In this document: positions 1 to 64,000 of the stretch, piece by piece
Layout: each line of letters starts with the position of its first letter
How positions within the stretch are numbered: the stretch's first letter is position 1
Source of the DNA: a virus
Lineage: Duplodnaviria > Heunggongvirae > Uroviricota > Caudoviricetes
Reading direction: 5' to 3' (one strand)
IMG/VR virus record: IMGVR_UViG_3300010280_000442
Coordinates: 1 to 64,000 of that record
Length of the DNA stretch: 64,000 nt
Made by a program: the position numbers and the translations under genes
Notes under the pieces: model-generated
The model's database searches: none
Seen by the model: only the letters and a program-made list of their open reading frames with translations
Told to the model about the DNA's origin: nothing

Positions 1-16
1 ATGTTACTCCCTCCCG

Positions 17-2031
17 TTATTGTTTTCGGCGGCCCTTATTTTTTTCCAGCGCTTCAAACAAGTTTCCTGGAACTACCTCGTAACCGTCTAAAGAGAAAAC
101 CTGTTCCAATTCTTCTTTCCTTTGGTTCACTTCTGCAATCCTCTGCTCAGACCTGTCCTCTCCCGTTCCGGCATCCCAGCCGTCCATAATCTTCTCCGCC
201 TCGCGCATTAACGCATCCAGTTTTTCAGTCGTAAAGACGTTGTAATTTTCCAGTTCTTTCGCAGGCCGGAGCACGTCCCAGTTTCCAGAATATCGCTCCT
301 GGTCAAGAAAGCTGACACATGCAAGGCTTGTGACCGGGCGGCCGAAACTGTCAGCCCATGCCGGCGGAAAAACCATCATCTTTTTCTTGATGACGATTTC
401 TTCTTGCGCTCTGTTTTCCTCCTGATGCTCTGTCTCATCCGGTTCCTGTGGAGGGAGGATGATCTCCTCAATCTTTATCATTTCCGGTTCATCCAGTTCA
501 AAGAGCATCAGTCTGTGACTCCCATCCTCAATGAATTCCCCACGGAATCGGTATCGGACATTCTCTTCCCACTCCATGATATCAAACAAGGTCCTTGCCA
601 GCCCCCGGCAGGCAACCGGGTTCACGCTCCATCTGGAATCCTTGAGCCTTCCCCAGTGAATTGCATTTGGGTTTTCCTTCCCACAAGGACGGATAGCGAT
701 GCAGCGGTTCACTGTGTTCAGCAAAAGCTCTACATACTCCACATTCCCGAACTTTCTCAGGCAGGACGTATTGAACCTGAGTTTCCCGCCTGAGATCGTC
801 ATGGCAGGATTACCCATTGTAGAAAAGAACTGCGCCCTGACAAACTCATAACCTGAAAGGTCAAGTCGGCTTCCGGATTCCCCATAATCCGTTTCAACCC
901 CGCCATCTCTGTATACGCTTTCTGAAGCAGCCTGATATTCTTCCGCGGAAAAACCTGTCCAATCCTTATCTATTGGCACATACCCTTTCAGGACACCATC
1001 ATCCACAACGCTCAGGACAGGCAGGGGGCGGTTCTTTGAGGCATAGCCTTTCAAAGCCTGCATACTGTTCGCGGCATTGTAAACCTCCCTTGACACAATC
1101 GGCTCATGATGGTCACGCTGGCGGTACTGGTTCCGGTCGTTATTGTTTCTCCTCGACTTATGATCCAAATAGCTCGGTGTCCACGTCTTTCTTGCAAGCA
1201 CGTCCCCACAGTGGCGTTCATTCTGAATAACACCGATAATCGATCTTGGGCTCCATTCGGTATTCCCAATCTTTGTCTCCCGCCCGTATTCCGTCAGGAT
1301 ATCAGCAATATCTACGCAGGAGAATCCGTTCAGGTAAAGGTAATAGATTACCTTCACAGTCTCCGCTTCTACCGGATTGATGACAAGATTGCCCTCCTCG
1401 TCCTTATCGTAGCCAAGCAGCTCCGGCGTCAGGAAAATCCCCCTGGAGAAGCGATGCTCGATAGAAAAATTCATAATCTCGCTTTTCGTATGGGATTCTT
1501 CTTGCGCCGCAGCAGACAGAACCGTCAGTATCATTTCGCTGGTCTGGCTCAAGGTATAAAGATTTTCCGTTTCAAAAAGCACCCCGACCGGATTCCTAAG
1601 CTGCGCCAGTTTTCGGACCGTACCGATTGCATCTACAGTATTCCTCGCAAATCTTGAGATGGATTTGGTGATGATAAGATCAATCTTCCCGGCATAACAG
1701 TCCGCCAGCATTCGCCCAAATTCCTCCCTGTGTGCCAGGGAAGTGCCAGAGATGCCTTCATCCGCATAAATGTCAACCAGTTCCCAGCCAGGCTGCTCCC
1801 GGATATAGTCCTCATAATGGTTTTTCTGAAGCTCATAGGAAGTCGTCTGATTTGGATCATCCGTGGAGACGCGGCAGTATGCCGCCACACGCTTGTGGGA
1901 GGTATCCTCTTTTAGGCTCACGATCTCCCTTGCCGGGATCAGTTCCAGTTCATCCTTGTCTATGCCACGATAGCGCTCACGGATTTTCTTTTTTCGCTCA
2001 TCTGACTTCATATGCTTCTCATTTTCTGTCA
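17..2031 (-). CDS. large serine recombinase (resolvase/invertase-type catalytic domain plus large C-terminal recombinase domains)
   Basis: Translation contains the serine-recombinase catalytic core VAAYCRVSTDD...DIYADEGISGTS...GKIDLIITKSISRFARNT. Start moved to ATG MTENEKH at about 2031 to avoid the long overlap with the upstream ORF. Confidence 0.85.
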
Positions 2032-3023
2032 TTTTGTTCTTCCTCTTCTGGCTTAAGGCTCCAGTACCATTGGTACCTTCTACGGTAACAACGTACTCCG
2101 ATAGCTTTTTTTGTTTCTTCCGCAGTCCTCTGGCTGATGCCTTCTTCTCCCAAGCGCATGTATATATCCTTCGATGTCTTATCTCCGTCCGCAAGCAATC
2201 TGGCGATCAGGGATGCAGCTTTTTCCATTTTTGTGCCCGGCTTGAATTGTACGGGTTCCCCCTGTACAGGCTTATCTGCAGTCTTGCACTGCAACCATTG
2301 GAAACCCGTTTCTTCCAGTATTTGAAATTTAATATCTCCCCCGACCGGTGCGAGGCTATTTTTTATCTGACGAACTATCCTGATATCCGGGTCGTCTTCA
2401 GCCCGATCTACCTGCAGGACGCTCCGTGCCGCCGCAACAACATCGATGCTGCCAAGGCTCCTATATAGGCCTTTCGTCCCTTCTCGCTTATTAAGATGCC
2501 CAATCAGTACAATCGCACAATCATACACAGTTGCCCACATACCGAGTCTGCGCATAAGCCTTCTCGCCTTTCCCGCCATCTGCAGATCAGAATCGCTTCC
2601 GAGATAAGCCTGTATAGGGTCGATCACAACTAAGGCTGGGCGGAATGCTATAATTGCCTGCCGGATTCGTTCATCATCCAATGTAAGGCCTTCATAGACT
2701 TCTTCATTTATGAAGGCGATATTACTACAGTCTGCTCCGCTTTTTTCAAGCCGGGGCTTTATTGTGTCTGCCAATCCGTCCTCAGAGCACTGATAAATCA
2801 CGTGCTTTGCCAGTCCAAGTGAAACCCCATCAGGGCTTTTCCCGCCCTTTGATATTTCTGAGATCAGCTGGATCATCATAGTTGATTTCCCATCTCCGGG
2901 GTCGCCTTGAAGGAGAGTAATCTTTCCACAGGCAATGTAAGGATACCAAAGCCAGCGAACCGGTTCACTTCTCACTTTGCTGTACAGCGTGATCAGATCC
3001 TCTTTCTCTGCCATGTTCAACAC
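2019..3023 (-). CDS. RecA-like / AAA_25-type P-loop ATPase, usually linked with primase-type functions of mobile elements
   Basis: Walker A motif GDPGDGKST and Walker B-like motif LVVIDPIQAYLG. 14-nt overlap with the recombinase downstream on the minus strand. Confidence 0.6.
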   Translation of the reverse strand: MLNMAEKEDLITLYSKVRSEPVRWLWYPYIACGKITLLQGDPGDGKSTMMIQLISEISKGGKSPDGVSLGLAKHVIYQCSEDGLADTIKPRLEKSGADCSNIAFINEEVYEGLTLDDERIRQAIIAFRPALVVIDPIQAYLGSDSDLQMAGKARRLMRRLGMWATVYDCAIVLIGHLNKREGTKGLYRSLGSIDVVAAARSVLQVDRAEDDPDIRIVRQIKNSLAPVGGDIKFQILEETGFQWLQCKTADKPVQGEPVQFKPGTKMEKAASLIARLLADGDKTSKDIYMRLGEEGISQRTAEETKKAIGVRCYRRRYQWYWSLKPEEEEQNDRK

Positions 3024-3383
3024 CTCCCGACTGTGCTTTTATCCCAAATCACTCAAATTCACACTTTTATTATAACTGTTTCCAACCATTTTTTCTGTAA
3101 ACAGCCTGTTTACGCATTTCCAGAATTGTAGACAGACTGTTTACAAAAAAGCCTAAGACAACAGCTTACCAGAGGGCGTGAGATTTTCTGCGGTCTTATT
3201 CTTTTCCTGCCCATCAGGCTTTTTTTATAATCCGCGTGGTCATGTACCAGGCTAAGACGGCAGCATATCAAAAGGGGATGATTACGTCTTAACGATGCCA
3301 AAATGAAGAGGTTGACTTGCTATGTGCAAAATAAAGAGGTAATAATGTCATGCTTATGTGGAGCACTCGAAAGCGAGGTACTT

Positions 3384-3725
3384 ATGGATATAAACTATGG
3401 CGAACTCGGAAAACGCATCAGCCATTTCCGAAACAAAAGAAATCTTTCACAGGAAGACTTGAGCGAGACGCTTCATGTCACGCGGGAGTATGTCAGCTAT
3501 ATGGAGACAGGGAAACGAAAGCCCGCCCTGAAAACCATTGTGGAAATAGCAAACACATTGAATGTATCGACAGATGACCTTTTAGTGGACAGCCTGGAAA
3601 ACTCCGTATCCACGGCAGACTCAGAACTCCACCGGTTGTTGCTGGACTGTACTCCCACCGAAGAGGAGATCATTACCCGGACAGCAAAAGAACTAAAATC
3701 CATCCTGTACGGATTGGGAATCTAA
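3384..3725 (+). CDS. XRE-family helix-turn-helix transcriptional regulator
   Basis: N-terminal HTH LGKRISHFRNKRNLSQEDLSE...REYVSYMETGKRKP. Upstream TTGACTTGCTAT promoter-like sequence at about 3313-3345. Start chosen at MDINYG; ATG codons at 3303 and 3345 are alternatives. Confidence 0.65.
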   Translation: MDINYGELGKRISHFRNKRNLSQEDLSETLHVTREYVSYMETGKRKPALKTIVEIANTLNVSTDDLLVDSLENSVSTADSELHRLLLDCTPTEEEIITRTAKELKSILYGLGI

Positions 3726-3901
3726 CATAACAAAAAACTGCCCGCATAAGCCACTGGCGCACTCTGTATACTATTCAGGGTGCCGTCTGTGCTATGTCGG
3801 GCAGGAATAAATGACGGTCATCGAGACTTCCATTAATTCGAAGTCTTAGCTGCGTATATATGTATCCTATTCCCTGGCAGGGGACACGTCTTCCGTAGTT
3901 T

Positions 3902-4291
3902 TCACTCCAATACCTCATAACAGTCTGCCAGGAATTCGAGAAATCCTACTGTGATATTCTGCACAGCCAACTCCCCGTCAATGCGCTCCATCCCCTCTAA
4001 AGCCTTACCAATGCGTGCCGCATCTTCTCCCAATCCTGCTATCAGAATCCGTTCCTCCATCTGATCCCGGAAACTTCCGGCCGCAAGATTGATCAGTTCG
4101 ACGAGTTGCTGTCCATTGACTATAGTGGTGTTTTTGTTCATCCTCCCGCCTATTATAGCTCGTAACAGTTTCCGCGCAGATGTCACGTCAAGGCGTCCGA
4201 GATACCGTTGCACTTGCAGAGCTGTAACCGTCTCCAGCGTGTCCAATCCGTAATCCTTCACTCTAATCCCATCAATTCTATTTCTACCCAT
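3902..4291 (-). CDS. hypothetical protein between recombinase genes (possible accessory or directionality factor)
   Basis: ORF with strong RBS AAGGGAGG 8 nt before ATG MGRNRIDG; the upstream ATG at 4342 has no RBS. No recognisable domain. Confidence 0.4.
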   Translation of the reverse strand: MGRNRIDGIRVKDYGLDTLETVTALQVQRYLGRLDVTSARKLLRAIIGGRMNKNTTIVNGQQLVELINLAAGSFRDQMEERILIAGLGEDAARIGKALEGMERIDGELAVQNITVGFLEFLADCYEVLE

Positions 4292-4394
4292 GTACAATAC
4301 CTCCCTTGTATTTTTCTTCTGACTGGCTTGCCATTTTTCCATATAGCATTATGGCAACCTCACCATATATGAAAATTCTGCACATAGCAACAAG

Positions 4395-4455
4395 TTTTAA
4401 TGGATATTAAACGCAAAAAAGCGCCCCGACAGGCCCGCAGACAAATCCAGTCCAC
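4395..4455 (-). terminator. putative intrinsic terminator downstream of recombinase 2
   Basis: Minus-strand GC-rich inverted repeat GCGCC...GGCGC followed by TTTTTT; the loop contains the direct repeat GGGCCTGTCGGG. Confidence 0.35.
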
Positions 4456-4481
4456 AGGCCCGACAGGGCGCCGTTTTACTC

Positions 4482-6773
4482 TTATTCTTCTTTTGCATCT
4501 TCCTGTACTGCCATCGGCCCCACAGCCGCAGTGTCTTTCTTCCTGCGTCCTGTTTTGCCGTTCCCAACGGGCACCTTGCTGTGGTTGACTGGCTTGCCAT
4601 TGACCTGCCAGTTTTCAAGGAGTACCTCGACCGTGCCATCCTCCCTGTACCTACGGTAGCCCTGGAACGCAGCCAGTGTCCGGCCTGTACCGCAGCAGGT
4701 AAACTTCACTCCAAAATTCGTCTGGAACTCAATGCTGTCATCCCCCACAAACCCTTTCTCGATAAAAGCCACATAGATGCCCCTCTCAAATTTCAGGAAA
4801 TCCGGCGCAGCCTGTACTTTCTCCGGCGTGATGTGGCTCTTGCCTGAGCTGATGTTCCCCCGGACATACGGCCTTGCCTGTCCGTCAGCGGTCCGCAGGA
4901 AAGTCCCCTCTGTGTCCAACCCGTTCACGTTGATCTTCCCGCCGTCCGAGTTGGTCTCCGGCAGTTCTGCAAGGCAGCGGAGAAAGAAATCGAAGTTTTT
5001 TCTCATGGTGGCCGTGGAACCGAGTTCCGCCTCCAGCGATGCTTTTTCCGCCCGGCACTCCTCCAGCCGCTTGCTGATATCCCTTGCGAGGTTTGCGTAG
5101 ACCTCCGCCTCTTCCTGCCCGCCGCTCCACACAGGCTGCCGCATGTCGCCGCCCCGGATACCCTTGCGGATGTCCACCTCAATCTCATCCAGCGTGACCT
5201 CTCCTGCGTCGAGGGCCTGCCTCAGTTCCACGCTCTGCTCAATTGCCGCGCTGCGCATGGCTTCCATCTGACGGGATGTGGTCTTGCGGAGGTTCTCCTC
5301 CAGATCCCGGATACGGTCATCCAACAGCGCCATCCGTTCTGCCGAATATCCTCCGCCTTTGGAACGTTTGTAGGCGGCATTGTAGGCTTGCGCGTATTGC
5401 CGCATAAGCCATGAATTATCGCCATTGGCGTCGTAATCCCGCTTCAGCCGGTAGAGCATCTCCATGAAGCTCTGCTCAACAGCAACCTCATACACCCCGG
5501 AGGACGGACACCTGCCGTCATCCTGCACTTTCAGTTCATACCGGGATCCCAGCACATTATCCGTCCCGTCGGGCGCCTTGCCCCTCTTGCTGGAACACCT
5601 CCAGATGATATAAGTGAAGCGGTACTTATCCCTAAACCCAGCCTCGCCGGCGCAGCTCCGTTCATCTGTATAATTCTTCGCCGCAGCCTGGTAATCCGCC
5701 CGGTAATAGGGGGCCCCACAGGGCTTTCCGTCCCGGATGGTGCCGCAGAACAGGTTCCCGAACGGCGATTTATTGGGAAGGGAGCGCCCGTCGGCCGCCG
5801 CTTTCTTCCTTGACGTGCGGTTCCCACGCTCGTTTAGGAGCATCTGCGTCCTGTCCCATGTGTCCCGGTCGATGATGCCGACATGGTGGTCCTTTACATA
5901 ATACCTCGGCGCTTCCCCCATATTCTGTGTGGAGTAATGGGTCAGGAAGTCTTTTGTCACATACTTCTGCATCTCGCAGTCCCCAACAAACTTCTCATTT
6001 TTCAGCACATGGTAGACGGTGCAGTGTGTCCACAGTTTCCCGTTGACCGAACGCTTCCCCTGCCCGTTCAGCGCCTTTGCGATGCTGTTCGCGGATTTTC
6101 CTAAAAGGAACTGCTCAAAGATGAACCGGACAGTCTGCGCCTGCTCGGGCACGATCACCCATTCCCCGTCCGGCCCTTTCTCATAGCCGATCATCCTCTG
6201 CAGATTGACGTGCGGCCTGCCCGCCTGGAACCGTTTCTGGAATGACCAGCGGATGTTGTCCGAGATCGACCGACTCTCGTCCTGCGCCAGCGCGGACAGG
6301 ATCGTAAGGATTAGTTCCCCTTTCGCGTCCAGCGTGTCGATATGCTCTTTTTCAAAATAGACCCCCACCGGCGGGTCCTGACTCCGTAACTCCCGGATGC
6401 AGCTCAAGGTATCCACAGTGTTCCTCGCAAAACGGGAGATCGACTTGGTGATGATGTAATCTATCTTCCCATCCAGGGCGTCCCCCATCATGCGGTTAAA
6501 TTCCTTTCTCCGTATTCTTGAGGTGCCGGTGATGGCCTCGTCCGCGTATACCCCTGCTTTCGTCCACCCCTCCGTGCGGTCGATCAGGTCCGTGTAGAAC
6601 TTGTTTTGCTCCGTATAGGAGGTTTTCTGGCTCTCGTCCCCTGTGGAAACGCGGCAATATGCGGCCACGCGGACCTCCTTCTGCTCTTTCAGCTGCCCGC
6701 CGTTCTGTACGCTCCGTTTAGTCGCCGGTATGACAGATACCGTGGGCGCTGCTATTGACTGTGTATTCAACAT
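4482..6773 (-). CDS. large serine recombinase
   Basis: Catalytic core VAAYCRVSTGDESQ...VYADEAITGTS...GKIDYIITKSISRFARNT; 763 aa. Confidence 0.85.
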   Translation of the reverse strand: MLNTQSIAAPTVSVIPATKRSVQNGGQLKEQKEVRVAAYCRVSTGDESQKTSYTEQNKFYTDLIDRTEGWTKAGVYADEAITGTSRIRRKEFNRMMGDALDGKIDYIITKSISRFARNTVDTLSCIRELRSQDPPVGVYFEKEHIDTLDAKGELILTILSALAQDESRSISDNIRWSFQKRFQAGRPHVNLQRMIGYEKGPDGEWVIVPEQAQTVRFIFEQFLLGKSANSIAKALNGQGKRSVNGKLWTHCTVYHVLKNEKFVGDCEMQKYVTKDFLTHYSTQNMGEAPRYYVKDHHVGIIDRDTWDRTQMLLNERGNRTSRKKAAADGRSLPNKSPFGNLFCGTIRDGKPCGAPYYRADYQAAAKNYTDERSCAGEAGFRDKYRFTYIIWRCSSKRGKAPDGTDNVLGSRYELKVQDDGRCPSSGVYEVAVEQSFMEMLYRLKRDYDANGDNSWLMRQYAQAYNAAYKRSKGGGYSAERMALLDDRIRDLEENLRKTTSRQMEAMRSAAIEQSVELRQALDAGEVTLDEIEVDIRKGIRGGDMRQPVWSGGQEEAEVYANLARDISKRLEECRAEKASLEAELGSTATMRKNFDFFLRCLAELPETNSDGGKINVNGLDTEGTFLRTADGQARPYVRGNISSGKSHITPEKVQAAPDFLKFERGIYVAFIEKGFVGDDSIEFQTNFGVKFTCCGTGRTLAAFQGYRRYREDGTVEVLLENWQVNGKPVNHSKVPVGNGKTGRRKKDTAAVGPMAVQEDAKEE

Positions 6774-6855
6774 ATGTCATCCTTCCTTTCCGGATTTCCC
6801 TCTGAAATCATGTCTGTACCAATGGGTATAAAAAGGGCCGCAGTTACCTGCAGCC

Positions 6856-9243
6856 TCATTCCACCTTCCTGTTTATCTTCTTCCTGCGCCTCTCCCTCTT
6901 CTGTACCATCTTATGGCCATTGAAATACGCGGCAGTATAGCGATAATCCTCGATGTTGCTATACATCTCCACATCTGTCCTCGTGTCATCAAACCAATGG
7001 ACGGTGTAATGAAGCGGGTCATGGATGGTGATGGAAATTGCGAATGCCTTCACATACTCGGATGTCATGCCGTTGAGGAACTCGACCATGCCCTCCGGCC
7101 CCAGGGGAAGCCCCTCCATCCAAGCAATGGCTTTCTCCCTCCATTCGTAATCATCTTCCAGTGCATCCCAATATTCCTCCATGTAGGAGAGCCGGTCACT
7201 GAGCGTTTTAAACTCCGCCTCATCCTCTTCCAGCTTTTCCGTGGCTTCCCCGATCTGCCCTCTCAGTCCGGCGAGCAGAGCCGTGTCGATCTCCTCGCCC
7301 AAAAGTGACCGCCTTACTTCCATGGTTTCCGCCTGGGTGCGCAGCCGGCGCAATGCCTTACCGCCGTTGTCGATGGATACCTGTAGGGCGAGCATCTGCT
7401 GCTTCATAAAGGAACGGTCGCGCTCAATGAAATCCGCCTGCTGCATCCTCTCCAAACGTTCCCGCATCTGCCTTACGAACTGCGTGGCGCTGTCGGTAAA
7501 CTGCACGGAATCCCCCATGTACCGGCCGCTCATGATGTCTGCCACGGCCACGTCATCCCGTATATTCCCCTCGATGAGCTGGAACCTCTCCGTCACCGCC
7601 TTGCGGAACATGCGGATAAGCTGCTCCTCATAGACCTTCTCCGCATGGCAGATGGTCTTCCCGTTGTTCAGCGTTGTCGATGCGCACTTCCAGATATTGT
7701 TGGCCCTGCCGCCGTTGACGTGGTAATGCCGTCCGCATGAGGCGCAGACGAGCCGCCCGGCGAAAGCGTACTGCCGACGTTCCCCCTGCCCTGGCCTTTT
7801 CCCCATCCCCCTTATCCGCTTTGCTTCCTCAAAAAGCTCCCGGCTGATGATCGCAGGGTGGTGGTCCCTCACAAGGTACTGCGGCATCTCGCCTTCATTC
7901 ACTTTCTGCGTGTGGGTCAGGTGGTCCGTGGTAATGGACTTCTGGACAAGCACGTCTCCCGTATAACGTTCCTTTTCCAGTATCATCCTGACATTGCGGG
8001 TGGTCCACCCTTCATTGAGGCCTTCCTTCAGTTTGCCGTCCGGCATCTTCCTGCCGCCGCTGGTATTCTTGCTGAACGGCTCATAGACCGGGGATGGGAT
8101 ATGGTCGCGGTTTAAACCCCTCGCTATCTGCGCGGGGGACGATCCGTCCACAAATTCTTGGAAAACCCTTCGGACAACCTCTGCTTCTTCCTCTACAATC
8201 TCTACCCGACGCAACCGGTAACCGTCCGCCGTCACCATGTAGGCGTCCTCCCCTTCAGGGAAACGGTATCCGTAAACATCTATATTCCGCACCTTCCCTT
8301 CGGGGAACCGCTTGCTGTTCCCCCACAGGAGGTTCGTAGAGATGCTCCGGCTTTCCTCCTGGGCAATCGCCGCCAGCGTCGTCACAATGAATTCGCTGTA
8401 CTGCTCCGCGGTATCCAGCGCCTCCCTCTCGAACAGGATCGTCACGCCGCACTGCTTCAGTAGCTTCATGGCCATCAGGAAATCGTTTGTGTTGCGGGAG
8501 AAACGGGAAATGGATTTGCACACGATACGGTCCACCTTGCCCTCCCTGCAGTGACGCAGGAGACGTTTATACCCAGTCCGTTTATCGCCGGATGTGGCGG
8601 AAACCCCATAATCCGAATACACCCCAGCCGATATCCAATTCCCGTTTTGCGCCAACAGTTGGGAAAAGTACTGCTCCTGTATCTCGTAAGAGTCCTCTTG
8701 GGCGGCGCTGTCCGAGGATACCCGGATGTATGCGGCGACGCGCAGCGGGCCTTCGTGTCCTTCGGGCATGCGGCGCCCCATATCTTCCGAAGAAATGAAC
8801 TGCCCTTTGCCAAAGATACCAGTGTCCGACTGCGTGTTCCGGATGACGGATATCTCAAAGGGGCTCGCTTTCCCCAGAGGCCCAACAGCCAGCAGTGGCT
8901 CCAACTCAAGCATGCGTTCCTCCAGCACCTGCTGCATGGGGGTACTTTCCGGCGCGGTTTTCTGTTTCATCGCCTTTGCCCGGCTGATCAGTGCCGCAAT
9001 TTCTGTCTGGGCGGCAGGCTTTTCGCCTAGTTTTGCCTCTGGATTTGCGCCCGCCTGCGGCGCTGGTTTTCCAGATACTTTCCCCGGCGCGTCCTGCGAA
9101 CCAACCGGTATCCCAAGCGCCGACAGCACCGCGTTCACGTCCGGCTTCCTGCCCGGGGCTTTTTCCGCCCTGGGTTTCACCGTCGTCCGTGACAGCCTTT
9201 CCAGGAACGCCTGCGCCGATATGTTTTCATTCTTTGTCCCCAT
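6856..9243 (-). CDS. large serine recombinase with a ~150-aa N-terminal low-complexity extension
   Basis: Catalytic core VAAYIRVSSDSAAQ...VYSDYGVSATS...VDRIVCKSISRFSRNT. Start set at ATG MGTKNEN (9243) with RBS AAGGAGCC; an extra 51 codons upstream were rejected. Confidence 0.85.
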   Translation of the reverse strand: MGTKNENISAQAFLERLSRTTVKPRAEKAPGRKPDVNAVLSALGIPVGSQDAPGKVSGKPAPQAGANPEAKLGEKPAAQTEIAALISRAKAMKQKTAPESTPMQQVLEERMLELEPLLAVGPLGKASPFEISVIRNTQSDTGIFGKGQFISSEDMGRRMPEGHEGPLRVAAYIRVSSDSAAQEDSYEIQEQYFSQLLAQNGNWISAGVYSDYGVSATSGDKRTGYKRLLRHCREGKVDRIVCKSISRFSRNTNDFLMAMKLLKQCGVTILFEREALDTAEQYSEFIVTTLAAIAQEESRSISTNLLWGNSKRFPEGKVRNIDVYGYRFPEGEDAYMVTADGYRLRRVEIVEEEAEVVRRVFQEFVDGSSPAQIARGLNRDHIPSPVYEPFSKNTSGGRKMPDGKLKEGLNEGWTTRNVRMILEKERYTGDVLVQKSITTDHLTHTQKVNEGEMPQYLVRDHHPAIISRELFEEAKRIRGMGKRPGQGERRQYAFAGRLVCASCGRHYHVNGGRANNIWKCASTTLNNGKTICHAEKVYEEQLIRMFRKAVTERFQLIEGNIRDDVAVADIMSGRYMGDSVQFTDSATQFVRQMRERLERMQQADFIERDRSFMKQQMLALQVSIDNGGKALRRLRTQAETMEVRRSLLGEEIDTALLAGLRGQIGEATEKLEEDEAEFKTLSDRLSYMEEYWDALEDDYEWREKAIAWMEGLPLGPEGMVEFLNGMTSEYVKAFAISITIHDPLHYTVHWFDDTRTDVEMYSNIEDYRYTAAYFNGHKMVQKRERRRKKINRKVE

Positions 9244-9295
9244 AAGTGTGGCTCCTTTCCTTCCAGATTCCCCGTGGGTTCCCCCTTGGGGTAGT

Positions 9296-9335
9296 CCTAT
9301 ATTACCGTCCTGTCCCGAAATAGCAAGCAAATTGT
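9296..9335 (-). promoter_or_regulatory. copy of the conserved phage promoter unit (TTGCTA-N17-TAATAT) upstream of recombinase 3
   Basis: Plus strand reads TATATTACCGTCCTGTCCCGAAATAGCAAG. Reverse complement gives TTGCTA, 17 nt, TAATAT, matching the family repeated 41-52 kb. Confidence 0.45.
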
Positions 9336-9500
9336 GGTAGGTTCTGCTCAGAAATATCGGAGAAAACAGGCGTCTTAAATTGTGAATAAAGCACAACTGA
9401 GGTGCGTTGCCCTTCCTTGTAAAAAAAGGCGGCTGTGCAGCCGTCCGGCCACACAGCCTTTCCCCAAATGCATACTACAGTATCTCTGTTCCCCGCAGTA

Positions 9501-11105
9501 TCACTGCCTCTCGCAATAGTCGAGACTCACCCATCCGTTCCGCCCGGACTGATAGGATTTCAAAAGCCCCCAGCCTTTAGCGGAGCCGGTCCCGTTGCTC
9601 TCTTCCACGATAGTGAACACACCTTTGCCCGTATATTTCCCTGTCTTAGCGAAATCCGTCCCAGGGCCGGTCCTGATATTCAGGTTGGTAATGCTGACCT
9701 TTACCTTATACGGCACAGATGAGGCAGCCCCAGCGTTCCCACCATCTGATACGGTTTTGCCAACTGTACAGTAGCTGCTGTTGAGCAGGTAAATCCACCC
9801 CGCGCCGGATTTCAGCCTACCCCATCCGCCAGAAACTTCAGTAATGGTAAACGTTCCCTTGCCTGTCTGTCCTTTCACAGTGCCGCCCATGGACGGCTCA
9901 GAACGGTAGTTCAGGTCGCTAATCAGTACCTTCACTGTAAATGGCACGGCGGGGAGCGCAGACACGTTATTTGCGGTTTCTGTGCTGTTCGTGCCTCCTG
10001 TGCTCTCCGCTGTGGCCGCCACATCGTACTGCGTCAGATCCCACTTCTGGATGATATTGCAGAGCTTGTCCACGTAACTCACATCGGTCGCATATCCGCC
10101 ATCCTTGATGAGCTCCGCCACGGCCCTATAATCCGTCATCCTGGCGATACCCGCGTAGCGCAGGTTGCTGCCATTCTTCGCGCCAAGCAGATAAGCGGAA
10201 TGGTCAGCGATGGAGTCCTCCACACATGGGTACTTACGGAAATCCGCTGTGATGGTATATTCCGTTCCATCACTGTTCTGCTCCTGCGTTTTCTGGGTAT
10301 AGACGGATACTCCGTCCCAAGTCGAGCCGGACCATGTGTTGCCGGACAGAGACTTCTTCATCCCAAAGCAGTTGTTGGCGTTCTGGGAAAGTTCTGTCTT
10401 GCCGTATCCACTTTCCAGAATAAACTGTGCCAGAGAGATAGAGGCCAGGATACCAGAGGATTTTTGTTCTGCCGTGAACAACGGTCCTACTTTAGCGATC
10501 ACCTGTGCTTCGGTGAGATTAGCAAACTCTGTGGCCTGTGTGCCTTTGGCAGTGGAGGTGCTTCCACCCAGTGCCGCCGTTACTTTCGCAGCCAAATCTC
10601 CGAGTCTGCTATACAGCCAATCTCCAGGGCAGCTTTTATTTGCGAACCAACGGTGAACTGTGAGCACCATCTCGTCCGCTGCCGGAGTATAATTAAGCGT
10701 TTTATCCTTATCTGCAAGCCAGATCAGCTTTGACTTCCCGTTTCTCTGGCAGATATCCATACACAGTTTAATCAATGTCAAATAAACCGCGTCGTTCATT
10801 GCATATGGGTCTGTCTTATCACTGGCACACTCAATTGTCACAGCCCTCTGGTCGTTGGCACTGGATGAAGAGCACCATGAACGGTTCTTCTCTTCCACGC
10901 AAAGAGATACCCTGCCGTCCGTGCCGATACCATAGTTGCAGCTCGCCTGCCTGTCCGTGCTGGTAAAGCATCCGCAAATGCTCTCTGCCGACAGCTGACC
11001 AACCACACAATGCGGCGTGATACGGTCGATGCTGTGTGTCCTCTGCCCGGAGTGGTTCGGGCTGAGTTTCGTATAAACTACTAAACTGCTGTTCGTATAA
11101 GCCAT
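9501..11105 (-). CDS. modular endolysin: N-acetylmuramoyl-L-alanine amidase (Amidase_2/PGRP), glucosaminidase, 2x SH3b cell-wall-binding domains
   Basis: N-terminus has the Amidase_2 pattern (ITPHCV...ASCNYGIG...AVTIECASD...KSCPGD). Middle has glucosaminidase LAQFILESGYGKTELSQNANNCFGMK. C-terminus has two SH3_3-like repeats (LNYRSEPSMGGTVKG... and LNIRTGPGTDFAK...). Confidence 0.85.
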   Translation of the reverse strand: MAYTNSSLVVYTKLSPNHSGQRTHSIDRITPHCVVGQLSAESICGCFTSTDRQASCNYGIGTDGRVSLCVEEKNRSWCSSSSANDQRAVTIECASDKTDPYAMNDAVYLTLIKLCMDICQRNGKSKLIWLADKDKTLNYTPAADEMVLTVHRWFANKSCPGDWLYSRLGDLAAKVTAALGGSTSTAKGTQATEFANLTEAQVIAKVGPLFTAEQKSSGILASISLAQFILESGYGKTELSQNANNCFGMKKSLSGNTWSGSTWDGVSVYTQKTQEQNSDGTEYTITADFRKYPCVEDSIADHSAYLLGAKNGSNLRYAGIARMTDYRAVAELIKDGGYATDVSYVDKLCNIIQKWDLTQYDVAATAESTGGTNSTETANNVSALPAVPFTVKVLISDLNYRSEPSMGGTVKGQTGKGTFTITEVSGGWGRLKSGAGWIYLLNSSYCTVGKTVSDGGNAGAASSVPYKVKVSITNLNIRTGPGTDFAKTGKYTGKGVFTIVEESNGTGSAKGWGLLKSYQSGRNGWVSLDYCERQ

Positions 11106-11223
11106 AAATTCCTCCCATTCCGCGCCCTATGGCGCAATTAAAAATACATATTAATAAGGAAGAGAGACACATCACTGCATCCCTCCTCCCGGTTGATTGG
11201 TATACTGTTTTAGCTGCTGTGGG

Positions 11224-12018
11224 TCACTTCTCCGGCAGGATCAGCTGCATACCCACACGGGTCGCGTTGCTGGTCAGGCCATTTAAAGCCCTCAGATCCG
11301 TGTATCTAGTACCGTCACCGAGCTGCTCCTCAGCGATCATCCACAAATTATCCCCACGCTTGACGGTATACAGCCCATAGCCGATATCAGCATACTGGCC
11401 TTCCTCATTACTGACGTAGGCATAACCAGTACCCGATACGGCACTTCTGACACGCAGCCAACCTCCAGCGCAGAACTGGAGGACTTCCAGAATCGTGTCT
11501 TTCTTGCATGTGGTGAGAATATCTGCCTCCAACGAATTTCCCTCACGGATATTCATCAGCGTTTTTAGACGCGCATAAGCAATCGTCTTTTCATTATCAT
11601 CCGTCTCATATTCTGTTGCGGCCGGAAACTCATCATTGGAAGGAACCTCATCGGCGGTATTCTGTTCATGGCCTTCTTCTACTCTGTCATCACCGTATTC
11701 CGTTTCTTCGTCTGCCTCGTCGGTCGGCTCATCTGTGTCATCATCACCGCTGGATCCTTCATCTCCGTCAGACACAACGGTCCCTGTCTTGCCAGTGTCC
11801 TCTTCAACACCGCCTTCTTCCTCCACACCTGTCTCTTCCTCCGGGTAGATTGCCACGCCGTCATCGGTGAAAACATGGTATCCAGGGTTTTCATCCGCTT
11901 TCGCCATTGCGTTGGAAAGCAGGCGGTATGCGCCAAGCTGGCTTGCGGCCTCCTCCCAGGTCTCACGCACACGGTAATATCCTGTGGTCAGCCTTGCCGG
12001 GTAATTTTCAATATTCAT
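11224..12018 (-). CDS. LysM domain protein with long acidic linker (lysis-cassette accessory)
   Basis: C-terminal LysM YTVKRGDNLWMIAEEQLGDGTRYTDLRALNG. Central 90-aa D/E/G/T-rich low-complexity region. Lies between the holin and endolysin genes. Confidence 0.6.
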   Translation of the reverse strand: MNIENYPARLTTGYYRVRETWEEAASQLGAYRLLSNAMAKADENPGYHVFTDDGVAIYPEEETGVEEEGGVEEDTGKTGTVVSDGDEGSSGDDDTDEPTDEADEETEYGDDRVEEGHEQNTADEVPSNDEFPAATEYETDDNEKTIAYARLKTLMNIREGNSLEADILTTCKKDTILEVLQFCAGGWLRVRSAVSGTGYAYVSNEEGQYADIGYGLYTVKRGDNLWMIAEEQLGDGTRYTDLRALNGLTSNATRVGMQLILPEK

Positions 12019-12075
12019 AATCTTCCTCCTCGAAAAATGAAGGGCAGGAGATTTATAGTCTCCCGCCCCGTGTTA

Positions 12076-12492
12076 TCACTCATCTTTATTTTCGATTTTC
12101 TCGTCCGCCAGCTGCTTCAGCATCTCCTGGAGTTTCTCCGGAATCGGAAGCCCGATGACGGCGCTGTTCTCCAGAATGGACAGTCCCTCGTTAGAGAGGT
12201 AGAAGAAAATCACAGCGGTGCGGATGGCGGAACCATTCTGGATGATCTGCGTGTCGATGATATTTGCGATTCCCACCAGCACAAAGATGACCACCTTCTT
12301 GGCTATCCCCTTAAATCCGACCTCAGAGGACAGTTCTTTCCTTACCCCCGCCGCCAGCACTCCGGTGAAATAGTCCATGACCACAAAGATGATCAGCGCA
12401 TAAAGGAAACCGTCAAAGCCGCCGAAGAACCATCCGAGGAAGCCGCCGAACGCGGCAAAAGCCAACTCGATCTTGTCAATTACATTCTGCAT
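12076..12492 (-). CDS. phage holin (phage_holin_4_1 / phi LC3 family)
   Basis: Transmembrane segments plus the family hallmark YLSNEGLSILENSAVIGLPIP. Start at ATG MQNVIDK (12492), which has an RBS; the 12519 ATG has none. Confidence 0.8.
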   Translation of the reverse strand: MQNVIDKIELAFAAFGGFLGWFFGGFDGFLYALIIFVVMDYFTGVLAAGVRKELSSEVGFKGIAKKVVIFVLVGIANIIDTQIIQNGSAIRTAVIFFYLSNEGLSILENSAVIGLPIPEKLQEMLKQLADEKIENKDE

Positions 12493-12637
12493 AACGTTAC
12501 CTTTTCCTTTCCTGCCCATTTCAGGGCATAAAAAATGGACAGCTCCGTATGTAGGAGTTGCCCTGTGTAATTGGATATATATATATAAACACAGCTATAC
12601 GGGTGGGTTGGTCCCGCTGTGCTGTGGGATATTATTT

Positions 12638-15600
12638 TTACTCCATTCCCTTAAGAGCCAGCGTATACTTGATAAGCGCATACAGCTGGTATCCCCATGC
12701 CGCATGCGCATAGTTGTTCGGATGCCAGTTCGGGCCGCCATAGCCTTTTCCGAATCCGTGGAACCTCCCCAGCGTGTTCTCCGCGTCCCGCCCGGCTGAG
12801 TCCGCCGAAATGTAGACGAAGCAGGGGTAACTCTCCACAGGCGGCTGGACAAGATGGCCACTGCATACATAAATGCCTCTGCTCTCATCCTGCAGTTCCT
12901 CGCAGAAATACTCGTAAATGCTCACATTCTTTTCGTGGAGCGCCCCGATGGTAATGTCATCCGCCGCATACTGCGGATATTTTGCCGGGAAATAGGTCCC
13001 TGTCTCGTCAATGGACATAAGGATCACAATCATGTCCGGGTACTCAGCCTTGATTGTCCCCACAATAGCAGGGATGGTTTTCTGGTACTCCGCCAGGGAA
13101 CTGTTGTGGTTTAAGTTGATGACCACATGGGTAGGTGTGCAGAGGTCATAGGCCGATGCGTCCGTTACCATTGTCCCTGCTGTCTCCCCTGGGACAAGCC
13201 TTGTCACGCCGTCATCCGCAAGGGTGCGGAAATTGTCCAGGAAGGTTTTCAGTGAAAATGCCCCGGTATCCGCATCATAGAACGGGTTGCGGTTGGTATC
13301 ACTCTCGAACGTCTCAAGATCCAGATCCTCCGCCGACCAGCCGCCCTTGCCCACGGCATAGTTATTGAACCTCGTTCCATTCAGGGTGAAGGCGGAAGAT
13401 GTTCCGTAGCTTATCCCTCCTATGGACGGTACGCCTACCATCAGACAGTTGAAGTCGCCATCGCTTCCCCCGGCATCCGCACGGTCAAGTTCAAACAGGT
13501 ATTTCACCCACGCCCAATAGGGGTTCGGAAGGCTGCTGTCGCTCTTATTGGCATTTGCCAGGTATCCCACAGTCACGCTGTCCCCGATGGTCAATATTTT
13601 AGGAAACTCGCTTCTCCCCATGCTTGCCAGGGTACTCCTGTGCGTGAAGGCAATTTCTCTCGTCTGGAAGCCTTCCGAATGGAACTCCCTTGTGACCGTC
13701 TGCTCCAGCACATCCTCCCCGCCGTTGGCCCCATCCCTGGAAAAAGGCGAATAGAGGTTAAAGTGTTGGTCCATTTCCTTCCCGAAACCGGAGCCAATGT
13801 CCTTCCATCCTCTCTTTTGGATCAGATGGTCGATCCATATAGAAGCATAGTAGTTCCGCCCGGTGTTCAGGTCATTGCACACCGTATAGATCGGCATGGG
13901 CATTGAAAGCCCGATCTCCACTTTGTTCTCCCCGCTGAGTACATCCAGCCGCATCTGCGATTCCATGGCCGTGTTCCACAGTGCTGCCGCCGTGCCTTCA
14001 ATAATAATCACAGGGCTATAAGTGTAAGAGCTCGCCCGGATCTGGTATATCCCCTCCGGGATATGCAGCTCCTCATTTTCATACACAACTGCCGTCCCCG
14101 AGTCCACAGTATCCAGAATAGAGCAGACAAAGTTCCCTTCCCTGTCATATCCGGCCACGCCAACCCAGTTGAAGACCCGGCCAGTGTAATAGACCTTCTG
14201 TGTTTCCCTGTCAACCGGGATCAGGCCCGTGGTATACCCGGCACTAAAATTTACGATCTTCCCGTTTTCGGTATTGACCGAAATGCCCGCTGTTATCTCG
14301 CCGGTGGCGTTGTAGGCCGTGTCCATCTTCTTCTGCGTCACCGTTCGGATATGCTCACCGAGGGATCCGTAGGTGTTCCCGTCATAATCCGTCCGGGCAT
14401 CCAGTACCTCTTCGGAAGCCGCCCTGACCTGGATGGTCCCTTTGAATACCAGGACATTATTGTTATAGAGGTAGGTGATCCCTCCGGATGCCTCTCCGCA
14501 GAAATATTCATTCGTCAGGTATTCCGCAGAATCTGCCTTCGACGTATAACACTGCACCTTTCCAGCCGTCCTGTAGCGTATCCTGTAGGAGCCGGCCGGG
14601 ACAAACATCTTCGGGGTCACGGTAATCTCAAGGTCACCGTAGGCAGTTTCATCATCCACGGCCACATCAACCGGTACTGTTTCACTGTAAAGGATGTTCC
14701 CGTCCGCATCCTCCAAAGTGACTGCCATGCTGTCCGTTCCGTAAAACCGCTGTGTCCAGCTGATGGATTCGATATACACGCCCTTGAGCACGGTCAGCGG
14801 GTTCCAGTAATCTGCAAGCAGTGGTGAGCTGTTCGTCCAGACATTATTGCTGGGATAGAGCATCGGGACTGTTTCCAAAGGCAGGGCATTCTCAATCAGG
14901 TAGCTGTCCGATTCATACAACGATCCCATCTTTACATCCGCAAGGCTTGCTTTCCCCTCCAGCTCTTCCACACGCCCCTCCAATCCTGTCAGGGGAAGGT
15001 AGTCCGTATATTCCTCAAAGAAATACTCCGTCCCCTCCAGTACGCACAGATTTTCGCCGGAGGATGCATGGTAGCAGAATACCACATAGGCGTCCCCTTC
15101 CTCATAGGTGTACTGGTCGTTCCCATCCACATAGCGCAGGACATTGTGATTCGCGTCATAGACTATTTGGCTCGTGACGCCGTTGATGCCTGAGCCGCTG
15201 GTAACAAGGCCCGCCTTGCTTACCGGGAGATAGCTGGAGGATCCATAGCGCAGGTTATCCTCGTGGAAGGTGACGGAGCCGCTTCCTTTATACGCAAACC
15301 AGCCGGGACGGTAAGAGGCAGGGTCTAAGAGGTTGCGCCCCATCACCTTGTCCAGTTTTGCCCCCAGCGCTTTTCCAGCTGCCACCGCATCCGCTGGCAT
15401 TCCCGCAATGGACAGGGTGCTATCCACACCGCCTGTACGCACTGCTACTATCCCTTGGAATACAATCCTCTCATTGCTATGGGAAAATGTCACGTTCCCG
15501 GACGGCTCATTGCTGACATAATCATTGGAAATAAACCCGGCGTCCGGATTCCTGGTCGGATAGCACATCACGGTTTCTGTTGCCTTCAGCCGCATGATAT

Positions 15601-16930
15601 ACGCCCCCGCTGTAAAAACCCGTTTTGGTGTGATACCCACTTCTATCTCCGCGCCTTCTGTGGCATCCTCAGTCTCGCTGTACACTACTTTTCCTCCAAG
15701 CTCCAGCGTCACTGTAACGGATGTGTCCCCGATAAAGGTCTGTCTCCACCGGATGGACTCGATATACACATCCTTTATGATGGTGATCGGCACATAAAAC
15801 AGATCCAGGTACGGGCTTGACGTTGTCCAACCGTAGGAATCGGAATACCTTAACGTAAACTCCCACAGGTTCAGCGCTTCTTCCACAAGGTTTATATCCG
15901 CATTATAGAGGGCCGCGATATCCTCTTCCGCACCCTCTATGCGGTGTTGGGAATCAACTGCCTGCTCCCAGAACGGTATCGGCTCCGCAACAATCTTTAT
16001 GGAAAGGCCACTTTCGTTATAAGAGCTTGCGCGGATTTGCGCCACGCCTTCCGGGATTGTAAGCATCCTCCCCGTATACTTTTCCGAAGATCCGTCCTCC
16101 GTCAGATCCAGTATGGAGCAAACGAACTCCCCATCCCGGTCATACCCGGCAACCCCGATCCAATTGAAGACTCTCCCGGTGTAGTACACCTTCTGGTACT
16201 TACGGTCAACCGGAATCAATCCCGTGGTATACGCATTCTCAAAATCCTGTGTTTGGCCGGTGTTGGTGTTCACCGTGATACCTTTGGTAATCTCTCCCGT
16301 GGCGTCATAGGCACAGTCCAGCTTTCTTTCTGTAATGCTGCGGATGTGGGCACCAAGGTTCTCATGGCTGCTCCCTGCATAGTCCACTCTCGCGTCCAGT
16401 ATTTCTGTGTCCGTAGTCGCCCCTCCGACAATGCTGTCCATCCGGGTGTTCAGGTTCTCAGCCGTCTCCTGGAAAGCCGCATTTCCGGATTTGTATTCCT
16501 GCCTCGCCGTCTCGACGATCTTTTCCATATGCGCTACGCTGTCATTCACATGCTGCTTCGTAGCGGCGTTATCCTCTTTGACGGCGGCCTCGGTAGCGTC
16601 ATTGTCCGCTTTAATCGCATTTTCCGTCGCATCATTGTCCGCCTTGATTGCCTTCTCGGTGGCGTCATTATCTGTCTTGATCGCGTTTTCCGTTGCATTG
16701 TTGTCGGCCACAATGCCATCATAGGTTTCCTTTAACTGGGCGTTAAACACACCACTCCTTGCCCAGTATTCTGTGTTTGTAAGCGGTATACCAGCGGGCA
16801 CCGCTTTCCTGCTGGTGTAACTGTCACCTGTATTCGGGTCAAGGACGATAACCAACCCCTCGTAACTTAACGTGCTGTTCCACTCGCCATCGTGACGCGG
16901 GACAACTCTTTTTCCAATATATTCTGCCAT
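12638..16930 (-). CDS. tail fibre / receptor-binding protein with C-terminal SGNH (GDSL) hydrolase domain
   Basis: 1430 aa. N-terminal 11-residue repeats (DNDATE.AIKA x5), probably a coiled-coil stalk. Two large internally duplicated modules of about 480 aa (e.g. YTTGLIPVDRKYQKVYYTGRVFNWIGVAGYDRDGEFVCSILD vs YTTGLIPVDRETQKVYYTGRVFNWVGVAGYDREGNFVCSILD). C-terminal GDS block ILTIGDSVTVGY and HPN block NWHPNNYAHAAWG. RBS AGGGAGG. Confidence 0.65.
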   Translation of the reverse strand: MAEYIGKRVVPRHDGEWNSTLSYEGLVIVLDPNTGDSYTSRKAVPAGIPLTNTEYWARSGVFNAQLKETYDGIVADNNATENAIKTDNDATEKAIKADNDATENAIKADNDATEAAVKEDNAATKQHVNDSVAHMEKIVETARQEYKSGNAAFQETAENLNTRMDSIVGGATTDTEILDARVDYAGSSHENLGAHIRSITERKLDCAYDATGEITKGITVNTNTGQTQDFENAYTTGLIPVDRKYQKVYYTGRVFNWIGVAGYDRDGEFVCSILDLTEDGSSEKYTGRMLTIPEGVAQIRASSYNESGLSIKIVAEPIPFWEQAVDSQHRIEGAEEDIAALYNADINLVEEALNLWEFTLRYSDSYGWTTSSPYLDLFYVPITIIKDVYIESIRWRQTFIGDTSVTVTLELGGKVVYSETEDATEGAEIEVGITPKRVFTAGAYIMRLKATETVMCYPTRNPDAGFISNDYVSNEPSGNVTFSHSNERIVFQGIVAVRTGGVDSTLSIAGMPADAVAAGKALGAKLDKVMGRNLLDPASYRPGWFAYKGSGSVTFHEDNLRYGSSSYLPVSKAGLVTSGSGINGVTSQIVYDANHNVLRYVDGNDQYTYEEGDAYVVFCYHASSGENLCVLEGTEYFFEEYTDYLPLTGLEGRVEELEGKASLADVKMGSLYESDSYLIENALPLETVPMLYPSNNVWTNSSPLLADYWNPLTVLKGVYIESISWTQRFYGTDSMAVTLEDADGNILYSETVPVDVAVDDETAYGDLEITVTPKMFVPAGSYRIRYRTAGKVQCYTSKADSAEYLTNEYFCGEASGGITYLYNNNVLVFKGTIQVRAASEEVLDARTDYDGNTYGSLGEHIRTVTQKKMDTAYNATGEITAGISVNTENGKIVNFSAGYTTGLIPVDRETQKVYYTGRVFNWVGVAGYDREGNFVCSILDTVDSGTAVVYENEELHIPEGIYQIRASSYTYSPVIIIEGTAAALWNTAMESQMRLDVLSGENKVEIGLSMPMPIYTVCNDLNTGRNYYASIWIDHLIQKRGWKDIGSGFGKEMDQHFNLYSPFSRDGANGGEDVLEQTVTREFHSEGFQTREIAFTHRSTLASMGRSEFPKILTIGDSVTVGYLANANKSDSSLPNPYWAWVKYLFELDRADAGGSDGDFNCLMVGVPSIGGISYGTSSAFTLNGTRFNNYAVGKGGWSAEDLDLETFESDTNRNPFYDADTGAFSLKTFLDNFRTLADDGVTRLVPGETAGTMVTDASAYDLCTPTHVVINLNHNSSLAEYQKTIPAIVGTIKAEYPDMIVILMSIDETGTYFPAKYPQYAADDITIGALHEKNVSIYEYFCEELQDESRGIYVCSGHLVQPPVESYPCFVYISADSAGRDAENTLGRFHGFGKGYGGPNWHPNNYAHAAWGYQLYALIKYTLALKGME

Positions 16931-16956
16931 AAAAACCTCCCTATAAAGTTCTAAAA

Positions 16957-17637
16957 CTACTCTTCCACATTTGTAGACCGCGCATAAAGTACGCCCTTAT
17001 CATCCTGACTAAATTCCAGGTCAAGGCGGTCCTCATAGGTTATATGGAGCCGTTCCTCATCCACGAGGGTACTGTCTCCCATGAGGTTTTTCTTTACCAT
17101 TTCAAGCGTGGCGGACACAGAACCCTCGGTAAGCCCCATACCGTCGGTTGTGAACACAATTCTGCCTTTGTCATCGATATCCACGTTCTCCATCCCGTCT
17201 CCCAAGGCATCTGCTACATTCGCATAAGTCGCCACAGCCATGCGCCGGTTCCGGACAGATGCGCGCTCCACTTTTAATGTGAGCGTGAACATTCCGATCA
17301 CATCGCCATCACCGGACAAAATCAGAAGGTCGATTGGATATTGTCCAAATTTCTCCGTCATGAAATCAGTGATCGTGAAAACAATCTTACCATCCACGAT
17401 AAAGATATAATCCGGTGACGATTCGGAGGAATATTGGAATAGCAATCCGTCTGGTCTTGTACCAGTGCAGGAAATAATCACACCGTCTGGAATGGCATAC
17501 TCCGTTGCGTCTTGATAAATGACACATCGGATTTTTCTGCAGTTATGGTCAAACTGTTTTACGTGCAGGACAATCGGAATGAGTGATTCCGTCAGGGAAA
17601 GCTCTATCTCCTGGTAGATTTCTACAGCCATATACAT
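16957..17637 (-). CDS. hypothetical tail/baseplate-associated protein
   Basis: Sits between the Tal and fibre genes in the tail module. No recognisable motif. Start may be the second ATG, 17631. Confidence 0.4.
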   Translation of the reverse strand: MYMAVEIYQEIELSLTESLIPIVLHVKQFDHNCRKIRCVIYQDATEYAIPDGVIISCTGTRPDGLLFQYSSESSPDYIFIVDGKIVFTITDFMTEKFGQYPIDLLILSGDGDVIGMFTLTLKVERASVRNRRMAVATYANVADALGDGMENVDIDDKGRIVFTTDGMGLTEGSVSATLEMVKKNLMGDSTLVDEERLHITYEDRLDLEFSQDDKGVLYARSTNVEE

Positions 17638-19544
17638 TACTCTCCTTCCATTTCATCGGTTTCAGTTTCTGGATTCTCCGGATCTGTTGTGTCCGTCTCT
17701 CCCGTATCATCCGGGTCGGCCGGATCTGTCTTTTCCGTATTATCTGGGTCTGTAGTCTTTTCCGGCTCATAGCCGATCACAATCCACTTTGCCCCATCCC
17801 ACAGCTTTAATCTCTTGTTTTCCGTATCTATCCAAAGGCTATCTATGGCCGGGTCAGAAGGCTCCGTCCTGCCTTTCTCAATCCTTTCTCCCTCCACGGT
17901 CGTATAATAATTATTCACAGTCTCGCCGCCATTCACGCCGGTAAAACCCACAGCCTCCATCCAGTTAAGGCCGCCGTCAGAACTGACAGCTATGCCGTAC
18001 CTCCCTTCCGAATACTGTCCGATCTTGATCCTGCTGTCCACGTTCTCCGGGCTGTTCATCACAATGGCGTCCCCATCCCAGTAGAAATCATCCGTGCCGA
18101 GGATCTTTACCAGTGCTGTTTTTATCGTGCCTGACGTGAAAATGTCAAAAGAAAGCCCCACGGCTTCCACGGCCAGCTTCAGCACGGTATCCGTGTTCTC
18201 CCATCCGTAGCTCCATGACTTCCCGCCATCTGTAGAAAGAAATAATCCATTCGTACCGTATTTCCAGATGTACTCTGATGTTTCCATCGTCTCACCTGTG
18301 AAAGCGTACCGTACCGAACTGCCGTCATCCTCAAGGCCCGAACTGTAATGCAGGCCGAGCAGGTTTGCCGCCAGGTTATTGAAATATTCCTGCTGCACGA
18401 TATATGCCCTTGTGTCGGTCGCTGTGGCTTCCACCCGGTTGACCGCTTCCGTAGCCAACTGCGCCTGGTCGGAGAGGCTTCCGAGAGAAGATGATAACGA
18501 ACTGTTCTTGGAGTAGACGGATGCGTTAGATAGCGTAATGGATTTATATTTTTCCAAAAGCGTGTCATACTCCGTTTCCGTTACCTTGCAGGAAACCTCC
18601 AGCCCCAGCTTATCGATATACACATGGACAGTATCGCACAAAGAAACACGCTCCGCCGCCGCTATATCCTCATACCCCGGTTTCTGCCAGAGCTGGATAA
18701 AGTCGATATCGATATCAATATCCGGCTCCGTGAGCGAAGTGTTTTTCAGGTAAGATTTCGCATAGCTTCTCAGCTGCGCCTCAGTAGGTTTCTCCTCAAA
18801 CTCGCTTGTACAGTCCAGCACTGAAATCTTCTCATAGGACATCCCATGCTTAACCGTCACAATCTTCTCAGGAAGCTGCACAATTGTCCCGTCCTCAGAA
18901 TGCTTCCAGTAGGGATGCACACCCGTGATGACATTTTCGATACTTCTCTCCATCTTAAAATCCACAAGGTTTTTCCCGTACACAATCCTCACACCATTAT
19001 CTGATCCTCTATGGGCGTGCAGGCAGGTCTCAAACATATCCCATTCATATTCCCCGCCGTAGGTATCAAGGATTGATCCTTCCATGCCGCCCAGACAGGA
19101 GCGAACCGTTGCCGGAGCGGACAAGATAAAGCTGGCGGACGAATCAATATCCGTCCAAAATGTGAACGGGCAATCCGTGGTGCAGCTATCCTTTAGCCCT
19201 TGCAAGGCCGCTGCGCAGGAGGATGCCGTAAACGGGGATACTGTCATATAGTTCTGGCGGTACTGGATATGCCGTCCGTAAACTTCCAATATCCCGTTGA
19301 TCGGCGTCGCTATCTTATATATCCGAAACGGCTGCGCTGTGGCTTTTTCGGATGGCTTGGCGAGGATGATGCTGCCCTCAACGATATCCTCCGCATGGAG
19401 TCCGTCTGCCGGATGCTCCATTTTCAGTTCATAGCTGCCGTTTCTCTTTTCCGTCACCACACAAGACATTGCGTCTGACAGCTTACCGACGCCGTTTGTA
19501 GTAAAAGCTGTTTCTTTCTCATCATATAAGCACGGTATCATCTG
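17637..19544 (-). CDS. tail-associated lysin / prophage tail endopeptidase family protein (Tal)
   Basis: N-terminus MIPCLYDEKETAFTTNGVGKLSDA...FRIYKI is typical of siphovirus prophage-tail (Tal) proteins. Directly follows Dit. Start set at MIPCLY; the upstream 36 codons were rejected. Confidence 0.7.
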   Translation of the reverse strand, partial: QMIPCLYDEKETAFTTNGVGKLSDAMSCVVTEKRNGSYELKMEHPADGLHAEDIVEGSIILAKPSEKATAQPFRIYKIATPINGILEVYGRHIQYRQNYMTVSPFTASSCAAALQGLKDSCTTDCPFTFWTDIDSSASFILSAPATVRSCLGGMEGSILDTYGGEYEWDMFETCLHAHRGSDNGVRIVYGKNLVDFKMERSIENVITGVHPYWKHSEDGTIVQLPEKIVTVKHGMSYEKISVLDCTSEFEEKPTEAQLRSYAKSYLKNTSLTEPDIDIDIDFIQLWQKPGYEDIAAAERVSLCDTVHVYIDKLGLEVSCKVTETEYDTLLEKYKSITLSNASVYSKNSSLSSSLGSLSDQAQLATEAVNRVEATATDTRAYIVQQEYFNNLAANLLGLHYSSGLEDDGSSVRYAFTGETMETSEYIWKYGTNGLFLSTDGGKSWSYGWENTDTVLKLAVEAVGLSFDIFTSGTIKTALVKILGTDDFYWDGDAIVMNSPENVDSRIKIGQYSEGRYGIAVSSDGGLNWMEAVGFTGVNGGETVNNYYTTVEGERIEKGRTEPSDPAIDSLWIDTENKRLKLWDGAKWIVIGYEPEKTTDPDNTEKTDPADPDDTGETDTTDPENPETETDEMEGE

Positions 19545-19554
19545 CCCACCTCCT

Positions 19555-20316
19555 TCACAGCGTCCACCACTTTGGCGTGACCTCCACGGCGGTGATGCCG
19601 CCCGTCCATGTGATCGTGTTGCGGCCGGCTGCCAGTGTCGGGAAATCATCACTTTTTATACTTCCGTTGCAAAAACCGGTTGCATTGTAAGCGTTGTGCG
19701 TTTCACAGTTCAGATCGACATAACCTCCGGTAAAACTATAAATGGTGATGGCGTTATCGCCCACATACAAAACCCCCTCGCTGCCCCCATACACCCGTAT
19801 TAAAGGTTTCGAGGGGAAAGCAAAGGGGTTCCGTATCGCTCCCGGAGAATTCAATTTGACCTTCCTCTGGCCGTCTACGCTCCATCTCTGCGGCTGGCAG
19901 TGGAAGGTAAGTTCCATTTTGGCCGCCTTATGGTTTGTTGTGGTTTCAAAGGCGATAGCGGATTTGCAGACAGCTAACCGGAAGAAGTCCGGGTCATAGG
20001 TGTCCTGGAGTTTCTGATAGCCCACTGGTGACAGGAGCCAGCTCTTCACAGCCTGCGTCTTGGCCGGCAGGCCACTAAAGAAAAACGCATCGTAGGTGAT
20101 ATCCAGGTTTTTATATCTTCGCTGCCCCTTCTTGGCGTTATCTGTGATGATATCGCCATTCTTCCCCGGCACTGTAGTCAGTTCCATATCGGATTCCGGC
20201 GAATCATACACTCCAGGCCCGGAAATATATAACAAAAACTCTGTGCTACTCTTTCCGGCAAAAGAAAAGGACTGCCTCTTAAACAGCCCCTTCCGTTCCA
20301 TATTTGTCAGTGGCAT
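19555..20316 (-). CDS. distal tail protein (Dit; Sipho_tail family)
   Basis: Position between the tape measure protein (TMP) and Tal. Size 253 aa. RBS GAAAGGAGGGGG before ATG MPLTNMERKGLFK. Siphovirus-tail-like composition. Confidence 0.65.
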   Translation of the reverse strand: MPLTNMERKGLFKRQSFSFAGKSSTEFLLYISGPGVYDSPESDMELTTVPGKNGDIITDNAKKGQRRYKNLDITYDAFFFSGLPAKTQAVKSWLLSPVGYQKLQDTYDPDFFRLAVCKSAIAFETTTNHKAAKMELTFHCQPQRWSVDGQRKVKLNSPGAIRNPFAFPSKPLIRVYGGSEGVLYVGDNAITIYSFTGGYVDLNCETHNAYNATGFCNGSIKSDDFPTLAAGRNTITWTGGITAVEVTPKWWTL

Positions 20317-20396
20317 AGCCCCCTCCTTTCTGAATTTTTGGGGTGCAAAAAAGCACCCTGGATTTGACTCCAAGGTGCTCTCAGCTCCGCCGATTA

Positions 20397-20798
20397 TTAC
20401 GTTAAATATTTCTCGCAGAATTCTTTCGCTGTGACAATTTCAATATTCTCAAAACGCTCCAATACCAGCAAATCCTTATCTCCGCTGACAATATACATGG
20501 CATGGGCGTCCTTTGCGCATCCGAGGAATTTATCATCATCCGGATCACGGCTCATTTTTACCTGAGTGACCGGTTCGATAATCTCCATCGCCCTAATCAG
20601 TGGAACAAGGATATCACGGTTCAAATGCCCCTGCTTCCGCCCAATCATCTCCTGAATGATTTCTTCATACTCATCCACAATCTCTGCTGTCGCGCACGCT
20701 GTCAGATTACTCCGCACAATCTCGCTCAATATCTTTCGGGGAAATCCTCCGAAAAACACTCCGGAAATCAGGACATTTGTATCTACTACGATCCTCAT
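20397..20798 (-). CDS. PIN-domain (VapC-like) toxin
   Basis: MRIVVDTNVLISG...D...CAKDAHAMYIVSGDKDL carries the acidic residues of a PIN domain. 4-nt overlap with the upstream antitoxin ORF. Confidence 0.75.
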   Translation of the reverse strand: MRIVVDTNVLISGVFFGGFPRKILSEIVRSNLTACATAEIVDEYEEIIQEMIGRKQGHLNRDILVPLIRAMEIIEPVTQVKMSRDPDDDKFLGCAKDAHAMYIVSGDKDLLVLERFENIEIVTAKEFCEKYLT

Positions 20799-21061
20799 TT
20801 CCTTTTGCTCCTTCGTACTGATTTAATGATATCATTTACATCTTCCTCGGCATAGCCGACAGAAGATGCCCACTCCTGCGCCCGGTCCATGGATGCCTCA
20901 AATTCCTCTGCTGTTGGCAGTTTCAATACCTTAAGCATAATCACATCCCCCGATGTGTACGCCACCAGTTTATCGCCTGTGTCAATCGATAGGGATTTGC
21001 GGATAGCAATGGGGAGAGAAATCTGACCTTTAGACGAAACCGTCAATACCTGCGTATTCAC
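20795..21061 (-). CDS. AbrB/MazE/SpoVT-type antitoxin
   Basis: Looped-hinge-helix motif SSKGQISLPIAIRKSL. GTG start with RBS GAAAGGAGGAG. Overlaps the PIN gene by 4 nt. Confidence 0.7.
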   Translation of the reverse strand: MNTQVLTVSSKGQISLPIAIRKSLSIDTGDKLVAYTSGDVIMLKVLKLPTAEEFEASMDRAQEWASSVGYAEEDVNDIIKSVRRSKRK

Positions 21062-21140
21062 AAAACACTCCTCCTTTCAAAGTAAGAATTTCTTACTTAT
21101 ATTATGCCACGGATGCGCCATGATATCAAGGCCTACGGAA
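21062..21140 (-). promoter_or_regulatory. promoter (TTGATA-N17-CATAAT) plus palindromic operator AAGTAAGAAATTCTTACTT for the AbrB-PIN module
   Basis: Read from the minus strand. The perfect 19-bp palindrome between the -10 element and the RBS fits autoregulation by the AbrB-type antitoxin. Confidence 0.4.
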
Positions 21141-21189
21141 AAATTTACAAACAATTCACAGACACTCCAACCGGACGTACAGCCCCGCA

Positions 21190-24100
21190 TTACTTGAACA
21201 CCGAGCCGTCCTCATCCAGCATTTCATTGATCTTATTTGCCACCATCGACGCGAGCGCGTCATCATCCCGCACGTTGTAGCCGTTCACGGTCAGATGAAT
21301 GCCGCCCATATTGATGGTCCTTTGGTTATTGTTCGTAGTGGTCGTCGTACCGCCGCCCGCTAGTGCCAGTTCCGGCAGACGCAGGCCGTCAAGCCCCAGG
21401 CTGCCGATATCAGGCAGCCTGAATTCCGGGAAATCAAACTCCGGCAGTTCCTCAATGCCGAGACCATGCATCATCTCCCGGATCTTGCCGGTCATGGCCT
21501 TTACCTTGTCCAGCACAGAGCCGGCGTTACCGCTGATCCCCTTCGCCAGCAGGTCCATGAAGTCCGGCATATACTCATCCGCGTCAGACAGCGGCCCGGT
21601 ATCCGGCACGGAGAAATGGATCAGACTCTTGATCTTGCTCGCCAGAGATTTTGCTGCGTTGATCACCGAGCTTGCCGCTGACTTTACGCCCGCCGCCATC
21701 TGGGAACAGATATCCTTGCCCCAGCTGTATGCGGAAGACGCGAGGGAACTGAGGCTGCCAAAGCTGCTCTTGATCCCCGCAACTGCGGAAGATACCACCG
21801 ATTTCAGGCTGTTCATGGCCGACGATGTGACACTCTTCACGCTGTTCCACACTGTGGTTATGCCATTCTTGATGCCGTTCCAAACGGTAGTGGTCACGGT
21901 CTTAATACCGTTCCATGCGGAAGACACCACATTTTTAATTACCGGCAGCACAGTACTGGTTACAGACTTGATGGCATTCCATACGCTCTGTATTTCAGAC
22001 TTGATGCTCCTCCAGTGTGTTACCGTATAGGACAGGACGCTGGCCCAGCCCCCGGACACAGAAGCCGCCAGCCCCACGAGGGAACTGGAACTTGTGGATT
22101 TGATGACGTTCCAAGCTGTGCTGACGGTATTCCTGATTTTCTCCCACCCGCTGGAGGTGTCAGATGCCATCTCTGTCGTGGAGGTTTTCAGCACCTTTGC
22201 CATCTCAGAAGCAAGCTGGGTAACTTCCTGGACTACACTTCCAGAGTTGCCGCTGATCCCATCCGCTAGTAGCTGCATGAAATCCGGCATATAGGAATCT
22301 GCGTTGGAAAGCGGTCCCGTTTCCGGCACAGAGAAGCCGATGATGTCATCGATCTCGCTGGCAAGCTCCCTCGCCTGGGCAAGCACTGCTTCTTTATTTG
22401 CCGCAATTCCCGCCGCCATCTGCCTGCAGATATCTGCGCCCCAGGTGTAGGCGTCACTGACAAGGCTGGAGAAGGTGCTGCGGAAGCTCTCACTGATGGC
22501 ATTTAAGCCAGAGCTTACCGTGGTTTTCAGGCTGTTCATGCCGTTTGACACAGCGGTCTTGATCTCGCTCATGGCAGCGATCACGGTATTTTTGATACTG
22601 CTCCAGCTGGTACTGGTATTGCTGTTGACGGCAGTCCATGTGTTAGCGATGGTGTTCTTAATAACGCCCATAGCCGTAGAGTTATTATTTTTCATTGCCG
22701 TCAGGGAAGCAGTGATTGTGCTGCTGATGCTGCTCCACTGGCTTGCGGTGCTGGATTTTACCGAATCCCAGGAACTGTCTACGGCGGATTTCACCGCGTT
22801 CGCCGCCTTGGACACATTGGTCTGGATGGCACTCCAGTCCGTATCCAGGTTGCCGGTAACTGCTGACCACGCTTTCTTTGCGGAAGCCTCTACACCGTTC
22901 CATACGGAATCCAGCGCGCTTTTCATCCCGGACGCCGATGTAGTAACAGCGGACTGGATACCCTGCCAGGAGGCGGAAACGTTGCTTCGGATGTTTGCCC
23001 ATGCCATAGTTGCGGTCTGAGAGACGCTGCTCCAGACCGTTGATAGGCCGCTATTCATGCCCGTAGCGGATGTCCCCACCGTCTGCACCACAGCCTGTAC
23101 CTTCTCCGCCACAGTGGACCGGATACTCTCCCATGCGGCCGCCGTGGAAGTCTTCAGCCCGTTCCACGCCCCATCCAGCGCCGTCCCAATGCCGGAGGAT
23201 GCAGAAGTGACGGTATCCGTGATAGCGTTCCAACTTTGGGTAAAGGCCGTCTGGACACCCTGCATGGAGCTCGTAATGGCGTTTGAAAGGCTTTCCGCCA
23301 GTCCATTGGCCGCCTCGGTTACCACGGAGATATTTCCGGTGATGCCCTCTGCAAGACCATTCATAAAATCCGGCATCCAGCTTTCAAAGTCGGTAAGCGG
23401 GCCTTCATCTGGCACAGAGAAGTGAAGCACTGACCGGATTTTGTCCGCAACGCTGGTAACAGCGCTGGTCACAGAACTGATACAGGATTTGATGCCATTG
23501 ACAATACCGTTAATGATGTCGGCGCCCCAGTTGAACGCGGAGGAAGCCAGACCCTTTATATAGGAAACAGCGGAGTTAAACCCAGTCTGGATCGTGGATT
23601 TAATCCCGCTGATTTTACTGGAAACGGCACTTTTCACGCTGTCCCACATGGAGGAAACATTGGATTTAATCCCGTTCATCGCTGTGGAAACTGCGCTTTT
23701 TGCGCTGTTAAAGCCGCTGGTCACAACAGATTTGATTCCGTTTACCACTGTTGAAACAGCCGTTTTGATGCTGTTCCAGATGGAAGAAACCGTGCTCTGG
23801 ATTCCGGCCATTACAGAGGAAATCTGAGTTTTGATAGCGTTCCATGCTGTGGTCACTGTGGTCTGGATAGCGGTCAGTACCGCGGAGATCGCAGTGCTGA
23901 TGGCACCCCATGCCACCGCCAGAGCCGTCTGCAAAGCTGTCATTACAGTCGTAACCGTCGTACTGATGGCGTTCCATGCCGTGGACACAGCGGTCTGGAT
24001 GGCAGTCAAAACTGTACTTATTGCTGTGGATATGGCCGTCCACACCGTCTGCATGGTCGTCTGGATGCTCTGCAGAAGCGGCGTCAGGAAAGCAACGATG

Positions 24101-26763
24101 GCATTCCAGATTTCAGAGACTTTCGTCTGGATCGCTGTTAGCGCATTGCCGATCAGTATCTGGATCGCCTGCCAGATGGTTTCAAACAGATACCGGAATG
24201 CCTCCAGCAACGGCGAAATCGTGCTGTAGATTGCATTCCATACTGTGGTGATTGTCGTCTGGATTGCTGTCATAACGGTAGAGATCGCCGTGCTGATCGC
24301 ATTCCATACCGTGCTTACTGTTGTCTGGATTGTATTTAAAACGGCAGAGACCGCCGTGGAAATGGCTGTCCATACCGTAGAAATGGTATTCTGGATCGTA
24401 CCCATCACGGAGGTTACCGCCCCGCTGATGGCGCTCCAAATGGTTGTAAACGTGGTCTGGATGGCTGTCAATATCGTGGTAAAGAAACTGCTGACCGCAT
24501 TCCACACAGTCGTTGCAACGCTCTGGATGCCTGTAAGCACACCCGAGAAAAAGCTGCTGATGCCGTTCCAGACTCCCTCGAAGAAGGTTTTGATACTGCT
24601 CCACACACTGTTCCAATCCGTACCGAACCAGCCGAGGAATACGTCCACGACCCCCTTTAACGTATCAAGCACTGTAGACAGTGTGCTTTTAATGAATTCC
24701 CATGCGCCGGAGAATATCTGCTTCACGCCGTCCCATGCTCCCTGCCAGTCCCCGGTAAATACGCCGATAAACACAGAGAGCAGCCCGGACAGGGTGTTCA
24801 GTACCACGCTCAGCACGTTGGAGATAACCTGGAACGCCCCTTCAAAAACAGGGGCCAACACCGAGCAGAAACCGTTCCATACCGCTTTCAGCACATCGGT
24901 GACGGACTGGAAGTCAAATCCCAGCGAATTCAGCTTGTCTGTGATTTCCTGGGCAAATGTCGCAAACGTTTCCTTGATGCCGTTCCATATCTCCGTGATA
25001 GCTGTACGGAATTCTTCGTTGGTGTTCCACAGCGTCATAAACGCCGCCACCAGCGTCCCGATGACTGCCACTGCCGCTACTACCGGCGCCGATATCCCGC
25101 CGAGCGCCGCACCGAGCTTCCCAAGTAATCCGGATGTGCTTCCTACCTTTGTACCAAGCGCCGCTATTTTTGTCCCCAGGGACGCAAACGCTTTCATGGT
25201 ACTTCCTGTTACCGTGTTGATCTTTCCGAGTATGACAAGCGCCGGCCCCAGCGCAGCCACAAACAGCCCGATCTGGATAATGGTCTGTCTTGTCCCCTCA
25301 TCCATGCTGTTGAGTTTATCTACGAAAGCCTGCACCTTCTCCACCACAGATTTAACCATGGGCAGTAAAGCCTCACCAAAAGAAATAGCCAGCCCTTCTA
25401 TGGCTGACTTTAAAATGGTGATCTGTCCGTTTAGGTTATTCAGCTGGGTATCCGCCATCTGCTGGGCGGCGCCGCCGCTGTTGGTAATGGACTGCTGGAG
25501 GTCATCCCAGGTGTTGCCGGTGTTGGCAAGCAGGGCGTTTACAGAGGCAAGGTCAGTCTTATTGAAGATGGTGGAGATGATGTTGTCCTTCTCCGCCGAG
25601 GTCATCCCGTCGAGGCTGGTGTTCAGATCGCCCAGGATTTCGTTCAGGGAGCGCATGTTTCCCTCGGAATCGTATACCTGTAGTCCCAGGTCCTCCATAC
25701 AGCCCGCAGCCGTATCCGTAGGCGACTGGAGGGACAGGATCACGTTGCGCAGATGGGTGCCGCCCTCCGCCCCTTTGATGCCGTTATTGGCGAGGATACC
25801 AAGAGCCGTGTTCAGCTCCGCCGTACCACCCTTGATGGATTTCGCAGTCGCGCCGATTTTCAGGATGCCTTCGCCCAGCTGTGCAACAGAAGTATTGGTA
25901 GAAGACGCCGTTTTCGCCATTTGGTCTACCATCTTATCCGCCTCATCGGTTTCCATACCGAGGGCGGACATGGCGTCCGTCACCATATCCGATGCGGAGG
26001 CAAGGTCGATACTGCCCGCCGCCGCAAGGTTCAGGACAGTCGGGAGTGTATCCGCCATCTGCTGTGTGTCATAGCCCGCCAACGCAAGGTAATTTAATGC
26101 CTCAGCGCACTCAGACGCAGAGAACGCTGTGGTGGCGCCCATCTCCTTGGCAAGGTCAGACAGGGCGTCCATCGTGTTTACCGTCTCGCCGTTCAGCTCG
26201 GACATATCATCCGATGTGATGCCCATCGTGGCCTGCACCTGGCTCATGGCAGACTCGAAAGATGCCGCAGTTGTTACAGCAGCTGTTCCAAGGGCCGTCA
26301 CGGCGGCAGAAGCCACGGACACCTTCTTGCCCACATTGGTAATGGAAGTGCCGGCCTTTTCCAGCTTATCCCCGACTTCGGAAATCTTAAGAAGGGCAGT
26401 GTTACATTTCGCCGCCTGGGATTCCAGCGACTTTAAGGCTTCCTCCGTCGCAACGATCTCACGCTGGAGGGAATCGTACTGCTCCTGCGTGATCTCTCCC
26501 TTCTGAAGCTGCTCGTTTGCCTGTTCCGCAGCGGTCTTTAAGGTTGTGAGTTTTTCCTTTGTCGCTTCAATCTCCTGCGTCAGCAGTTTCTGCTTCTGGG
26601 TAAGGAGCTGCACATTGGTCGGGTCGAGCTTTAAGAGTTTCTCCACGTCCTTTAGCTGCGTCTGGGTGGATTTGATATTGGAATTGACATCTTTTAACGC
26701 AGACGAGAGTTTTGTGGTATCGCCGCCAATCTCGACGGTTATTCCAGCGATTCGTGAAGCCAT
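21190..26763 (-). CDS. tail tape measure protein (TMP), 1857 aa
   Basis: N-terminal coiled coil (MASRIAGITVEIGGDTTKLSSALKDVNSNIKSTQ...). Very long runs of degenerate ISTVWNAISTAVS-type repeats. Lies between the tail assembly chaperone (TAC) and Dit. Confidence 0.85.
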   Translation of the reverse strand: MASRIAGITVEIGGDTTKLSSALKDVNSNIKSTQTQLKDVEKLLKLDPTNVQLLTQKQKLLTQEIEATKEKLTTLKTAAEQANEQLQKGEITQEQYDSLQREIVATEEALKSLESQAAKCNTALLKISEVGDKLEKAGTSITNVGKKVSVASAAVTALGTAAVTTAASFESAMSQVQATMGITSDDMSELNGETVNTMDALSDLAKEMGATTAFSASECAEALNYLALAGYDTQQMADTLPTVLNLAAAGSIDLASASDMVTDAMSALGMETDEADKMVDQMAKTASSTNTSVAQLGEGILKIGATAKSIKGGTAELNTALGILANNGIKGAEGGTHLRNVILSLQSPTDTAAGCMEDLGLQVYDSEGNMRSLNEILGDLNTSLDGMTSAEKDNIISTIFNKTDLASVNALLANTGNTWDDLQQSITNSGGAAQQMADTQLNNLNGQITILKSAIEGLAISFGEALLPMVKSVVEKVQAFVDKLNSMDEGTRQTIIQIGLFVAALGPALVILGKINTVTGSTMKAFASLGTKIAALGTKVGSTSGLLGKLGAALGGISAPVVAAVAVIGTLVAAFMTLWNTNEEFRTAITEIWNGIKETFATFAQEITDKLNSLGFDFQSVTDVLKAVWNGFCSVLAPVFEGAFQVISNVLSVVLNTLSGLLSVFIGVFTGDWQGAWDGVKQIFSGAWEFIKSTLSTVLDTLKGVVDVFLGWFGTDWNSVWSSIKTFFEGVWNGISSFFSGVLTGIQSVATTVWNAVSSFFTTILTAIQTTFTTIWSAISGAVTSVMGTIQNTISTVWTAISTAVSAVLNTIQTTVSTVWNAISTAISTVMTAIQTTITTVWNAIYSTISPLLEAFRYLFETIWQAIQILIGNALTAIQTKVSEIWNAIVAFLTPLLQSIQTTMQTVWTAISTAISTVLTAIQTAVSTAWNAISTTVTTVMTALQTALAVAWGAISTAISAVLTAIQTTVTTAWNAIKTQISSVMAGIQSTVSSIWNSIKTAVSTVVNGIKSVVTSGFNSAKSAVSTAMNGIKSNVSSMWDSVKSAVSSKISGIKSTIQTGFNSAVSYIKGLASSAFNWGADIINGIVNGIKSCISSVTSAVTSVADKIRSVLHFSVPDEGPLTDFESWMPDFMNGLAEGITGNISVVTEAANGLAESLSNAITSSMQGVQTAFTQSWNAITDTVTSASSGIGTALDGAWNGLKTSTAAAWESIRSTVAEKVQAVVQTVGTSATGMNSGLSTVWSSVSQTATMAWANIRSNVSASWQGIQSAVTTSASGMKSALDSVWNGVEASAKKAWSAVTGNLDTDWSAIQTNVSKAANAVKSAVDSSWDSVKSSTASQWSSISSTITASLTAMKNNNSTAMGVIKNTIANTWTAVNSNTSTSWSSIKNTVIAAMSEIKTAVSNGMNSLKTTVSSGLNAISESFRSTFSSLVSDAYTWGADICRQMAAGIAANKEAVLAQARELASEIDDIIGFSVPETGPLSNADSYMPDFMQLLADGISGNSGSVVQEVTQLASEMAKVLKTSTTEMASDTSSGWEKIRNTVSTAWNVIKSTSSSSLVGLAASVSGGWASVLSYTVTHWRSIKSEIQSVWNAIKSVTSTVLPVIKNVVSSAWNGIKTVTTTVWNGIKNGITTVWNSVKSVTSSAMNSLKSVVSSAVAGIKSSFGSLSSLASSAYSWGKDICSQMAAGVKSAASSVINAAKSLASKIKSLIHFSVPDTGPLSDADEYMPDFMDLLAKGISGNAGSVLDKVKAMTGKIREMMHGLGIEELPEFDFPEFRLPDIGSLGLDGLRLPELALAGGGTTTTTNNNQRTINMGGIHLTVNGYNVRDDDALASMVANKINEMLDEDGSVFK

Positions 26764-26974
26764 GTCCTGAGCACCTCCTTTCCCACATGAACAAAAATAT
26801 CAAAAAGCAAACAAAACAAAATCCCGGATTCCTCCGGGATCAAACGATTTCTTGAACTATACTTCCAGATTGGCCCATAGGTGGCACGTAAAAAACACCT
26901 TCTGTACTGAATTTTTTTGCCAAAGTAGCATATAATATTTAAGGAACTATTTGTTCAGACCGGCGCAAGGGGCT

Positions 26975-27007
26975 TGACTTTTGCACTTTTTTCTGCTACA
27001 ATACGTT
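26975..27007 (+). promoter_or_regulatory. sigma70-type promoter for the Abi cassette (TTGACT-N17-TACAAT)
   Basis: CTTGACTTTTGCACTTTTTTCTGCTACAATACG, about 100 nt upstream of the Abi ATG. Confidence 0.5.
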
Positions 27008-27110
27008 CCAGTGATCAGGTTTCAGATACTCGCGAGGACTGAGACCGGGGGAGGACCTGAGGGCCCTCCTTTTTTATTTGAGTCACGAATAACTTTATGA
27101 GCGTGATAAA

Positions 27111-28043
27111 ATGTCGAAACCTTTTCTTACATACGAACAGCAAATTCAAAAGCTGACCGTAGATAAAAAACTAATAATTAATGATACTGTCTCGGCAAAG
27201 GCAGCCTTGGAAAATATCGGCTATTTTTCTCTCATTGGAGGCTATAAAACTCCTTTTATTAACCCAATGACCAGAATTTATGAACATACCGCATTTGAAG
27301 ATATTTTTGCGCTCTATACGTTTGACCGAGGTTTAAGAGAACTGACTTTCAAATATCTGTGCGAAATTGAGCAGAAAATACGTCAGCTGATTTCTTACAG
27401 TTTTTGCAGCCAGCACGGAGAACAACAAGTTTTTTATTTAACCTCTTCCTGTTATAACCTTACCAAAAAGAATACAAGAGATATCACGAAGCTCATTTCA
27501 ATTCTGGACTACCATGCGAATAAGAACACTGAACATGCGTATTTGGTTCATCAGCGTAAAGTATACAATAATGTACCTCTATGGGTTGTGATAAATGCAC
27601 TTACATTTGGACAAAGTTCTAAATTCTATAGCTTATTGCCATATAACATGCAGAGCAATATTAGCAAATCCTATGACCATATAAACGAAAAGAATTTAGA
27701 ACGTTATCTAAAAAACCTAACTCTTTTCCGCAATGTATGCGCCCACAATGAACGCCTTTATAATTTCCGTCTGCAGGTAGATTTTCCTGATACAATTCTC
27801 CACTTGAAAATGGGAATTCCTAAAGTCGGAATACAATATACACAAGGGAAACGGGACTATTTTGGCCTTGTTATCGCTTTCCGCTATCTTTTATCTAAAG
27901 AAAGCTTCAAGGATTATAAAAAATCATTAACCCGCTTAATTAATTCGTACTGTAAAACCAGTACTCGTATTTCAAAAAGTAAGCTTCTAGACACAATGGG
28001 ACTCCCTGAAAACTGGGAAAACATCACCCGATATAAACTGTAA
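27111..28043 (+). CDS. Abi (abortive infection) family protein, Abi_2 / AbiD-AbiF-like
   Basis: Conserved C-terminal FRNVCAHNERLYN motif and the general Abi_2 layout. AT-rich gene, far lower GC than the phage backbone. Opposite strand to the structural genes. Confidence 0.8.
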   Translation: MSKPFLTYEQQIQKLTVDKKLIINDTVSAKAALENIGYFSLIGGYKTPFINPMTRIYEHTAFEDIFALYTFDRGLRELTFKYLCEIEQKIRQLISYSFCSQHGEQQVFYLTSSCYNLTKKNTRDITKLISILDYHANKNTEHAYLVHQRKVYNNVPLWVVINALTFGQSSKFYSLLPYNMQSNISKSYDHINEKNLERYLKNLTLFRNVCAHNERLYNFRLQVDFPDTILHLKMGIPKVGIQYTQGKRDYFGLVIAFRYLLSKESFKDYKKSLTRLINSYCKTSTRISKSKLLDTMGLPENWENITRYKL

Positions 28044-28085
28044 CGGCACGTTGCCCCGCCCAACCAAATGAAAAAGCTGGGTGGG
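28044..28085 (+). terminator. intrinsic terminator (hairpin CCCACCC...GCTGGGTGGGG then ATTTTTC), copy 1
   Basis: Immediately after the Abi stop. The same hairpin recurs at 29059 and 30811. Confidence 0.6.
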
Positions 28086-28207
28086 GATTTTTCATGCCGT
28101 CAGAAAACGTCAAAGTCGTGCTGAGAAGCGAGATCTTTGTATGGGTAAGAATCGTTCATGCTCTCAGTGAACAGATCGTTGACCAAACCGATAGTGAGCA
28201 GATCGAG
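28050..28207 (+). repeat. direct repeat R1 (truncated, about 158 bp): copy of the 3' region downstream of the tail assembly chaperone gene, including the terminator
   Basis: Near-identical by eye to 29063-29215 and 30818-30975 (CCAACCAAATGAAAAAGCTGGGTGGGGATTTTTCATGCC...GATCGAGGTC). Confidence 0.8.
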
Positions 28208-28333
28208 GTCATAGAAATAATAAAAAAATCCTGTTAACTGCGCATAAAATATTACGACGCACTATTTCAAAATCAGTCATTCATTTGCAAAACCAACGCA
28301 ATAAATTTATCAGTTTTTTCGCTGATAAACCTG

Positions 28334-28362
28334 TTGATATTTTATAAAATTCGTGCTATACT
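28334..28362 (+). promoter_or_regulatory. promoter TTGATA-N17-TATACT with upstream palindrome TTATCAG-N9-CTGATAA (candidate Phd operator)
   Basis: Read from sequence just upstream of the phd RBS GAAAGGAG. Confidence 0.45.
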
Positions 28363-28382
28363 ATAGCCAGAGAAAGGAGTTG

Positions 28383-28712
28383 ATGATCATGGGTTCTGTT
28401 TTAAGTGCAATTACTAACACTATTCCGATTTCCCTCTTCAACCGCGGTCTTGCTGGTAAGATTTTTGAAGAAGTCAAGCAGTGCGGTGCAAAGGTTGTTA
28501 TGAAAAACAACACCGCCGAATGCGTTTTGCTTTCTCCCGATGAATATGTGCGCTTGATGGATGAAATAAATGACGCTCGCCTGCTGGCTATCGCCACTGA
28601 GCGTATGGCGCATTACGATCCTTCCACTGTCATCTCTGGTGACGAAATGAACCGCCGTCTTGGTATTACCGATGAAGACCTTGCCGGTTATGACGAGGTG
28701 GAACTCGAATGA
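28383..28712 (+). CDS. Phd/YefM-family type II antitoxin
   Basis: AKVVMKNNTAECVLLSPDEYVRLMDE matches Phd/YefM. Start at ATG 5 nt after the RBS; ATG codons at 28353 and 28389 are alternatives. 4-nt overlap with the toxin gene. Confidence 0.75.
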   Translation: MIMGSVLSAITNTIPISLFNRGLAGKIFEEVKQCGAKVVMKNNTAECVLLSPDEYVRLMDEINDARLLAIATERMAHYDPSTVISGDEMNRRLGITDEDLAGYDEVELE

Positions 28713-29044
28713 ACTGGAAACTTGCCTATCTACCTGAAGCTGAAAAAGACCTGAAAGCCCTGGATGGCAGCCAGCGCATCCTTGTCCTAAAAGCAATTAA
28801 GAAGGTTCAGCAAAACCCTCTGCCTGCCGATGAGAACGGATATGGAAAACCTCTTGGGAACCAGAACGGAACAAGTCTTGTCGGTTTTCTCAAAATCAAA
28901 CTCAAATCTGCCGGATTGCGTGTTGTTTACAAACTTCAGCGCACTGAAAATGCAATGCTCGTCATTGTAATAGGTGTCAGAGCTGATGAAGAGGTCTATG
29001 AGATTGCTCAGAAACGCTCCATTAAACACAATCTTCTTGACTGA
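28709..29044 (+). CDS. RelE/ParE-family type II toxin
   Basis: MNWKLAYLPEAEKDLKALDGSQRILVLKAIKKVQQNP...LRVVYKL...MLVIVIGVRADEEVY matches the RelE/StbE fold. ATGA overlap with phd. Confidence 0.8.
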   Translation: MNWKLAYLPEAEKDLKALDGSQRILVLKAIKKVQQNPLPADENGYGKPLGNQNGTSLVGFLKIKLKSAGLRVVYKLQRTENAMLVIVIGVRADEEVYEIAQKRSIKHNLLD

Positions 29045-29054
29045 TAAGCCAAGA

Positions 29055-29485
29055 ATTCCCCCACCCAACCAAATGAAAAAGCTGGGTGGGGATTTTTCAT
29101 GCCATCAGAAAACGTCAAAGTCATGCTGAGAAGCCAGGTCTTTGTATGGATAAGAGTCATTTATGCTCTCAGTGAACAGATCGTTGACCAAACCGATAGT
29201 GAGCAGATCGAGGTCTCGGATACTGATGCCTAACTGGACACATCGAAGCAGGAACAGCGGCGTTGTCATTTCACGCTCACTTTTGCGAGGTTTTTTTCGC
29301 ATCCACCTGCGTCTGCACGTTCAGCCCCCACAGGTCGATCAGTTCAGGAAGGATCTGATAAATACTGAAAGTATTGAACTGCTCCAGCCACTCGTCCGGC
29401 TCAGACGGTACTCCCTTGGGGTCCGCGTGCTTCGCCATGATATAAGCGATATTTTCAAAGAGCTCCAGACTGAATAGGACTTTTC
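29055..29485 (+). repeat. direct repeat R2 (about 430 bp): copy of the C-terminal ~72 codons of the tail assembly chaperone, the frameshift-extension region and the terminator
   Basis: Aligns base-for-base by eye with 30810-31235 apart from a few mismatches and a T7 run (29291-29297) where R3 has T8. Begins with terminator hairpin 29059-29098. Confidence 0.85.
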
Positions 29486-29581
29486 TTTGGACTTTTTGAA
29501 ATTAACAAGCAGAATTTCATCCGAATCATTCACTTTTTCCAATTTTATGAATTTTGCTCCTTACTATATTTTCAGAAAAAC

Positions 29582-29610
29582 TTGATTTTTTGAATTTTCT
29601 ATGCTATAAT
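29582..29610 (+). promoter_or_regulatory. promoter TTGATT-N17-TATAAT for the Fic cassette
   Basis: CTTGATTTTTTGAATTTTCTATGCTATAATTC, 50 nt upstream of RBS GGAGAAAGGAG. Confidence 0.45.
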
Positions 29611-29659
29611 TCTTTTCGTAATTTCAAGTTCCGCACTTCGGCGGAGAAAGGAGTATCAT

Positions 29660-30805
29660 ATGGAAAACCGTGCAGGTACTTTTATTAGTAACCTTTCCGG
29701 AGAAATGGCGTATAAGTCCTTTCGTCCTTCACCCTTGCCGCCCACCCCTCCTGTTGATATAGACCCTGATATGCTTGCTAAATTAATTGAAGCAAATAAA
29801 GAACTTTCTTATCTTGAAGGAGTGTCTTCCAGAATTCCGAATATTGACCTCTTTGTTTCCATGTATGTCCGCAAAGAGGCTCTGATGTCTTCCCAAATTG
29901 AAGGTACACAATGTACCTTGGATGACATTCTTGACCCTTTGATGGATGCAAATGCCAATCGAGATGTGTCTGATGTCGTCAACTATATTCGGGCTACGGA
30001 ATATGCAATAGAGAGGCTTCAAACTCTTCCTCTTTGCAACCGTTTAATCAAGGAAATACACGCTGTCCTTATGCAGGGAGTGCGTGGACAGGAAAAAAGC
30101 CCCGGTGAATTTCGCTATTCCCAAAACTGGATTGGAGGTCAGGGAAGCACGCTTAAAAATGCACGCTATATTCCCCCGAATCCGATTGACATGGTTGAGT
30201 CAATGTCTGATCTGGAGAAATATATCAACAGCGATGACACGCTTGACCCATTAATCCAAGCGGCACTTATCCATTATCAATTTGAAACAACACACCCTTT
30301 CCTGGACGGCAACGGCCGCGTTGGAAGGCTTTTAATTACACTGTTTCTGATGGAAAAGAAAATTCTTACCACTCCGGCTCTGTATATTTCTTACTACTTG
30401 AAAATGAACCGTGTAGAATACTATGACCGGATGACCCAAGTCCGCCGCACCGGTGATTACGAACAATGGATTAAATTCTTTCTGCAGGCTTTCTCGGAAT
30501 CTGCAAAAGATGCGGTTGAAACAATAAATATGCTCTCCGCACTCCATGACCAAAGCGTCTCTTCCTTTGATGATTTGTCAAAACGGCAGAGGAATTCGAT
30601 TATGAAGGTATTTACGTACCTTGAAACGAACCCAATTATTGACATTCAGAAAACTGCAACGGCTCTGAATCTTTCTTATAACACAGTTGCAAAAGCGGTT
30701 TCGATTCTGATGGATAAAGGGATTCTGTCACAGACGGACAAATCCGGTAAAGCAAAAATATATTCTTATACTGCTTACCTTGACATTCTCCGTAAAGACA
30801 CATAA
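29660..30805 (+). CDS. Fic/DOC family protein (AMPylase-type; HPFx[DE]GNGR motif) with C-terminal winged-helix
   Basis: Core Fic motif HPFLDGNGRVGR. C-terminal HTH-like region (SYNTVAKAVSILMDKGIL). Low-GC gene. Confidence 0.8.
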   Translation: MENRAGTFISNLSGEMAYKSFRPSPLPPTPPVDIDPDMLAKLIEANKELSYLEGVSSRIPNIDLFVSMYVRKEALMSSQIEGTQCTLDDILDPLMDANANRDVSDVVNYIRATEYAIERLQTLPLCNRLIKEIHAVLMQGVRGQEKSPGEFRYSQNWIGGQGSTLKNARYIPPNPIDMVESMSDLEKYINSDDTLDPLIQAALIHYQFETTHPFLDGNGRVGRLLITLFLMEKKILTTPALYISYYLKMNRVEYYDRMTQVRRTGDYEQWIKFFLQAFSESAKDAVETINMLSALHDQSVSSFDDLSKRQRNSIMKVFTYLETNPIIDIQKTATALNLSYNTVAKAVSILMDKGILSQTDKSGKAKIYSYTAYLDILRKDT

Positions 30806-30809
30806 CCAT

Positions 30810-31235
30810 TCCCCACTCAGCCAAATGAAAAAGCTGGGTGGGGATTTTTCATGCCGTCAGAAAACGTCAAAGTCGTGCTGAGAAGCGAGATCTTTGTATG
30901 GGTAAGAATCGTTCATGCTTTCTGTGAACAGGTCGTTGACCAAACCGATAGTGAGCAGATCGAGGTCTCGGATACTGATGCCTAACTGGACACACCGAAG
31001 CAGGAACAGCGGCGTTGTCATTTCACGCTCACTTTTGCGAGGTTTTTTTTCGCATCCACCTGCGTCTGCACGTTCAGCCCCCACAGGTCGATCAGTTCAG
31101 GAAGAATCTGATAAATACTGAAGGTGTTGAACTGCTCCAGCCACTCGTCCGGCTCAGACGGTACTCCCTTGGGGTCCGCGTGTTTCGCCATAATATAAGC
31201 GATATTTTCAAAGAGCTCCAGACTGAATAGGTCGA
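30810..31235 (+). repeat. direct repeat R3 (master copy, contiguous with the intact tail assembly chaperone gene)
   Basis: Same sequence as R2. Begins with terminator hairpin 30811-30850 and runs into the TAC coding sequence. Confidence 0.85.
30857..31084 (-). other. -1 programmed-frameshift extension of the tail assembly chaperone (gpGT-like), slippery run A8 (plus-strand T8 at 31042-31049)
   Basis: In the TAC frame the sequence reads GCG AAA AAA AAC (an A_AAA_AAC heptamer). The -1 frame is open for 58 further codons (KKPRKSEREMTTPLF...DFDVF) and ends just before the terminator hairpin. Confidence 0.5.
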
Positions 31236-31398
31236 GGCTGGATTCGTCCTCGTCGTTGTCACCCACACTCTTTTCCAACTGTCTCAAGTCCTTATAAATA
31301 TCTCTGCCAAATTTCAGCCGGTACATTCTCGGAACCGCCGCACTCGCACGGAACTCCACTTCCTGCCCGTCGATCTCAATCTTTTTTGTCACTGCCAT
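31018..31398 (-). CDS. tail assembly chaperone (gpG-like)
   Basis: Small acidic protein between the expected major-tail-protein position and the tape measure gene. Carries a canonical slippery site and overlapping -1 ORF at its 3' end. Start at ATG MAVTKK with RBS GGAGGA. Confidence 0.7.
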   Translation of the reverse strand: MAVTKKIEIDGQEVEFRASAAVPRMYRLKFGRDIYKDLRQLEKSVGDNDEDESSLDLFSLELFENIAYIMAKHADPKGVPSEPDEWLEQFNTFSIYQILPELIDLWGLNVQTQVDAKKNLAKVSVK

Positions 31399-31458
31399 GA
31401 TAAAATCCTCCATTTCATGTAAGGACAGGGTGCTGTCCCTGCCCTGCGTTTCTGTCCC

Positions 31459-32226
31459 TTATTCCTCAGTATCAATGCTGACCAGCGAATTGCCTCCCGT
31501 CACAGTCGGGAGCTTCCCGTCCCATTTCTGGATCTTCTGGTATTCGATCAGCTCCTCAGACAGGCTTTCCGCAATCTTACGGTTCGCCTCCGCCTGCGCA
31601 TCTGCCGTGATGGCCGCCTTCTCTGCTTCCGCTTCTGCGTTGGTGATCGCCACCCGCTTATCCGCTTCCGCCTTCGCAATCGCCGCAGCGTTCTCAATCT
31701 CCTGCTGCTGGGCCTTCTGTTGGGCGATAGACCTCTGCTGGATCGCCTCGTTGTAGGCGTCCTCAAAGTCCATGTCATTGATGGTTACCTTATTGATATA
31801 CACCGTTTCTTCGCCGTACTTCTGCTCAAGCGATGTGTTCAGCTTTTCCTGCACGAGAGGCTCGATCTTTGCACGGTTGGTGACTTCCTCCGGTCCCAGT
31901 TCCACCATTGCCGATTTGACTGCGGAGGCCACAAGGCTGTCCGTGACCAGATTTTTGGTATCAGACACATTAGCATAAATCCATACGGAACGCTCCGGCA
32001 TGATCTGGTAAGTGACCGTGATATCTGCGGCGTACACCGGGGTCTTGTCGGATGCCTCGCCCCAAACCTGCACTTCCACCGTCTTATCCTGCTGTTTGTT
32101 GTTTACCTTATGGATGCTCTCAACAAAGGGAACCGTGAAAATAAGCCTTCCGCTGGGGATGGTCTCCTCCTGGACCTGACCGAAGGAGGTCTTCACGCCG
32201 GTATACCCGGTGGGGATGATCGTCAT
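31459..32226 (-). CDS. SPFH / band-7 (prohibitin-HflK/C-like) domain protein lacking an N-terminal membrane anchor
   Basis: SPFH core (IPSGRLIFTVPFVESIHKVNNKQQ...YQIMPERSVWIYANV...) followed by an Ala/Glu-rich coiled coil (QQKAQQQEIENAAAIAKAEADKRVAITNAEAEAEKAAITADAQAEANRKIAE). Start ATG overlaps the stop of the upstream remnant (ATGA). Confidence 0.8.
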   Translation of the reverse strand: MTIIPTGYTGVKTSFGQVQEETIPSGRLIFTVPFVESIHKVNNKQQDKTVEVQVWGEASDKTPVYAADITVTYQIMPERSVWIYANVSDTKNLVTDSLVASAVKSAMVELGPEEVTNRAKIEPLVQEKLNTSLEQKYGEETVYINKVTINDMDFEDAYNEAIQQRSIAQQKAQQQEIENAAAIAKAEADKRVAITNAEAEAEKAAITADAQAEANRKIAESLSEELIEYQKIQKWDGKLPTVTGGNSLVSIDTEE

Positions 32227-32378
32227 TGATTCTCCCCGCTGGGGTCGATGGATAGTGACACGGCGCCGGGCATACGCACCGGCTTGGCGTAGGTCACATT
32301 GCCGTCATCGTCAAAGGCCGCCTTTGCGTAATGGCAGTTTTTAAGGCCGAATTTGACCTTGTTGGATTTATTAGGCAT
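32223..32378 (-). pseudogene. 51-codon N-terminal remnant of a phi13/TP901-type major tail protein
   Basis: Translation MPNKSNKVKFGLKNCHYAKAAFDDDGNVTYAKPVRMPGAVSLSIDPSGENQ resembles the conserved N-terminus of Phage_TTP_1 major tail proteins. Strong RBS AAAGGAGA. Stops after 51 codons where a tube protein of about 190 aa is expected. Confidence 0.45.
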
Positions 32379-32418
32379 AATCAAGCGTCTCCTTTCAAAA
32401 AATAATGGCCGCCTGGGA

Positions 32419-32736
32419 TCAGACGGTCATCTCATACAAAACTTCGTACATCTTTTCATCCTCGATCCACACCTCGGATTTGTGGTAGAAGATTTCATGC
32501 TCCTTCAGCACAGCCTCTACCCTTTCCTCCAATTCCGGGTCTTTGAGGTCTGTATATACCTCAATGTCCAGATTGTTGAAGGCATGGTAGACGGTATTGT
32601 CCGCCCCAAACTCCACCTCTTCCGGGTAAAGGAAGCAGACAAACGGCGGGTCCGGGCTTTCCCCCTCGGCAAAATGGTCATAGGCGTATGGGATGCCTAT
32701 CGCTTCCATCAGTGCGAGTACATCATCGTGTGTCAT
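32419..32736 (-). CDS. hypothetical tail-completion / tail-terminator-position protein
   Basis: 105-aa acidic ORF immediately upstream of the major-tail-protein position; synteny only. Confidence 0.4.
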   Translation of the reverse strand: MTHDDVLALMEAIGIPYAYDHFAEGESPDPPFVCFLYPEEVEFGADNTVYHAFNNLDIEVYTDLKDPELEERVEAVLKEHEIFYHKSEVWIEDEKMYEVLYEMTV

Positions 32737-32757
32737 ATATCCTCCTGTCCCGCTGGG

Positions 32758-33138
32758 TCAATCGCTCAGCGCCTTTTCAATCAGCTGCTGTAAAAGTTCC
32801 ACCCCTGCTTCCTCTGCAGGCGCAATATGGGGCTTTGCCGCTACCCGTCCGCCGCCCCGCTTGGCGTGGCCTTTCTCCAGCAGATGGGCCAGCATATACC
32901 GGGTCGGAGAACACACGGTCTGCACCAGTTTCTGGCTGTTCTCCTCCGTGGTCTTCGCCACCCAGCTTTTTGCGTACTTTCCCGTCCGCACAGGCGCATT
33001 TTCGGATATCTGTTCCTTGACCGTCCTCGCGGATTTCCTGACGGCGGATTTCATCTCCGTGGCGGCAAGGTCCGCATATTCCTGCAGTCCCTTATTGATG
33101 GCGTCTGCCATCTCATCAATGCTGTAAGTCTTGCTCAC
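32758..33138 (-). CDS. HK97 gp10-family head-tail joining protein
   Basis: KSAVRKSARTVKEQISENAPVRTGKYAKSW resembles the gp10 family. GTG start after RBS GGAGGGAGG; the annotated upstream ATG would overlap the previous gene. Confidence 0.55.
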   Translation of the reverse strand: MSKTYSIDEMADAINKGLQEYADLAATEMKSAVRKSARTVKEQISENAPVRTGKYAKSWVAKTTEENSQKLVQTVCSPTRYMLAHLLEKGHAKRGGGRVAAKPHIAPAEEAGVELLQQLIEKALSD

Positions 33139-33467
33139 TGGCGCACCTCCCTCCGGCAAAGGAGTTTGATCTCCTTGCGCTGGTAGTTCATCATGTCAAC
33201 AGAAGCGATATTATAGACATCTCCGTGGAAGCGGACTCGGAAGCCGGTGGATGTGATATTTTTCAATTCCGAGCAGTACCGCACGTTAAACGTAACCGTC
33301 CGTTCTTCCGTCGTTACCTCCCCGGCTTTCTCCTCCGCCTCATAGGTTGAGGCATAAGTGAAGCAGGAGAAATACTCCTCCCACTGGTTCACATGGTTGC
33401 CCACCTTATCGACCACAGTGGTGTTTTTCTCAATGGTAATTCGCTCGTTCATCCTTGCGATCTCCAT
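33135..33467 (-). CDS. head closure / head-tail adaptor (SPP1 gp16-like)
   Basis: 110 aa. Position and size fit. The ATG follows the connector gene stop with a 1-nt gap. Confidence 0.55.
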   Translation of the reverse strand: MEIARMNERITIEKNTTVVDKVGNHVNQWEEYFSCFTYASTYEAEEKAGEVTTEERTVTFNVRYCSELKNITSTGFRVRFHGDVYNIASVDMMNYQRKEIKLLCRREVRQ

Positions 33468-33468
33468 C

Positions 33469-33831
33469 TTAGAAATTCACCCCTTCCCGCACAGCGAACA
33501 GCAGGCTCCTAAGCGTCAGGGTCAGCGCGTGGTGGTCCGCTTCCTCCCGGTGCTCATAGAGATAGCCGAGGGCGTACAGCACCGCCACACGCATGACGCT
33601 GCGGAGTTTTTCCAGTTCTTCCTCTGTGTAAAGGTCTGTATCAGTCGGCAGGATATTTCCTTCCTCATCACAGGCCAGCGCGTCGATGGCTTTCCACTGT
33701 TCAGCGGTCAGCCTTGCCACATCCACACATAACTGCTCGGCGGAAGCAAGAAGGACGCCGACCAGGACATCCTCATCGCCGCTGTCCACACGGAGATAGG
33801 TCTTTGCCTCATAAAGCGGTATCAAAGCCAT
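33469..33831 (-). CDS. gp6-like head-tail connector protein
   Basis: Connector-like composition (LYEAKTYLRVDSGDEDVLVGVLLASAEQLC). Start at MALIPLY with RBS GGAGGGAGG. Confidence 0.6.
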   Translation of the reverse strand: MALIPLYEAKTYLRVDSGDEDVLVGVLLASAEQLCVDVARLTAEQWKAIDALACDEEGNILPTDTDLYTEEELEKLRSVMRVAVLYALGYLYEHREEADHHALTLTLRSLLFAVREGVNF

Positions 33832-33853
33832 GATCGGCACCTCCCTCCGTTTT

Positions 33854-35065
33854 TTAAGCGCCAGCCTTCATCTGAAGGACCTGCACCGCCTCCGGCAGAA
33901 TCAGCTTGCCATCCACACGCTGGGTGGTCAGGAAGCCAACCTGGTCAGTACGGGCATACAGCTCGTTCAGGCGGCGGAAGGTGCGGCTCTGGCGATCAGC
34001 AACCCAGTAATAGCTGTAGTCACCGAATACCAGCGCTTTGTTGCCCGCCGCAAGCGCCGGCATGAAGCTGCTGGTACGGATAGGCTTATTCAGGATGGTG
34101 TCCGGCTTGCCCACATCCAGACCCGGCTTCCAGATATAGTTGTCGTTGTTGTCCTTTAAGAGCATCAGCTGCAAAAGCAGCGCCTCATTACACAGGAAGG
34201 ACGCCTTCTTGCGGTACGGGGATTTCAGGCTGTAATACAGCTTGAACACCTCATCAAAGGTCACAGCCGTTGCAGACGCGGCGGTCACACCGACCTGGGC
34301 GCAGGCGTCGTCCAGAAGGCCCAGGGGCTTGCCGATGCCGTCGCCGGTAATGAAAGCCTTCTCCTCGGCATTGCCCATGCGCACACCAAAGCGGCGGGCG
34401 ATATAGCTGGCGAGGTCGAAAGCGGAATCGTTCAGCAGCTCGTTAGAGATCTTGATCATCGTCCCCAGCTTATAAGCAGACAGAGTCGTCTGGCCGAAAG
34501 CGGCATCACTCTCCGGAATCTCCTCGCCCTCATCAATCCACTCGGCAAGGCCGGTGTCCTGGGCAATCGGGATCTTGCGGGTGCCGGAACTGGTGTGAAT
34601 GATGGTGGCAAGGCCACGGAAGATATTGTTCTCCTCCAGGGCTTCCACCAGCTTGCGCTCAAACTCGTCCGGGACCGTGAAGCCGCCCTCAGTGTCCACG
34701 CCCACAGAAAGAGCGTTCTGGATCTCGCCGTAGCTGCCACGGCTACGGATCATGTTCCAAAACGCCTCGGAATACTCCGGTGTGCCGGTCGGGCTGGCGT
34801 TCTTCGCCGCCACAGGCGCATTGGCCTTCGGCTTGCTTGTGATGGGCTGGGAGGTCGGCTGGGAAAGCTGTGCGTCCAGCTGCGCCTGCTGCTCCAGGCG
34901 TTCAATCTCAAGCCCCAGGTCTTTAACCTCCTGCGCCATCTTGTTGTACTGCTCCACCGCGTCGGCGGCCACAAGGCCGTTCTCACCGCGGTGCTTCTCC
35001 AGGAACGCCTTGGTCTGCTCCCAGAGGGTGTTACGCTTCGTGCGCAGTTCCAAAATCTTACTCAT
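33854..35065 (-). CDS. major capsid protein, HK97 family
   Basis: N-terminal coiled coil (KILELRTKRNTLWEQTKAFLEKH) typical of HK97-type MCP. Core GGFTVPDEF...KIPIAQDTGLAEW. Start at ATG MSKILEL with RBS GGAGGT. Confidence 0.85.
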   Translation of the reverse strand: MSKILELRTKRNTLWEQTKAFLEKHRGENGLVAADAVEQYNKMAQEVKDLGLEIERLEQQAQLDAQLSQPTSQPITSKPKANAPVAAKNASPTGTPEYSEAFWNMIRSRGSYGEIQNALSVGVDTEGGFTVPDEFERKLVEALEENNIFRGLATIIHTSSGTRKIPIAQDTGLAEWIDEGEEIPESDAAFGQTTLSAYKLGTMIKISNELLNDSAFDLASYIARRFGVRMGNAEEKAFITGDGIGKPLGLLDDACAQVGVTAASATAVTFDEVFKLYYSLKSPYRKKASFLCNEALLLQLMLLKDNNDNYIWKPGLDVGKPDTILNKPIRTSSFMPALAAGNKALVFGDYSYYWVADRQSRTFRRLNELYARTDQVGFLTTQRVDGKLILPEAVQVLQMKAGA

Positions 35066-35133
35066 AGTGGTTACCTCCATAAAATTTGCATTTCGGTTAA
35101 TTGATGTGTATATGAAAACAGCCGGAGTGCCAA

Positions 35134-36114
35134 TCATTTCAGGCAGTCCAGCTGGTTCATCAAAATTTCATACGGCACAGAGCCGTCTGCGGTTTTACCG
35201 TCCATACCGATCGCGGGCGGCACGTCCATCTTTTCGGACAGTTCTGACAGGATATCCGTCAGAGACCGGAATTTGCCGTTTTCATCCACAAGGCTGATGG
35301 AATGCTCTTCCAGCACTCCCGATACTGTGGTCTGCGCCGCAACAGGCTTCTCCGGCATATTCCCTGCACCCAGACGGTTGAGGATCGTAAGCCCCATCTG
35401 CTTTGTGGAATACATCAGCGGTTCCAAAGCAAAGCTGTCCAGATGGACGCCTTTCTTTTTCTCATTGTCGTTATCCCCGTCATCATCGTCACCACCGCCC
35501 TCGCCAGGCTCTTCCTTGGGTTCTCCTTCCGGCCCGTCCGCCTTCTTTTTCTTGGGAGCGAAGGGATTCTCCGCATTAAAAAGAATCTCATCCACAAAGC
35601 CCAGGTCATAGGCTTTCTTAGCGTTGAGCCAGGTTTCATTGCTCATGAGCGCTGCGATTCGGTTGCGCGACAGATGGGATTTCGTCATATAAGCGTTGAT
35701 GATGCTCTCTTTTACCTCATTCAACACATCGATGGCATGCTCCATGTCCTTAGACGTACCCTTGGCGATAGTGGACGGATCATGGATCATGAGTAACCCG
35801 GTCGGGCTGATCGCTACATGGTCTCCAGCCATGGCAATGACGGATGCCGCTGATGCCACCACGGAATCGATCTTAACCGTGACCTTACCCTTATAATCCC
35901 GGAGCATCGTGTAGATTTCGCTCGCGGCGAACACGTTCCCACCGGGACTATTCAGCCATAGGATCACGTCCCCCTCCCCGGCATTCAGCTCATCCCGGAA
36001 TGCTTTAGGCGTTACACCGTCACTGCCCCATGTGGACTCCTCATCGATTGGTCCAACCATGCGCAGGACACGCTCGCCCGCGTCATTCCTGATCCAGTTC
36101 CAGAACTTCTTCAT
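35134..36114 (-). CDS. ClpP-like (S14) prohead maturation protease with C-terminal scaffold-like acidic region
   Basis: ClpP signature LWLNSPGGNVFAASEIYTMLRDYKGKVTVKIDSVVASAASVIAMAGDHVAISPTGLLMIHDP. Acidic EEPGEGGGDDDDGDNDNEKKK linker. Confidence 0.8.
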   Translation of the reverse strand: MKKFWNWIRNDAGERVLRMVGPIDEESTWGSDGVTPKAFRDELNAGEGDVILWLNSPGGNVFAASEIYTMLRDYKGKVTVKIDSVVASAASVIAMAGDHVAISPTGLLMIHDPSTIAKGTSKDMEHAIDVLNEVKESIINAYMTKSHLSRNRIAALMSNETWLNAKKAYDLGFVDEILFNAENPFAPKKKKADGPEGEPKEEPGEGGGDDDDGDNDNEKKKGVHLDSFALEPLMYSTKQMGLTILNRLGAGNMPEKPVAAQTTVSGVLEEHSISLVDENGKFRSLTDILSELSEKMDVPPAIGMDGKTADGSVPYEILMNQLDCLK

Positions 36115-36171
36115 CAGGTTCTCCTCCTCTTCGATTTCTTCGGCGTACTCTCATTCCGCCTGTTTTCGCTG

Positions 36172-37287
36172 TCACTCATACCGCATAAAATCCTTTCCAT
36201 AGATTTCATTGCACCAATCAAAAATGCGCCCCATACCGAGCCCGGATCTACTGGGCACCCAGATCTGTCTGGGATTCCAGCATTCCTTATCGGTAAGAAG
36301 CGCATCATATTTAGGGTTTTCTATCCATTGCCCTCCGCCAATGCAGTATTCATATTGTTTTGGATGCGTATGCATTAACCTTTGGAAACGTGTTTCGCCA
36401 CGCTCCCTGTGGAAACCATACGCACAAAAAATGCACCCGGTCCGGTCACAGCCGGTACAATGAAATTTCTGATTCTTTTCATCACGTACCACTTCCCCGT
36501 ATACGGAACAGATAGGAACATTATATCGGACAATATATTCCAGCACGTCTTGCTCTGTCCAAAATGACATAGGATTGCTGATTGGCTTTTTCATATAGAA
36601 ACCATTGCACCCATTCCGAATCCACTGTTGTCTCCGCAACCTGCTTTCTGAGGCGAGTTGGCCAGTGATCGCATAACGATGTTCCTGCCGGGCATACCGA
36701 TTAGCAGGACGTTTTTTCATAGCGCTGCAGCATTGTGCAGAAATTCGGAACGGCAAATAATACAGCGGCTTCCACTTTGAAAAATCCATCTGACTCCCCG
36801 GTGACTTTACATCACCGTTCAGCCTCCTCATCCGATAAGCGTATTTTCCATTTGCCGTACTGATTCTGGCTTGGCCGATACACTCGGATACTTCTTTTCC
36901 TATAATCGGGTATCCATATACAGAAACCACATCCCGAAATGATAAACGGTCCGTGTGAAGATGACCATTTCTCTTGCCCGCCTTTCCCCACAAGGGATAG
37001 ATTGTTACCACATTCTCAAAGGATTGTGCGAACTTCCTGATCTCTGGGTATTCAAGGCCGGTATCAACAAACACAGCCGGAATGTCAGGACACGTCCTCT
37101 GGACAAGGTCGAGAAGAACCCGACTGTCCTTACCTCCACTGAAGCTCAAGTACACGCTACCGCCATAATGGAAATACCATTCTAAAATCCTTGTCTGGGT
37201 AATCATAATTTTTCTTTCAAGTGGCAGCCTTTGCAGCTCTTTCAGACGTCCCGCATCATGAATTCCGGTATCATAATCATTACTCAT
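36172..37287 (-). CDS. PAPS-reductase-family (PP-loop ATP pyrophosphatase) protein with C-terminal Cys cluster
   Basis: PP-loop SFSGGKDS. C-terminal CTGCDRTGCIFCAYG. Inserted between the portal and prohead protease genes. Confidence 0.8.
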   Translation of the reverse strand: MSNDYDTGIHDAGRLKELQRLPLERKIMITQTRILEWYFHYGGSVYLSFSGGKDSRVLLDLVQRTCPDIPAVFVDTGLEYPEIRKFAQSFENVVTIYPLWGKAGKRNGHLHTDRLSFRDVVSVYGYPIIGKEVSECIGQARISTANGKYAYRMRRLNGDVKSPGSQMDFSKWKPLYYLPFRISAQCCSAMKKRPANRYARQEHRYAITGQLASESRLRRQQWIRNGCNGFYMKKPISNPMSFWTEQDVLEYIVRYNVPICSVYGEVVRDEKNQKFHCTGCDRTGCIFCAYGFHRERGETRFQRLMHTHPKQYEYCIGGGQWIENPKYDALLTDKECWNPRQIWVPSRSGLGMGRIFDWCNEIYGKDFMRYE

Positions 37288-37288
37288 T

Positions 37289-38725
37289 TCATAACCTGCT
37301 TTCTCCCATCAAGTTACTTCTCCGTTGCTTCTCTCTGTTATTTGTTTTTTCATTTTCATCTGGCGGGCGCTCTTTTTGGGGGTTGTCAGAGGTATTTTCA
37401 TTAGACTCATCCGCCTCTGACTTCTGCCCCTCCTCGCCAAGCTGCTTATTAACCTGCTGTTGGAAATATGCCGCCCCGATATCCTTCAACTGTACATAAG
37501 AACCGTTCGCAACGAACACATTTCCACCCTGCTCATCCGGGATCGGGTCCATATTCTCCAGCCTGCGGATGTCGTTAGGGCATAGGAACCCATTCGCAAA
37601 TCCCGTGGCATAACCGTTCATGCGGCTCTGGTAGTCGCCACGAAGCAGACCGTCCACGTTGAATTTTGGGAAATACGCATCCTGTTCTTCTTCCAGGAGC
37701 AGGTCCTTCATGATCCCCTGCTCAAAACGGATGATCCATGGGGTCAGCGTGTGCTGGACGAAATCAATCGACTGGTGTTCGATATTACTGTAGGTGGCGT
37801 GTTCCAGATCCTGCACCAGATGGGGCGGGACACGGAAAATGCGGCAGATCTCATCCACCGTGAACTTCCGGGTCTCAAGGAACTGGCTGTCTTCCGGCGG
37901 AAGAGAAATCGCTTTGTAAGTCATGCCCTCTTCCAGGACACACACCTTATGGGCGTTGTTCGCCCCGCCATATACGGCTGTCCAGTTTTCACGGATCTTC
38001 GCCGGGTCTTTCAGTACCCCCGGATGCTCCAGGACACCGCTGGGCTGCGCTCCGTTTCTAAAGAATGCCGCCCCGTATTTCTCCACTGCCAACGTCGTGC
38101 CGAGGCTGTTCTTCATCATGGCTATAGGGGAGAAACCAACAAGACCATTGAAGCCCAGCCCTGGGATATGGAACACATCCTCATTCCTCAGATAGATATC
38201 CTTGTTGTTCTCACCCGGCACCTCATCCGTATAGGCGTGGTAGATATAATAAATTTCGCCGGATTCGTCACGGTCGACCTCCACGTTTTCCGGGGACAGC
38301 GGATACAGCCCCAGGATGCCATTCTTTCCATCCCTGACAATCTGTGCATAGGCGTTGCCCCACAGCAAAAGGTGGGTCATCATGGTTTCCCGGAAGACAA
38401 AGGACGTCATCTCAGGATTCGGCTGGCGGTACAGCACCTTATAAAGCGGATGGTCTATTGCTTTTTCTTTCTCCCCGTTTTTCCCTGCGTACCGGTATAA
38501 GTGCAGCGGCAGCCCCGCGATGGACTCCGCCAGCAAGCGGACACAGGCGTACACCGTGGAGATCTGCATGGCGGATTTCTCGTCCACCCGTTCCCCGCTG
38601 TCTGCCCGCCCGAAAATGAACATCTGCCCGCTGTCCCGGACGTTGTCGGTAATGTCCGGCATCTTCGGCCTGTTTCCAGGCGCGTCCCTCGGCTTCGCAA
38701 AGCCGATCCAGTCTAAAAATCCCAT
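37289..38725 (-). CDS. portal protein (HK97/SPP1-type)
   Basis: 478 aa, directly downstream of TerL. Portal-like N-terminus (QISTVYACVRLLAESIAGLPLHLYRY). Confidence 0.8.
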   Translation of the reverse strand: MGFLDWIGFAKPRDAPGNRPKMPDITDNVRDSGQMFIFGRADSGERVDEKSAMQISTVYACVRLLAESIAGLPLHLYRYAGKNGEKEKAIDHPLYKVLYRQPNPEMTSFVFRETMMTHLLLWGNAYAQIVRDGKNGILGLYPLSPENVEVDRDESGEIYYIYHAYTDEVPGENNKDIYLRNEDVFHIPGLGFNGLVGFSPIAMMKNSLGTTLAVEKYGAAFFRNGAQPSGVLEHPGVLKDPAKIRENWTAVYGGANNAHKVCVLEEGMTYKAISLPPEDSQFLETRKFTVDEICRIFRVPPHLVQDLEHATYSNIEHQSIDFVQHTLTPWIIRFEQGIMKDLLLEEEQDAYFPKFNVDGLLRGDYQSRMNGYATGFANGFLCPNDIRRLENMDPIPDEQGGNVFVANGSYVQLKDIGAAYFQQQVNKQLGEEGQKSEADESNENTSDNPQKERPPDENEKTNNREKQRRSNLMGESRL

Positions 38726-38730
38726 CGTGT

Positions 38731-38916
38731 TTACCTCCTGTACGTTTTCTGGTTGCCATGGTCATCCGTGATGGTCACGACACTCCCAGTCAAAAACCAG
38801 CATTTTTGTGATGCCCACACCGCATCCAGTGTGGTGTTCTCATTTCCTATCACCGCATAAAAACGATGGTCATGGGTAACAGTAAAATATCTCTCCATCC
38901 TGTTCTCCTCCATCAA
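38731..38916 (-). CDS. hypothetical small protein between TerL and portal
   Basis: 61-aa ORF, overlaps the TerL stop by 4 nt. Confidence 0.35.
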   Translation of the reverse strand: MMEENRMERYFTVTHDHRFYAVIGNENTTLDAVWASQKCWFLTGSVVTITDDHGNQKTYRR

Positions 38917-40544
38917 AACACTAAAAGCCCCCTGTCCGGGTCATCATAGATGCTGCCCTGCTGCGCCCCCGCATTACGGATACAACGATCCAGCGCCATG
39001 ATCGCGGCAACAATTCCGTCAATCTTCTCTGGCGATTTTGCTTTCGTCGGCTTGATATTTTCAGCGGGGTCACGGTCAACCACAACATTCCCCGCCATCC
39101 AGCGCATGACCGGATTGCCGCCGTGGATAATCTCCCCTTCCATAAGCAACTTGTAGAATTCCTTTGTTGGTGGGCTCATGTCTTTAAAACCCTGGCCAAA
39201 GGGAACCACCGTAAAGCCCATTCCCTCAAGGTTCTGTGTCATCTGTACTGCTCCCCAGCGATCAAAAGCAATCTCCAGAATGTGATACTTTTTCCCCAAC
39301 TCCTCGATAAACTTCTCAATGAAGCCATAATGGATCACATTTCCCTCGGTTGCGTTCAGATACCCCTGCTGATACCACACATCGTAAGGGACCGACGCCC
39401 GGCGGACACGGATAGGGATTGTCTCCTCCGGTATCCAGAAGAACGGCAGCATGATATATTTCTCCGTCTCATCCCTCGGCGGGAACATCAATACAAAAGC
39501 CGTGATGTCGCCTGTACTGGACAAGTCCAGACCGGCGTAGCAATCACGGCCCTCTAAGGCTTTCATATCAATTGGAGCATTTCCCAGCTCATAGATGTGT
39601 TCTGGGATAAAGCGGGTCAAAGACGCCACCCACATATTTAAACGGAGCTGCTTGAACACGTTTTCTTCTGCCGGGTTATCCAGTGCGTCGCGGTACATAT
39701 CCCTCACACGCTCGATCTGAATCGTCTGTCCGAGAGAGGGATTTGCCTTGTACCAGTTCCTCTCATCGTGCCAATCCTCGTCATCAGCCAGTCCATAAAC
39801 CACCGGATAAAAAGTGTGGTCGTTCTTCCTCCCTGACAGAATATCCAGCGCCTTCATATGCAGCTCATAGCAGATGCTCTCTTTGTCCGTGCCAGCTGTA
39901 GTGATCAGGAAATACAGCGGCTGTTCCCTGGCGTCGCCGGAGCCTTTGGTCAGGACATCATAAAGTTTCCGGTTTGGCTGGGCATGCACCTCATCCAGCA
40001 CAAGCCCGGACACGTTCAGGCCGTGCTTGGTGCCGACCTCTGCGGAAAGCACCTGGTAAAACCCGGCGTTACTGTAGTTGACGATCCGCTTTGTCGCAGC
40101 CATAATTTTGGAGCGTTTCATCAGCGCCGGCGTCATCTGCACCATCTGGTTAGCCACGTCAAAAACAATCGACGCCTGCTGGCGGTCAGCGGCAGCGCCG
40201 TAGACTTCTGCAGAAGGCTCATTGTCCGCATACAGAAGATACAGGGCAACAGCCGCGGCAAGTTCGGATTTACCATTCTTCTTGCCTATTTCCACATAAG
40301 CTGTCCGAAACTGACGCTTCCCGTTCCCATCAACAATGCCAAACAGGTCACGGATAATCTGTTCCTGCCATGGAAGCAGCCAAAAACGCTTGCCCGCCCA
40401 CTTTCCTTTTGTGTGCCGCAGGTTCTCAATGAATGTCACAGCCCGGTTCGCCCTGGTTTCATCATAGTGGGAAGCAGGCAGCATAAACCGGGACGGCTGG
40501 TAATCCTTCAGTTTCGGATAATTCTCAGGCCTGTTTTCAGCCAT
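38913..40544 (-). CDS. terminase large subunit
   Basis: 543 aa with terminase ATPase-like N-terminus (WAGKRFWLLPWQEQIIRDLFG...VEIGKKNGKSELAA) and a nuclease half. Confidence 0.85.
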   Translation of the reverse strand: MAENRPENYPKLKDYQPSRFMLPASHYDETRANRAVTFIENLRHTKGKWAGKRFWLLPWQEQIIRDLFGIVDGNGKRQFRTAYVEIGKKNGKSELAAAVALYLLYADNEPSAEVYGAAADRQQASIVFDVANQMVQMTPALMKRSKIMAATKRIVNYSNAGFYQVLSAEVGTKHGLNVSGLVLDEVHAQPNRKLYDVLTKGSGDAREQPLYFLITTAGTDKESICYELHMKALDILSGRKNDHTFYPVVYGLADDEDWHDERNWYKANPSLGQTIQIERVRDMYRDALDNPAEENVFKQLRLNMWVASLTRFIPEHIYELGNAPIDMKALEGRDCYAGLDLSSTGDITAFVLMFPPRDETEKYIMLPFFWIPEETIPIRVRRASVPYDVWYQQGYLNATEGNVIHYGFIEKFIEELGKKYHILEIAFDRWGAVQMTQNLEGMGFTVVPFGQGFKDMSPPTKEFYKLLMEGEIIHGGNPVMRWMAGNVVVDRDPAENIKPTKAKSPEKIDGIVAAIMALDRCIRNAGAQQGSIYDDPDRGLLVF

Positions 40545-41020
40545 CAGCTTCCACCTCCCAGCAGATCCTCCATCTCATCCACCGATCCGTCACGGCTATT
40601 TGTATCCGCAATAATCCGGCTCCGGGAGGAAGGTGTCAGGCCGAACTGCTCGGCAAACCGGTTCATAATTTTCAGATAGGTCTGGGCAATGCTCACTTGT
40701 GGCACCTGCTGCCAGTAGCCGGATGGTGTCTTCACAATGGAGCCATGCTGAGTAATAAACTCCTCTGCTTCCTTCCACCGGGCGTATGCCTGACAGTAAC
40801 CTGCAAAGGCCGCCATGTCTACCTCTGTCAGGATGCCTATCTGCTCCATCTGCTTCGCAAGCCGCCTCCATTCCTTTTTTGCTTCCGGCTCCAGCCACTT
40901 TGGACAAGAAGGCGCTTTCTTCGTTGGCTTTGGTTCGCTGTTATTAAGCGGCCTCTTTCCCGGATTTCCTTCCAGTTCCTTAATTGCAGTCGGCGTTGGT
41001 TTTCTTCCTCTTGTTGCCAT
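40544..41020 (-). CDS. terminase small subunit (P27 family)
   Basis: ATRGRKPTPTAIKELEGNPGKRPLNNSEPKP...FAGYCQAYARWKEAEEFI is typical of P27-family TerS. Start at ATG MATRGRK with RBS GAGGGGAGGG. Confidence 0.7.
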   Translation of the reverse strand: MATRGRKPTPTAIKELEGNPGKRPLNNSEPKPTKKAPSCPKWLEPEAKKEWRRLAKQMEQIGILTEVDMAAFAGYCQAYARWKEAEEFITQHGSIVKTPSGYWQQVPQVSIAQTYLKIMNRFAEQFGLTPSSRSRIIADTNSRDGSVDEMEDLLGGGS

Positions 41021-41182
41021 TCGGCATCCCTCCCCTCTCATCAAAATAGGTAAAGAAAAAGGCTGCCAGCGTCAGCCGATAGCCTCAATGATAATCTATA
41101 TTAAAATGGATTCTACGACAGACACAGCCCTCTGCGGACTGTGTTGTTCTTGCTTTTATGCGTCGGGGTTAGCTTCCTTCCA

Positions 41183-41347
41183 AGCCTAGTATTCGTCCTC
41201 CAGCTCCGCCTCCTCGATGATCTGATAGGCGCTCATGAACCTTGCTCTCTGCAGCTCTTTCTCCTCTTCAGTGTAAGTGTCATCCATTCCGATGTACCCG
41301 TCGCACTCTGCCTTGCATCTGAAGAACACCACATACTTTAAATCCAT
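41183..41347 (-). CDS. hypothetical small protein (54 aa, Cys-containing)
   Basis: Not in the supplied ORF track (<60 aa). RBS AGAGAGGA. Preceded by a copy of the conserved promoter unit. Confidence 0.4.
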
Positions 41348-41394
41348 TTTCAAATCCTCTCTTTCGTTTTTGTGGTCGCCCCGCTAGGCTGTTT

Positions 41395-41475
41395 CCCTTT
41401 GGTTGTGTGTATATTACCGTCACATGCGAAGAATAGCAAGTTATACCTTCGCTATAAATACACCAAAGATCGTAC
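41395..41475 (-). promoter_or_regulatory. conserved early-promoter unit, copy 1 (TTGCTA-N17-TAATAT with extended conserved flanks)
   Basis: Plus strand reads GTATATTACCGTCACATGCGAAGAATAGCAAGTTATA.... Confidence 0.5.
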
Positions 41476-41549
41476 CGGATAATCGGGCATTATATACAAA
41501 CGGCAAGGAGCCGGATGGCCAGCTCCCCATGCGCATGGTTTCTGGAATG

Positions 41550-41759
41550 TCAGCTTTCCAGGACTGCGGTAATCTTGAACCGTTTATTGAACTGCGCCGC
41601 CGTGATGGTGGCGTCGTCGCTGCCGTCATCTGCCCCAAAGAACACCTGGACTTTGCCGTTGCAGGTATTCGCCACACCGCATTTGCCGGTCTTGGTTTCC
41701 CTTATCTCGATGGTGTGTGCGGTATTTTCCGCTTTGACCAACTTTTCGAATTCCGTCAT
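41550..41759 (-). CDS. hypothetical small protein
   Basis: RBS GGAGGAGG; 69 aa. Confidence 0.45.
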   Translation of the reverse strand: MTEFEKLVKAENTAHTIEIRETKTGKCGVANTCNGKVQVFFGADDGSDDATITAAQFNKRFKITAVLES

Positions 41760-41808
41760 ATCAAATCCTCCTCCAAATTAATGCTGATTTTCCTTGCCAG
41801 TCCTACGG

Positions 41809-42030
41809 TTATTTTTCCAGCGTAACGATCAGTGTATTTTCTGAGATGGTGTCATCTGGATTTCGGAGTTGCCAGTTTACTGTATAACTTGTTTCATCCC
41901 ATTCATTATGCCGAAAAAGCTTCAGTGTTTCCTTTTTGATGTATTTAAGTGCCTCAACTCTGACCAGTTTTTGCTCTAACAGTTCCGCCTCATTGATTTC
42001 AATGCCATTAATTTTGTAAGTATACTTCAT
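41809..42030 (-). CDS. hypothetical small protein
   Basis: RBS GGAGGA; 73 aa. Promoter-unit copy at 42055-42140. Confidence 0.45.
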   Translation of the reverse strand: MKYTYKINGIEINEAELLEQKLVRVEALKYIKKETLKLFRHNEWDETSYTVNWQLRNPDDTISENTLIVTLEK

Positions 42031-42054
42031 CTCTGTGTCCTCCGTTTGCTTTGT

Positions 42055-42140
42055 TTTCCTTTTCGGTGTCTGTATATTACCGTCTTGTGCGAAGGATATC
42101 CAGTCAATTCTGCATCATAAATGTGACAAAGATGACGCCC
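42055..42140 (-). promoter_or_regulatory. conserved early-promoter unit, variant copy (TGGATA at the -35 position)
   Basis: TGTATATTACCGTCTTGTGCGAAGGATATCCAGTCAATTCTG. Confidence 0.4.
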
Positions 42141-42206
42141 TATTATCGGGCAATATAGACACTGATAACACAGAGAAAACAGCCCCTTTCGGAGCTGCTC
42201 CGCTGT

Positions 42207-42494
42207 TTATTGTGCTGCTTCCTGCAATGCCCAGGCTATTGCGTGGCCCTCATCCCAAAACTCAACTGCGCTGACCGCCGCAAGTCCGATGGTGCCTTCG
42301 CAACTCAAATCATCATCCAGATGCTCGTAAACCGCAGCGAAGTAGCAAGGCTTGTTCATTCCATTGAAGAAGTGGCCCGCCATAATCACCTTATCTCCGA
42401 AGTTCAGTACCTTTCTCCAAATGCACTCCAAATTCTCTGACGTGGTCGGATTAGGCAGTTTGTATTTTTCTGCCCTCTTTGTCATTTCACTCAT
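42207..42494 (-). CDS. hypothetical protein
   Basis: RBS AAGGAGG; 95 aa. Promoter-unit copy at 42520-42620. Confidence 0.45.
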   Translation of the reverse strand: MSEMTKRAEKYKLPNPTTSENLECIWRKVLNFGDKVIMAGHFFNGMNKPCYFAAVYEHLDDDLSCEGTIGLAAVSAVEFWDEGHAIAWALQEAAQ

Positions 42495-42519
42495 CGTGGC
42501 ATCCTCCTTGTTAGGGTTT

Positions 42520-42620
42520 GTTCCCCTTTTGTTGTGGACATATTACCGTCTCTCCTCACATTTATCCAGTCAATTGTGAGTTGTAATCTGCACAAATATC
42601 TCCGGCGAAATCAGGTCAAT
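42520..42620 (-). promoter_or_regulatory. conserved early-promoter unit, variant copy
   Basis: GGACATATTACCGTCTCTCCTCACATTTATCCAGTCAATTGTG. Confidence 0.4.
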
Positions 42621-42626
42621 AATACG

Positions 42627-42821
42627 TTAATTCAACGCATCAATAATTTCCTCCACTATATCCTTTGCATCCCCAGAAACACTGCATCCGCTGGTCTCGT
42701 ATTTGCTGAGAAGTCCCTGCAAAAGAGGTTCATCCATAGGAATATCCGGAAACCAAACTTCATACCCTGTTTGCTCATTCTTAAAAAGCATCGCTACTAA
42801 TGCCATCCCATCCATATTCAT
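42627..42821 (-). CDS. hypothetical small protein
   Basis: RBS AAAGGAGA; 64 aa. Promoter-unit copy at 42845-42950. Confidence 0.4.
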   Translation of the reverse strand: MNMDGMALVAMLFKNEQTGYEVWFPDIPMDEPLLQGLLSKYETSGCSVSGDAKDIVEEIIDALN

Positions 42822-42844
42822 AATCTCCTTTTAATTTGTGGGGT

Positions 42845-42950
42845 TCGTTCCCCTTCGTTGTGACTGCATATTACCGTCTCTTCGCACATATATCCAGTCT
42901 TTTCTGTATCATAATCTGCACAAATATCTGCGGCAGAATCAGTGCAGGAT
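42845..42950 (-). promoter_or_regulatory. conserved early-promoter unit, variant copy
   Basis: GACTGCATATTACCGTCTCTTCGCACATATATCCAGTC. Confidence 0.4.
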
Positions 42951-43066
42951 ATACGGTCACAGTTGGGGCGCATTTGCCCTTTGTGGGGCTTTCCTCTTGA
43001 ATGGACAAACACATCGAGGGGCGGTTTTCCGCCCCTCTGTGCCCGCCCTGTGCGGCTGTGTTGGGC

Positions 43067-43516
43067 TTATTCTTCTTCGTCCCAATCATCCTCTTCTTCC
43101 CAGCAGTCCTCTTCCTTCTCGTCCCAGCTGTCATCCACATCCTCCTCCGCGTCCTGGAAGTCCCACATATCTTCGGTAGGCATCTCCCTGAGCGCCGGGG
43201 TTCCTTCGATGTAATCGGCAACCGCACCGGTCAGCTGGTCGAGGATCGCATCGTAGGCCCTGTCGTTTTCAATTCCCCAGATGGCATCCACCAGTTCCCT
43301 GATCTCCTTGTTGCCCTTCGCCCGCAGGAAGCGGGCCGCTGGGTTGCAGGTTTCTTTACCGTACTCAACCCCAATGTGGTCGCCGTCGTTAAAGCAGCGG
43401 TATCCGATCCTTGCCATTGCCCTGGTAAGCTCCCCCGCGAGGTTCTCCGCCTTGCCGCTTACCGGTACCAGTTCCTCAAAAAGTTTATTGATTCTTTCAT
43501 CGTTCTTCGTAATCAT
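43067..43516 (-). CDS. hypothetical protein with extremely acidic Trp-containing C-terminal tail
   Basis: RBS AAGGAGGA before ATG MITKND. C-terminus EDVDDSWDEKEEDCWEEEDDWDEEE. Confidence 0.5.
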   Translation of the reverse strand: MITKNDERINKLFEELVPVSGKAENLAGELTRAMARIGYRCFNDGDHIGVEYGKETCNPAARFLRAKGNKEIRELVDAIWGIENDRAYDAILDQLTGAVADYIEGTPALREMPTEDMWDFQDAEEDVDDSWDEKEEDCWEEEDDWDEEE

Positions 43517-43539
43517 GGTGTTATCCTCCTTGTTTTTTG

Positions 43540-43625
43540 GGTGTTCCCCTTTGGTTGTGTGTATATTACCGTCATGTCCGGAGAATAGCAAGTTATATCC
43601 GCGCCATAATGTACACAATCATTTG
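43540..43625 (-). promoter_or_regulatory. conserved early-promoter unit copy
   Basis: TGTATATTACCGTCATGTCCGGAGAATAGCAAGTTATATCCGCGCCATAATGTACACAATCA. Confidence 0.5.
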
Positions 43626-43761
43626 CCCCCGGAATTGGCACATTTACAGCATATTATGTATAGAAAAACGGACAGAGGAAAGCGGCCGGTGATTGCTCTT
43701 CCAGCCGTTTTCCTTTGCCTGTTTATTGGTTCTGTGCTTTCTCAGGAGGTCCGCCCAAGCC

Positions 43762-44004
43762 CTACAAAATCCCTTTCTCTTTCTCATCCCAGATATGTCC
43801 GGCGGCGTCCACATACAGCCGAAGGTCTTCTTCCCTGTCGTAAGTTTCGTAAAGGTAATTGACCATACCGGTCGCCCGGAAGGTATATGCGTAGGTGCTT
43901 CTGTACCAATGGCAGCCGTTATAGTCGATTTCAAAAGGAAACTCTTTTTCGCTTTGGTATTTGATTTCGCCGTATCCGAATTTGTTGTCTTTTGTTTGTT
44001 TCAT
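43762..44004 (-). CDS. hypothetical small protein
   Basis: Start at ATG MKQTKDN with RBS GAAAGGGG; 80 aa. Confidence 0.45.
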   Translation of the reverse strand: MKQTKDNKFGYGEIKYQSEKEFPFEIDYNGCHWYRSTYAYTFRATGMVNYLYETYDREEDLRLYVDAAGHIWDEKEKGIL

Positions 44005-44009
44005 GGCTT

Positions 44010-44095
44010 TCTGCCCCTTTCGTTTTGGTAGCTGTATATTACCGTCGTTTGGAACATATAGCAAGCGGCCACATGTACCAAACATTCACGACAGG
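44010..44095 (-). promoter_or_regulatory. conserved early-promoter unit copy
   Basis: TGTATATTACCGTCGTTTGGAACATATAGCAAGCGGCCACATGTACCAAACATTCAC. Confidence 0.5.
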
Positions 44096-44108
44096 GATTG
44101 TGCGCCTT

Positions 44109-44396
44109 TTACTTCTGTGAAATCAGTGCCATAGGGCCTTCGGAATTATAATACTCCTCAATATACTGGCTGCCATCCTCGTTGGTTACCACTGCCGGAT
44201 ACCGTACTTTCTTTCCGTATTTTGAGAGAATGTCAGCGGCGATATCTGCAATCTCCCCAATAAACTCCATGTCCCAGGCCAGTTCCGGCTCTTCACACAA
44301 AACCTTGCACATTTCCATAACTGCGTTGTGAACCTCATCAATTCGGGCAGCCTGCCCATCATCCAGTTCCAACTCTTCTAATTCATCATCATACAT
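44109..44396 (-). CDS. hypothetical acidic protein
   Basis: Start at ATG MYDDELEEL with RBS AAAGAGAGG; 95 aa. Confidence 0.45.
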   Translation of the reverse strand: MYDDELEELELDDGQAARIDEVHNAVMEMCKVLCEEPELAWDMEFIGEIADIAADILSKYGKKVRYPAVVTNEDGSQYIEEYYNSEGPMALISQK

Positions 44397-44419
44397 TTTC
44401 GTTTGCCTCTCTTTCCGGG

Positions 44420-44510
44420 ATGGTCCCTTTGCGGTGATACATATTACCGTCACGTCCCGGTAATAGCAAGTCAATTCTGTTCCATAAATGTACAAAATAT
44501 TCGTACTGAA
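44420..44510 (-). promoter_or_regulatory. conserved early-promoter unit copy
   Basis: ACATATTACCGTCACGTCCCGGTAATAGCAAGTCAATTCTGTTCCATAAATGTACAAAATATTC. Confidence 0.5.
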
Positions 44511-44521
44511 CTCTGTCGCAT

Positions 44522-44986
44522 TTATGATTCGGCGGCTGCGTAAAAAACTGGAATCCCTATGGATTCATCCTCAATTCCAAGTTCCTCACACATCCCCTCC
44601 AGCATCGCCCTGCTGTAACAGTGCAGGTAAAGATTATATTCCTTCTTCCGTGTATTCATACGGAGCCAGTAAAACCCGTACTCTCCCATAAGGTAAGCAT
44701 TGTATTCCACACCACTATCTGCGCCAACAGCCTCCGCCGATTTCTGGCAGAACCTCCCGACCTCATTCAAATTCGCAAACTCCTGTGTGAACGCATTATA
44801 GACAGCATCGAATTCCGCCAGCAACTCCGGCGTCTCCAATTCCTTGTGGATCGGCCACACTGTATTCCACCAGCGCCATCCGTCATGGTCGGCGCGGATA
44901 TAGCCCACCTCGCTATTTGGCCTGCTGTCCACAGAATCCAGCCATGCTTGTCTGAAAAATAAATGTTTCTGTAAAAGTTCTCTCAT
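44522..44986 (-). CDS. hypothetical protein (154 aa, Trp-rich)
   Basis: ORF with weak RBS; no recognisable motif. Confidence 0.45.
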   Translation of the reverse strand: MRELLQKHLFFRQAWLDSVDSRPNSEVGYIRADHDGWRWWNTVWPIHKELETPELLAEFDAVYNAFTQEFANLNEVGRFCQKSAEAVGADSGVEYNAYLMGEYGFYWLRMNTRKKEYNLYLHCYSRAMLEGMCEELGIEDESIGIPVFYAAAES

Positions 44987-45044
44987 ATAAAAAACGTTTC
45001 TTTCAAATTACTGTGGGGTGACCGCAGCCACCCTCATCTTTCTT

Positions 45045-45227
45045 TTACTCTGCCATCTCTCCAAGGGACCTCACCTCATAGCGGATCAGCAGTCCGTTGA
45101 TGTCACACCCCCGCCTCTTCTCCGCTTCCTTTTTGCAAGCCTCCGCTTCCCTCTGGGTTGAGTAGATGCCGCTGTACGGCACCCACCTTGCCCCCTTTTT
45201 TCCGCCTCTGCAAAATACCTGGTACAT
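45045..45227 (-). CDS. hypothetical small basic protein
   Basis: RBS AGGAGGG; 60 aa. Confidence 0.35.
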   Translation of the reverse strand: MYQVFCRGGKKGARWVPYSGIYSTQREAEACKKEAEKRRGCDINGLLIRYEVRSLGEMAE

Positions 45228-45260
45228 CTCAAGCCCTCCTATGTTGTTCTGCCTTAGTTT

Positions 45261-45452
45261 TCATCTGGATTTCCGGCCCAAGAGGAATGCCTGTTCCAGC
45301 ATCGCCTCAATAGCTCCGACTGAAATGTCCAGGAAGTCCTCGCTGTCGCTCATGCGGTACTCCAAATCCCCGCGCTGCTCTATAGTGTAGGATGCTTTCT
45401 TTGCGATCTCTAAAAGTGCCTCGGCCTGCTTTTTTGTTATGTTCTTCATCAT
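45261..45452 (-). CDS. hypothetical small protein
   Basis: RBS AAGGAGGG before ATG MMKNITKK; 63 aa. Promoter-unit copy at 45490-45575. Confidence 0.4.
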   Translation of the reverse strand: MMKNITKKQAEALLEIAKKASYTIEQRGDLEYRMSDSEDFLDISVGAIEAMLEQAFLLGRKSR

Positions 45453-45489
45453 GGTAAAGCCCTCCTTGTATTTCCGCTTAGGCTTCTCT

Positions 45490-45575
45490 CCCTTGCGTTG
45501 TGGACATATTACCGTCACGTTCCGATAATAGCAAGTCAATTTTGCGCCATAATGTTCACAAATATCAAAAGCAGA
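45490..45575 (-). promoter_or_regulatory. conserved early-promoter unit copy
   Basis: GACATATTACCGTCACGTTCCGATAATAGCAAGTCAATTTTGCGCCATAATGTTCACAAATATC. Confidence 0.5.
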
Positions 45576-45598
45576 AACTGTATAAATTATGGCGCCTT

Positions 45599-45961
45599 CT
45601 ACTTTGAGGGTCCGCCATTTTTCTTTCCTAATTCATAAAACGCTTTGGCAATTTCGGTGCGATTCTTATCCATGAAAAGATCCCTGCACCTAAAACAGAA
45701 TTCTTCATTTTTATGCTCCAGCTGCTTAAATTTTTCTCCGCAGATTACACAGAAACTGTTTTTGTATTGTTCTCTCACATGACCGGATAGTTTCACGCCG
45801 CAGTGCGGGCAAAAAGAATTCCCTTTTGCTGTTTCCGATCCACATGCGGAGCAGCAATAATGTTCAACGTCCCTTTCTACCCATTCCTGAAACTTTGTAC
45901 CTCTGTCCACGCACTCTTCAAGGACTCTTTGTCTTCTCCAATAATGTTTAATATATGCCAT
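45599..45961 (-). CDS. Zn-ribbon protein (multiple CxxC pairs)
   Basis: CCSACGSE...CPHCG...CVICGEKF...CFRCRD. RBS AGGAGG. Promoter-unit copy at 45980-46060. Confidence 0.5.
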   Translation of the reverse strand: MAYIKHYWRRQRVLEECVDRGTKFQEWVERDVEHYCCSACGSETAKGNSFCPHCGVKLSGHVREQYKNSFCVICGEKFKQLEHKNEEFCFRCRDLFMDKNRTEIAKAFYELGKKNGGPSK

Positions 45962-45979
45962 GCTCTTTTCCTCCTGGTT

Positions 45980-46060
45980 TTAACTTTTTCTCTTTGTATG
46001 TGCATATTACCGTCACGTCCCGGTAATAGCAAGTCAATTCTGAGCCATAATGTTCACAAT
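45980..46060 (-). promoter_or_regulatory. conserved early-promoter unit copy
   Basis: GCATATTACCGTCACGTCCCGGTAATAGCAAGTCAATTCTGAGCCATAATGTTCACAATCATCC. Confidence 0.5.
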
Positions 46061-46175
46061 CATCCAGCCAGATATTTGGTACATTTATTCTCCGAAATTG
46101 ACTTGATAATATCTGCTTTTAGAGCGAATATACACACACCGAAAGGAAAACACACCACACACGGAGGGAACAAAC

Positions 46176-46430
46176 ATGGCAAAGAAAAACTACACCGAAA
46201 TCGAAAAGATCATCGAAAAACGCATCGCGGAGCTTGAGGAAGAATACGAACTCGACAATGACGACATCGAGGAAATCAGGACGGAAGCCTACAAGGAAAA
46301 CGGCTGGAACTACGACCCCTTCCCGCTGGAAGAAGAAGAGGAACCGGAAGAAGAGGAAATTTTCTACGGCTACCGCAGCCTTGAAGACCAGCTTTGGGAA
46401 GTTGGGATGAGCATGAGGGATTTCCTTTAA
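46176..46430 (+). CDS. small highly acidic protein (candidate DNA-mimic / anti-restriction-type protein)
   Basis: 84 aa, very acidic (…PFPLEEEEEPEEEEIFYGY…). Plus-strand promoter-like AATTGACTTGATAATATCTGC at about 46088-46120. Confidence 0.5.
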   Translation: MAKKNYTEIEKIIEKRIAELEEEYELDNDDIEEIRTEAYKENGWNYDPFPLEEEEEPEEEEIFYGYRSLEDQLWEVGMSMRDFL

Positions 46431-46558
46431 AGGAAACCCTCCCCAAAAAAGGGGCAAGCCGCCCCGCCGCCCATGAGGGCGGTCTCTCTCGTGTGTGTTT
46501 GTTATATAGTGCCGGATTCCCATCGAAAACTTTGTGTACTTTATGCAGCCGAATGTTC

Positions 46559-46635
46559 TTGATAATATTCCATTCTGACGGTAATATGGCTACAATGGAA
46601 AAGGGTCTCGGATTATCCGGGGCCCCCGTTTCCGT
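46559..46635 (+). ncRNA. candidate tiny plus-strand transcription unit A (TTGATA-N17-TAATAT promoter, about 40-nt transcript, hairpin)
   Basis: TTGATA 46559-46564, TAATAT 46582-46587, then GGCTACAATGGAAAAGGG, hairpin CGGATTATCCG and GGGGCCCCC, then GTTTCC. Paralogous to 50422-50496. Confidence 0.3.
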
Positions 46636-46848
46636 ATCAGCTGAAGTTTACCATATTGGCTGTCCGGCATATTTTTTTATAATCGCCTCCGCGGAAACTG
46701 ATACTGCGGGAATGCCGTACCTTCCGGTTCAGAACCCGTTTATTCATGGATATCCCCCTACGAAGCTCCCCACGGAAGCTGTATGCGCCTTTGCCTCTGA
46801 TCCAGCAGTTACGCTTTACCGCAGCCGCTCCCTGCATTGCTTTCTGCA

Positions 46849-47043
46849 TCACGTTTCCTCCCACGCCTTCTGTGCGATCCGCATCCTGTTTTTCGCTCTT
46901 GAATGCTTTTTCAGGTTTCTTTTCCAGCGGCGGATTGTTTCCGCCCTGTGATGGTTCCTTGACCATGTATACTCATCCAGCACATAGCCTCCGCCGTGTT
47001 CCATTTCCCCATAAGCGGGCATCCGCCTGTGTCCGTTTTTCAT
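46849..47043 (-). CDS. hypothetical small basic protein
   Basis: Strong RBS TAGGAGGCGG before the ATG; 64 aa, Arg/Lys/His-rich. Confidence 0.35.
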   Translation of the reverse strand: MKNGHRRMPAYGEMEHGGGYVLDEYTWSRNHHRAETIRRWKRNLKKHSRAKNRMRIAQKAWEET

Positions 47044-47178
47044 TTCCGCCTCCTATTCCGCCTGTGTCCCGTCATCCATCCGGAAGACCACCAGCCTTCC
47101 CTGTGTCCATATGAATTTTTCCAGCATCCAAAACCGCTTCTTATATTTTTCATCAATTTCGGCCGCAGGTCTGCAAAG

Positions 47179-47646
47179 TTATCCCTCCAGCCACCAGCTT
47201 TCCTTCATTGCGGCCCATTCCATCAGTTCTTTGCGTTCCGCCATGCCTGCGTCCTCCAAAGCTTCCCATGTGCCGCAGGACTCACATATGGTAATGTCCG
47301 CCCTTCGGCTGAGGGCAAGCAAGCGGTTATCCGGTGCGGCTTTTCTTCCGCACCTGGGGCAACGTGCGCCCCTGTGTCGCTTTCTCCCGATCAGTTCAAT
47401 CGTAGCCTTTGCCTCGGATTCCGCCGCGACTCTGTGGCATCTGTCCGCTCCGTAAGCCACGTTTAAGGAGCTGCCATTGTCCCATGAAACAAGCACGTTG
47501 CCAGCGTCATCGACGCCCCGGCAGGTTCCCTGCAGTCCGGCCGGCATTTTGCAGTAGGGGTCATTCATCTCATCTAAAACGAGCCGGCAGCCGCCGGGGT
47601 AATCCCGCCGAAGACGCTCCAGTTCTTTTTTATCTGCAAAAATCAT
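47179..47646 (-). CDS. DUF4314-like protein
   Basis: YPGGCRLVLDEMNDPYCKMPAGLQGTCRGVDDAGNVLVSWDNGSSLNVAYGADRC matches my recollection of the DUF4314 consensus. C-terminal Cys pairs CPRCG...CESCG. RBS GGAGGAG. Confidence 0.55.
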   Translation of the reverse strand: MIFADKKELERLRRDYPGGCRLVLDEMNDPYCKMPAGLQGTCRGVDDAGNVLVSWDNGSSLNVAYGADRCHRVAAESEAKATIELIGRKRHRGARCPRCGRKAAPDNRLLALSRRADITICESCGTWEALEDAGMAERKELMEWAAMKESWWLEG

Positions 47647-47649
47647 CGC

Positions 47650-48321
47650 TTACTCCTCCCCGTCCGTGCATTTCGTTTTTCCTTCCCGTAGCTGAAGGTA
47701 GATATTCACATACCGGTCCCGTTCTGCGCCTTCACTGCCCGCCATGCATTTCAGGTAAAAATCCTCTGCCGCTTCCCTGCTGTCGTATACCTCGGTTTTT
47801 CCATAACAGGTCACTTTGATTTCTTCTTTACCAGTCCCTCTGGTCAGGCTGCATTCGCCAAGCCTCTCAATGGCGGCCTTCCTACCAATGCTATCCGCAA
47901 GCGCCTGCTCCAAAATGTGGATCGGGAAATGAAAATCTTTATAGCCATCCTTCAGTACCTTATAGTAGGATGGGTACGGCTCCGCCAGCCTGCGGCCGTC
48001 CGCCATGATGTAGACCATCGCTGTCAGCGTTTTCGGTTCCTCGCCGTCCAGAGGGAACACCTCCACCGGCAGGTCTTTCTTGTAGTAGTAGGTGGGGAAG
48101 CCTTCATAGCGGTCAAGGTTTCTTTCGTCCCTCTCGGAAATCTCCCACACCAGAACCGGCGTGTTCTTTTTCTCATTCGGTTCGATGGTGGCATGCACCT
48201 TGAACAAGAGCTGCCAACCGTAAAGGATCGCCGTCCCCACGATCTTTGCGTCCGGAGTGCGCTCCTTCATCTGTTCCACCGAAAGGTTACTGCCGTAAGC
48301 AATGTAATATTTTTTCTCCAT
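47650..48321 (-). CDS. AIG2-like / gamma-glutamylcyclotransferase-family protein (paralogue 1)
   Basis: N-terminal YYIAYGSNLSVEQMKERTPDAKIVG (YGSNL motif) and later YEGFPTYYYKKDL. Start ATG MEKKYY with RBS AAAGGAG. Confidence 0.7.
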   Translation of the reverse strand: MEKKYYIAYGSNLSVEQMKERTPDAKIVGTAILYGWQLLFKVHATIEPNEKKNTPVLVWEISERDERNLDRYEGFPTYYYKKDLPVEVFPLDGEEPKTLTAMVYIMADGRRLAEPYPSYYKVLKDGYKDFHFPIHILEQALADSIGRKAAIERLGECSLTRGTGKEEIKVTCYGKTEVYDSREAAEDFYLKCMAGSEGAERDRYVNIYLQLREGKTKCTDGEE

Positions 48322-48344
48322 AAAACTCACGCTCCTTTGTCTTG

Positions 48345-48435
48345 TTTCCGCCGCCTTGGCGGTATGTTATTAATCACTCTTTCTGCGAATAATAGCAAGC
48401 GGATTCGCCGCCATATATCTCACAAATATGTCTGG
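48345..48435 (-). promoter_or_regulatory. conserved early-promoter unit, subfamily with ATTAAT -10
   Basis: GGTATGTTATTAATCACTCTTTCTGCGAATAATAGCAAGCGGATTCGCCGCCATATATCTCACAAATATG; shares AGAGTGATTAATA-CATACCGCC with the copy at 51695. Confidence 0.45.
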
Positions 48436-48450
48436 CCCGTTTTGTGCAGT

Positions 48451-48996
48451 TTACAGCCTCTGGAATTCCCGGATATATGCTTTCGCCGCTTTGACGCCGA
48501 TGCTGTCCGAAAGCCCTTTATCAAGGATTTCCACGTCAAATCCCCAATGGGCATATCCGTCGTCCAGCAGCCTGTAGTATTCCATCCCCGGTTCCCCAAG
48601 CAGCCGTTCCTCATGCAGGACATACGCCATGCACTGCTTCTGCCCCTTCAGTCTGCCGCCCCGCAGCGTGGTAACAGGAAGCTGGAAATAACGCTTATAA
48701 TAATACTTGGGATAGCCTTCATACCGGTTCAGCAGGGCCTCATCGAATTCGCTGATTTTGTACACCAACACCGGCACATAGCAGTTGGCGTCCTGCTCGA
48801 TAGTGGCGTAAAACCCGGATTTACTCTTTTTGAACAGGAGCCGGTAGCCATGGATTTTGGCTGTGCCGGCCACCTGCGCGTCCGGGCAGCGGACGGACAT
48901 CCGTTCCAGCGACAGGTTGCTTCCATAGGCAAGGTAAAACAGGCTGGGTTTGCGGGAAGGGCCGCCGCAAAGTTCAAAACGTTTCCAATCAGGCAT
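48451..48996 (-). CDS. AIG2-like / gamma-glutamylcyclotransferase-family protein (paralogue 2)
   Basis: LFYLAYGSNLSLERMSVRCPDAQVAG and YEGYPKYYYKRYF. Start at ATG MPDWKRF with RBS AAGGAAGG; overlaps the stop of the upstream 85-aa ORF. Confidence 0.65.
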   Translation of the reverse strand: MPDWKRFELCGGPSRKPSLFYLAYGSNLSLERMSVRCPDAQVAGTAKIHGYRLLFKKSKSGFYATIEQDANCYVPVLVYKISEFDEALLNRYEGYPKYYYKRYFQLPVTTLRGGRLKGQKQCMAYVLHEERLLGEPGMEYYRLLDDGYAHWGFDVEILDKGLSDSIGVKAAKAYIREFQRL

Positions 48997-49246
48997 CCCT
49001 CTCACCGCCTTCCTTAATCTCCTCTGCTTCAAACTCCACATCCACGAAATCCTCCGCCTCAAGGATGATCTGGCTGTTATGCCACCAGTCGCTGACGGTC
49101 TGCACCGCGTCATCCACAGTGGACTCCTTCAATTCCGACTCATGGACGAGGACCTTCCGTTTGAGGGTTTCGGTGATCGTAACCTGAAAGGTTCTGCCTG
49201 ACGGCTGTGTCTGGTTTTCGATGTTCTGGTTTTTATTATTTTTCAT
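48989..49246 (-). CDS. hypothetical small acidic protein, translationally coupled to GGCT paralogue 2
   Basis: RBS GAAGGAGG; 85 aa. Confidence 0.4.
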   Translation of the reverse strand: MKNNKNQNIENQTQPSGRTFQVTITETLKRKVLVHESELKESTVDDAVQTVSDWWHNSQIILEAEDFVDVEFEAEEIKEGGERDA

Positions 49247-49325
49247 GGTGTCTACCTCCTTCTCCTACCACCTAAAGGGCGGTTGCCCGCCCGGAGGATT
49301 CCCGTTTCCGTTTTAGGTGGTGGGG

Positions 49326-50270
49326 TTATGCCATCCTGTTCCGCCATGCGCTGTTGCCTTCCATATTGGCGAGGAAGAAGTCCCTTGCCGTTTTGAACTC
49401 GTCCCCGATGAATCCCAGCCGGAGCATCCAGCACCGGAATGCGTAGGCTTCGTTTTCCGTCTGCTGGGGCTTAGGGCTTGCGAACCGCACCTGCTTAGCA
49501 AGCTGGCTGATTGCGAGGCAAAGCTGGATCATCGCTTTCAGCTGGCCAGCGTGCATGCCGTTCTGTTTTCCGTCCGCCGGTGCGTCGAATTGGAAAAGCC
49601 GGAATTCGATTGTGCCTTTGGTAAAGGTTGCGTGGAGGTTGGTCATGTGATAGCGGCTGTCGTTGTAGTGATGAGTCCTGCCATATTCGCATCCCTGGCT
49701 CTTGTACCAGACATCCGCAAGGGCTTCCATGGTCTTGGGCTTCTTTTTGTTGACCTGCTCCAGGAATCTTGGGTCAACCGTGCGGCAGTATCTGCTCTGG
49801 CGGCCTCGGTCTACTTTGATCGCTTTGGCAATCTGTGTTTCATGCGCCGCCATGATGTTCACCAGGTTTCGAATGGTCTGCGGGGTGTGTCCTTTCGCTC
49901 CGATGTGAATGTGGACTCCACAGCCTCTGGAGGCGTCACTCTTCATTCCGCTTTTGCGAAGGGTACGAATAAGCCCCTGCAGAAGCTCCATATCCTCGTA
50001 GGTAAGGATTGGGGTAACCATCTCGCATTTCTGGCTGTCTGGTCCGCTGATGCTCACATCCCTCTGGAATTTCCATTCCCGGCCCTGCTGGTCCCATGCG
50101 CTGTAGGTTTCGTATCCATTGCGGCGGGCGGTGTACTCACTCCGGTAGGTTCCAAAGTAAGCGGCGGCTTTCTCAGCTGCTTTCTGGCGGGTAATATTGT
50201 TGCCCTCGACCTCCACTCCGAAGGTCTGTTTCTTCATGTTCTCAATCTGGATTCTGGTGCTTTCTTTCAT
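49326..50270 (-). CDS. putative amidoligase (Amidoligase_2-like, glutamine-synthetase-related fold), paralogue 1
   Basis: My assignment rests on shared C-terminal block FRCWMLRLGFIGDEFKTARDFF (compare RIWLVRIGMDGDEFKKTRKIL in the neighbour) and on the neighbourhood with AIG2 cyclotransferases, which Pfam describes for Amidoligase_2 in Firmicutes. Start ATG MKESTRIQ with RBS AAAGGAGA. Confidence 0.55.
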   Translation of the reverse strand: MKESTRIQIENMKKQTFGVEVEGNNITRQKAAEKAAAYFGTYRSEYTARRNGYETYSAWDQQGREWKFQRDVSISGPDSQKCEMVTPILTYEDMELLQGLIRTLRKSGMKSDASRGCGVHIHIGAKGHTPQTIRNLVNIMAAHETQIAKAIKVDRGRQSRYCRTVDPRFLEQVNKKKPKTMEALADVWYKSQGCEYGRTHHYNDSRYHMTNLHATFTKGTIEFRLFQFDAPADGKQNGMHAGQLKAMIQLCLAISQLAKQVRFASPKPQQTENEAYAFRCWMLRLGFIGDEFKTARDFFLANMEGNSAWRNRMA

Positions 50271-50309
50271 GGTCTTTATCTCCTTTTCCTTGTCGGTCGT
50301 CGTTTTCCC

Positions 50310-50395
50310 TTTCGGTATGTGCATATTACCGTCAGGTGCCGACTATATCAAGTTAATTCGGAGCCATAATGTACACAAACATTTCAGCAAAAGAT
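50310..50395 (-). promoter_or_regulatory. conserved early-promoter unit copy
   Basis: GTGCATATTACCGTCAGGTGCCGACTATATCAAGTTAATTCGGAGCCATAATGTACACAAACATTTC. Confidence 0.45.
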
Positions 50396-50421
50396 TGTGT
50401 ACATTACGGGAGAAAAGACCG

Positions 50422-50496
50422 TTGATAAATGTGCGTTTCAGAGCTAATATGGCTATAATGGAAGAGGGGGCTCTTAATTTTGCGGCCCCCATTTTC
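50422..50496 (+). ncRNA. candidate tiny plus-strand transcription unit B (TTGATA-N17-TAATAT, about 40-nt transcript, intrinsic terminator)
   Basis: TTGATA 50422-50427, TAATAT 50445-50450, GGCTATAATGGAAGA, hairpin GGGGGC (50466-50471) ... GCCCCC (50485-50490) then ATTTT. Confidence 0.35.
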
Positions 50497-50499
50497 GGT

Positions 50500-51663
50500 T
50501 CAAAGCGCCGCTTCTACTTCTGCGGTTCCTGCCGTGTCCACAGTGGCTTCCAAAGACTGCGACGGCTCTCCGGGTTCCATACTCCCGGTCTGTGCCTGCC
50601 CCGACGCAGCTTCTTCCTTCGCCGCCTTCAGCGCGTCCCGTTTCTTCTGATTTTTAATCCTTGCCTTTTCCGCATCTGCCGGAGTGCGGAAAGCGGTGTG
50701 TCCGCCGAGGTTCTCCATCAGGATTTTCCGGGTCTTCTTGAACTCGTCACCGTCCATGCCGATCCGCACCAGCCAAATCCTCATGGCGTATTTCTCATTG
50801 GTATCATCCACAGCTTTTGCCTGGATGCGCTTCTGGTTCAGCGCCTGCTCATTCATCAGAACCGCAAGATGTCCGTAGGCGGTCAGATGCTCCATATCGG
50901 GGGCCTCGCCAAAACCAGTAAACCGAAGTTCCTCCGGGGTGATGGTCAGGCCGTAGAGGCTCTTGCCATGCTGTGTTTCATAATCCCCAACCATCTTGAG
51001 GAAATTCGCCCTGCTGAAAGTGCAGGAGTCATCCTTAAGCGTCTCCACCAGTTCCTCATCCACACTGAAATGGCCTCCGGTCGCTTTGTTGATCAGTGCG
51101 CCGCGGCTGTAGATCAGGTTGATAAGGTTGCGGAGGGATGTTCCCGTATGCCTGCCTATCGAAATAGGGAATGCCATGTTCATGTCGATGGCGTCCGCCT
51201 GTGCCGCGGCTTCCTCTTCAATCTCCTGCTGATACTCAGCGTCGGAAACCGTGTCTTCCGCTTCGTCCTCCACAGCCGCTTCCATCGGCTCTGCCCCACT
51301 CTCCGTTTCCGGCTCTGTGTCTGTCTCCGCCTGCTGCTGGCCTTCCGGCTCCGTCCCTACCGTTTCCTCTGGCACGGCGCTGTCGGCGGCAGTTCCTACC
51401 GTCACCTCAATCGGCCCTGCCTGGGCTTCCTCGCTTACGATCTCTCCGTCTCCGATCAGCCCTTCTTCCATAAGGGTCTTCAGGATAGCCTCATCCGCTT
51501 TGTTCTCATCAATAAAAAGGTCGCCGCTGCGGTCAATCAGGTAGTCGCCGACTTCGTATGCGTACAGCGGCGCCCGCGTGTACATAGGATGGATACCGGT
51601 CAGCTCTCCCAGCCTTTTTGCCAGGATCCTTCTCTCGTTTACGTTCTTTTTAAATTTCAGCAT
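50500..51663 (-). CDS. amidoligase-like protein, paralogue 2 (divergent, with acidic low-complexity insert)
   Basis: Shares the C-terminal YAMRIWLVRIGMDGDEFKKTRKILMENLGG block with 49326-50270. Central E/A/T-rich region. RBS GAAAGGGG. Confidence 0.5.
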   Translation of the reverse strand: MLKFKKNVNERRILAKRLGELTGIHPMYTRAPLYAYEVGDYLIDRSGDLFIDENKADEAILKTLMEEGLIGDGEIVSEEAQAGPIEVTVGTAADSAVPEETVGTEPEGQQQAETDTEPETESGAEPMEAAVEDEAEDTVSDAEYQQEIEEEAAAQADAIDMNMAFPISIGRHTGTSLRNLINLIYSRGALINKATGGHFSVDEELVETLKDDSCTFSRANFLKMVGDYETQHGKSLYGLTITPEELRFTGFGEAPDMEHLTAYGHLAVLMNEQALNQKRIQAKAVDDTNEKYAMRIWLVRIGMDGDEFKKTRKILMENLGGHTAFRTPADAEKARIKNQKKRDALKAAKEEAASGQAQTGSMEPGEPSQSLEATVDTAGTAEVEAAL

Positions 51664-51694
51664 CGTATATTGCCCCTTTCTGTCCCGCCCGCTT

Positions 51695-51790
51695 TTTCTT
51701 TGTCCTCCGGCGGTATGGTATTAATCACTCTTTTATCGGAAAATAGCAAGTCAATTCCGCGATAATTATCAGAACCTACCTATTGCACAA
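51695..51790 (-). promoter_or_regulatory. conserved early-promoter unit, ATTAAT -10 subfamily
   Basis: GGTATGGTATTAATCACTCTTTTATCGGAAAATAGCAAGTCAATTCCGCG. Confidence 0.45.
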
Positions 51791-51902
51791 ATTCCTTCGG
51801 CACTGGCTGCGCAGATTATGACGGCCAGCCGCAATGCCCTTATGTAAGATGGCATCGGCCAGCCGGGTTATCCCAACCCAGCCGGCCAGCGCCATTCTTC
51901 AT

Positions 51903-53999
51903 TTATTCCTTTCCATCCAGTCCCGCTGCCCAAGCGATGCCGCACAGAACGAAATAGGCACAGGGGAGCGCGATCCCATTTCCCCAAAGGCGGTACTCTG
52001 CAGAATCGGAATGCGGATTCTTCAGCCATTTCCTGATTTGCTTCTCCGTCTTGGGCTTGGAAGCATGGGTAACAACTTTCCTGTGCGTCTCAAACACGTC
52101 CTTCCAGAATGCTATTACCTCATCGGTCGGCTCCTCCGTTCCAAGACCACGGCACCACCAGCCCGGAAAGCCCTGCAGCCTCGCACATTCGGTAGGCGTC
52201 AGGCGCCGCACGATGTAGTACGGCTCCTCCGTTACCACAGGCGGGTCTTTATAGTCCCTCGCCATCAACGCCGGCGTTTTGTCTTCCGTAATCTGCGTGA
52301 ATTCCCCGGTTGTCATGCAGTAGGCAACGGCATGGCGGTCCACGGTATCAAGCGTAAAGGACACATCTTCATTGACGCCGTCCCCCTGCGGCCCGTTCTT
52401 ATCCGAACGCCCGACCATGCTGCCCTGCAGGACGTAGGTCTGCTGCTTCATCCCCGGCTCTGCCGCCAGTGTGCCAGATCTGTCCCCAAGGTCACGTACC
52501 TCATTCCTTTGGTTCTGTGTAAACGCCACAATAGCGATTCCCCCTTGCGAACAGTCCGGCCGCCCGCCGTTCTGGTCAAGTGTCCTTGAGGTCTTTGCTT
52601 CATAGAAACCGGAATTGGGATTGTCCGAGAGCATCGCATGGCTGGCTTTGGAACACACTCCATAGGCTTTGACTACCAGTTCATTGCACCGGGCTTCACC
52701 CACATCAAAAGTATTCAAAGTGTTCGCCACATCCGCCTTTTTCCACTGTTGCCCTTCCTCTTTTGAGTGGGGCCGTGTTCCCTTGCAGAATGGAACAAAT
52801 ACAGTCTGGTCATTGTTACATCCGAGATTAGCAGAAAGATCAGCGGCAATCTGTGCGCCTTTCCCTCCGCCCTCACATCCGCCGCGGATTTTTAAAGTCT
52901 GGGGCGGCAGGCCGCCGTCCATAACGAGAGGCACATTGTTCCCGCCAGTGCCCATCCTGCCAGTCAGCGTCTGACACTTTTCCGGTTCCCCAATCCCAAT
53001 ACGGGAATCTGCAGGATGGTAGTCCAGCGCAATTGCGGCTGGGACAACACCGGCTCTAAGCGTCGGGGATTTTTCCTTTTCGTATCCAATGCTCCGCGCT
53101 TTTGCGCTGTGCTCCGTACAGAAGCCAGCGGCGGCGACCTCTTCCAGCACCACAGGCGGGTGGTGCGCTTCCGCCCGGAGCGTACTGGTAATGTCCTCGG
53201 ACACATCCATTCTGGCACCGCCCTGGTCATTGAGGATCAGTCTTCCCCGTCCTGTCTCATCCTCTCCGCCTGCTGCTCCAGCGCATTTTTCAAAATCTCC
53301 GGCAGTGCCTTGCCACGTGCGGAAGCCCTGCGGAGTATACCCAGACACGCTTTCCGACTTAAATAAAATCTCCGGGGCACGTCTGCCTCCAAAATCTGCG
53401 ACAAGAAAGATTCTTGCCCTTCGTTGGGGGACGGACCAATATTGAGCGTCGAGAACTCTGTATGCCACGCTCCATCCGTCTCCCAGGTAGCAGTCGGCGT
53501 AGGGCCATCCTTTTTTGTCAGGCGGAGGCACTTGGGTTCCCGGTTCTTTGACGCCGATGACCGCTTCAAGGACTGCTTTGAAGTCTTCTCCCTGATTTGA
53601 GGAGAAAGCGCCGGGGACATTCTCCCAGCAGATAAACCTTGGTTTTTCTCCATTAGTTGCACACCTCATTTCCTTCACGATTCGGATTGCTTCGTAAAAC
53701 AGGCTGGACCGTGAACCATCCAGACCGCTTCTTTTTCCGGCGATAGACATATCCTGGCATGGGCTTCCGAAGGTGATGACATCCACCGGTTCTAAATCAG
53801 CGCCATTCATTTGGGACACATCCCCGTAATGCTTCATCCATGGCAGCCGCTTTGTCGTCACACAGATGGCGAAAGGCTCAACTTCTGCCGCCCAAATCGT
53901 CGTTACTCCCGCAAGGATTCCAGCCAAAGGGAAACCCCCGGAGCCATCAAACAGGCTTCCGAGGGTAAGTCCATAAGAAAGCTGTGTCTTATTCCCCAT
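51903..53999 (-). CDS. DNA (cytosine-5)-methyltransferase, unusually long (698 aa; possibly multispecific)
   Basis: Motif I LFDGSGG, motif IV GSPCQDMS, motif VI ENV (FICWENVPG), late block RRLTPTECARLQGFP. Roughly 300 extra residues between the ENV and RRLTPTE blocks. Start ATG MGNKTQL with RBS ACGGAGGGCGG. Confidence 0.85.
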   Translation of the reverse strand: MGNKTQLSYGLTLGSLFDGSGGFPLAGILAGVTTIWAAEVEPFAICVTTKRLPWMKHYGDVSQMNGADLEPVDVITFGSPCQDMSIAGKRSGLDGSRSSLFYEAIRIVKEMRCATNGEKPRFICWENVPGAFSSNQGEDFKAVLEAVIGVKEPGTQVPPPDKKGWPYADCYLGDGWSVAYRVLDAQYWSVPQRRARIFLVADFGGRRAPEILFKSESVSGYTPQGFRTWQGTAGDFEKCAGAAGGEDETGRGRLILNDQGGARMDVSEDITSTLRAEAHHPPVVLEEVAAAGFCTEHSAKARSIGYEKEKSPTLRAGVVPAAIALDYHPADSRIGIGEPEKCQTLTGRMGTGGNNVPLVMDGGLPPQTLKIRGGCEGGGKGAQIAADLSANLGCNNDQTVFVPFCKGTRPHSKEEGQQWKKADVANTLNTFDVGEARCNELVVKAYGVCSKASHAMLSDNPNSGFYEAKTSRTLDQNGGRPDCSQGGIAIVAFTQNQRNEVRDLGDRSGTLAAEPGMKQQTYVLQGSMVGRSDKNGPQGDGVNEDVSFTLDTVDRHAVAYCMTTGEFTQITEDKTPALMARDYKDPPVVTEEPYYIVRRLTPTECARLQGFPGWWCRGLGTEEPTDEVIAFWKDVFETHRKVVTHASKPKTEKQIRKWLKNPHSDSAEYRLWGNGIALPCAYFVLCGIAWAAGLDGKE

Positions 54000-55269
54000 T
54001 GCCGCCCTCCGTTTCTGCCTCGAAGGTAGCAACCTCATCAAACTTCAGCTTCTGTCCGTCACGGATGACATACACGTCATCGTACCGGCCTTCCCGGAAT
54101 TTGATATACCGCTTCACTGCGACATCCACGAACTTTGGTTCCAGCTCTACCCCATAGCAGATGCGATCCAGCTGTTCACAGGCGATCAGCGTGGAAGCGG
54201 AACCGAGGAACCCATCCAGGACGATGCCATTGGTCATGGTACACTGCCTGATCAGATACGCGATCAGCGGCACAGGCTTAGAGGATGGATGCCCACAGCC
54301 CTCATCCTTTGAACTCTTTACACGGGGGAATTCAAACACAGTCGTTTGTTTCTGGTCGCCATACCAGCGGTGCCGCCCGTCTTTCCGCCACCCCCAGATG
54401 ATCGGCTCATGGTTATATTTCCAATCCGTCCGGGTCAGCACCAGCCGGTCCTTTTTCCAGACCAGCCCGGCGCCAACTTTAAAACCGGCGTCCTCAAAAG
54501 CGTCATGGAAAATGCGGGCTTTCGCCGTGGCATAGAATACATAGATGGATGCGTCCTGCGCCATCGCTTCGTGGAAACAGGCAAACGCTTTCATGAGAAA
54601 CTGCAAAGCGTCATAGTCATCCAGGTCATCGTTGGTGATGGAACCGGACGTACTCTCCAGACGGACCATATACGGCGGGTCTGTGCAGACCAGATTTGCT
54701 TTCACCCCCGCCAGCAACTTATCGTAAGTCTCCTGCGAAGTGGAATCACCACAGATAACTGAATGCTTCCCAAGATTCCAAATGTCCCCCGGCTTCGAGA
54801 AGGCAGGCTGCTTCAGCTCGGATTCCACATCGAAATCATCTTCGGTGATCTCCTTGCTGTGGACCTTGTTGAACAGCGTCTCAATCTCCGGAGGGTCAAA
54901 GCCTGTCTTGCCGAGGTCAAAGTCGCTGCTTTCGATATCCTTCAAAAGTTCCGCCAGCAGGGAATCATCCCATGCGCCGGTAATCTTGTTGAGCGCAATA
55001 TTGAGTGCTTTTTCCCGAACCTTATCCACATCCACCACGGCGCAGGGCACTTCCGTGTATCCAAGATCCATCGCAACGGTCAGGCGCTGATGCCCGCCGA
55101 TAATCGTCATGTCCGCATTCACTACCAGCGGATCGGCAAAGCCGAACTCTTCTATGGAATTCTTGATTTTTTCGTACTCCTTATCCCCTGGCTTCAGCTT
55201 TTTCCGGGGATTGTAGGCGGCCGGCTTGAGTACGCCAACCGGCAGCACTTTTAATTCTGCTGTTTTCAT
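53989..55269 (-). CDS. ParB-like nuclease domain fused to an N6-adenine/N4-cytosine DNA methyltransferase (DPPY)
   Basis: N-terminal ParB/Srx fold (LKVLPVGVLKPAAYNPRK...GGHQRL). MTase motif IV VCTDPPY. Overlaps the C5-MTase start. Confidence 0.8.
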   Translation of the reverse strand: MKTAELKVLPVGVLKPAAYNPRKKLKPGDKEYEKIKNSIEEFGFADPLVVNADMTIIGGHQRLTVAMDLGYTEVPCAVVDVDKVREKALNIALNKITGAWDDSLLAELLKDIESSDFDLGKTGFDPPEIETLFNKVHSKEITEDDFDVESELKQPAFSKPGDIWNLGKHSVICGDSTSQETYDKLLAGVKANLVCTDPPYMVRLESTSGSITNDDLDDYDALQFLMKAFACFHEAMAQDASIYVFYATAKARIFHDAFEDAGFKVGAGLVWKKDRLVLTRTDWKYNHEPIIWGWRKDGRHRWYGDQKQTTVFEFPRVKSSKDEGCGHPSSKPVPLIAYLIRQCTMTNGIVLDGFLGSASTLIACEQLDRICYGVELEPKFVDVAVKRYIKFREGRYDDVYVIRDGQKLKFDEVATFEAETEGGNGE

Positions 55270-55293
55270 TTCTGCCTCCCATGTATGATTGGT

Positions 55294-55542
55294 TTACACA
55301 CGCATGACCTCGGAAAACGGGACAAAAAAGGAGCCGAACAAAAAGCCCGACTCCCACGTATCTTCATCCTTTTCATCCCCGGTGATTTCCGACAAAGGCT
55401 TTTTCGTAATCAGATACCACTGTGGCTCTTTTCCTCCCATGGATGCCAGCACCTTATCCTCCGCCTCGTCAATCGCATGTACACAAATACCTCCCGCATT
55501 GCACACGGGAAACACCCCGATGATCTTCAATGCTTCACTCAT
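55294..55542 (-). CDS. hypothetical small protein
   Basis: RBS GGGAGGAGAG before ATG MSEALKII; overlaps the stop of the upstream gene by 8 nt. Confidence 0.3.
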   Translation of the reverse strand: MSEALKIIGVFPVCNAGGICVHAIDEAEDKVLASMGGKEPQWYLITKKPLSEITGDEKDEDTWESGFLFGSFFVPFSEVMRV

Positions 55543-56059
55543 CTTCAGACACTCTCCTCCCATACCGGTACTCAAAATAACACTCCCGGCAGCAGAATCG
55601 CCTCTTCCGCCGCGCCGCCTTCGCCACCGGGAATTTTTTTCCACAGTTTTCACAGGTTATCTCCCCGCCGCTTTCATCCCGTCGCTTCTCCCTATTCCAC
55701 CATTTGTCACGGCAGGCATTGGAACAGAATTTCTTCCACCGCCCGCGCTGGGGCTGCTCCAGCACACTGCCGCATACAGGGCATCTCATGCCGGCCGGCT
55801 CCCTTTTACGATATCTGAGCCATTCCTCCTCTTCCTCTGAAAACCCAAGCCCGCAAATGCCGGAAGTGGGAAGACCCAGCTGAAGGCAGTACACAAGGGC
55901 CTGCCCCACAGGAATACCCGTCTGCTCCGCTATTTCACGGCACTCCAGCCCCGCCAGACGGAGACGCCGCACTTTTTCCCGTTCGGCGTCATATGCGCTC
56001 CCCTCCAACACACATTCCAATGGGATGCCTGTTTCTCTTTGTTCAGCCAATACTGCCAC
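55535..56059 (-). CDS. sigma-70 region-4-like HTH fused to two Zn-ribbon repeats (candidate phage transcription regulator)
   Basis: HTH-like LRLAGLECREIAEQTGIPVGQ. Repeats CPVCGSV...RWKKFCSNACRDKWW and CENCGKKF...RRFCCRECYFEY. Start probably GTG; uncertain. Confidence 0.45.
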   Translation of the reverse strand: MAVLAEQRETGIPLECVLEGSAYDAEREKVRRLRLAGLECREIAEQTGIPVGQALVYCLQLGLPTSGICGLGFSEEEEEWLRYRKREPAGMRCPVCGSVLEQPQRGRWKKFCSNACRDKWWNREKRRDESGGEITCENCGKKFPVAKAARRKRRFCCRECYFEYRYGRRVSEDE

Positions 56060-56086
56060 CCGCCTTTCCCTTCAGACATTTTCTGT

Positions 56087-56392
56087 TTACACACATTTGG
56101 TTTTCTTTCCCTTTGCCCTGCCCTTATTAGCGCAGGCGTGGCTGCAGTATTTCCGCGGATTCCCATATTCGCGGCTGGCCGTAAACTGCCTCCCGCATTC
56201 CGGGCAGACGGCGGTCCGTGCGGACTTCCAGTTCTCCGGCTTCGGGTGGCTCCACCTCCATGCGTCCCGGCACTTCGCGGAACAGAACTTCCTTGGCCTG
56301 CCGACCGGGTTGCGTTCCACCGCTTTTCCGCAGTTCGGGCAGAAGCCCATCGCCACGCTGTCTATATACTCCTGTTCCTCCCCTTCTTCCAT
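56087..56392 (-). CDS. tandem Zn-ribbon protein (TRASH/YHS-like C-P-x-C-G ... [RK][FY]CS-x2-C repeats)
   Basis: CPNCGKAVERNPVGRPRKFCSAKCRDAWR and CPECGRQFTASREYGNPRKYCSHACANKGR. Confidence 0.45.
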   Translation of the reverse strand: MEEGEEQEYIDSVAMGFCPNCGKAVERNPVGRPRKFCSAKCRDAWRWSHPKPENWKSARTAVCPECGRQFTASREYGNPRKYCSHACANKGRAKGKKTKCV

Positions 56393-56940
56393 TGGTACAG
56401 CCCCCTTTCTTTCTCCGCGGCCTCATGTTGCGCCGAAACGCCCCCGTTTTTCACAAAAAAGGTTAAAAAACAGGCAAAAAACGGGTCGGTCCCTCTGCGC
56501 CCCAAAACAGATTTTTATTTTTGCGGGTTCTTGTTTCCTAATACGGATTTCATTTTGAATAAAAATATCCGGAACAAACAAAAACGCATGGAAAATCAAC
56601 GGTTTTCACCGATTTTTCCACACGCTTTGGTTCATCCCGAATCTAATATTTCCGGGGAACCGGCTGTCCTGCCGCGCCTCTTATCCTCATATCTCATTTT
56701 GCGCCGAAACTGCCAGACCCCCGGCCTATCAAATTCGCGGATTTTTACGTTTGAGGGGGCGGCGGTCTCCGCGGCACTTCACCACAGAGAAGTGAACCCG
56801 GCCCCCGGCGGGCCCTTTCCGCCATAATGTACACAAACAAAACCGCAAAAATCTGTGTAGATTATGGGATCGGATTTGCTGGATATATTCCGATTTCAGA
56901 GGTAACATGACCATACTTCAAAGAAAGGAGGCATGAACCT

Positions 56941-57126
56941 TTGAACGACAAACAGAAAAGGAACCGCCGCAGGAAAGTCTATCTCACTTACCAGGGGAAC
57001 ATCCCTTCCCCACAGATCCGTCTGGAAGGGAAGTGGCTGGAGCAGCTCGGCTTCACGACCGGCTGCTTCGTGTCCATCCAGTGTGAGGAGGGACGGCTGG
57101 TGATTGAGAAAGACACCACTCAGTAG
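56941..57126 (+). CDS. SymE-like (AbrB-fold) small protein
   Basis: SPQIRLEGKWLEQLGFTTGCFVSIQCEEGRLVIE aligns with the conserved SymE core [33 protein letters not shown]. TTG start after RBS AAAGGAGG. Confidence 0.55.
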   Translation: MNDKQKRNRRRKVYLTYQGNIPSPQIRLEGKWLEQLGFTTGCFVSIQCEEGRLVIEKDTTQ

Positions 57127-57485
57127 GTGTAGGTCGGATTGCTATCCTCCGCCCGTGTCTTTTTATCATGGCACTGCTTACATAAACTTCTCCAGTTGCT
57201 CCGGTCCCAGAACAGCCTTTGGTCGCCTCGGTGTGGGGTGATGTGGTCAACCACTGTCGCCTTCACATACCGCGGCGGCTGTTTCTTCATGCACAGCACA
57301 CACAGCGGATGCGCCTGCAGGTATTCCCGGCTGGCTTTCTGCCACTTCCTTCCGTACCCGCGCTTTGCAGCTGACCGCACTTCTTCCGGGTGCAGCGCCT
57401 TGTGTTTCTCACAGTATTTCTGCCCGTAAGGGACAAGAGCAGCACAGCCGGGATGTCTGCACGGTGTGTTCGGTCTGTATGGCAT
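57120..57485 (-). CDS. HNH endonuclease
   Basis: Cys pairs plus the HNH core VDHITPHRGDQRLFWDRSNWRSLCKQCHDKKT. RBS GGGAGGCGG. Confidence 0.75.
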   Translation of the reverse strand: MPYRPNTPCRHPGCAALVPYGQKYCEKHKALHPEEVRSAAKRGYGRKWQKASREYLQAHPLCVLCMKKQPPRYVKATVVDHITPHRGDQRLFWDRSNWRSLCKQCHDKKTRAEDSNPTYTY

Positions 57486-57533
57486 ATGCTCCGCCTCCCA
57501 TCTTAAAAAAATTTTCTCGTTGCTATTTAGGCA

Positions 57534-57562
57534 TGATTTGAGTACAATAGTAATGAGATGTA
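57534..57562 (+). promoter_or_regulatory. promoter P1 TTGCTA-N17-TACAAT (duplicate of P2) driving a structured ~120-nt leader/small RNA
   Basis: TTGCTATTTAGGCATGATTTGAGTACAAT. Downstream inverted repeat GTAATGAGATGTACGCTCGCCAGTCATTAC, ending in A8T5. Confidence 0.4.
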
Positions 57563-57683
57563 CGCTCGCCAGTCATTACGTCTGGAATATCTTGAACGTA
57601 CATGTTTATCTTCCGCAAGCGACGGGGTGCTGCAAAGCGTAGAATATCGCTTACGTGTACTCAAAAAAAATTTTTCAAAGCAG

Positions 57684-57712
57684 TTGCTATTTCGGCGCAT
57701 TTTGAGTATAAT
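57684..57712 (+). promoter_or_regulatory. promoter P2 TTGCTA-N17-TATAAT for the type III TA locus
   Basis: TTGCTATTTCGGCGCATTTTGAGTATAAT. Confidence 0.5.
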
Positions 57713-57734
57713 AATAGTGAGCCAAGAGCTCGAT

Positions 57735-57855
57735 GCGCTTTACAGTGTGCGGTTCAAACACTGTTTATGCAAAAATGTTTCGCAATGTACGGCACTGAAA
57801 CATTGCTTATACAAGTACGCTTCACAATGTGCGGCACTGAAACATTGTTTAACAG
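57735..57855 (+). ncRNA. ToxI-like antitoxin RNA: three tandem ~41-nt repeats, each with an internal inverted repeat
   Basis: ACAGTGTGCGGTTCAAACACTGTTTAT / CAATGTACGGCACTGAAACATTGCTTAT / CAATGTGCGGCACTGAAACATTGTTTAA, spaced 40-42 nt apart, lying between promoter and terminator directly upstream of the toxin ORF. Confidence 0.55.
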
Positions 57856-57885
57856 CCTCCGGTTTAGGCCGGAGGCTTACTTTTA
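57854..57885 (+). terminator. intrinsic terminator between the repeat array and the toxin gene
   Basis: AGCCTCCGGTTTAGGCCGGAGGCT then TACTTTT. Confidence 0.55.
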
Positions 57886-57911
57886 GCAAAAGAAACAGCA
57901 GGAGTCACAAC

Positions 57912-58415
57912 ATGATTGAACGGGGATTATATTATGCCACTACTTCTTTTCAGAAAATGATACAGTCCGTAGGCGGCACATGGAATGATACAAAGCACAG
58001 GCCGATTGTATGCCTGATAAAATCAAGTGAACATGACCAGCTTTATTGGGCAATCCCAATGGGAAAACTAAACCACCGTGATGCCCAACAGCAAAAAAGG
58101 CTAAACTTTTATCTAAACCTTCCCGAACGAGATATTCGTTCCTGCTATTACCACATTGGTCGAACCACGACAAAATCTATATTTTTCATCAGTGACGCAA
58201 TCCCCATTACTGATAAATACATAGACGGAGTTCATGTGGGTGCAGACAAACAGCACTATATTATTAAAAATCCAAAGTTGGTTGCTGAACTTGAAAGAAA
58301 GCTACTCCGTATTTTGTCCGTGGAGAACTCCAAAAATAATAGTTTCCGTCAACATATCACAGATGTAAAAAACTATCTGCTATCTGAATTGAATTCTACC
58401 AGCACCTCAGAATAA
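57912..58415 (+). CDS. ToxN/AbiQ-family type III toxin (endoribonuclease), low GC
   Basis: 167 aa. Layout is promoter, tandem repeats, terminator, toxin. N-terminal region LYYATTSFQKMIQS...RPIVCLIKSSEHDQLYWAIPMGKL resembles the AbiQ/ToxN N-terminus (FYTISSKYIEYL...KAFIGIVLEIQGHKYLAPLTSPK) in pattern only, not identity. The ORF-track start at 57558 was rejected because it runs through the repeats. Confidence 0.55.
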   Translation: MIERGLYYATTSFQKMIQSVGGTWNDTKHRPIVCLIKSSEHDQLYWAIPMGKLNHRDAQQQKRLNFYLNLPERDIRSCYYHIGRTTTKSIFFISDAIPITDKYIDGVHVGADKQHYIIKNPKLVAELERKLLRILSVENSKNNSFRQHITDVKNYLLSELNSTSTSE

Positions 58416-58429
58416 TCTGAGGTGCTTTT

Positions 58430-59497
58430 TTATTCCTCCCACGGAAGTCCGGGTCTGCCGAAGTGTCCGTAAGAAGATACCAGGTTGTAGTCCACATCCA
58501 AGAGATGCAATCTGCTGATAATCCCCCTCGGCGTCAGATCGTAGCTGTCCCCCACATAAGCCTGAATGAAATCCAGCGGCTGGAACTCTGTGCCGAAGCA
58601 GTCCACGTTGACGGACACAGGCTCCGTCATGCCAATCGCATAGGCAAGCTGTACCTCGCATTTCTCCGCATAGCCGGCCTGCACAATATCACGGGCGATC
58701 TTCCGTGCCATGTATGCGGCGCTGCGGTCAACCTTGCTGGGGTCTTTCCCGGACAGGGCTCCTCCCCCAATCCTGCCGATGCCGCCGTAGGTGTCACACG
58801 CCAGCTTACGGCCAGTCACGCCACAGTCTGCAAAGCTGCCGCCCACCACAAAGCGCCCGGTCGGATTGACCAGCTTTACAAAATCACCGTTCAACCCATA
58901 CTCACAAGCGGCAAGCACCATCATGCCCTCGATGATGTGCCGGAAGTCGTTCACTTCCACATCCGGGCTGTGCTGCACGGAGCAAAGGAAAGTAGTGATC
59001 CTGCCGGACTGGTAATCAAAGCTGACCTGCGCCTTCGCGTCCACACGGAACATCTTTGACGGATGGTTCTTTAAGAGCCGCAGAAACTTGGTAGCAACCA
59101 CAAAAGGAATCGGCAGAAGCTCCGGAGTTTCATTAGTGGCGTACCCGAACATGATCCCCTGGTCTCCCGCGCCTCCTTTATCCACACCGAGTGCAATATC
59201 CGGAGACTGCTCTTTTACCAGAATACCGATATCAAGGTGCTGTTCCATGCCGTACCCCAGTTTCCCGTATCCGATCCGTTCCAGCACCTCATCCACCAGT
59301 TTGCGGTAATTCGGCTGATGCTTACTGGTCAGTTCTCCAGCGATAATCAGATGGCTGTCCTTCAAAAGACACTCAATCGCCACACGGCTGTTTTTGTCAT
59401 GCTCTAGGCAGTCGGTCACAATGGCATCCGCGATCTGGTCGCAGATTTTATCCGGATGTCCAGCCGACACCTGCTCACAGGTATAAATCTTACTCAT
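58430..59497 (-). CDS. metK: S-adenosylmethionine synthetase (methionine adenosyltransferase)
   Basis: Signature blocks GHPDKICDQIADA, GAGDQGIMFGYA, DTYGG, GGGALSGKDPSKVDRSAAY. Start ATG MSKIYT with RBS GGAGGAAAAATAAA. Confidence 0.9.
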   Translation of the reverse strand: MSKIYTCEQVSAGHPDKICDQIADAIVTDCLEHDKNSRVAIECLLKDSHLIIAGELTSKHQPNYRKLVDEVLERIGYGKLGYGMEQHLDIGILVKEQSPDIALGVDKGGAGDQGIMFGYATNETPELLPIPFVVATKFLRLLKNHPSKMFRVDAKAQVSFDYQSGRITTFLCSVQHSPDVEVNDFRHIIEGMMVLAACEYGLNGDFVKLVNPTGRFVVGGSFADCGVTGRKLACDTYGGIGRIGGGALSGKDPSKVDRSAAYMARKIARDIVQAGYAEKCEVQLAYAIGMTEPVSVNVDCFGTEFQPLDFIQAYVGDSYDLTPRGIISRLHLLDVDYNLVSSYGHFGRPGLPWEE

Positions 59498-59498
59498 T

Positions 59499-59693
59499 TT
59501 ATTTTTCCTCCACTTCCCATTCGAAAACCACAACGGAAATCAGATCCCCATCCACAACCACCGTATTCATTGCCGCTACAGTAGCGCCTGGATGCGCTTC
59601 AATCCATTTGTTCATTTTAACTGCGATGCCATCACCACGCATATCAGCCTCTTGAATAGATGTGTACTCCTTAAATTCCACTACCACAGTCAT
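59499..59693 (-). CDS. hypothetical small protein, translationally coupled to metK
   Basis: 64-aa ORF ending 1 nt before the metK start. Confidence 0.35.
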   Translation of the reverse strand: MTVVVEFKEYTSIQEADMRGDGIAVKMNKWIEAHPGATVAAMNTVVVDGDLISVVVFEWEVEEK

Positions 59694-59879
59694 ATCAAAA
59701 ATCTCCTCTCATTTTCTCTATGCATCAAAACAGGCACCCTTTGCCCTTGCCCACAATTCTGGCCAGTGCAATGGATGCCCACAATGAGTCATATTAACGA
59801 TCCATACATATCAAACACACTCCGAAAACGTGTTGCCGAATCCGTTGCCGAATAATCAGCCTCTTTTTCCGTTCTTTCC

Positions 59880-60240
59880 GTCGCCTCAAACCGTGTTTTC
59901 CATTGAAAATACGCTGTTTTTTTGCTGTTGCCAGATTTATATTTTTCTTTTTGTTGCTAATGTTGCTGATAAAATATAAATCGTTCACGTGAAAATAAAT
60001 AAAAAAAGCTAACCATAGCAACAGCAACATCAGCAACGCTCAAGCATTCTAAAAGAGGGCTTCCTAAAAAAGCACGTTTTTCCGCACTTTCCATCCGATA
60101 AACCGGTCAAATTTCGTTGCGGGAAGTTGCCACATGGTTGCCGATGCAAAATCCATTGTCGCTGATGTTGCCGAAGATAATGTTCAATGCTGTAAAATGC
60201 AAAATGACGCATACACTGAATCTATCGGCAACACCGGCGA
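59880..60240. other. putative origin of replication: GTTGC(T/C)-type iterons in both orientations flanking an AT-rich stretch
   Basis: TTGCTGTTGCCAG, TTGTTGCTAATGTTGCTGAT, AT-rich AAAATATAAATCGTTCACGTGAAAATAAATAAAAAAAG, ATAGCAACAGCAACATCAGCAAC, then GTTGCGGGAAGTTGCCACATGGTTGCCGATGC and CGCTGATGTTGCCGAAG. Lies immediately downstream of the primase-helicase gene. Confidence 0.35.
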
Positions 60241-60250
60241 CATTTCTGTG

Positions 60251-62680
60251 TTAATCGACTGGCACCAAATCAGGCGCAATGTCTTCATCTGGTAAGAACT
60301 CCACATCCAATACCATCGGTGTCGCACATCCACTTCCATCTGCTGGACGCTTCTTTACGATAGCATACTTCCTACTGATAGCCGGTTTGAAATTCTTCAT
60401 ACTCTCTGGACGGTACCCATTTTCCGTACACCAATCCTTGTATCGGTTATACATGGCAGAAGTACGCAGTTCCTTTCCAGGAGCGTCCGCTATACAGGAC
60501 ATGAAAAACTGAGCCATCCGGTCAGACTCCTTGTGATAGGCATTAGTTGCCTCCAGCACCGACTCCGGCATATCCAGTCCCTCGCTCTCAAAGAGACTGT
60601 ATCCATCCAGCAGCCAGTTAAAAATACCTGACATGTTATCCGGTTCAGCGAAGAACGCTTTCAAGCCCTTATCCTGCTCTTCCTCCTCGAAATGACGGTT
60701 AAACGGGATGATCTTAATCCGCCCGGAATCAAACAAAGTCAGATCTGTGATATTCGGCAGATGGTTTGTGTTAATGAAAATTTTGAAATTAGGCCGGAAC
60801 TCAAAGCTATTCTCATGCAGGAACCGGGCTGTGATGGAATCATTACCCGTCAGCCGCTTGGTAAACGCGGCATCCATTGTGAGCTTCTTTTCCGGCTCCG
60901 AAATATTAACGAATCGGGAACCCGCCAAGCGTGCCACTTCCTCTGTCGGTCCATTGCTCTGTGCATTAAACTTCATGGCAAGAAGTGCCGGATCTGCATT
61001 GCGTCCATAGTCTCCCATAATCCGCAAAAAGGTTTCCATCATTGTACCTTTTCCATTTCTGGACGTTGCTCCGTATAGAATAAACAGACATTCCATCCGT
61101 GTGTCGCCGGAAAGGGCATACCCCAGTGCTTTCCGAATGTATCTGATACGTGCTTCATCCCCCTGCATAACTTCCTCCATGAATTGTGTCCATCGCGGAC
61201 ATTGCGCCTCCGGGTCATAAGTAATCGGAGAAATTTTAGTCAGATAATCCTCTGCCCTGTGCTCCCTGAATTCCAGTGTTCTTAAATTTAAAGTCCCATT
61301 GGTAAGGTTGAACAGATAGATATCCCGGTCAAAGAAAGACATTGCCAAAGGATACACCGACCTTGCATCCTTCAGCATCGTTTCCCTGTGCTTTCTCAGC
61401 TGCAGCTTACGCACACGGTCAATAAACCGCTTTCTGCTATCTTCCTCCTTGATTTTGATGGAATAATTCAAAAGGCGGTCAGCAAGAAGTTTTGCCAGCT
61501 CCGCCACCTTTAAACCTCCCGTGTCCGCCCTCCAGACAGTACCATCATACACATACCAGATACCCCTGTCCCGGTTATACCGCGCTACCCCCTTAAAATA
61601 ATCGGCAAACATATTTCCAACACCGATCTCATCCCTGCCATAGCGGGGATTGGTCTGTGGCTGCATCTCATCCAGTGTCAGCTTGATCTGAGATAAGTCC
61701 GGATTGTAATCTACGTCCTCTCCATCAAGATTTTGGAACTCATCCCCGGCATCAGTGATATCCTGCGGATCAACCGGGAGGTAAACAGTCTTGCAGGTGG
61801 ACACGGCATTTCGGATAGAAATTGCTCCATAAGTCGTACCCGCCTGTTTCCTGTCCCACTTTGGACGCATCATGCCTGATGAACGGAAGATTCGGTCGAT
61901 CTGCTCCTCGTCACACCCGCACCAAAAAGCAAGCATAGAAATAAAACCCATGTCGGCGTCTGACTGGTTGTCAAAATATTTCTGCCAGTTGCCTTCATAG
62001 TAATCCATGAAGCGTTCACCATTCTCCGCTCTGGCAGCGTGCTCCAGTACCTCATCATCAGACAGATATGAGCATGGCTCAATATGTGTGTTTACCACCT
62101 GGCTCTTGCGTTTCATTAAAGTATCCAGCAGCGTTTGGAGAGCCGCCATATCTGTCGGCACAATACCCTCCCGGTAGCAATTTCCAGTAACCGTCACAAA
62201 GCGGTTCGTTGCCCCGGCAAGATACACCTCCAATCCAAGAGTCCGGTTATTGATGTAGTAAACGGTCTTGTCAAAATTAAAATCTGCATCCACATGAAAG
62301 AATCCCCGCAGGCCAGAGCCGGACGGGGACCTCTCAACATATGCATCTTTGAAAATTCCCAATACGGAAGCTGCCACATCATTCAGCGAGCCATCCTCAC
62401 GAATACAGTGGTCAATATCGAAAGCTCCGATCCCGTTATCTACACGGATACCGATGCCATCATATCCGCCCATTGCATAGGTCTTAATGGCTGTGTTAAA
62501 ATCAGAAAATGTCGCGGCATGATTGCTTTGCGCCTTCTGTCCAGTCAAAGGATTATATGGTATCTTGGTCAGCCTGGATGATTTGCCCTTTCCTTTTTCC
62601 ATCTTCCAAACGCAAAAACGGCAGGATGTTTTTAGACCCGCCGGAATGTTCACAAAATTAACTGTACCCACAAATTTCAC
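60251..62680 (-). CDS. bifunctional primase-polymerase / D5-P4 family primase-helicase
   Basis: N-terminal prim-pol block (WK...KGKSSRLTKIPYNPLTGQKAQSNHAATFSDFNTA) and C-terminal D5-type NTPase with Walker A GATSRNGKGT. GTG start overlaps the MazF stop (GTGA); ATG at 62602 is an alternative. Confidence 0.8.
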   Translation of the reverse strand: MKFVGTVNFVNIPAGLKTSCRFCVWKMEKGKGKSSRLTKIPYNPLTGQKAQSNHAATFSDFNTAIKTYAMGGYDGIGIRVDNGIGAFDIDHCIREDGSLNDVAASVLGIFKDAYVERSPSGSGLRGFFHVDADFNFDKTVYYINNRTLGLEVYLAGATNRFVTVTGNCYREGIVPTDMAALQTLLDTLMKRKSQVVNTHIEPCSYLSDDEVLEHAARAENGERFMDYYEGNWQKYFDNQSDADMGFISMLAFWCGCDEEQIDRIFRSSGMMRPKWDRKQAGTTYGAISIRNAVSTCKTVYLPVDPQDITDAGDEFQNLDGEDVDYNPDLSQIKLTLDEMQPQTNPRYGRDEIGVGNMFADYFKGVARYNRDRGIWYVYDGTVWRADTGGLKVAELAKLLADRLLNYSIKIKEEDSRKRFIDRVRKLQLRKHRETMLKDARSVYPLAMSFFDRDIYLFNLTNGTLNLRTLEFREHRAEDYLTKISPITYDPEAQCPRWTQFMEEVMQGDEARIRYIRKALGYALSGDTRMECLFILYGATSRNGKGTMMETFLRIMGDYGRNADPALLAMKFNAQSNGPTEEVARLAGSRFVNISEPEKKLTMDAAFTKRLTGNDSITARFLHENSFEFRPNFKIFINTNHLPNITDLTLFDSGRIKIIPFNRHFEEEEQDKGLKAFFAEPDNMSGIFNWLLDGYSLFESEGLDMPESVLEATNAYHKESDRMAQFFMSCIADAPGKELRTSAMYNRYKDWCTENGYRPESMKNFKPAISRKYAIVKKRPADGSGCATPMVLDVEFLPDEDIAPDLVPVD

Positions 62681-63222
62681 GCTCCTTCACATATGGTACG
62701 GAAATGCGAAGCGTCGGAAGCATGGCGCGACGTCAAGCCAAGCTGCATTTCCACGGCTTTCTCGATCTCACATATCTTAGACGCACTGACCGTACCCACA
62801 TAATTCTTGAGGGCTCCTTTCCCAATAGTCGTCAGCTGCTCCGCCAGCACCATTGAAGGCTCAAGGTTTGCGCAGTCAGCATCAGACAGGGAAACATGCG
62901 TCGGCAGATGTCTCTTTTTCATCTTGGAGGTCAGCGGGATAACCGATAGTATATCTGAGTATAAATTGCCGATATCGTTGCTCATAATAAAAGCCGGCCG
63001 GCACCCTTCCTGGACGCTTGTCCCCGGATGCTCTCCCAGCTCTGCGAACCAAATTTCCCCTCGATGCGGAGTAACACCAACATGCTCTTCCTGACCAGCT
63101 GCCGTTCCCTGAATGACAGGACTTTTATGTACCTGCTCCGGCTTTTTTGCTATCAATCGTTTGGGATTCGTCCGCATCTTTCTCGAATATGCGGACCTCT
63201 TCCGCTTGTTCTTCCTGCCCAC
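62677..63222 (-). CDS. MazF/PemK-like toxin-fold protein with ~70-aa basic N-terminal extension; no adjacent MazE-like gene
   Basis: PemK core GEIWFAELGEHPGTSVQEGCRPAFIMSNDIGNLYSDILSVIPLTSK. N-terminal GRKNKRKRSAYSRKMRTNPKRLIAKK. Start probably GTG after RBS GGAGGT. Confidence 0.55.
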   Translation of the reverse strand: MGRKNKRKRSAYSRKMRTNPKRLIAKKPEQVHKSPVIQGTAAGQEEHVGVTPHRGEIWFAELGEHPGTSVQEGCRPAFIMSNDIGNLYSDILSVIPLTSKMKKRHLPTHVSLSDADCANLEPSMVLAEQLTTIGKGALKNYVGTVSASKICEIEKAVEMQLGLTSRHASDASHFRTICEGA

Positions 63223-63437
63223 AACTCTCACCTCCATGTATTACTGCAAAAGAAAAAGCCAGAGTCCGCCAGCATCCCATCGGATGCTGTGCAACTCCAG
63301 CTATGTAAGAAGGGCTCTTCTGCCCTCCGCCTCTTGGCATTATAAAATATACACCCGTTTCCACTCAAAAAAACAGTAGGAAAAGTACCATCTTATCAAT
63401 CGAAAGTAACAGGTTATGGCGATGAAGTACCTGATTT

Positions 63438-63923
63438 TTATAATATTATCTGCCCCATTAACTCGTCTGCTTTGATTGCATACGCATATGCCTCTGGACT
63501 AGCTTTCCTTAAATATTTCAATGATGTCATGTCTGGTCTAGTAAAACGTTTCGTAAGGTATGGGGTAAAGTCATATACTTGTTCAAACTTCGCATCATTC
63601 ATGACACATGCGACAAAATACATGACTTTTGCAGCTCTTACTGCAGCAACTTCCGGACTATAATTTTCAGCATAAATGTGCGACCTCAAATCCCTAATCC
63701 CCTTTACATACAAAGGATATTCCTCCGAATTGACCTTTCCCCGCGATGCAATACAAAGTGCGGCATAATATGTATCAGCAAGAGCATCTTGGGGCTGGAT
63801 GCTACTGCCCCTGTAACTGATCTCCGACGCAGCAACTTTATAGTATGTATCGGAGACTGCTTCTAAATCAGAGAACGCCTCCAGCAGCGAACACACATCG
63901 TACATCTGCTTCATTACCTCCAT
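63438..63923 (-). CDS. hypothetical protein, low GC (cargo-like)
   Basis: 161-aa AT-rich ORF with no recognisable motif. Confidence 0.35.
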   Translation of the reverse strand: MEVMKQMYDVCSLLEAFSDLEAVSDTYYKVAASEISYRGSSIQPQDALADTYYAALCIASRGKVNSEEYPLYVKGIRDLRSHIYAENYSPEVAAVRAAKVMYFVACVMNDAKFEQVYDFTPYLTKRFTRPDMTSLKYLRKASPEAYAYAIKADELMGQIIL

Positions 63924-64000
63924 ATCTTTACCAGCATTCAGCGGTATCCCAGTAGTATGTGGCGCAAATGCCGTCAGCTTATCTCCAAGTATACAGTCTA

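What the first reader, a model, noticed from the sequence alone, without database searches (positions are those of the whole stretch)
26764..31413. Direct-repeat-structured array of three defence/addiction cassettes inserted between the tail assembly chaperone and tape measure genes
Between the tail assembly chaperone (TAC) gene (31018-31398, minus) and the tape measure gene (ends 26763, minus) there is a 4.2-kb array on the opposite strand. It contains an Abi_2-family abortive-infection gene, a Phd-RelE TA pair and a Fic-family gene. Each has its own sigma70-type promoter and is visibly AT-rich against the GC-rich phage backbone. Each cassette is followed by a copy of the same sequence (R1 28050-28207, truncated; R2 29055-29485; R3 30810-31235). 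That sequence is the last ~72 codons of the TAC gene, the -1 frameshift extension and a terminator hairpin (CCCCACCCAGC...GCTGGGTGGGG then ATTTTTC). Only R3 is contiguous with an intact TAC gene. The 5' arm of each hairpin, which is the junction with the cargo, carries a different point change in every copy, suggesting cassette junctions at the terminator stem. Two mechanisms would fit. One is serial capture of morons from related phages by recombination at the conserved TAC 3' end. The other is a repeat-bounded hotspot that allows gain and loss of cassettes by homologous recombination, loosely analogous to defence-island hotspots of P2/P4 or to integron cassette arrays. Phage structural-module hotspots are known; I am not aware of one organised by repeated TAC 3'-end segments with stacked cassettes.
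Basis: seen in the sequence. Interest (0 to 1): 0.85.

Follow-up and report, generated by a model that had tools for sequence, protein, structure and literature searches.

The report
Three stacked defence morons in a prophage
A defective gut-bacterial prophage carries three anti-phage or toxin-antitoxin gene cassettes stacked at the classic "moron" site between two tail genes, and the repeated gene fragments between them are scars of sloppy recombination between sibling phages that each carried one cassette, not a new cassette-shuffling system.

Summary
Three direct repeats (R1 28052-28210, R2 29057-29478, R3 30810-31231) of the tail-assembly-chaperone (TAC) 3' end, frameshift extension and hairpin separate three antisense cassettes: AbiD/Abi_2, Phd-RelE and SoFic-like Fic. 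Each cassette has a strong promoter-like site.

Phages with an identical TAC protein carry only one of these cassettes: Fic only, Phd-RelE only, or Abi only (99% TAC). The window is a patchwork of all three (98-100% identity per block).

The two internal junctions are non-homologous joins with 4 nt (CCTA) and 1 nt of overlap. Each links the end of one cassette, 38-70 nt before a tape-measure start, to a site inside TAC/T. Three other phage lineages have independent stacks with different scars.

The repeats are therefore by-products of unequal illegitimate crossovers, not integron-like sites. Among 181 relatives, 38 have an empty site and 143 an occupied one, with more than 25 cargo architectures. 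This position is also where the first "moron" (HK97 gene 15) was described.

The prophage is defective: a 605-bp deletion removes most of the major tail gene. In passing, I found a conserved structured RNA, absent from Rfam, in the Abi leader and in 50 of 143 occupied hotspots.

The parts
21190..26763 (-). Tape measure protein gene (1857 aa), the downstream flank of the hotspot
   Evidence: ORF. Homologous TMP N-termini follow TAC/T in 181 related loci.
26820..26841 (-). Hairpin with a T-run on the phage-sense strand, just upstream of the TMP RBS. It is backbone shared with the Fic-only relatives.
   Evidence: Terminator-like site. The same element is in L248 immediately after the Fic cassette.
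26974..27002 (+). Promoter-like site of the Abi cassette (TTGACT-17-TACAAT with TG)
   Evidence: 10/12 matches.
27006..27083 (+). Conserved structured RNA leader: an 8-bp stem P1 enclosing a conserved loop, then a terminator-like hairpin and a U-run, between the Abi promoter and the Abi start codon
   Evidence: Covariance model hit of 78.6 bits, the only one in the window. Six of 18 pairs have compensatory changes; 0/500 shuffles reach the observed values. No Rfam match.
27111..28043 (+). Abi_2 / AbiD-family abortive-infection gene (310 aa)
   Evidence: Pfam Abi_2 1.7e-45; PADLOC AbiD 3e-63. The cassette is 99.4% identical to L083.
28052..28210 (-). R1: a 157-nt copy of the T-extension 3' end plus hairpin (28054-28086). 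It is colinear with the Abi-only relative L083.
   Evidence: L251-type SNPs at 28175, 28166 and 28163; L083-type from 28157 onward.
28210..28211 (.). J1: non-homologous join (1-nt overlap, G) between the end of the TA cassette and mid-T. The break is 38 nt before the TMP ATG in the TA-only parent.
   Evidence: Nucleotide comparison with L251 and L083.
28334..28362 (+). Promoter-like site of the TA cassette (TTGATA-17-TATACT with TG)
   Evidence: 10/12 matches.
28383..28712 (+). Phd/YefM-like antitoxin (107-109 aa; start at 28383 or 28389)
   Evidence: Pfam PhdYeFM 0.002, below cutoff; PHROG antitoxin 3.9e-9. Gene call of 107 aa in L081.
28709..29044 (+). RelE/ParE-superfamily toxin (111 aa); its start overlaps the antitoxin stop (ATGA)
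   Evidence: Pfam ParE_toxin 23.3 bits against a cutoff of 23; PHROG RelE-like 1e-7.
29057..29478 (-). R2: a 422-nt pseudo-copy of the TAC 3' end, T extension and hairpin (29059-29091). It is 99.8% identical to the TA-only phage L251. Its slippery run is A7.
29475..29478 (.). J2: join at a 4-nt microhomology (CCTA) between the end of the Fic cassette and TAC codon ~61. The break is ~70 nt before the TMP ATG in the Fic-only parent.
   Evidence: Nucleotide comparison with L248 and L251. Spanned by Logan unitig L082.
29582..29610 (+). Promoter-like site of the Fic cassette (TTGATT-17-TATAAT with TG)
   Evidence: 10/12 matches.
29660..30805 (+). Fic_N + Fic + winged-HTH protein (381 aa), SoFic-like. 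It has the HPFLDGNGRVGR active-site motif and an SSQIEG inhibitory motif.
   Evidence: Pfam Fic_N 2.4e-25 and Fic 1.3e-22. PADLOC SoFic 5e-119. NCBIfam SoFic 176 bits, below its cutoff of 550. Motifs read from the translation.
30810..31231 (-). R3: the functional copy of the repeat, part of the intact TAC/T gene, with hairpin 30811-30843. It is 99.5% identical to L083.
30857..31084 (-). T extension reading frame, reached by a -1 frameshift at A AAA AAC (31042-31048)
   Evidence: ORFs; PHROG 3033 1.6e-21; frame analysis of the sequence.
31018..31413 (-). Tail assembly chaperone G ORF (131 aa, or 126 aa from 31398)
   Evidence: PHROG 709 9.8e-39. Lies between the major tail gene and TMP. Homologues abut TMP in 38 loci. 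The identical 126-aa protein is listed in 122 blocks of the collection.
31459..32226 (-). SPFH/Band_7 gene truncated at its 5' end (TM helix lost). It is itself a variable insert between the major tail and TAC genes.
   Evidence: Pfam Band_7 1.9e-16. 276 aa in relatives against 255 aa here. Deletion analysis. Absent in L045, L073, L086 and others.
32223..32384 (-). Remnant (53 aa) of the major tail protein gene. A 605-bp deletion, with its junction at about 32229, removes residues ~53-205.
   Evidence: PHROG 88, positions 14-63 of 291. Compared with L083 2953-3557; AATGA microhomology at the junction. Relatives have a 205-aa protein.

Best explanation
The TAC-TMP intergenic site of this family of Clostridia siphophages is a moron hotspot. 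Related phages carry there a single, self-transcribed cassette, usually a toxin-antitoxin, abortive-infection or defence gene. In this phage species the cargo is antisense to the tail operon. It ends 5-12 nt from a shared hairpin that terminates cargo transcripts before they run into TAC.

The window's three-cassette array arose when sibling phages carrying different cassettes recombined unequally. DNA broke just after a cassette, 38-70 nt upstream of the TMP start, and was joined without homology (1-4 nt) to a site inside the TAC/T gene of another genome. Each such event appends a second cassette and leaves a partial TAC/T copy as a scar. Ordinary homologous exchange in the conserved flanks then placed the block in an L083-like Abi backbone.

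Shown: the parents exist, the block-by-block parentage, and the junction sequences. Inferred: the order of events, the enzymes involved, and that the three cassettes are expressed from the defective prophage and protect or stabilise it in the host.
For: Survey of relatives:
- Of 181 related loci with a complete TAC..TMP, 38 have a gap of 18-196 bp and 143 carry 0.56-3.4 kb of cargo. The window's 4.09-kb gap is the largest.
- Cargo falls into more than 25 architectures. They include Phd/RelE, ParE, PIN, YoeB/RelB, ToxN, Doc, AbiEii, Abi_2, Fic, DUF3990, HEPN and SUKH.

Single-cassette parents:
- Phages with the identical 126-aa TAC carry Fic only (L248, L249, L250, L252, L255), Phd-RelE only (L251, L253) or Fic disrupted by an IS (L247, L254). 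L083, with 99% TAC identity, carries Abi only.

Block identities:
- TAC 5' 100% and R3 99.5% to L083.
- Fic cassette 98.2% to L248.
- R2 99.8% and TA cassette 99.4% to L251.
- R1 98.1% and Abi cassette 99.4% to L083.

Junctions:
- J2: '...AAAGT CCTA AACAATG...' (Fic parent) joined to '...CTCGA CCTA TTCAGT...' (TAC).
- J1: '...TTTCTAT G GGGCTTT...' (TA parent) joined to '...TATCCGA G ACCTCG...' (T).

Independent stacks with different scars:
- L158 has two scars, each the TMP RBS plus 17 codons fused to the T 3' end.
- L219, L033 and L063 have a 56-nt T remnant right after an AbiEi-like gene, followed by an L018-like Phd-ParE cassette.

Other points:
- The R1 SNP mosaic shows an additional homologous exchange inside T.
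- Promoter-like sites, hairpins and lower GC fit the moron definition (PMC3594210).
Against: - No expression or phenotype data exist. The promoters and terminators are consensus matches only, and the total number of promoter-like hits in the region is at chance level.
- The order and number of recombination events cannot be resolved.
- The 48-nt L251-type tract in R1 could be a natural T haplotype rather than an exchange.
- The array is seen only in one lineage: the window, ERZ27241765 and SRR5190122. These may come from the same or related samples, so their independence is uncertain.
- The closest Fic parent found is only 98.2% identical, so the actual donors are not in hand.
Confidence: 0.85

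Rival explanations
1. The repeated TAC 3' segments are the organising principle. They act as portable homology arms that let cassettes be gained, lost and shuffled by homologous recombination, in an integron-like array without an integrase.
For: - Direct repeats of 157-422 nt at 94-96% identity are substrates for RecA-type recombination.
- R1 switches from L251-type to L083-type SNPs between 28163 and 28157. This is consistent with a homologous crossover or gene conversion inside a repeat.
- The R3 backbone is L083-type while the adjacent Fic cassette is L248-type, so a homologous exchange occurred near the T end or hairpin.
Against: - The joins that created the repeats are non-homologous.
- Single-cassette phages have no internal repeats.
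- Stacking is rare: three other lineages among 143 occupied sites. Their scars differ in length and breakpoint.
- No variant differing by a repeat-to-repeat deletion or insertion was found. J1 and J2 are absent from IMG/VR.
- Cassettes carry their own promoters. There is no integrase or attC.
Confidence: 0.1
2. The array is a metagenome assembly chimera. It would thread three co-existing strain variants (Fic-only, TA-only, Abi-only) through their shared TAC 3' sequence.
For: - The matching public contig is a short-read MEGAHIT assembly.
- All three single-cassette variants circulate in human-gut metagenomes.
Against: - A graph chimera would join at shared k-mers. J1 and J2 share only 1 and 4 nt with their partners.
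- No TMP 5' sequence is duplicated, as a walk through the variants would require.
- The longest exact repeat is 99 nt, below k=141.
- J2 is spanned by an independent k=31 Logan unitig that ends exactly k-1 nt into each repeat.
- Two assemblies that differ by 5 SNPs share the whole structure.
Confidence: 0.03
3. Each cassette is a site-specific mobile element, transposon- or integrase-driven, that targets the terminator hairpin downstream of TAC/T and duplicates its target on insertion.
For: - All three cargo genes end 5-12 nt from the same hairpin.
- A conserved structured element is associated with the hotspot.
Against: - No transposase or recombinase is in or next to the cassettes, apart from an unrelated IS that interrupts Fic in L247 and L254.
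- The 'target duplications' would be 56-422 nt long and different each time.
- There are no terminal inverted repeats.
- Single-cassette relatives show no duplication at all.
Confidence: 0.02

Closest known systems
HK97 gene 15 moron and phage morons in general (Juhala et al. 2000; Cumby et al. 2012, PMC3594210)
   Same: [quoted passage not shown] Each is an autonomous unit with its own promoter and terminator. GC content differs from the backbone. The unit is present in some related phages and absent in others. The cargo protects the lysogen against other phages.
   Different: HK97 has one small cassette encoding a membrane superinfection-exclusion protein. Here there are three cassettes (AbiD, Phd-RelE, SoFic-like) in tandem, antisense to the tail operon, separated by partial TAC/T duplications, and carried by a defective prophage of a gut Clostridia host.
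P2/P4 defence hotspots (Rousset et al. 2022, cited in PMC10884400 and PMC11364771)
   Same: A fixed slot between conserved phage genes that holds many alternative defence or TA systems across relatives. More than 25 architectures were found here.
   Different: A different phage family and a different position. The P2/P4 hotspots are not described, to my knowledge (from memory, not tested), as containing repeated fragments of a flanking gene. The anti-phage function of the cargo here is untested.
Integron cassette arrays
   Same: A superficial resemblance: tandem cassettes separated by a repeated structured element.
   Different: There is no IntI integrase and no attC sites. The cassettes have their own promoters. 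The junctions are heterogeneous illegitimate joins, and the repeats are fragments of a structural gene.
Illegitimate-recombination model of phage mosaicism (Hendrix and colleagues; discussed for mycobacteriophages in PMC3029335)
   Same: Novel joints form at random or microhomology sites between phage genomes, and selection keeps the viable products. Homologous exchange in conserved flanks then spreads the modules.
   Different: In this case both parents and the product are in hand, so the joints can be read at nucleotide resolution. The products are unequal, so they duplicate part of TAC/T rather than simply swapping modules.
L. lactis AbiD1 leader control (Bidnenko et al. 2009; from memory, not tested here)
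   Same: An AbiD-family gene preceded by a structured mRNA leader that could keep expression low until infection.
   Different: The leader here is a distinct, conserved two-helix RNA. It also occurs 3' of TA and DUF3990 operons in the same hotspot. There is no sequence relationship or experimental link.

Membership tests
Phage moron | Extra DNA present in some but not all closely related phages at the same position | tested here: met
   38 empty and 143 occupied sites among 181 relatives. Phages with an identical TAC carry different single cassettes.
Phage moron | Own promoter and terminator | tested here: met
   The three top-scoring sigma70-like sites, each with a TG extension, lie upstream of the three cassettes. 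A hairpin plus U-run follows each cassette on the cargo strand. This is in silico evidence only.
Phage moron | Base composition different from the flanking phage genes | tested here: met
   GC 0.34-0.49 in the cassettes against 0.51-0.59 in TMP, TAC and upstream genes.
Phage moron | Expressed from the repressed prophage and beneficial to the host | not testable with these tools
   Needs RNA-seq of the lysogen and phage-challenge assays.
Defence hotspot (P2/P4 type) | Conserved flanking genes with diverse, mostly defence or TA cargo across relatives | tested here: met
   More than 25 architectures. Pfam and PADLOC hits: AbiD, SoFic, AbiEii, ToxN, PIN, YoeB/RelB, ParE, Doc, HEPN, DUF3990 and others.
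Integron-like cassette array | Site-specific integrase next to the array | tested here: not met
   The gene tables of the locus list only structural genes around the array. Neighbouring ORFs have structural-gene hits and none to a recombinase.
Integron-like cassette array | A conserved recombination site (attC-like) at every cassette boundary | tested here: not met
   J1 and J2 are unrelated sequences with 1-nt and 4-nt microhomology. Scars in other lineages are 56 to about 150 nt long with different breakpoints.
Integron-like cassette array | Promoterless cassettes read from a common promoter | tested here: not met
   Each cassette has its own strong promoter-like site.
Tail assembly chaperone G/GT | Located between the major tail protein and tape measure genes | tested here: met
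   The gene order TTERM-MTP-(SPFH)-TAC-T-TMP holds in about 180 loci, and TAC/T abuts TMP in 38 of them.
Tail assembly chaperone G/GT | Programmed -1 frameshift: a slippery heptamer near the end of G, with an overlapping extension ORF | tested here: met
   A AAA AAC at 31042-31048 (minus strand). The -1 frame continues for 54 codons to 30857, and the extension matches PHROG 3033. Frameshifting itself is not demonstrated.
Tail assembly chaperone G/GT | Sequence membership of a named TAC family | tested here: inconclusive
   No Pfam or NCBIfam hit. PHROGs 709 and 3033 are annotated 'unknown function'.
AbiD / Abi_2 abortive infection | Full-length match to the family profile | tested here: met
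   Pfam Abi_2 156 bits against a cutoff of 25.6. PADLOC AbiD 3e-63 over residues 2-307.
SoFic defence / Fic AMPylase | Fic_N + Fic domains with the HxFx(D/E)GNGRxxR motif | tested here: met
   Pfam Fic_N 88.8 bits and Fic 80.9 bits. The motif HPFLDGNGRVGR is in the translation. PADLOC SoFic 5e-119.
SoFic defence / Fic AMPylase | Reaches the NCBIfam SoFic equivalog cutoff | tested here: not met
   176.6 bits against a cutoff of 550. It is SoFic-like, not an equivalog.
Type II Phd-RelE/ParE toxin-antitoxin | Small antitoxin gene upstream of, and overlapping, a small toxin gene, both matching the family profiles | tested here: inconclusive
   The gene arrangement fits, with an ATGA overlap at 28709-28712. 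ParE_toxin scores 23.3 bits against a cutoff of 23. PhdYeFM scores 18.3 bits against 29.8, below cutoff. PHROG hits are 1e-7 and 4e-9. There is no PADLOC or NCBIfam hit.

The most novel reading that the evidence does not exclude
The TAC-TMP slot of this widespread gut Clostridia phage family is a regulated platform and not merely a passive moron site. It would consist of a shared bidirectional hairpin, a conserved structured RNA not in Rfam (found in 50 of 143 occupied sites, always on the cargo strand), and partial TAC/T copies in stacked arrays.

In this reading the RNA acts as an infection-responsive attenuator or sRNA controlling toxic cargo such as AbiD. The repeats allow further cassette exchange by homologous recombination.
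Probability: 0.2. Interest if true: 0.65.

Novelty: new member of a known kind. Interest (0 to 1): 0.4.

Why it matters
This is a rare case in which a moron stack can be reconstructed at nucleotide resolution from its three single-cassette parents. It shows directly that microhomology or blunt illegitimate joins, followed by homologous exchange in conserved flanks, build multi-defence loci in phages.

It also maps a rich hotspot in abundant human-gut Clostridia prophages (hosts include Faecalibacterium, Blautia, Ruminococcus and Lachnospiraceae). The slot holds more than 25 cargo architectures, several of unknown function, and could be mined for new defence systems.

The hotspot-associated structured RNA is an untested candidate regulator of toxic cargo.

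The finding does not reveal a new kind of genetic system. The position is the textbook moron site, and the repeats are scars.

Tried and rejected
- Megablast of the region against INPHARED phages: no match. tblastn with TAC found only relatives at 68.5% identity or less.
- IMG/VR, GTDB and metagenome relatives found with the 131-aa TAC were too divergent (70-78% DNA) to resolve the junctions. An apparent 7-nt 'CCTATTC' microhomology seen in those alignments shrank to 4 nt (CCTA) once near-identical parents were found.
- Exact 28-mers spanning J1 and J2 are absent from IMG/VR.
- The exact 131-aa TAC is not on record. The 126-aa form was needed.
- An Rfam scan of 26000-32500 at E<=1 found nothing.
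- Folding the whole Abi leader alone was not significant, z = -0.73. Only the comparative analysis showed structure.
- A simple Campbell-type model was considered: integration of a circular cassette by one crossover in T. It predicts a non-L083 3' part in R3, which is not seen, so it was rejected.
- I tested whether the RNA loop acts as an antisense to the TAC frameshift site. There is 9-nt complementarity in about 41 loci, but no co-variation and none in distant phages. The idea is not supported.
- Literature searches found no description of a TAC-TMP hotspot with TAC repeats. PMC3430355 is not held.

Full report
**1. The observation**

The region is as described.

- Three direct repeats are present: R1 28052-28210, R2 29057-29478 and R3 30810-31231.
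- R3 belongs to an intact tail-assembly-chaperone gene. The G ORF is 31018-31413. A slippery A AAA AAC lies at 31042-31048 on the minus strand. The -1 extension runs to 30857, followed 13 nt later by a hairpin at 30811-30843.
- R2 is a 422-nt fragment starting at TAC codon ~61. R1 holds only the last 157 nt.
- The hairpins fold stably on both strands but have a U-run only on the + (cargo) strand.
- Three + strand units lie between the repeats:
  - Abi_2/AbiD, 27111-28043 (Pfam 1.7e-45; PADLOC AbiD 3e-63).
  - A Phd-like/RelE-ParE-like pair, 28383-29044 (weak but consistent hits; ATGA overlap).
  - A Fic_N-Fic-wHTH protein, 29660-30805 (PADLOC SoFic 5e-119; below the NCBIfam SoFic cutoff).
- The three best promoter-like sites in the region, each 10/12 with a TG extension, sit exactly upstream of the three units.
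- Cargo GC is 0.34-0.49, against 0.51-0.59 for the flanks.

**2. Is it an artefact?**

The window matches a 390-kb MEGAHIT contig (ENA ERZ27241765) over 17 kb, including the whole array. It differs by five SNPs elsewhere, so two assemblies share the structure.

A Logan unitig from SRR5190122 equals window 29449-30850. It spans junction J2 and stops about k-1 bases into each repeat, as expected for a unique segment flanked by repeats. Another unitig from that run carries the Abi gene.

The longest exact run shared by two repeats is 99 nt. The junctions share only 1-4 nt with their partners, so a de Bruijn mis-join is implausible. Whether the three data sets come from independent samples cannot be told.

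**3. The slot is a hotspot**

The TAC protein has many hundreds of matches in IMG/VR, GTDB genomes and metagenomes (588, 298 and 553 confirmed stretches). Named hosts include Faecalibacterium, Blautia, Ruminococcus, Lachnospiraceae and Oscillospiraceae.

- In 181 loci with a complete TAC..TMP interval, the gap is 18-196 bp in 38 and 559-3444 bp in 143. The window's 4093 bp is the largest. The gene is therefore a genuine TAC that normally abuts TMP.
- The occupied sites hold more than 25 gene architectures.
- Cargo includes Phd-RelE, Phd-ParE, PIN, YoeB-RelB, ToxN, Doc, AbiEii with an AbiEi-like partner, Abi_2, Fic, DUF3990 pairs, an ATPase_2-DUF234 protein, HEPN, SUKH, HNH, ORF6N and a group II intron.
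- This is a classic moron/defence hotspot. [quoted passage not shown]

**4. The parents**

Looking up the exact 126-aa TAC found it in 122 blocks of the collection. The contexts shown were:

- Fic only: L248, L249, L250, L252, L255.
- Fic interrupted by an IS: L247, L254.
- Phd-RelE only: L251, L253.
- The triple array: only in ERZ27241765.

A MAG contig with a 99% identical TAC (L083) has Abi only.

Block-by-block identities make the window a patchwork:

| Block | Identity | Closest relative |
|---|---|---|
| TAC 5' | 100% | L083 |
| R3 | 99.5% | L083 |
| Fic cassette | 98.2% | L248 |
| R2 | 99.8% | L251 |
| TA cassette | 99.4% | L251 |
| R1 | 98.1% | L083 |
| Abi cassette | 99.4% | L083 |

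Relative to L083, the window has a clean 2.6-kb insertion (30810 down to 28211) plus a 157-bp duplication.

**5. The junctions**

With near-identical parents, the joins can be read directly.

- J2: the Fic-only parent reads ...AAAGAAAAGT-CCTA-AACAATGCATCCCGG..., continuing to the TMP RBS about 70 nt on. TAC reads ...CTCGA-CCTA-TTCAGTCTGG.... The window reads ...AAAGAAAAGT-CCTA-TTCAGTCTGG.... This is a crossover in 4 nt of microhomology.
- J1: the TA-only parent reads ...TTTCTAT-G-GGGCTTTTTAAAGCC..., 38 nt before the TMP ATG. T reads ...TATCCGA-G-ACCTCGATC.... The window reads ...TTTCTAT-G-ACCTCGATC.... This is a 1-nt overlap.

Both are illegitimate joins between the TMP-proximal end of one cassette and an internal TAC/T site of another genome. 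That is an unequal crossover, which necessarily duplicates the TAC/T 3' end.

**6. The hairpin**

The hairpin is not the junction. Its cargo-side arm in R1 is identical to L083's and in R2 to L251's. In R3 it is the L248 type with two private SNPs. Cassette-specific sequence starts right after the arm, and the cargo stop codons lie 5-12 nt away. The "point changes" are lineage markers.

**7. Recurrence**

Three other lineages show independent stacks.

- L158 (a Ruminococcus MAG; TAC 68% identical) has PIN-antitoxin, a 101-aa ORF and a SUKH protein. They are separated by two scars, each the TMP RBS plus the first ~17 codons fused to ~150 nt of the T 3' end. There the upstream break fell inside TMP.
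- L219, L033 and L063 have a 56-nt T remnant directly after an AbiEi-like gene, followed by an L018-like Phd-ParE cassette. There the break fell inside a cargo operon.

Scar lengths of 56, about 150, 157 and 422 nt, with varied breakpoints, argue against any site-specific process. Stacks are rare, at three lineages among 143 occupied sites.

**8. Homologous exchange also contributed**

R1 carries L251-type bases at 28175, 28166 and 28163 and L083-type bases from 28157 on. R3 is L083-type up to the hairpin but is followed by an L248-type cassette.

So conserved T sequence did serve as a crossover site. I found no variant that differs by repeat-to-repeat gain or loss, and J1 and J2 are absent from IMG/VR.

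**9. State of the prophage**

Compared with L083 and the other close relatives, the window lacks 605 bp (L083 2953-3557). The major tail protein is cut to 53 of 205 residues and is fused, at an AATGA microhomology, to an SPFH gene that has lost its transmembrane helix. The same deletion is in the ENA contig.

The prophage cannot make tails. The array sits in a decaying element in which packaging and expression constraints on the tail operon are relaxed.

**10. How it most likely works**

Inferred: in the lysogen, each cassette is transcribed from its own sigma-A-type promoter on the strand opposite to the late genes, and is terminated at the shared hairpin. AbiD and the SoFic-like protein would then act against superinfecting phages. 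The Phd-RelE pair would act as an addiction or abortive-infection module.

Shown: gene content, promoter and terminator motifs, parentage and junctions. Not shown: expression and phenotype.

**11. Side finding**

The Abi leader (27006-27083) is almost invariant in Abi cassettes whose proteins are only about 60% identical.

- Pattern and covariance-model searches found the same element in 50 of 143 occupied hotspots. It is always inside the gap and always on the cargo strand. It occurs either as the 5' leader of Abi_2 or a Phd-like gene, or 3' of RelE or DUF3990 operons just before the terminator. It is present even in phages with only 51-65% TAC identity.
- The consensus is an 8-bp stem enclosing a conserved CUUGCGAGG loop, followed by a 10-bp terminator-like hairpin and a U-tract.
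- Six of 18 pairs show compensatory changes and 99.7% of cells are paired. No shuffle out of 500 reaches the observed values on four of the five measures (2 of 500 on further pair types), and the slid controls collapse.
- It is not in Rfam 15.
- A 9-nt complementarity of the loop to the TAC frameshift site does not co-vary, so it is left unexplained.

**12. Verdict**

This is a new, well-documented member of a known kind, namely morons at the TAC-TMP site, with an unusually legible history. It also brings a family-wide hotspot catalogue and a candidate new RNA motif.

Noticed in passing
window 27006-27083 (+); also L002 8624-8703 (-), L032 4400-4479 (-), L258 3432-3511 (+), L274 5743-5822 (-): A conserved structured RNA not in Rfam: an 8-bp stem enclosing a CUUGCGAGG loop, then a terminator-like hairpin and U-tract. 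It occurs in 50 of 143 occupied TAC-TMP hotspots, always on the cargo strand. It is either the 5' leader of Abi_2 or Phd-like genes, or lies 3' of RelE or DUF3990 operons. Six of 18 pairs show compensatory changes. It may be an attenuator or sRNA controlling toxic cargo.
   Followed up: partly
window 32223-32384 and 31459-32226 (junction about 32229): A 605-bp deletion relative to L083 and all close relatives truncates the major tail protein to 53 aa and removes the TM helix of the adjacent SPFH/Band_7 gene. The junction has an AATGA microhomology. The prophage is therefore defective for tail formation.
   Followed up: yes
window 31459-32226; L045, L073 and L086 lack it: The SPFH/Band_7 gene lies between the major tail protein and TAC genes in most close relatives but is absent in others. 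It looks like a second, same-strand variable insert in the tail operon.
   Followed up: partly
window 36172-37287 (-): A PAPS-reductase-family gene (371 aa) sits between the portal and ClpP-type prohead protease genes in the window and L246. In L248-L250 an 85-aa ORF occupies that position, and in L247 there is nothing. This is another variable slot. PAPS-reductase morons are reported in Burkholderia phages (PMC2920897).
   Followed up: no
L247 8639-10171; L254 3755-5287: In two otherwise Fic-only relatives with an identical TAC, the SoFic-like gene is split by an IS encoding a 510-aa DDE_Tnp_1 transposase. This is natural inactivation of the defence gene.
   Followed up: no
L063 10578-11867: A group II intron reverse transcriptase/maturase (RVT_1 + GIIM) has inserted into the hotspot of a stacked AbiEi-like / Phd-ParE array.
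   Followed up: no
window 29292-29298 (R2) versus 31043-31050 (R3): The pseudo-copy R2 has seven A/T in the slippery run where the functional copy has eight, so its G' and T' frames are offset by +1 instead of -1. The TA-only phage L251 matches R2 at every variable column of the alignment, the run-length column included, so the A7 state may be native to that lineage.
   Followed up: partly
P1 loop of the RNA motif versus TAC mRNA just 3' of the slippery site (e.g. L002, L022, L038): A 9-nt perfect complementarity (UUGCGAGGU / ACCUCGCAA) holds in about 41 loci. It drops to 5-6 nt in others, the window included, and to 3-4 nt in distant phages that keep the loop. There is no co-variation, so its significance is unclear.
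   Followed up: partly
window 33279-33357: The five SNPs that distinguish the window from ENA contig k141_92506 are clustered in 79 bp of a head-tail connector gene. This suggests a strain-variant bubble or a short recombination patch.
   Followed up: no
window 26820-26841 (-): A terminator-like hairpin with a T-run on the phage-sense strand lies between the cargo and the TMP RBS. It is shared with the Fic-only relatives but not the TA-only ones, and is absent from empty sites. It could attenuate TMP transcription or insulate the cassette.
   Followed up: no
L100 (Blautia UMGS412), L101, L152: Odd arrangements in relatives. L100 has a second T fragment and a TMP start about 4 kb upstream of TAC. 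L101 has an inverted TMP-start/Fic segment upstream of TAC. L152 has two major-tail N-terminal hits. These may be further rearrangements or misassemblies.
   Followed up: no

What the first reader, a model, noticed from the sequence alone, without database searches (positions are those of the whole stretch)
31459..32378. Major tail protein reduced to a 51-codon N-terminal stub that is translationally coupled to an SPFH/band-7 protein
At the position where a siphovirus tail-tube gene is expected (after the gp10-like gene and the terminator-position gene, before TAC) there is only a short ORF (32223-32378, strong RBS AAAGGAGA). Its product MPNKSNKVKFGLKNCHYAKAAFDDDGNVTYAKPVRMPGAVSLSIDPSGE looks like the conserved N-terminus of phi13/TP901-type major tail proteins. 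It stops after 51 codons, and its stop overlaps (ATGA) the start of a 255-aa SPFH/band-7 domain protein that has no membrane anchor. Either the tube gene has been largely replaced by a moron, making the prophage tail-defective, or an SPFH-family protein is being made from the tube-gene expression signals. Soluble SPFH proteins in a phage tail operon are unusual.
Basis: partly seen in the sequence, partly recalled or inferred. Interest (0 to 1): 0.65.

Follow-up and report, generated by a model that had tools for sequence, protein, structure and literature searches.

The report
Deletion scar in prophage tail-tube gene
The short tail-tube "stub" joined to an anchorless SPFH gene is what a single 606-base deletion left of two neighbouring genes that are both intact in related phages, so this is an ordinary, recently crippled prophage and not a new tail design.

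Summary
A 51-codon ORF (32223-32378, minus strand) matches the N-terminus of phi13-type major tail proteins, and its stop overlaps (ATGA) the start of a 255-aa SPFH protein with no membrane anchor.

The interpretation needs correcting. The closest relative found (L157, a Clostridia MAG, about 95% identical) has a complete 224-aa tail tube gene. Twenty bases downstream sits a 276-aa SPFH gene with an N-terminal transmembrane anchor, followed by the tail assembly chaperone. Aligned to L157, the window has one clean 606-nt gap. The gap removes tube codons 51-224, the intergenic RBS and SPFH codons 1-21, which are the anchor.

The SPFH "start" is the native internal Met22. The ATGA overlap appears because native TCA-ATG-ACG is read in the tube frame as CAA-TGA.

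Of 205 related loci, 202 have a full tube gene. 105 carry full SPFH, 90 carry none and 7 carry broken SPFH. Only the window's own allele, seen in two assemblies, has the stub. The 64-kb window holds no other tube gene.

Low dN/dS against L157 (0.03-0.31) suggests the deletion is recent. Verdict: a tail-defective prophage carrying a deletion scar. Low interest.

The parts
32223..32378 (-). Remnant of the major tail (tube) protein gene. It keeps codons 1-50 of a ~224-codon phi13/TIGR01603-type gene, followed by one out-of-context codon (CAA) and a TGA supplied by SPFH-gene sequence.
   Evidence: PHROG 88 E=7e-11. TIGR01603 positions 1-42 of 190, 23.7 bits. 92% amino-acid identity to residues 1-51 of the intact 224-aa L157 protein. 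DNA alignment A1.
32388..32395 (-). Native ribosome-binding site (AAAGGAGA) of the tube gene, conserved in L157.
   Evidence: Sequence. Aligned with GGAAAGGAGA of L157 in alignment A1.
32228..32229 (-). Deletion junction. Tube-gene sequence ends at ...GGGGAGAAT (T at 32229) and SPFH-gene sequence resumes at CAATGACGATC (C at 32228). 606 nt are missing relative to L157, with at most 1 nt (T) of microhomology.
   Evidence: Pairwise alignment A1, columns 194-799 gapped in the window. Codon-level view against L004 and L052.
31459..32226 (-). 5'-truncated SPFH/Band-7 gene, corresponding to codons 22-276 of the ancestral gene. It lacks its own start, its RBS and the N-terminal transmembrane anchor. 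The ATG at 32226 is the native internal Met22.
   Evidence: PF01145 61 bits. PHROG 200 positions 102-350 of 379. L157 and L004 homologues begin MKKR(V/I)L(M/I)IP...(TM).... Hydropathy 1.11 versus 2.75.
32419..32736 (-). Tail terminator gene. It is the intact upstream neighbour and was used as the anchor to find related loci.
   Evidence: PHROG 78 E=1.5e-17. Related loci.
31018..31413 (-). Gene at the tail-assembly-chaperone position (PHROG 709). It is the intact downstream neighbour, with an overlapping T-like extension ORF at 30857-31084.
   Evidence: PHROG 709 E=1e-38. Conserved directly after the tube or SPFH gene in relatives.

Best explanation
The stub plus anchorless SPFH is the scar of one recent 606-bp deletion in a prophage of a gut Clostridia bacterium.

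The ancestral late operon read: tail terminator, major tail protein (about 224 aa, phi13/TIGR01603 type), HflC/prohibitin-like SPFH protein (276 aa, N-terminal signal-anchor helix), tail assembly chaperone.

A deletion with essentially no junction homology removed three things. These are tube codons 51 to the stop, the 20-nt intergenic region holding the SPFH RBS, and SPFH codons 1-21, which are the membrane anchor. The tube reading frame now runs into SPFH sequence and stops at once (CAA TGA). That stop overlaps the native internal Met22 codon of SPFH, which produces the ATGA.

Inferred consequences:
- A 50-residue fragment cannot form the tube protein's fold, and no other tube gene is present. 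The prophage therefore cannot build a tail tube or make infectious tailed particles unless a tube protein is supplied in trans.
- If the SPFH remnant is translated at all, it cannot be inserted in the membrane, where SPFH proteins act. It is most likely non-functional.

Shown directly: the deletion, its boundaries, the intact arrangement in relatives, and the absence of another tube gene in the window. Inferred: tail deficiency, loss of SPFH function, and that the event is recent.
For: 1. L157 (JAJPXP010000070.1) has an intact 224-aa tube gene (TIGR01603, 128.7 bits, positions 1-189 of 190). A TM-anchored SPFH gene follows it, then TAC. L157 is 88.7-99.5% identical in DNA to the window gene by gene.

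2. Alignment A1 shows collinear flanks and a single 606-nt gap in the window.

3. A survey of 205 related loci from IMG/VR and GTDB genomes found 202 with a full-length tube gene. Of these, 105 have full SPFH, 90 have none and 7 have broken SPFH. The truncated tube gene is found only in L001 and L002, which are the window's own allele.

4. The anchor is missing only in the window: hydropathy 1.11 versus 2.75.

5. tblastn with three full-length tube proteins finds only the stub in the 64-kb window. PHROG scans of the other tail-region ORFs give Dit, Tal-like, holin, endolysin and recombinases but no tube protein.

6. dN/dS between the window and L157 is 0.03-0.31 for all genes, including 0.05 for the SPFH remnant and 0.06 for the stub. 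No decay has built up since the inactivation.

7. The same junction appears in two assemblies made by different pipelines, ENA ERZ27241765 and Logan SRR5190122.
Against: - No experimental data exist on particle production.
- Only 64 kb of a 390-kb contig was examined. A second prophage elsewhere in the genome could supply a compatible tube protein in trans.
- The two assemblies carrying the junction may come from the same sample, so their independence is unproven.
- The stub's GGGGAG lies 5 nt upstream of the SPFH ATG and could act as a chance Shine-Dalgarno. Together with the ATGA overlap, this means the remnant may well be translated. Loss of SPFH function is inferred from the missing anchor only.
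- The exact ancestor is not available. The stub region of L157 is 88.7% identical, so microhomology at the breakpoints cannot be settled to the base.
Confidence: 0.88

Rival explanations
1. Functional rearrangement. The deletion put an anchorless, soluble SPFH protein under the strong tube-gene translation signals, and the host or prophage now uses this product. One possible use is interference with SPFH cages of incoming related phages or with host FtsH-type partners.
For: The ORF is intact for 255 codons. It has a chance GGAG 5 nt upstream and ATGA coupling to a well-initiated stub. dN/dS against L157 is 0.05.
Against: - The low dN/dS is shared by every gene, including the dead stub (0.06). 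It reflects history before the deletion, not selection on the new form.
- The allele is confined to one lineage seen in two assemblies. It is absent from IMG/VR and JGI metagenome contigs.
- SPFH genes at this locus are often lost or broken in relatives: 90 loci have none, 7 have broken copies, and L157 has a nonsense codon. The gene therefore looks dispensable.
- The closest solved SPFH relatives (prohibitin, HflC, QmcA) are, from general knowledge, membrane-anchored assemblies.
Confidence: 0.05
2. Assembly artefact or minority deletion variant. The real dominant genome has an intact tube gene, and the junction arose from a misassembly or a rare subpopulation.
For: The source is a metagenome assembly (k141 contig names). 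Only two contigs carry the allele.
Against: - The identical junction was recovered by two different assembly pipelines (ENA and Logan), with 100% identity over 1381 nt.
- No repeat at the breakpoints could mislead an assembler, since microhomology is at most 1 nt.
- The flanks are perfectly collinear.
Confidence: 0.05
3. Moron replacement. An incoming SPFH gene was inserted and displaced most of the tube gene.
For: SPFH presence varies among related phages (105 with, 90 without), so it is an accessory gene acquired at some point in the group's history.
Against: The closest relative and 104 other loci carry SPFH next to a complete tube gene. The window's SPFH is itself truncated at its 5' end by the same event. 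SPFH acquisition therefore came well before the loss of the tube gene and is unrelated to it.
Confidence: 0.01
4. New tube architecture. The 51-aa peptide, or the SPFH protein, builds the tail tube.
For: None beyond position in the operon.
Against: All 202 other related loci keep a full-length tube gene whether or not SPFH is present. The SPFH homologues are membrane-anchored HflC/prohibitin-like proteins.
Confidence: 0.01

Closest known systems
phi13-type major tail protein (NCBIfam TIGR01603 maj_tail_phi13; PHROG 88)
   Same: The stub aligns with the first ~42-48 profile positions. It occupies the canonical slot between tail terminator and tail assembly chaperone and keeps the native RBS and start.
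   Different: Only 50 of about 224 codons remain. The score (23.7 bits) is below the family cutoff (35.2), and the rest of the domain is deleted. This is a gene remnant, not a family member in any functional sense.
Membrane-anchored SPFH/Band-7 proteins of the HflC / prohibitin / QmcA type (Pfam PF01145); phage family PHROG 200
   Same: A full SPFH domain followed by an Ala/Glu/Gln-rich C-terminal helical region. The best PDB sequence matches are prohibitin-2, HflC and QmcA (E about 1e-6). The intact homologues have the HflC-like N-terminal signal-anchor.
   Different: The window copy lacks residues 1-21 and so has no anchor. No HflK-like partner or FtsH gene lies next to it. The phage family has no tested function, and PHROG labels it only 'lipoprotein' or 'other'.
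Defective (cryptic) prophages inactivated by internal deletions
   Same: A single deletion removes an essential virion gene while the rest of the prophage still looks intact. The sister lineage L157 shows independent decay, with a truncated capsid gene and an SPFH nonsense codon.
   Different: Nothing unusual. The only special feature is that the junction happens to create an ATGA overlap that mimics translational coupling.
Phage morons / accessory genes inside late operons
   Same: Presence of the SPFH gene varies among otherwise syntenic relatives (105 with, 90 without). It always lies at the same tube-TAC junction.
   Different: Classic morons have their own promoter or terminator, and none was detected here above chance. 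In L157 the SPFH gene lies 20 nt after the tube gene, so it is probably co-transcribed with the late genes.

Membership tests
Major tail protein, phi13 type (TIGR01603 / PHROG 88) | Whole-protein score above the curated cutoff (35.2 bits) | tested here: not met
   The stub scores 23.7 bits, E=3.3e-5. The intact L157 orthologue scores 128.7 bits.
Major tail protein, phi13 type (TIGR01603 / PHROG 88) | Coverage of the full ~190-position tube domain | tested here: not met
   Only profile positions 1-42 of 190 and 16-63 of 291 of PHROG 88 are present. The rest is deleted.
Major tail protein, phi13 type (TIGR01603 / PHROG 88) | Position between the tail terminator and the tail assembly chaperone | tested here: met
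   Gene order. The same order holds in 200+ relatives.
SPFH / Band 7 (PF01145) | SPFH domain above the Pfam gathering score | tested here: met
   61.1 bits against 23.6, profile positions 1-174 of 176.
SPFH / Band 7 (HflC/prohibitin-like membrane scaffolds) | N-terminal membrane anchor | tested here: not met
   The window protein has a maximum 19-residue hydropathy of 1.11. L157 and L004 homologues reach 2.75 at residues 7-25. The anchor codons lie inside the deletion.
SPFH / Band 7 (HflC/prohibitin-like membrane scaffolds) | Assembly into large membrane-bound oligomeric cages, with a partner such as FtsH | not testable with these tools
   Only weak sequence similarity to HflC, prohibitin and QmcA chains (E about 1e-6). 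No partner gene is adjacent.
Deletion-derived pseudogene (prophage decay) | An intact orthologue in a close relative, with collinear flanks and a single clean gap | tested here: met
   Alignment A1 shows a 606-nt gap with conserved flanks. L157 genes are 88.7-99.5% identical.
Deletion-derived pseudogene (prophage decay) | The arrangement is restricted to one lineage while relatives keep the intact gene | tested here: met
   202 of 205 loci have a full tube gene. The junction is found only in L001 and L002. It has no exact match in IMG/VR or JGI metagenome contigs.
Moron (autonomously expressed accessory gene) | Own promoter and/or terminator flanking the gene | tested here: inconclusive
   Consensus scans found nothing above shuffled expectation near the SPFH gene in the window or in L157. 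The L157 intergenic spacer is only 20 nt. Clostridial promoters may not be well modelled by these scans.
Moron (autonomously expressed accessory gene) | Variable presence among syntenic relatives | tested here: met
   105 loci with SPFH, 90 without and 7 with remnants.
Known anti-phage defence proteins (PADLOC) | Match of the SPFH protein to any defence-system model | tested here: not met
   No PADLOC hit for the window SPFH or the full-length L004 SPFH.

The most novel reading that the evidence does not exclude
Two novel readings are not excluded.

1. The anchorless SPFH remnant is translated, through a chance GGAG and ATGA coupling to the stub, and has acquired a use in the lysogen. One example would be poisoning the SPFH assemblies of superinfecting related phages. 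In that case the tube-less prophage would be kept as a domesticated defence island, since it also carries AbiD, SoFic and a toxin-antitoxin pair.

2. Separately, an HflC-like membrane-anchored SPFH gene sits immediately after the tube gene in about half of a large group of gut-Clostridia siphophages. It is an uncharacterised accessory function that is probably expressed late, and it could affect lysis timing, FtsH control or superinfection exclusion.
Probability: 0.05. Interest if true: 0.45.

Novelty: already known. Interest (0 to 1): 0.12.

Why it matters
It matters little beyond annotation. This prophage should be scored as tail-defective, and the two ORFs should be annotated as remnants: a tube pseudogene and a 5'-truncated SPFH gene.

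It is also a useful caution. An ATGA overlap with a good RBS can be created by chance at a deletion junction and look like designed translational coupling.

The wider pattern is mildly useful background. A membrane-anchored HflC-like SPFH gene is a common accessory gene between the tube and chaperone genes of gut Clostridia phages, and its function is untested. That pattern is not what the finding claimed.

Tried and rejected
- Second tube gene in the window. tblastn with three full-length tube proteins returned only the stub. PHROG scans of ten other tail-, lysis- and integration-region ORFs found no tube protein.
- Same deletion junction elsewhere. The 24-mer had no exact match in JGI metagenome contigs or IMG/VR. 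A 32-mer from the start of the SPFH remnant (the Met22 region), meant to find the close lineage, also had no match in IMG/VR. The lineage is therefore rare in those collections.
- SPFH as a known defence protein. No PADLOC hit.
- SPFH in isolated phages. Only four weak or partial tblastn matches in INPHARED, the best at 51% identity in an unannotated human faecal phage contig.
- Literature. SPFH or band-7 genes are mentioned as accessory or moron genes in many phage genome papers. Nothing turned up on a tail-operon role (titles and abstracts only, no paper read in full).
- Own promoter or terminator for SPFH. Nothing above shuffled expectation.
- A -1 frameshift fusing the stub to SPFH. The SPFH frame is open upstream of the ATG. 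There is no slippery heptamer, however, and the deletion origin makes this reading unnecessary.
- The ~325-nt 'gap' between tube and TAC in SPFH-less relatives looked like another accessory gene. It is a C-terminal extension of the tube protein itself, which is 286 aa in L042.

Full report
**1. What is in the window**

The minus strand of 21-41 kb carries a siphovirus late operon. In order:
- terminase large subunit (38913-40544)
- portal (37289-38725)
- a PAPS-reductase-like gene (36172-37287)
- ClpP-type protease (35134-36114)
- HK97-type capsid (33854-35137)
- head-tail adaptor, head closure and gp10-like genes
- tail terminator (32419-32736, PHROG 78)
- the 51-codon ORF (32223-32378)
- the 255-codon SPFH ORF (31459-32226)
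- a gene at the tail-assembly-chaperone position (31018-31413, PHROG 709) with an overlapping T-like extension ORF
- about 4.2 kb of plus-strand cargo
- a 1857-aa ORF at the tape-measure position (21190-26763)
- Dit, a Tal-like protein, holin, endolysin and two large serine recombinases

The stub has AAAGGAGA upstream, its TGA overlaps the SPFH ATG as ATGA, and the SPFH protein has no hydrophobic segment. The stub matches tube-protein families only over their N-terminal ~45 positions. PHROG 88 gives E=7e-11. TIGR01603 gives 23.7 bits, below the 35.2 cutoff.

**2. What relatives have at this locus**

I used the tail terminator and the SPFH protein as anchors and collected 236 related loci from IMG/VR and GTDB genomes.

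Of these, 205 have enough downstream sequence to judge:
- 202 have a full-length tube gene.
- 105 of those also have a full 276-aa SPFH gene between tube and TAC.
- 90 have no SPFH; the tube gene is followed directly by TAC.
- 7 have a full tube gene with a broken or partial SPFH.

The only loci with a truncated tube gene next to SPFH are L001 and L002. These are the window's own allele, from ENA assembly ERZ27241765 and Logan assembly SRR5190122, and are 100% identical over the region.

SPFH-bearing relatives occur in genomes labelled Blautia, Clostridium fessum, Faecalibacterium, Lawsonibacter and Ruminococcus. The full-length SPFH proteins start with a signal-anchor helix, for example MKKRILIIPTLVILLILGILSVHIIPTGY in L004.

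**3. The deletion**

The closest relative is L157, the MAG 'Clostridia bacterium AH.12_9' (terminator 95% amino-acid identity; genes 88.7-99.5% DNA identity). It has a 224-aa tube gene that is a full TIGR01603 member (128.7 bits, positions 1-189 of 190). Twenty nucleotides later an SPFH gene begins MKKRVLMIPAILLLVIVLITSMTIIPTGY, and TAC follows.

The pairwise DNA alignment shows conserved flanks and one 606-nt gap in the window.
- The left breakpoint follows ...GGGGAGAAT (window 32229).
- The right breakpoint resumes at CAATGACGATC (window 32228).
- At most one base of microhomology is shared.

The gap removes tube codons 51-224 with the stop, the intergenic RBS and SPFH codons 1-21. The window's SPFH 'start' is therefore the native internal Met22. 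The stub's last codon and stop (CAA TGA) are SPFH sequence (TCA ATG ACG) read in the tube frame. The ATGA 'coupling' is a chance product of the junction.

**4. Consequences (inferred)**

Fifty N-terminal residues cannot form the tube protein's fold; this rests on general knowledge of siphovirus tube proteins. No other tube gene is detectable in the 64-kb window. The prophage should therefore be unable to assemble a tail tube.

The closest solved relatives of the SPFH protein are prohibitin, HflC and QmcA. From general knowledge, these work as membrane-anchored oligomeric cages. Without its anchor the remnant is probably inert. It may still be translated, because GGGGAG of the stub lies 5 nt upstream of its ATG.

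**5. Timing**

dN/dS between the window and L157 is 0.03-0.31 for every gene compared. That includes the stub (0.06) and the SPFH remnant (0.05). Nearly all divergence therefore accumulated while the genes were under purifying selection, and the deletion is recent.

The sister lineage is decaying independently. L157 has an in-frame stop at SPFH codon 135, and only the C-terminal 144 codons of its capsid gene remain.

**6. What the SPFH gene is in the intact phages**

It is an accessory gene whose presence varies among relatives. It is HflC/prohibitin-like by sequence and belongs to PHROG 200. It matches no PADLOC defence model.

No promoter or terminator of its own was detected, so it is probably co-expressed with the late tail genes. 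The MKKR-plus-helix N-terminus suggests an HflC-like N-in, C-out orientation. That topology is inferred from the positive-inside rule and was not tested.

Its function is unknown. Papers mention SPFH or band-7 genes as accessory genes in many phages (titles and abstracts only), so finding one in a phage is not new.

**7. Verdict**

The prophage is most likely tail-defective. However, SPFH did not replace the tube gene, and neither the soluble SPFH nor the coupling is a designed feature. This is an ordinary deletion scar in a recently inactivated prophage: low interest, no novelty.

The main caveats are three. There are no read-level data to rule out an assembly or minority-variant artefact. 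Only part of the host genome was inspected for a tube gene that could act in trans. No experiments are available.

Noticed in passing
window 27111-31231 (between the TAC gene and the 1857-aa tape-measure-position ORF): Three cargo units lie antisense to the tail operon. These are AbiD (27111-28043, PADLOC E=3e-63), a pair of small overlapping ORFs that I read as a Phd/RelE-like toxin-antitoxin pair from their sequences (28353-29044; no family search run, no PADLOC hit), and SoFic (29660-30805, PADLOC E=5e-119). They are separated by three direct copies of the TAC-3'/T-extension segment: 28054-28292 (69%), 29059-29478 and 30811-31231 (94-97%). The closest relative, L157, has only AbiD here. Across 176 related loci this gap ranges from 179 to 4258 nt (median 1216). 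The window's is the largest, and only the window's own allele (three copies) and L069 (two) have more than one T-segment copy. This looks like a defence-gene hotspot in which cassettes stacked up by recombination through the conserved TAC 3' end.
   Followed up: partly
L157:3498-4328 and L157:892-1326: The sister lineage is decaying independently. Its SPFH gene has an in-frame stop at codon 135. Only the last 144 codons of its capsid gene remain, and unrelated sequence lies upstream.
   Followed up: partly
L009, L033, L036, L056, L150, L154, L156 (IMG/VR loci): These loci have partial or broken SPFH genes next to an intact tube gene. Examples are residues 1-86 only in L009 and two separate matched pieces with an internal deletion in L036, L154 and L156. 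SPFH appears to be lost often in this phage group.
   Followed up: partly
window 36172-37287 (minus strand): A 371-aa PAPS-reductase-family gene (PF01507) sits between the portal and the prohead protease. It has weak similarity to BrxP and SspD models (PADLOC E=2e-12 and 1e-7). It may be a DNA-modification or anti-defence accessory gene inside the head module.
   Followed up: no
window 4482-6773 and 6856-9396 (minus strand): Two tandem large serine recombinases (763 and 846 aa, PHROG 95 E about 1e-100) lie at the probable prophage end, downstream of the lysis genes.
   Followed up: no
L042:5337-6197 and about 25 similar loci: In the SPFH-less subgroup the tube protein carries a ~95-aa C-terminal extension and is 286 aa in L042. 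Judged by eye from its sequence, the extension looks like an Ig- or cadherin-like decoration domain. It accounts for the ~325-nt 'gap' seen before the TAC gene.
   Followed up: partly
window 32409-32426 (minus strand): A terminator-like hairpin followed by CCATTATTTT sits between the tail terminator gene and the tube-gene RBS. It is conserved in L157 (2754-2771). It may be an attenuator or processing signal ahead of the highly expressed tube gene. The number of such hits in the region is not above the shuffled expectation.
   Followed up: no

What the first reader, a model, noticed from the sequence alone, without database searches (positions are those of the whole stretch)
41380..51800. At least 14 copies of one ~90-bp promoter unit, each driving a single small gene
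Upstream of nearly every small minus-strand gene from 41 to 52 kb there is a copy of the same element. Read on the minus strand it is TGTACATTATGG ... AATTGACTTGCTATT -N12- GACGGTAATAT(G/A), that is TTGCTA-N17-TAATAT with conserved flanks well beyond the hexamers. Copies: 41395-41475, 43540-43625, 44010-44095, 44420-44510, 45490-45575, 45980-46060, 50310-50395; variants 42055-42140, 42520-42620, 42845-42950; an ATTAAT subfamily 48345-48435 and 51695-51790. One more copy lies in front of serine recombinase 3 (9296-9335) and an upstream half-site at about 56810-56850. The genes they drive include the amidoligase/GGCT set, acidic Ocr-like candidates and Zn-ribbon proteins. A near-identical promoter in front of every gene, rather than operons, resembles T4-type early promoters. 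The extended conservation (TGTACA palindrome, GACGG within the spacer) suggests one regulator or sigma-accessory factor sets a global early switch, with an integrase also under it. Candidate regulators are the sigma-r4-HTH/Zn-ribbon proteins at 55535-56392.
Basis: seen in the sequence. Interest (0 to 1): 0.65.

Follow-up and report, generated by a model that had tools for sequence, protein, structure and literature searches.

The report
Repeated phage promoter cassette, 17 copies
A prophage of a gut Clostridia bacterium carries 17 copies of one ~100-base promoter-like unit in front of its small accessory genes and its integrase. The same unit recurs in hundreds of related gut phages, so it is a real, lineage-wide and apparently undescribed regulatory module, but of a familiar kind.

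Summary
The repeat is real. A profile search finds 17 copies in the window. Twelve lie on the minus strand in the 41.4-51.8 kb array and one lies before the first serine recombinase. The window is a prophage, and the array sits between its DNA methylases and the small terminase.

The unit has sigma-A promoter geometry: a -35 of TTGMTA or TGGATA, a 17-nt spacer, G at -14, a -10 with A-11 and T-7, and A at +1. A U-poor leader of about 36 nt follows, then a Shine-Dalgarno site and the ORF start, at a median of 44 nt from the -10.

The unit occurs in 111 of 120 genome loci and 120 of 120 viral loci retrieved by pattern. It also occurs in 56 of 60 viral loci chosen through the ParB-methylase alone, where it always lies on the terminase side.

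Not supported:
- a conserved TGTACA palindrome
- the rule of one gene per unit
- a hairpin or ssDNA promoter
- a MITE
- any named regulator

TGACGG is subfamily-specific. The timing of expression (early, constitutive or factor-dependent) is undetermined. I file it as a new member of a known kind, the multi-copy phage promoter families.

The parts
51700..51790 (-). Unit, type 2. It has the shared upstream half and -35, but AAAGAGTGATTAATACCATACCGCC in place of TGACGGTAATAT. It precedes the 387-aa amidoligase-associated gene (51663-50500).
   Evidence: nhmmer E 2e-4 over 51729-51770; type-2 motif; PHROG 2443 hit of the cargo
50289..50388 (-). Unit, type 1 (TTGATA-17-TAATAT). It precedes Amidoligase_2 (50270-49326), DpnD/PcfM (49246-48989) and GGACT (48996-48451).
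   Evidence: nhmmer E 6e-25; Pfam
48334..48432 (-). Unit, type 2. It precedes GGACT-2 (48321-47650), DUF4314 plus Zn ribbon (47646-47179) and two small basic ORFs. The operon ends at hairpin 46609-46632.
   Evidence: nhmmer E 2e-12
45975..46069 (-). Unit, type 1. It precedes the double zinc-ribbon protein (45961-45599) and lies back to back with the plus-strand unit at 46067.
   Evidence: nhmmer E 2e-21; Pfam DZR
45473..45569 (-). Unit, type 1. It precedes DUF6900 (45452-45261) and ORFs of 60 aa and 154 aa.
   Evidence: nhmmer E 1e-24
44407..44505 (-). Unit, type 1. It precedes an acidic 95-aa ORF (44396-44109).
   Evidence: nhmmer E 5e-20; pI 4.05
44003..44091 (-). Unit, type 1, with a divergent upstream half. 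It precedes an 80-aa ORF (44004-43762).
   Evidence: nhmmer E 3e-13
43529..43628 (-). Unit, type 1. It precedes an acidic 149-aa ORF (43516-43067), followed by a terminator-like hairpin at 43037-43016.
   Evidence: nhmmer E 1.5e-23; cassette homology runs from the stop codon to the unit
42838..42933 (-). Unit, type 1 with a TGGATA -35. It precedes a 64-aa ORF (42821-42627).
   Evidence: nhmmer E 2e-18
42507..42605 (-). Unit, type 1 with a TGGATA -35. It precedes Nmad4 (42494-42207), followed by a terminator-like hairpin at 42201-42176.
   Evidence: nhmmer E 5e-18; Pfam
42039..42138 (-). Unit, type 1 with a TGGATA -35. It precedes ORFs of 73 aa and 69 aa, followed by a hairpin at 41529-41504.
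   Evidence: nhmmer E 6e-22
41377..41475 (-). Unit, type 1. It is the last cassette, a 53-aa acidic ORF (41347-41186) directly ahead of the small terminase. This position is conserved in related phages.
   Evidence: nhmmer E 1e-21; cluster 7 in 10 loci; same position in phage NatCom_42228
9276..9340 (-). Unit core (-35 to leader, without the upstream box). It lies after the lysin terminator and before serine recombinase 3, whose ATG is at 9243.
   Evidence: nhmmer E 1e-11; sequence; 17 units before serine recombinases in other genomes
46067..46166 (+). Plus-strand unit. It precedes the conserved acidic 84-aa gene (46176-46430), the only array gene on the opposite strand.
   Evidence: nhmmer E 1e-13; same arrangement in 12 loci; 268 homologues of the cargo
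46523..46603 (+). 'Orphan' plus-strand unit with no ORF downstream. Its -10 is followed by GGCTACAATGGAAAAGGG and then hairpin 46609-46632, which also ends the convergent minus-strand operon.
   Evidence: nhmmer E 1e-15
50388..50468 (+). 'Orphan' plus-strand unit, back to back with the minus-strand unit at 50388. It faces hairpin 50466-50490, the terminator of the 387-aa gene.
   Evidence: nhmmer E 5e-4
56845..56936 (+). Plus-strand unit (TGGATA-17-TAACAT) that precedes the SymE/AbrB-fold 61-aa gene (56941-57126).
   Evidence: nhmmer E 1e-13; Pfam SymE_toxin
56817..56838 (-). Isolated upstream half (TTTGTGTACATTATGGCGG) without a core promoter, back to back with the unit at 56845.
   Evidence: sequence; weak nhmmer hit

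Best explanation
The units are sigma-A (housekeeping sigma-70 type) promoters that belong to one promoter family of a Heliusvirales-like lineage of temperate Clostridia phages.

Anatomy, shown by the sequence:
- a conserved upstream box at about -66 to -49 (A..TTTGT....TATG)
- a -35 of (C)TTGMTA or TGGATA
- a 17-nt spacer
- G at -14
- a -10 with invariant A-11 and a well-conserved T-7 (TAATAT here)
- A at +1
- an A-rich, U-poor leader of about 36 nt, a strong Shine-Dalgarno site and the ORF

Inferred working: each unit starts a short transcription unit of 1-4 genes, about half of which end at a hairpin. The region between the DNA methylases and the small terminase is therefore run as an array of self-contained expression cassettes rather than as part of the long early or late operons. 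The same promoter type also serves the other genes that must be expressed on their own, namely the first serine recombinase and the SymE-like gene.

Cassette content and order differ between related phages, while the amidoligase end, the reversed acidic gene and the last cassette before terS are kept.

My committed guess for timing is that host RNA polymerase can use these promoters as soon as the DNA is in the cell. That would serve establishment and counter-defence functions and the integrase. The conserved upstream box would be the likely handle for a still unidentified phage or host factor. Timing and regulator are inferred, not shown.
For: Repeat and statistics.

Promoter geometry and context:
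- 236 of 258 units have an ATG ORF of at least 30 aa starting within 160 nt, at a median of 44 nt after the -10.
- With a Shine-Dalgarno filter the median is again 44 nt, and the leader is 48% A and 7% T.
- 92% of units in multi-unit viral loci share one strand.
- Independent gene calls on the source contig match the cassettes.

Sigma-A-type constraints:
- In 92 distinct units collected from 80 loci anchored only on the ParB-methylase, G-14 and A-11 are invariant. A-8 and T-7 carry about 1.5 bits, and A+1 about 1 bit (58 of the 75 units).
- The -10 variants TAATAT, GAATAT, CATTAT, TAAGAT and TAACAT all keep A-11 and T-7.
- The -35 variants show compensation: TTGA 74, TTGC 96, TGGA 113, but TGGC only 18 (Fisher P 1e-14). 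This is as expected if at least 4 of 6 matches to TTGACA are needed.

Lineage specificity:
- Units were confirmed in 111 of 120 genome loci and 120 of 120 viral loci.
- 92 of the 111 genome loci carry homologues of this prophage's proteins.
- Units are present in 56 of 60 methylase-anchored loci with at least 5 kb downstream. They lie only on the terminase side, plus one reversed copy at the SymE position.
- Three annotated Ca. Heliusvirales phages carry units, two of them checked for position: before the amidoligase in both, and in one also before the last gene ahead of terS and weakly next to the integrase.

Cassettes:
- Cargo clusters and shuffled order.
- blastn homology blocks run from the stop codon to the unit.
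- Terminator-like hairpins follow about half of the cassettes.
Against: - There are no transcript 5' ends or reporter data.
- A generic sigma-70 consensus scan scores the units only 8-9 of 12, and promoter-like hits in the region are no more frequent than in shuffles. Core strength may therefore depend on an extra factor.
- The type-2 copies (51770, 48432) have no convincing sigma-A -10 at 17 nt.
- Two plus-strand units have no gene to drive.
- The -35 conservation in the unbiased set is partly imposed by my anchoring regex.
- Copies within and between related phages are not independent, so the Fisher test overstates significance.
- Units are absent from the replication side, so they are not the phage's general early promoter.
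- The last unit sits where a late promoter would be expected.
Confidence: 0.62

Rival explanations
1. Factor-dependent promoters. The units would be weak on their own and fire only with a phage-encoded activator or sigma-like late regulator, for example the conserved HTH/zinc-ribbon proteins at 55535-56392. That would make the array and terS a middle or late regulon.
For: The core is mediocre, 8-9 of 12. A conserved box at -66 to -49 lies where class I activators bind. The last unit lies directly ahead of terS here and in NatCom_42228. The Zn-ribbon/HTH genes are core genes just upstream of the methylases in most related loci.
Against: An integrase and a SymE-like gene under a late promoter would be odd. 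The -35 compensation and the A-11/T-7/G-14 pattern fit the housekeeping sigma. The candidate proteins have no sigma or known activator domain. Their presence does not discriminate loci with units from loci without.
Confidence: 0.2
2. Constitutive 'moron' promoters. The cassettes would be expressed from the resident prophage, for lysogenic conversion or defence, and would not be part of an infection programme.
For: The promoter-gene-terminator layout between core modules is the classical moron signature. Expression of a serine integrase alone is harmless in a lysogen (established knowledge). The units are outside the early and late operons.
Against: The clear defence-type morons of this prophage do not use the unit: Abi_2, Fic, CptIN with its RNA, and MazF. 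The cargo families (Amidoligase_2, GGACT, DpnD/PcfM, DUF4314, Nmad4) are ones known, from my own knowledge of the Aravind-group surveys, from phage and conjugative-element entry functions. Seventeen unrepressed promoters in a lysogen would be costly.
Confidence: 0.13
3. Structured nucleic-acid element. The unit would fold as a hairpin, either as an ssDNA or N4-type hairpin promoter, as an Frpo-like leading-region promoter, or as an RNA processing site, with the -35 in the loop.
For: In this window 6 of 17 copies have stems of at least 5 bp, of different sequence, flanking the -35 (permutation P about 0.01). Several type-2 copies elsewhere also do. The upstream box is partly complementary to the -10/+1 segment (sequence).
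Against: There is no excess in 216 copies from other genomes, 5.6% against 7.0% permuted. Mean folding z-score is 0.00 for 395 units. No stacked covarying column pairs were found. Units occur on both strands. There is no Rfam match.
Confidence: 0.03
4. Mobile or recombination element. The unit would be a MITE-like repeat, or the homology 'linker' or site through which cassettes are exchanged.
For: Cassette order differs between phages. Homology breakpoints are about 2x enriched near units against random positions.
Against: The enrichment disappears when compared with intergenic DNA only, 20% observed against 25% expected. There are no terminal inverted repeats or target duplications. The unit is always oriented with a gene and always lies in the same phage module. 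All 17 copies lie inside the prophage.
Confidence: 0.02

Closest known systems
T4 (and T5) early promoter families
   Same: Many copies in one phage genome of a host-sigma promoter whose conservation extends beyond the two hexamers, including upstream and initially transcribed regions. They serve many short transcription units of small accessory genes. This comparison rests on my own knowledge.
   Different: Those are virulent coliphages with near-consensus, very strong cores. Here the phage is temperate and its host is a Clostridia bacterium. The core matches only 8-9 of 12, the upstream box is not A-tract-like, and the units are confined to one module.
Streptomyces phage phiC31 early promoters with conserved inverted-repeat operators (Ingham et al. 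1993; Smith et al. 1999; from my own knowledge, not retrievable)
   Same: A temperate phage with a large serine integrase, many near-identical promoters, short transcripts bounded by terminators, and conserved flanking sequence that could be a regulator's handle.
   Different: The phiC31 promoters are not sigma-70-like, and their operators are a defined 17-bp palindrome bound by the repressor. Here the geometry is sigma-A-like and no conserved palindrome exists.
Halovirus HF2 intergenic repeats that carry promoters (PMC8707807, found)
   Same: Repeated intergenic units of tens of bases that contain the promoter of the downstream gene.
   Different: That is an archaeal virus with an archaeal promoter type, and there is no sequence relationship.
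Morons of lambdoid/HK97-like phages
   Same: Promoter-gene-terminator cassettes inserted between core modules of an HK97-type packaging and head gene set.
   Different: Classical morons each have their own unrelated promoter. Here one promoter family is reused 17 times and is kept across a whole phage lineage.
Frpo-type ssDNA promoters of plasmid leading regions
   Same: They are placed before anti-defence and establishment genes of the same protein families. This comparison rests on my own knowledge.
   Different: The defining folded-strand structure is absent, and the units occur on both strands.

Membership tests
Sigma-70/sigma-A type promoter | -35 hexamer related to TTGACA, with a 17 +/- 1 nt spacer to the -10 | tested here: met
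   TTGMTA or TGGATA at a fixed 17 nt. TGGC is depleted (18 against 113, 96 and 74), consistent with a minimum match to TTGACA.
Sigma-70/sigma-A type promoter | -10 hexamer with A at -11 and T at -7, optionally with an extended -10 G at -14 | tested here: met
   A-11 and G-14 are invariant and T-7 carries 1.5 bits in 92 units collected independently of these positions. All -10 variants keep A-11 and T-7.
Sigma-70/sigma-A type promoter | Position and orientation upstream of a gene, with a purine start about 7 nt after the -10 | tested here: met
   The median distance from the -10 to the start codon is 44 nt. A is found at +1 in 58 of 75 units and in 100% of 77 secondary units. Exceptions are two orphan plus-strand units and the type-2 copies.
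Sigma-70/sigma-A type promoter | Primary transcript 5' ends and RNA polymerase dependence | not testable with these tools
   No transcript or biochemical data were available.
MITE / transposable repeat | Terminal inverted repeats, target-site duplication, and scattered genome-wide copies independent of gene orientation | tested here: not met
   All copies lie inside the prophage. In other genomes 92 of 111 loci carry the same phage genes. In methylase-anchored loci the units lie only in the array. They are oriented with the downstream ORF.
Hairpin or ssDNA promoters (N4 early, Frpo-like) | Conserved intrastrand stem supported by covariation | tested here: not met
   There is a local excess only in this window (P about 0.01).
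Any described RNA family (Rfam 15) | Covariance-model match | tested here: not met
   The only hit in 40-58 kb is Fusobacteriales-1 at 57731-57848, which is unrelated to the units.
Moron (autonomous promoter-gene-terminator insert) | Own promoter and own terminator flanking a non-core gene | tested here: inconclusive
   A promoter-like unit is present for every cassette. Hairpin terminators follow about 6 of the 12 array transcription units. Expression from the prophage was not testable.
Ca. Heliusvirales phage lineage (host element of the units) | Marker genes: TerL, portal, capsid, protease, DNA polymerase I, helicase, nuclease (PMC11283538) | tested here: inconclusive
   HK97-type TerL, portal, ClpP protease and capsid are present. 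Three records labelled Ca. Heliusvirales carry the unit. The window itself shows a D5-type primase and no Pol I within 64 kb. No marker-gene phylogeny was made.

The most novel reading that the evidence does not exclude
The units form a phage-private regulon. In this reading the conserved -66 to -49 box is the docking site of a lineage-specific factor, with the conserved HTH/FCS-type zinc-ribbon proteins encoded just upstream of the methylases as prime suspects. This factor would switch the accessory array, the integrase and the SymE-like gene together. The two conserved 'orphan' convergent units would make RNAs of about 45-50 nt complementary to the 3' ends of the amidoligase/GGCT operons, acting as an OOP-like antisense brake. 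This would be a new transcription circuit shared by a very widespread group of human-gut phages.
Probability: 0.2. Interest if true: 0.65.

Novelty: new member of a known kind. Interest (0 to 1): 0.42.

Why it matters
These phages are among the most widespread in the human gut, and none has a characterised transcription programme. A single recognisable promoter module marks their accessory (probably establishment or counter-defence) cassettes and their integrase.

This offers three practical uses:
- a way to find and delimit those cassettes in metagenomes
- a ready set of natural promoters for Clostridia genetics
- a defined DNA bait (the -66 to -49 box plus the core) for finding the regulator

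It does not change concepts, because repeated phage promoters are well known.

Tried and rejected
1. My first viral-contig scan used the wrong spacing, N14 instead of N11. Its single hit (L001) was chance. I redid it.

2. The hairpin or ssDNA-promoter idea was prompted by different complementary blocks flanking the -35 in several window copies. It was rejected for the family by arm permutation, column-pair statistics and folding z-scores.

3. The idea that units are recombination linkers rested on a 2x breakpoint enrichment. This vanished against an intergenic control.

4. The regulator hunt led nowhere:
   - Pfam, PHROG, NCBIfam and PDB sequence searches of 55535-56059 and 56087-56392 gave only weak YacG/FCS-like zinc-finger hints.
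   - There are 7 unnamed homologues.
   - The AlphaFold model has pLDDT 65 and Foldseek finds nothing significant.
   - The presence/absence comparison across 80 loci was inconclusive, because the one apparent 'no Zn protein, no unit' locus has weak units.

5. The 'Ocr-like' cargo claim could not be supported. The acidic 149-aa protein has no PDB relative. The conserved acidic 84-aa protein models as a helical hairpin plus an acidic loop, with no fold match.

6. The operator comparison with the immunity region of phage NatCom_42228 showed different repeats there, TGTGAAGT type.

7. Attempts to fetch DNA beyond the right end of the window, to look for the repressor region, failed in five exact-protein look-ups.

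8. The alternative sigma consensus sequences I recalled (F, G, E, K, H, D, ECF, TcdR) did not fit on inspection. This was a comparison from memory, not a test.

9. Literature searches found no description of these units.

Full report
**Context.** The window is a prophage read on the minus strand.
- Replication and accessory side: D5-type primase-helicase (60251-62680), SAM synthetase, HNH endonuclease, two zinc-ribbon proteins, ParB-N6/N4 methylase (53989-55269) and C5 methylase (51903-54041).
- The small-gene region runs from 51.8 to 41.4 kb.
- Then comes an HK97-type packaging and head module: P27-family small terminase 40544-41044, TerL, portal, ClpP protease and capsid.
- It ends with the tape measure, the lysin and three large serine recombinases.
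- Over the array, the window matches a 390-kb ENA metagenome contig gene for gene (same ORF lengths and order). The conserved 84-aa protein is identical, and independent gene calls on that contig reproduce my ORF list.

**Observation.** The repeat is real and far beyond chance.
- TTGCTA-N17-TAATAT with at most 1 mismatch gives 10 matches, against 0.22 expected.
- GACGGTAATAT gives 12 matches, against 0.03 expected.
- A profile built from seven copies and iterated with nhmmer finds 17 copies.
- Four plus-strand copies were missed: 46067-46166, 46523-46603, 50388-50468 and 56845-56936.
- The half-site at 56817-56838 lies back to back with the last of these.
- Twelve minus-strand units in the array precede 20 ORFs: seven single genes and five groups of 2-4.

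**Anatomy.** With the -10 set at -12 to -7, the unit reads as follows:
- a box at -66 to -49
- a variable block
- (C)TTGMTA or TGGATA at -35 to -30
- a variable spacer ending in TGACGG
- TAATAT
- A at +1
- an A/G/C leader (CACAACCAAAGGGGAAC...), a Shine-Dalgarno site and the ATG

Across all units, the start codon lies a median of 44 nt after the -10. The leader is 48% A and only 7% T.

**Is it a family outside this window?** Yes.
The full-length profile confirmed 111 of them, with 241 units. These are almost all Clostridia (Lachnospiraceae, Oscillospiraceae, Acutalibacteraceae, Desulfosporosinus, Peptostreptococcaceae). The few non-Firmicutes pattern matches were not confirmed.
- 92 of the 111 confirmed loci carry homologues of this prophage's proteins within 8 kb.
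All were confirmed, with 326 units, and 92% of units within a locus share one strand.
- To remove the bias of baiting with the motif, I fetched 80 viral loci through the ParB-methylase protein alone. Of the 60 with at least 5 kb downstream, 56 have units. The units lie only between the methylases and the terminase, plus one reversed copy at the SymE position. None lies in the 10 kb replication side.
- Three annotated Ca. Heliusvirales phages carry units. I checked positions in two of them: a unit lies before the amidoligase in both. In NatCom_42228 a second lies before the last gene ahead of terS, and a weak hit (E 0.12) lies next to the integrase.

**What is conserved, once the bias is removed?**
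- In pattern-baited sets the blocks C-T-K-G-M-T-A, TGACGG, TAATAT, A+1, AAAGGG and the upstream T/G positions all look nearly invariant.
- In the methylase-anchored set, TGACGG falls to 29%, with CAGAGT, TAGAGC, CTGCGG and others as alternatives. The -10 varies as TAATAT, GAATAT, CATTAT, TAAGAT or TAACAT.
- What stays conserved is G-14 and A-11 (2 bits each), A-8 and T-7 (about 1.5 bits), A+1, AA at +6/+7, and several upstream positions: A-66, T-62, G-60, T-52, T-50, G-49 and A-41.
- This is the signature of a housekeeping-sigma promoter with an extended -10 G, plus an extra upstream box.
- The -35 variants are not independent. TTGA, TTGC and TGGA are common (74, 96, 113), while TGGC is rare (18; Fisher P 1e-14). 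That fits a requirement for at least four matches to TTGACA. Relatedness inflates this P value.
- The near-identity of copies within this genome is therefore partly shared descent. The TGTACA palindrome is not a conserved feature: 4 of 17 copies here and 37 of 229 elsewhere.

**Points that argue for caution.**
- A generic sigma-70 scan scores the units 8-9 of 12, and the region has no more promoter-like hits than shuffles.
- Two copies here, and eight elsewhere, form a 'type 2'. They share the upstream half and the -35, but carry AAAGAGTGATTAATAMCATACCGCC in place of TGACGGTAATAT, with no good -10 at 17 nt.
- Two plus-strand 'orphan' units have no ORF. Their -10 is followed by GGCTAYAATGGAARAGGG and then by the hairpin that terminates the convergent operon.
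- The same design, CAGAGGTAATAT-ACAGTAAACTGGAAGGGGG-hairpin-CCCCCATTTTCC, is kept in at least 18 distinct sequences from methylase-anchored loci.
- It would give an RNA of about 45-50 nt complementary to the 3' end of the amidoligase/GGCT/DUF4314 operon. In this window both type-2 transcription units end opposite an orphan unit. I could not test what this does.

**Hypotheses tested and dropped.**
- Hairpin or ssDNA promoter. In the window 6 of 17 copies have perfect stems of at least 5 bp, of different sequence, around the -35 (permutation P about 0.01). In 216 other copies the rate is 5.6%, against 7.0% permuted. The mean folding z-score of 395 units is 0.00, and no stacked covarying pairs exist.
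- Recombination linker. The breakpoint enrichment at units disappears against intergenic DNA. The cassettes are nevertheless real modules. Homology blocks run from the stop codon to the unit, and cassette order differs between phages. Meanwhile the amidoligase end, the reversed acidic 84-aa gene and the last cassette before terS are kept.
- Known RNA family. None matches.

**Cargo.**
- Identified families: Amidoligase_2, two GGACT proteins, DpnD/PcfM, DUF4314, a double zinc ribbon, DUF6900 and Nmad4. The rest are unknowns, several of them very acidic.
- 'Ocr-like' is unsupported.
- Units recur before amidoligase genes (47 units), Nmad4/DUF6900 (20), serine recombinases (17) and the reversed acidic gene (12).
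- The obvious defence morons of this prophage (Abi_2, Fic, CptIN, MazF) do not use the unit.

**Regulator.**
They fall in a PHROG of unknown function with YacG/FCS-like zinc fingers.
- They give a low-confidence model with only non-significant GerE/LuxR-type HTH hints.
- They are core genes of the lineage, so co-occurrence cannot discriminate.

**Verdict.** This is a lineage-wide family of sigma-A-type promoter cassettes, expanded to 17 copies in this prophage.
- The promoter reading is well supported by geometry, context and the pattern of constraint, but it is not proven.
- The temporal class and the factor that reads the upstream box are unknown.
- It is a new member of a known kind, multi-copy phage promoter families such as T4 early promoters, phiC31 early promoters and HF2 intergenic repeats (PMC8707807).
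- I found no description of it in papers on these phages.

Noticed in passing
window 57731-58415 (+): A Fusobacteriales-1 RNA (Rfam RF02920, 93 bits) made of about 36-nt repeats lies directly upstream of a CptIN-family type III toxin gene (57912-58415). The 'cis-regulatory' Rfam family here looks like the antitoxin RNA of a type III toxin-antitoxin pair carried by the prophage.
   Followed up: partly
window 46523-46632 and 50388-50490 (+); L244-L297: 'Orphan' units with no ORF abut the terminator hairpin of the convergent operon. The design is conserved in at least 18 distinct sequences from related phages and predicts an antisense RNA of about 45-50 nt against the 3' end of the amidoligase/GGCT operons.
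   Followed up: partly
window 51700-51790 and 48334-48432 (-); 8 more in L010, L066, L072, L083, L103, L125: A second promoter type shares the upstream half and the -35 but has AAAGAGTGATTAATAMCATACCGCC downstream. A 5'-proximal hairpin with compensatory changes follows (CCGCC/GGCGG, CCGC/GCGG, CCGCC/GGTGG). Several copies also have different inverted repeats around the -35.
   Followed up: partly
leaders of all units, e.g. window 43529-43560 (-): The leaders of about 36 nt are strikingly U-poor (7% T, 48% A; only 4% T at about +4 to +13, i.e. 10-20 nt after the -10). They carry a conserved AAAGGG about 5-12 nt after the start.
   Followed up: partly
window 27100-30810 (+): A low-GC island (0.43-0.44 against about 0.53) on the opposite strand lies inside the structural region. 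It encodes an Abi_2 abortive-infection protein and a Fic/DOC protein with a winged-helix tail. It looks like a defence insert in the tail module.
   Followed up: no
window 17-9396 (-): Three large serine recombinases lie in tandem at the prophage end. Only the first (ATG at 9243) has a unit. It has a roughly 160-aa N-terminal extension before the resolvase domain.
   Followed up: no
window 55535-56392 (-): Two proteins are built from repeated C-x2-C ... (R/K)KFCS-x2-CR zinc fingers that weakly resemble the gyrase inhibitor YacG and FCS fingers. One has an N-terminal three-helix HTH. Both belong to PHROG 2308, of unknown function, and are conserved next to the ParB-methylase.
   Followed up: partly
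window 56941-57126 (+): A SymE/AbrB-fold 61-aa gene is driven by a plus-strand unit, divergent from a 430-nt intergenic region. The same gene type is reported in C. clostridioforme LM41 prophages phi5 and phi13alpha, which also carry amidoligase and GGCT genes (PMC11318856).
   Followed up: no
window 36172-37287 (-) and 58430-59533 (-): A PAPS-reductase-domain protein sits between the portal and the ClpP protease, and the phage encodes a SAM synthetase. With the two methylases, this suggests an investment in DNA modification.
   Followed up: no
window 62677-63237 (-): A PemK/MazF-like toxin gene lies next to the primase. The same pairing occurs in related loci L310, L311 and L314.
   Followed up: no
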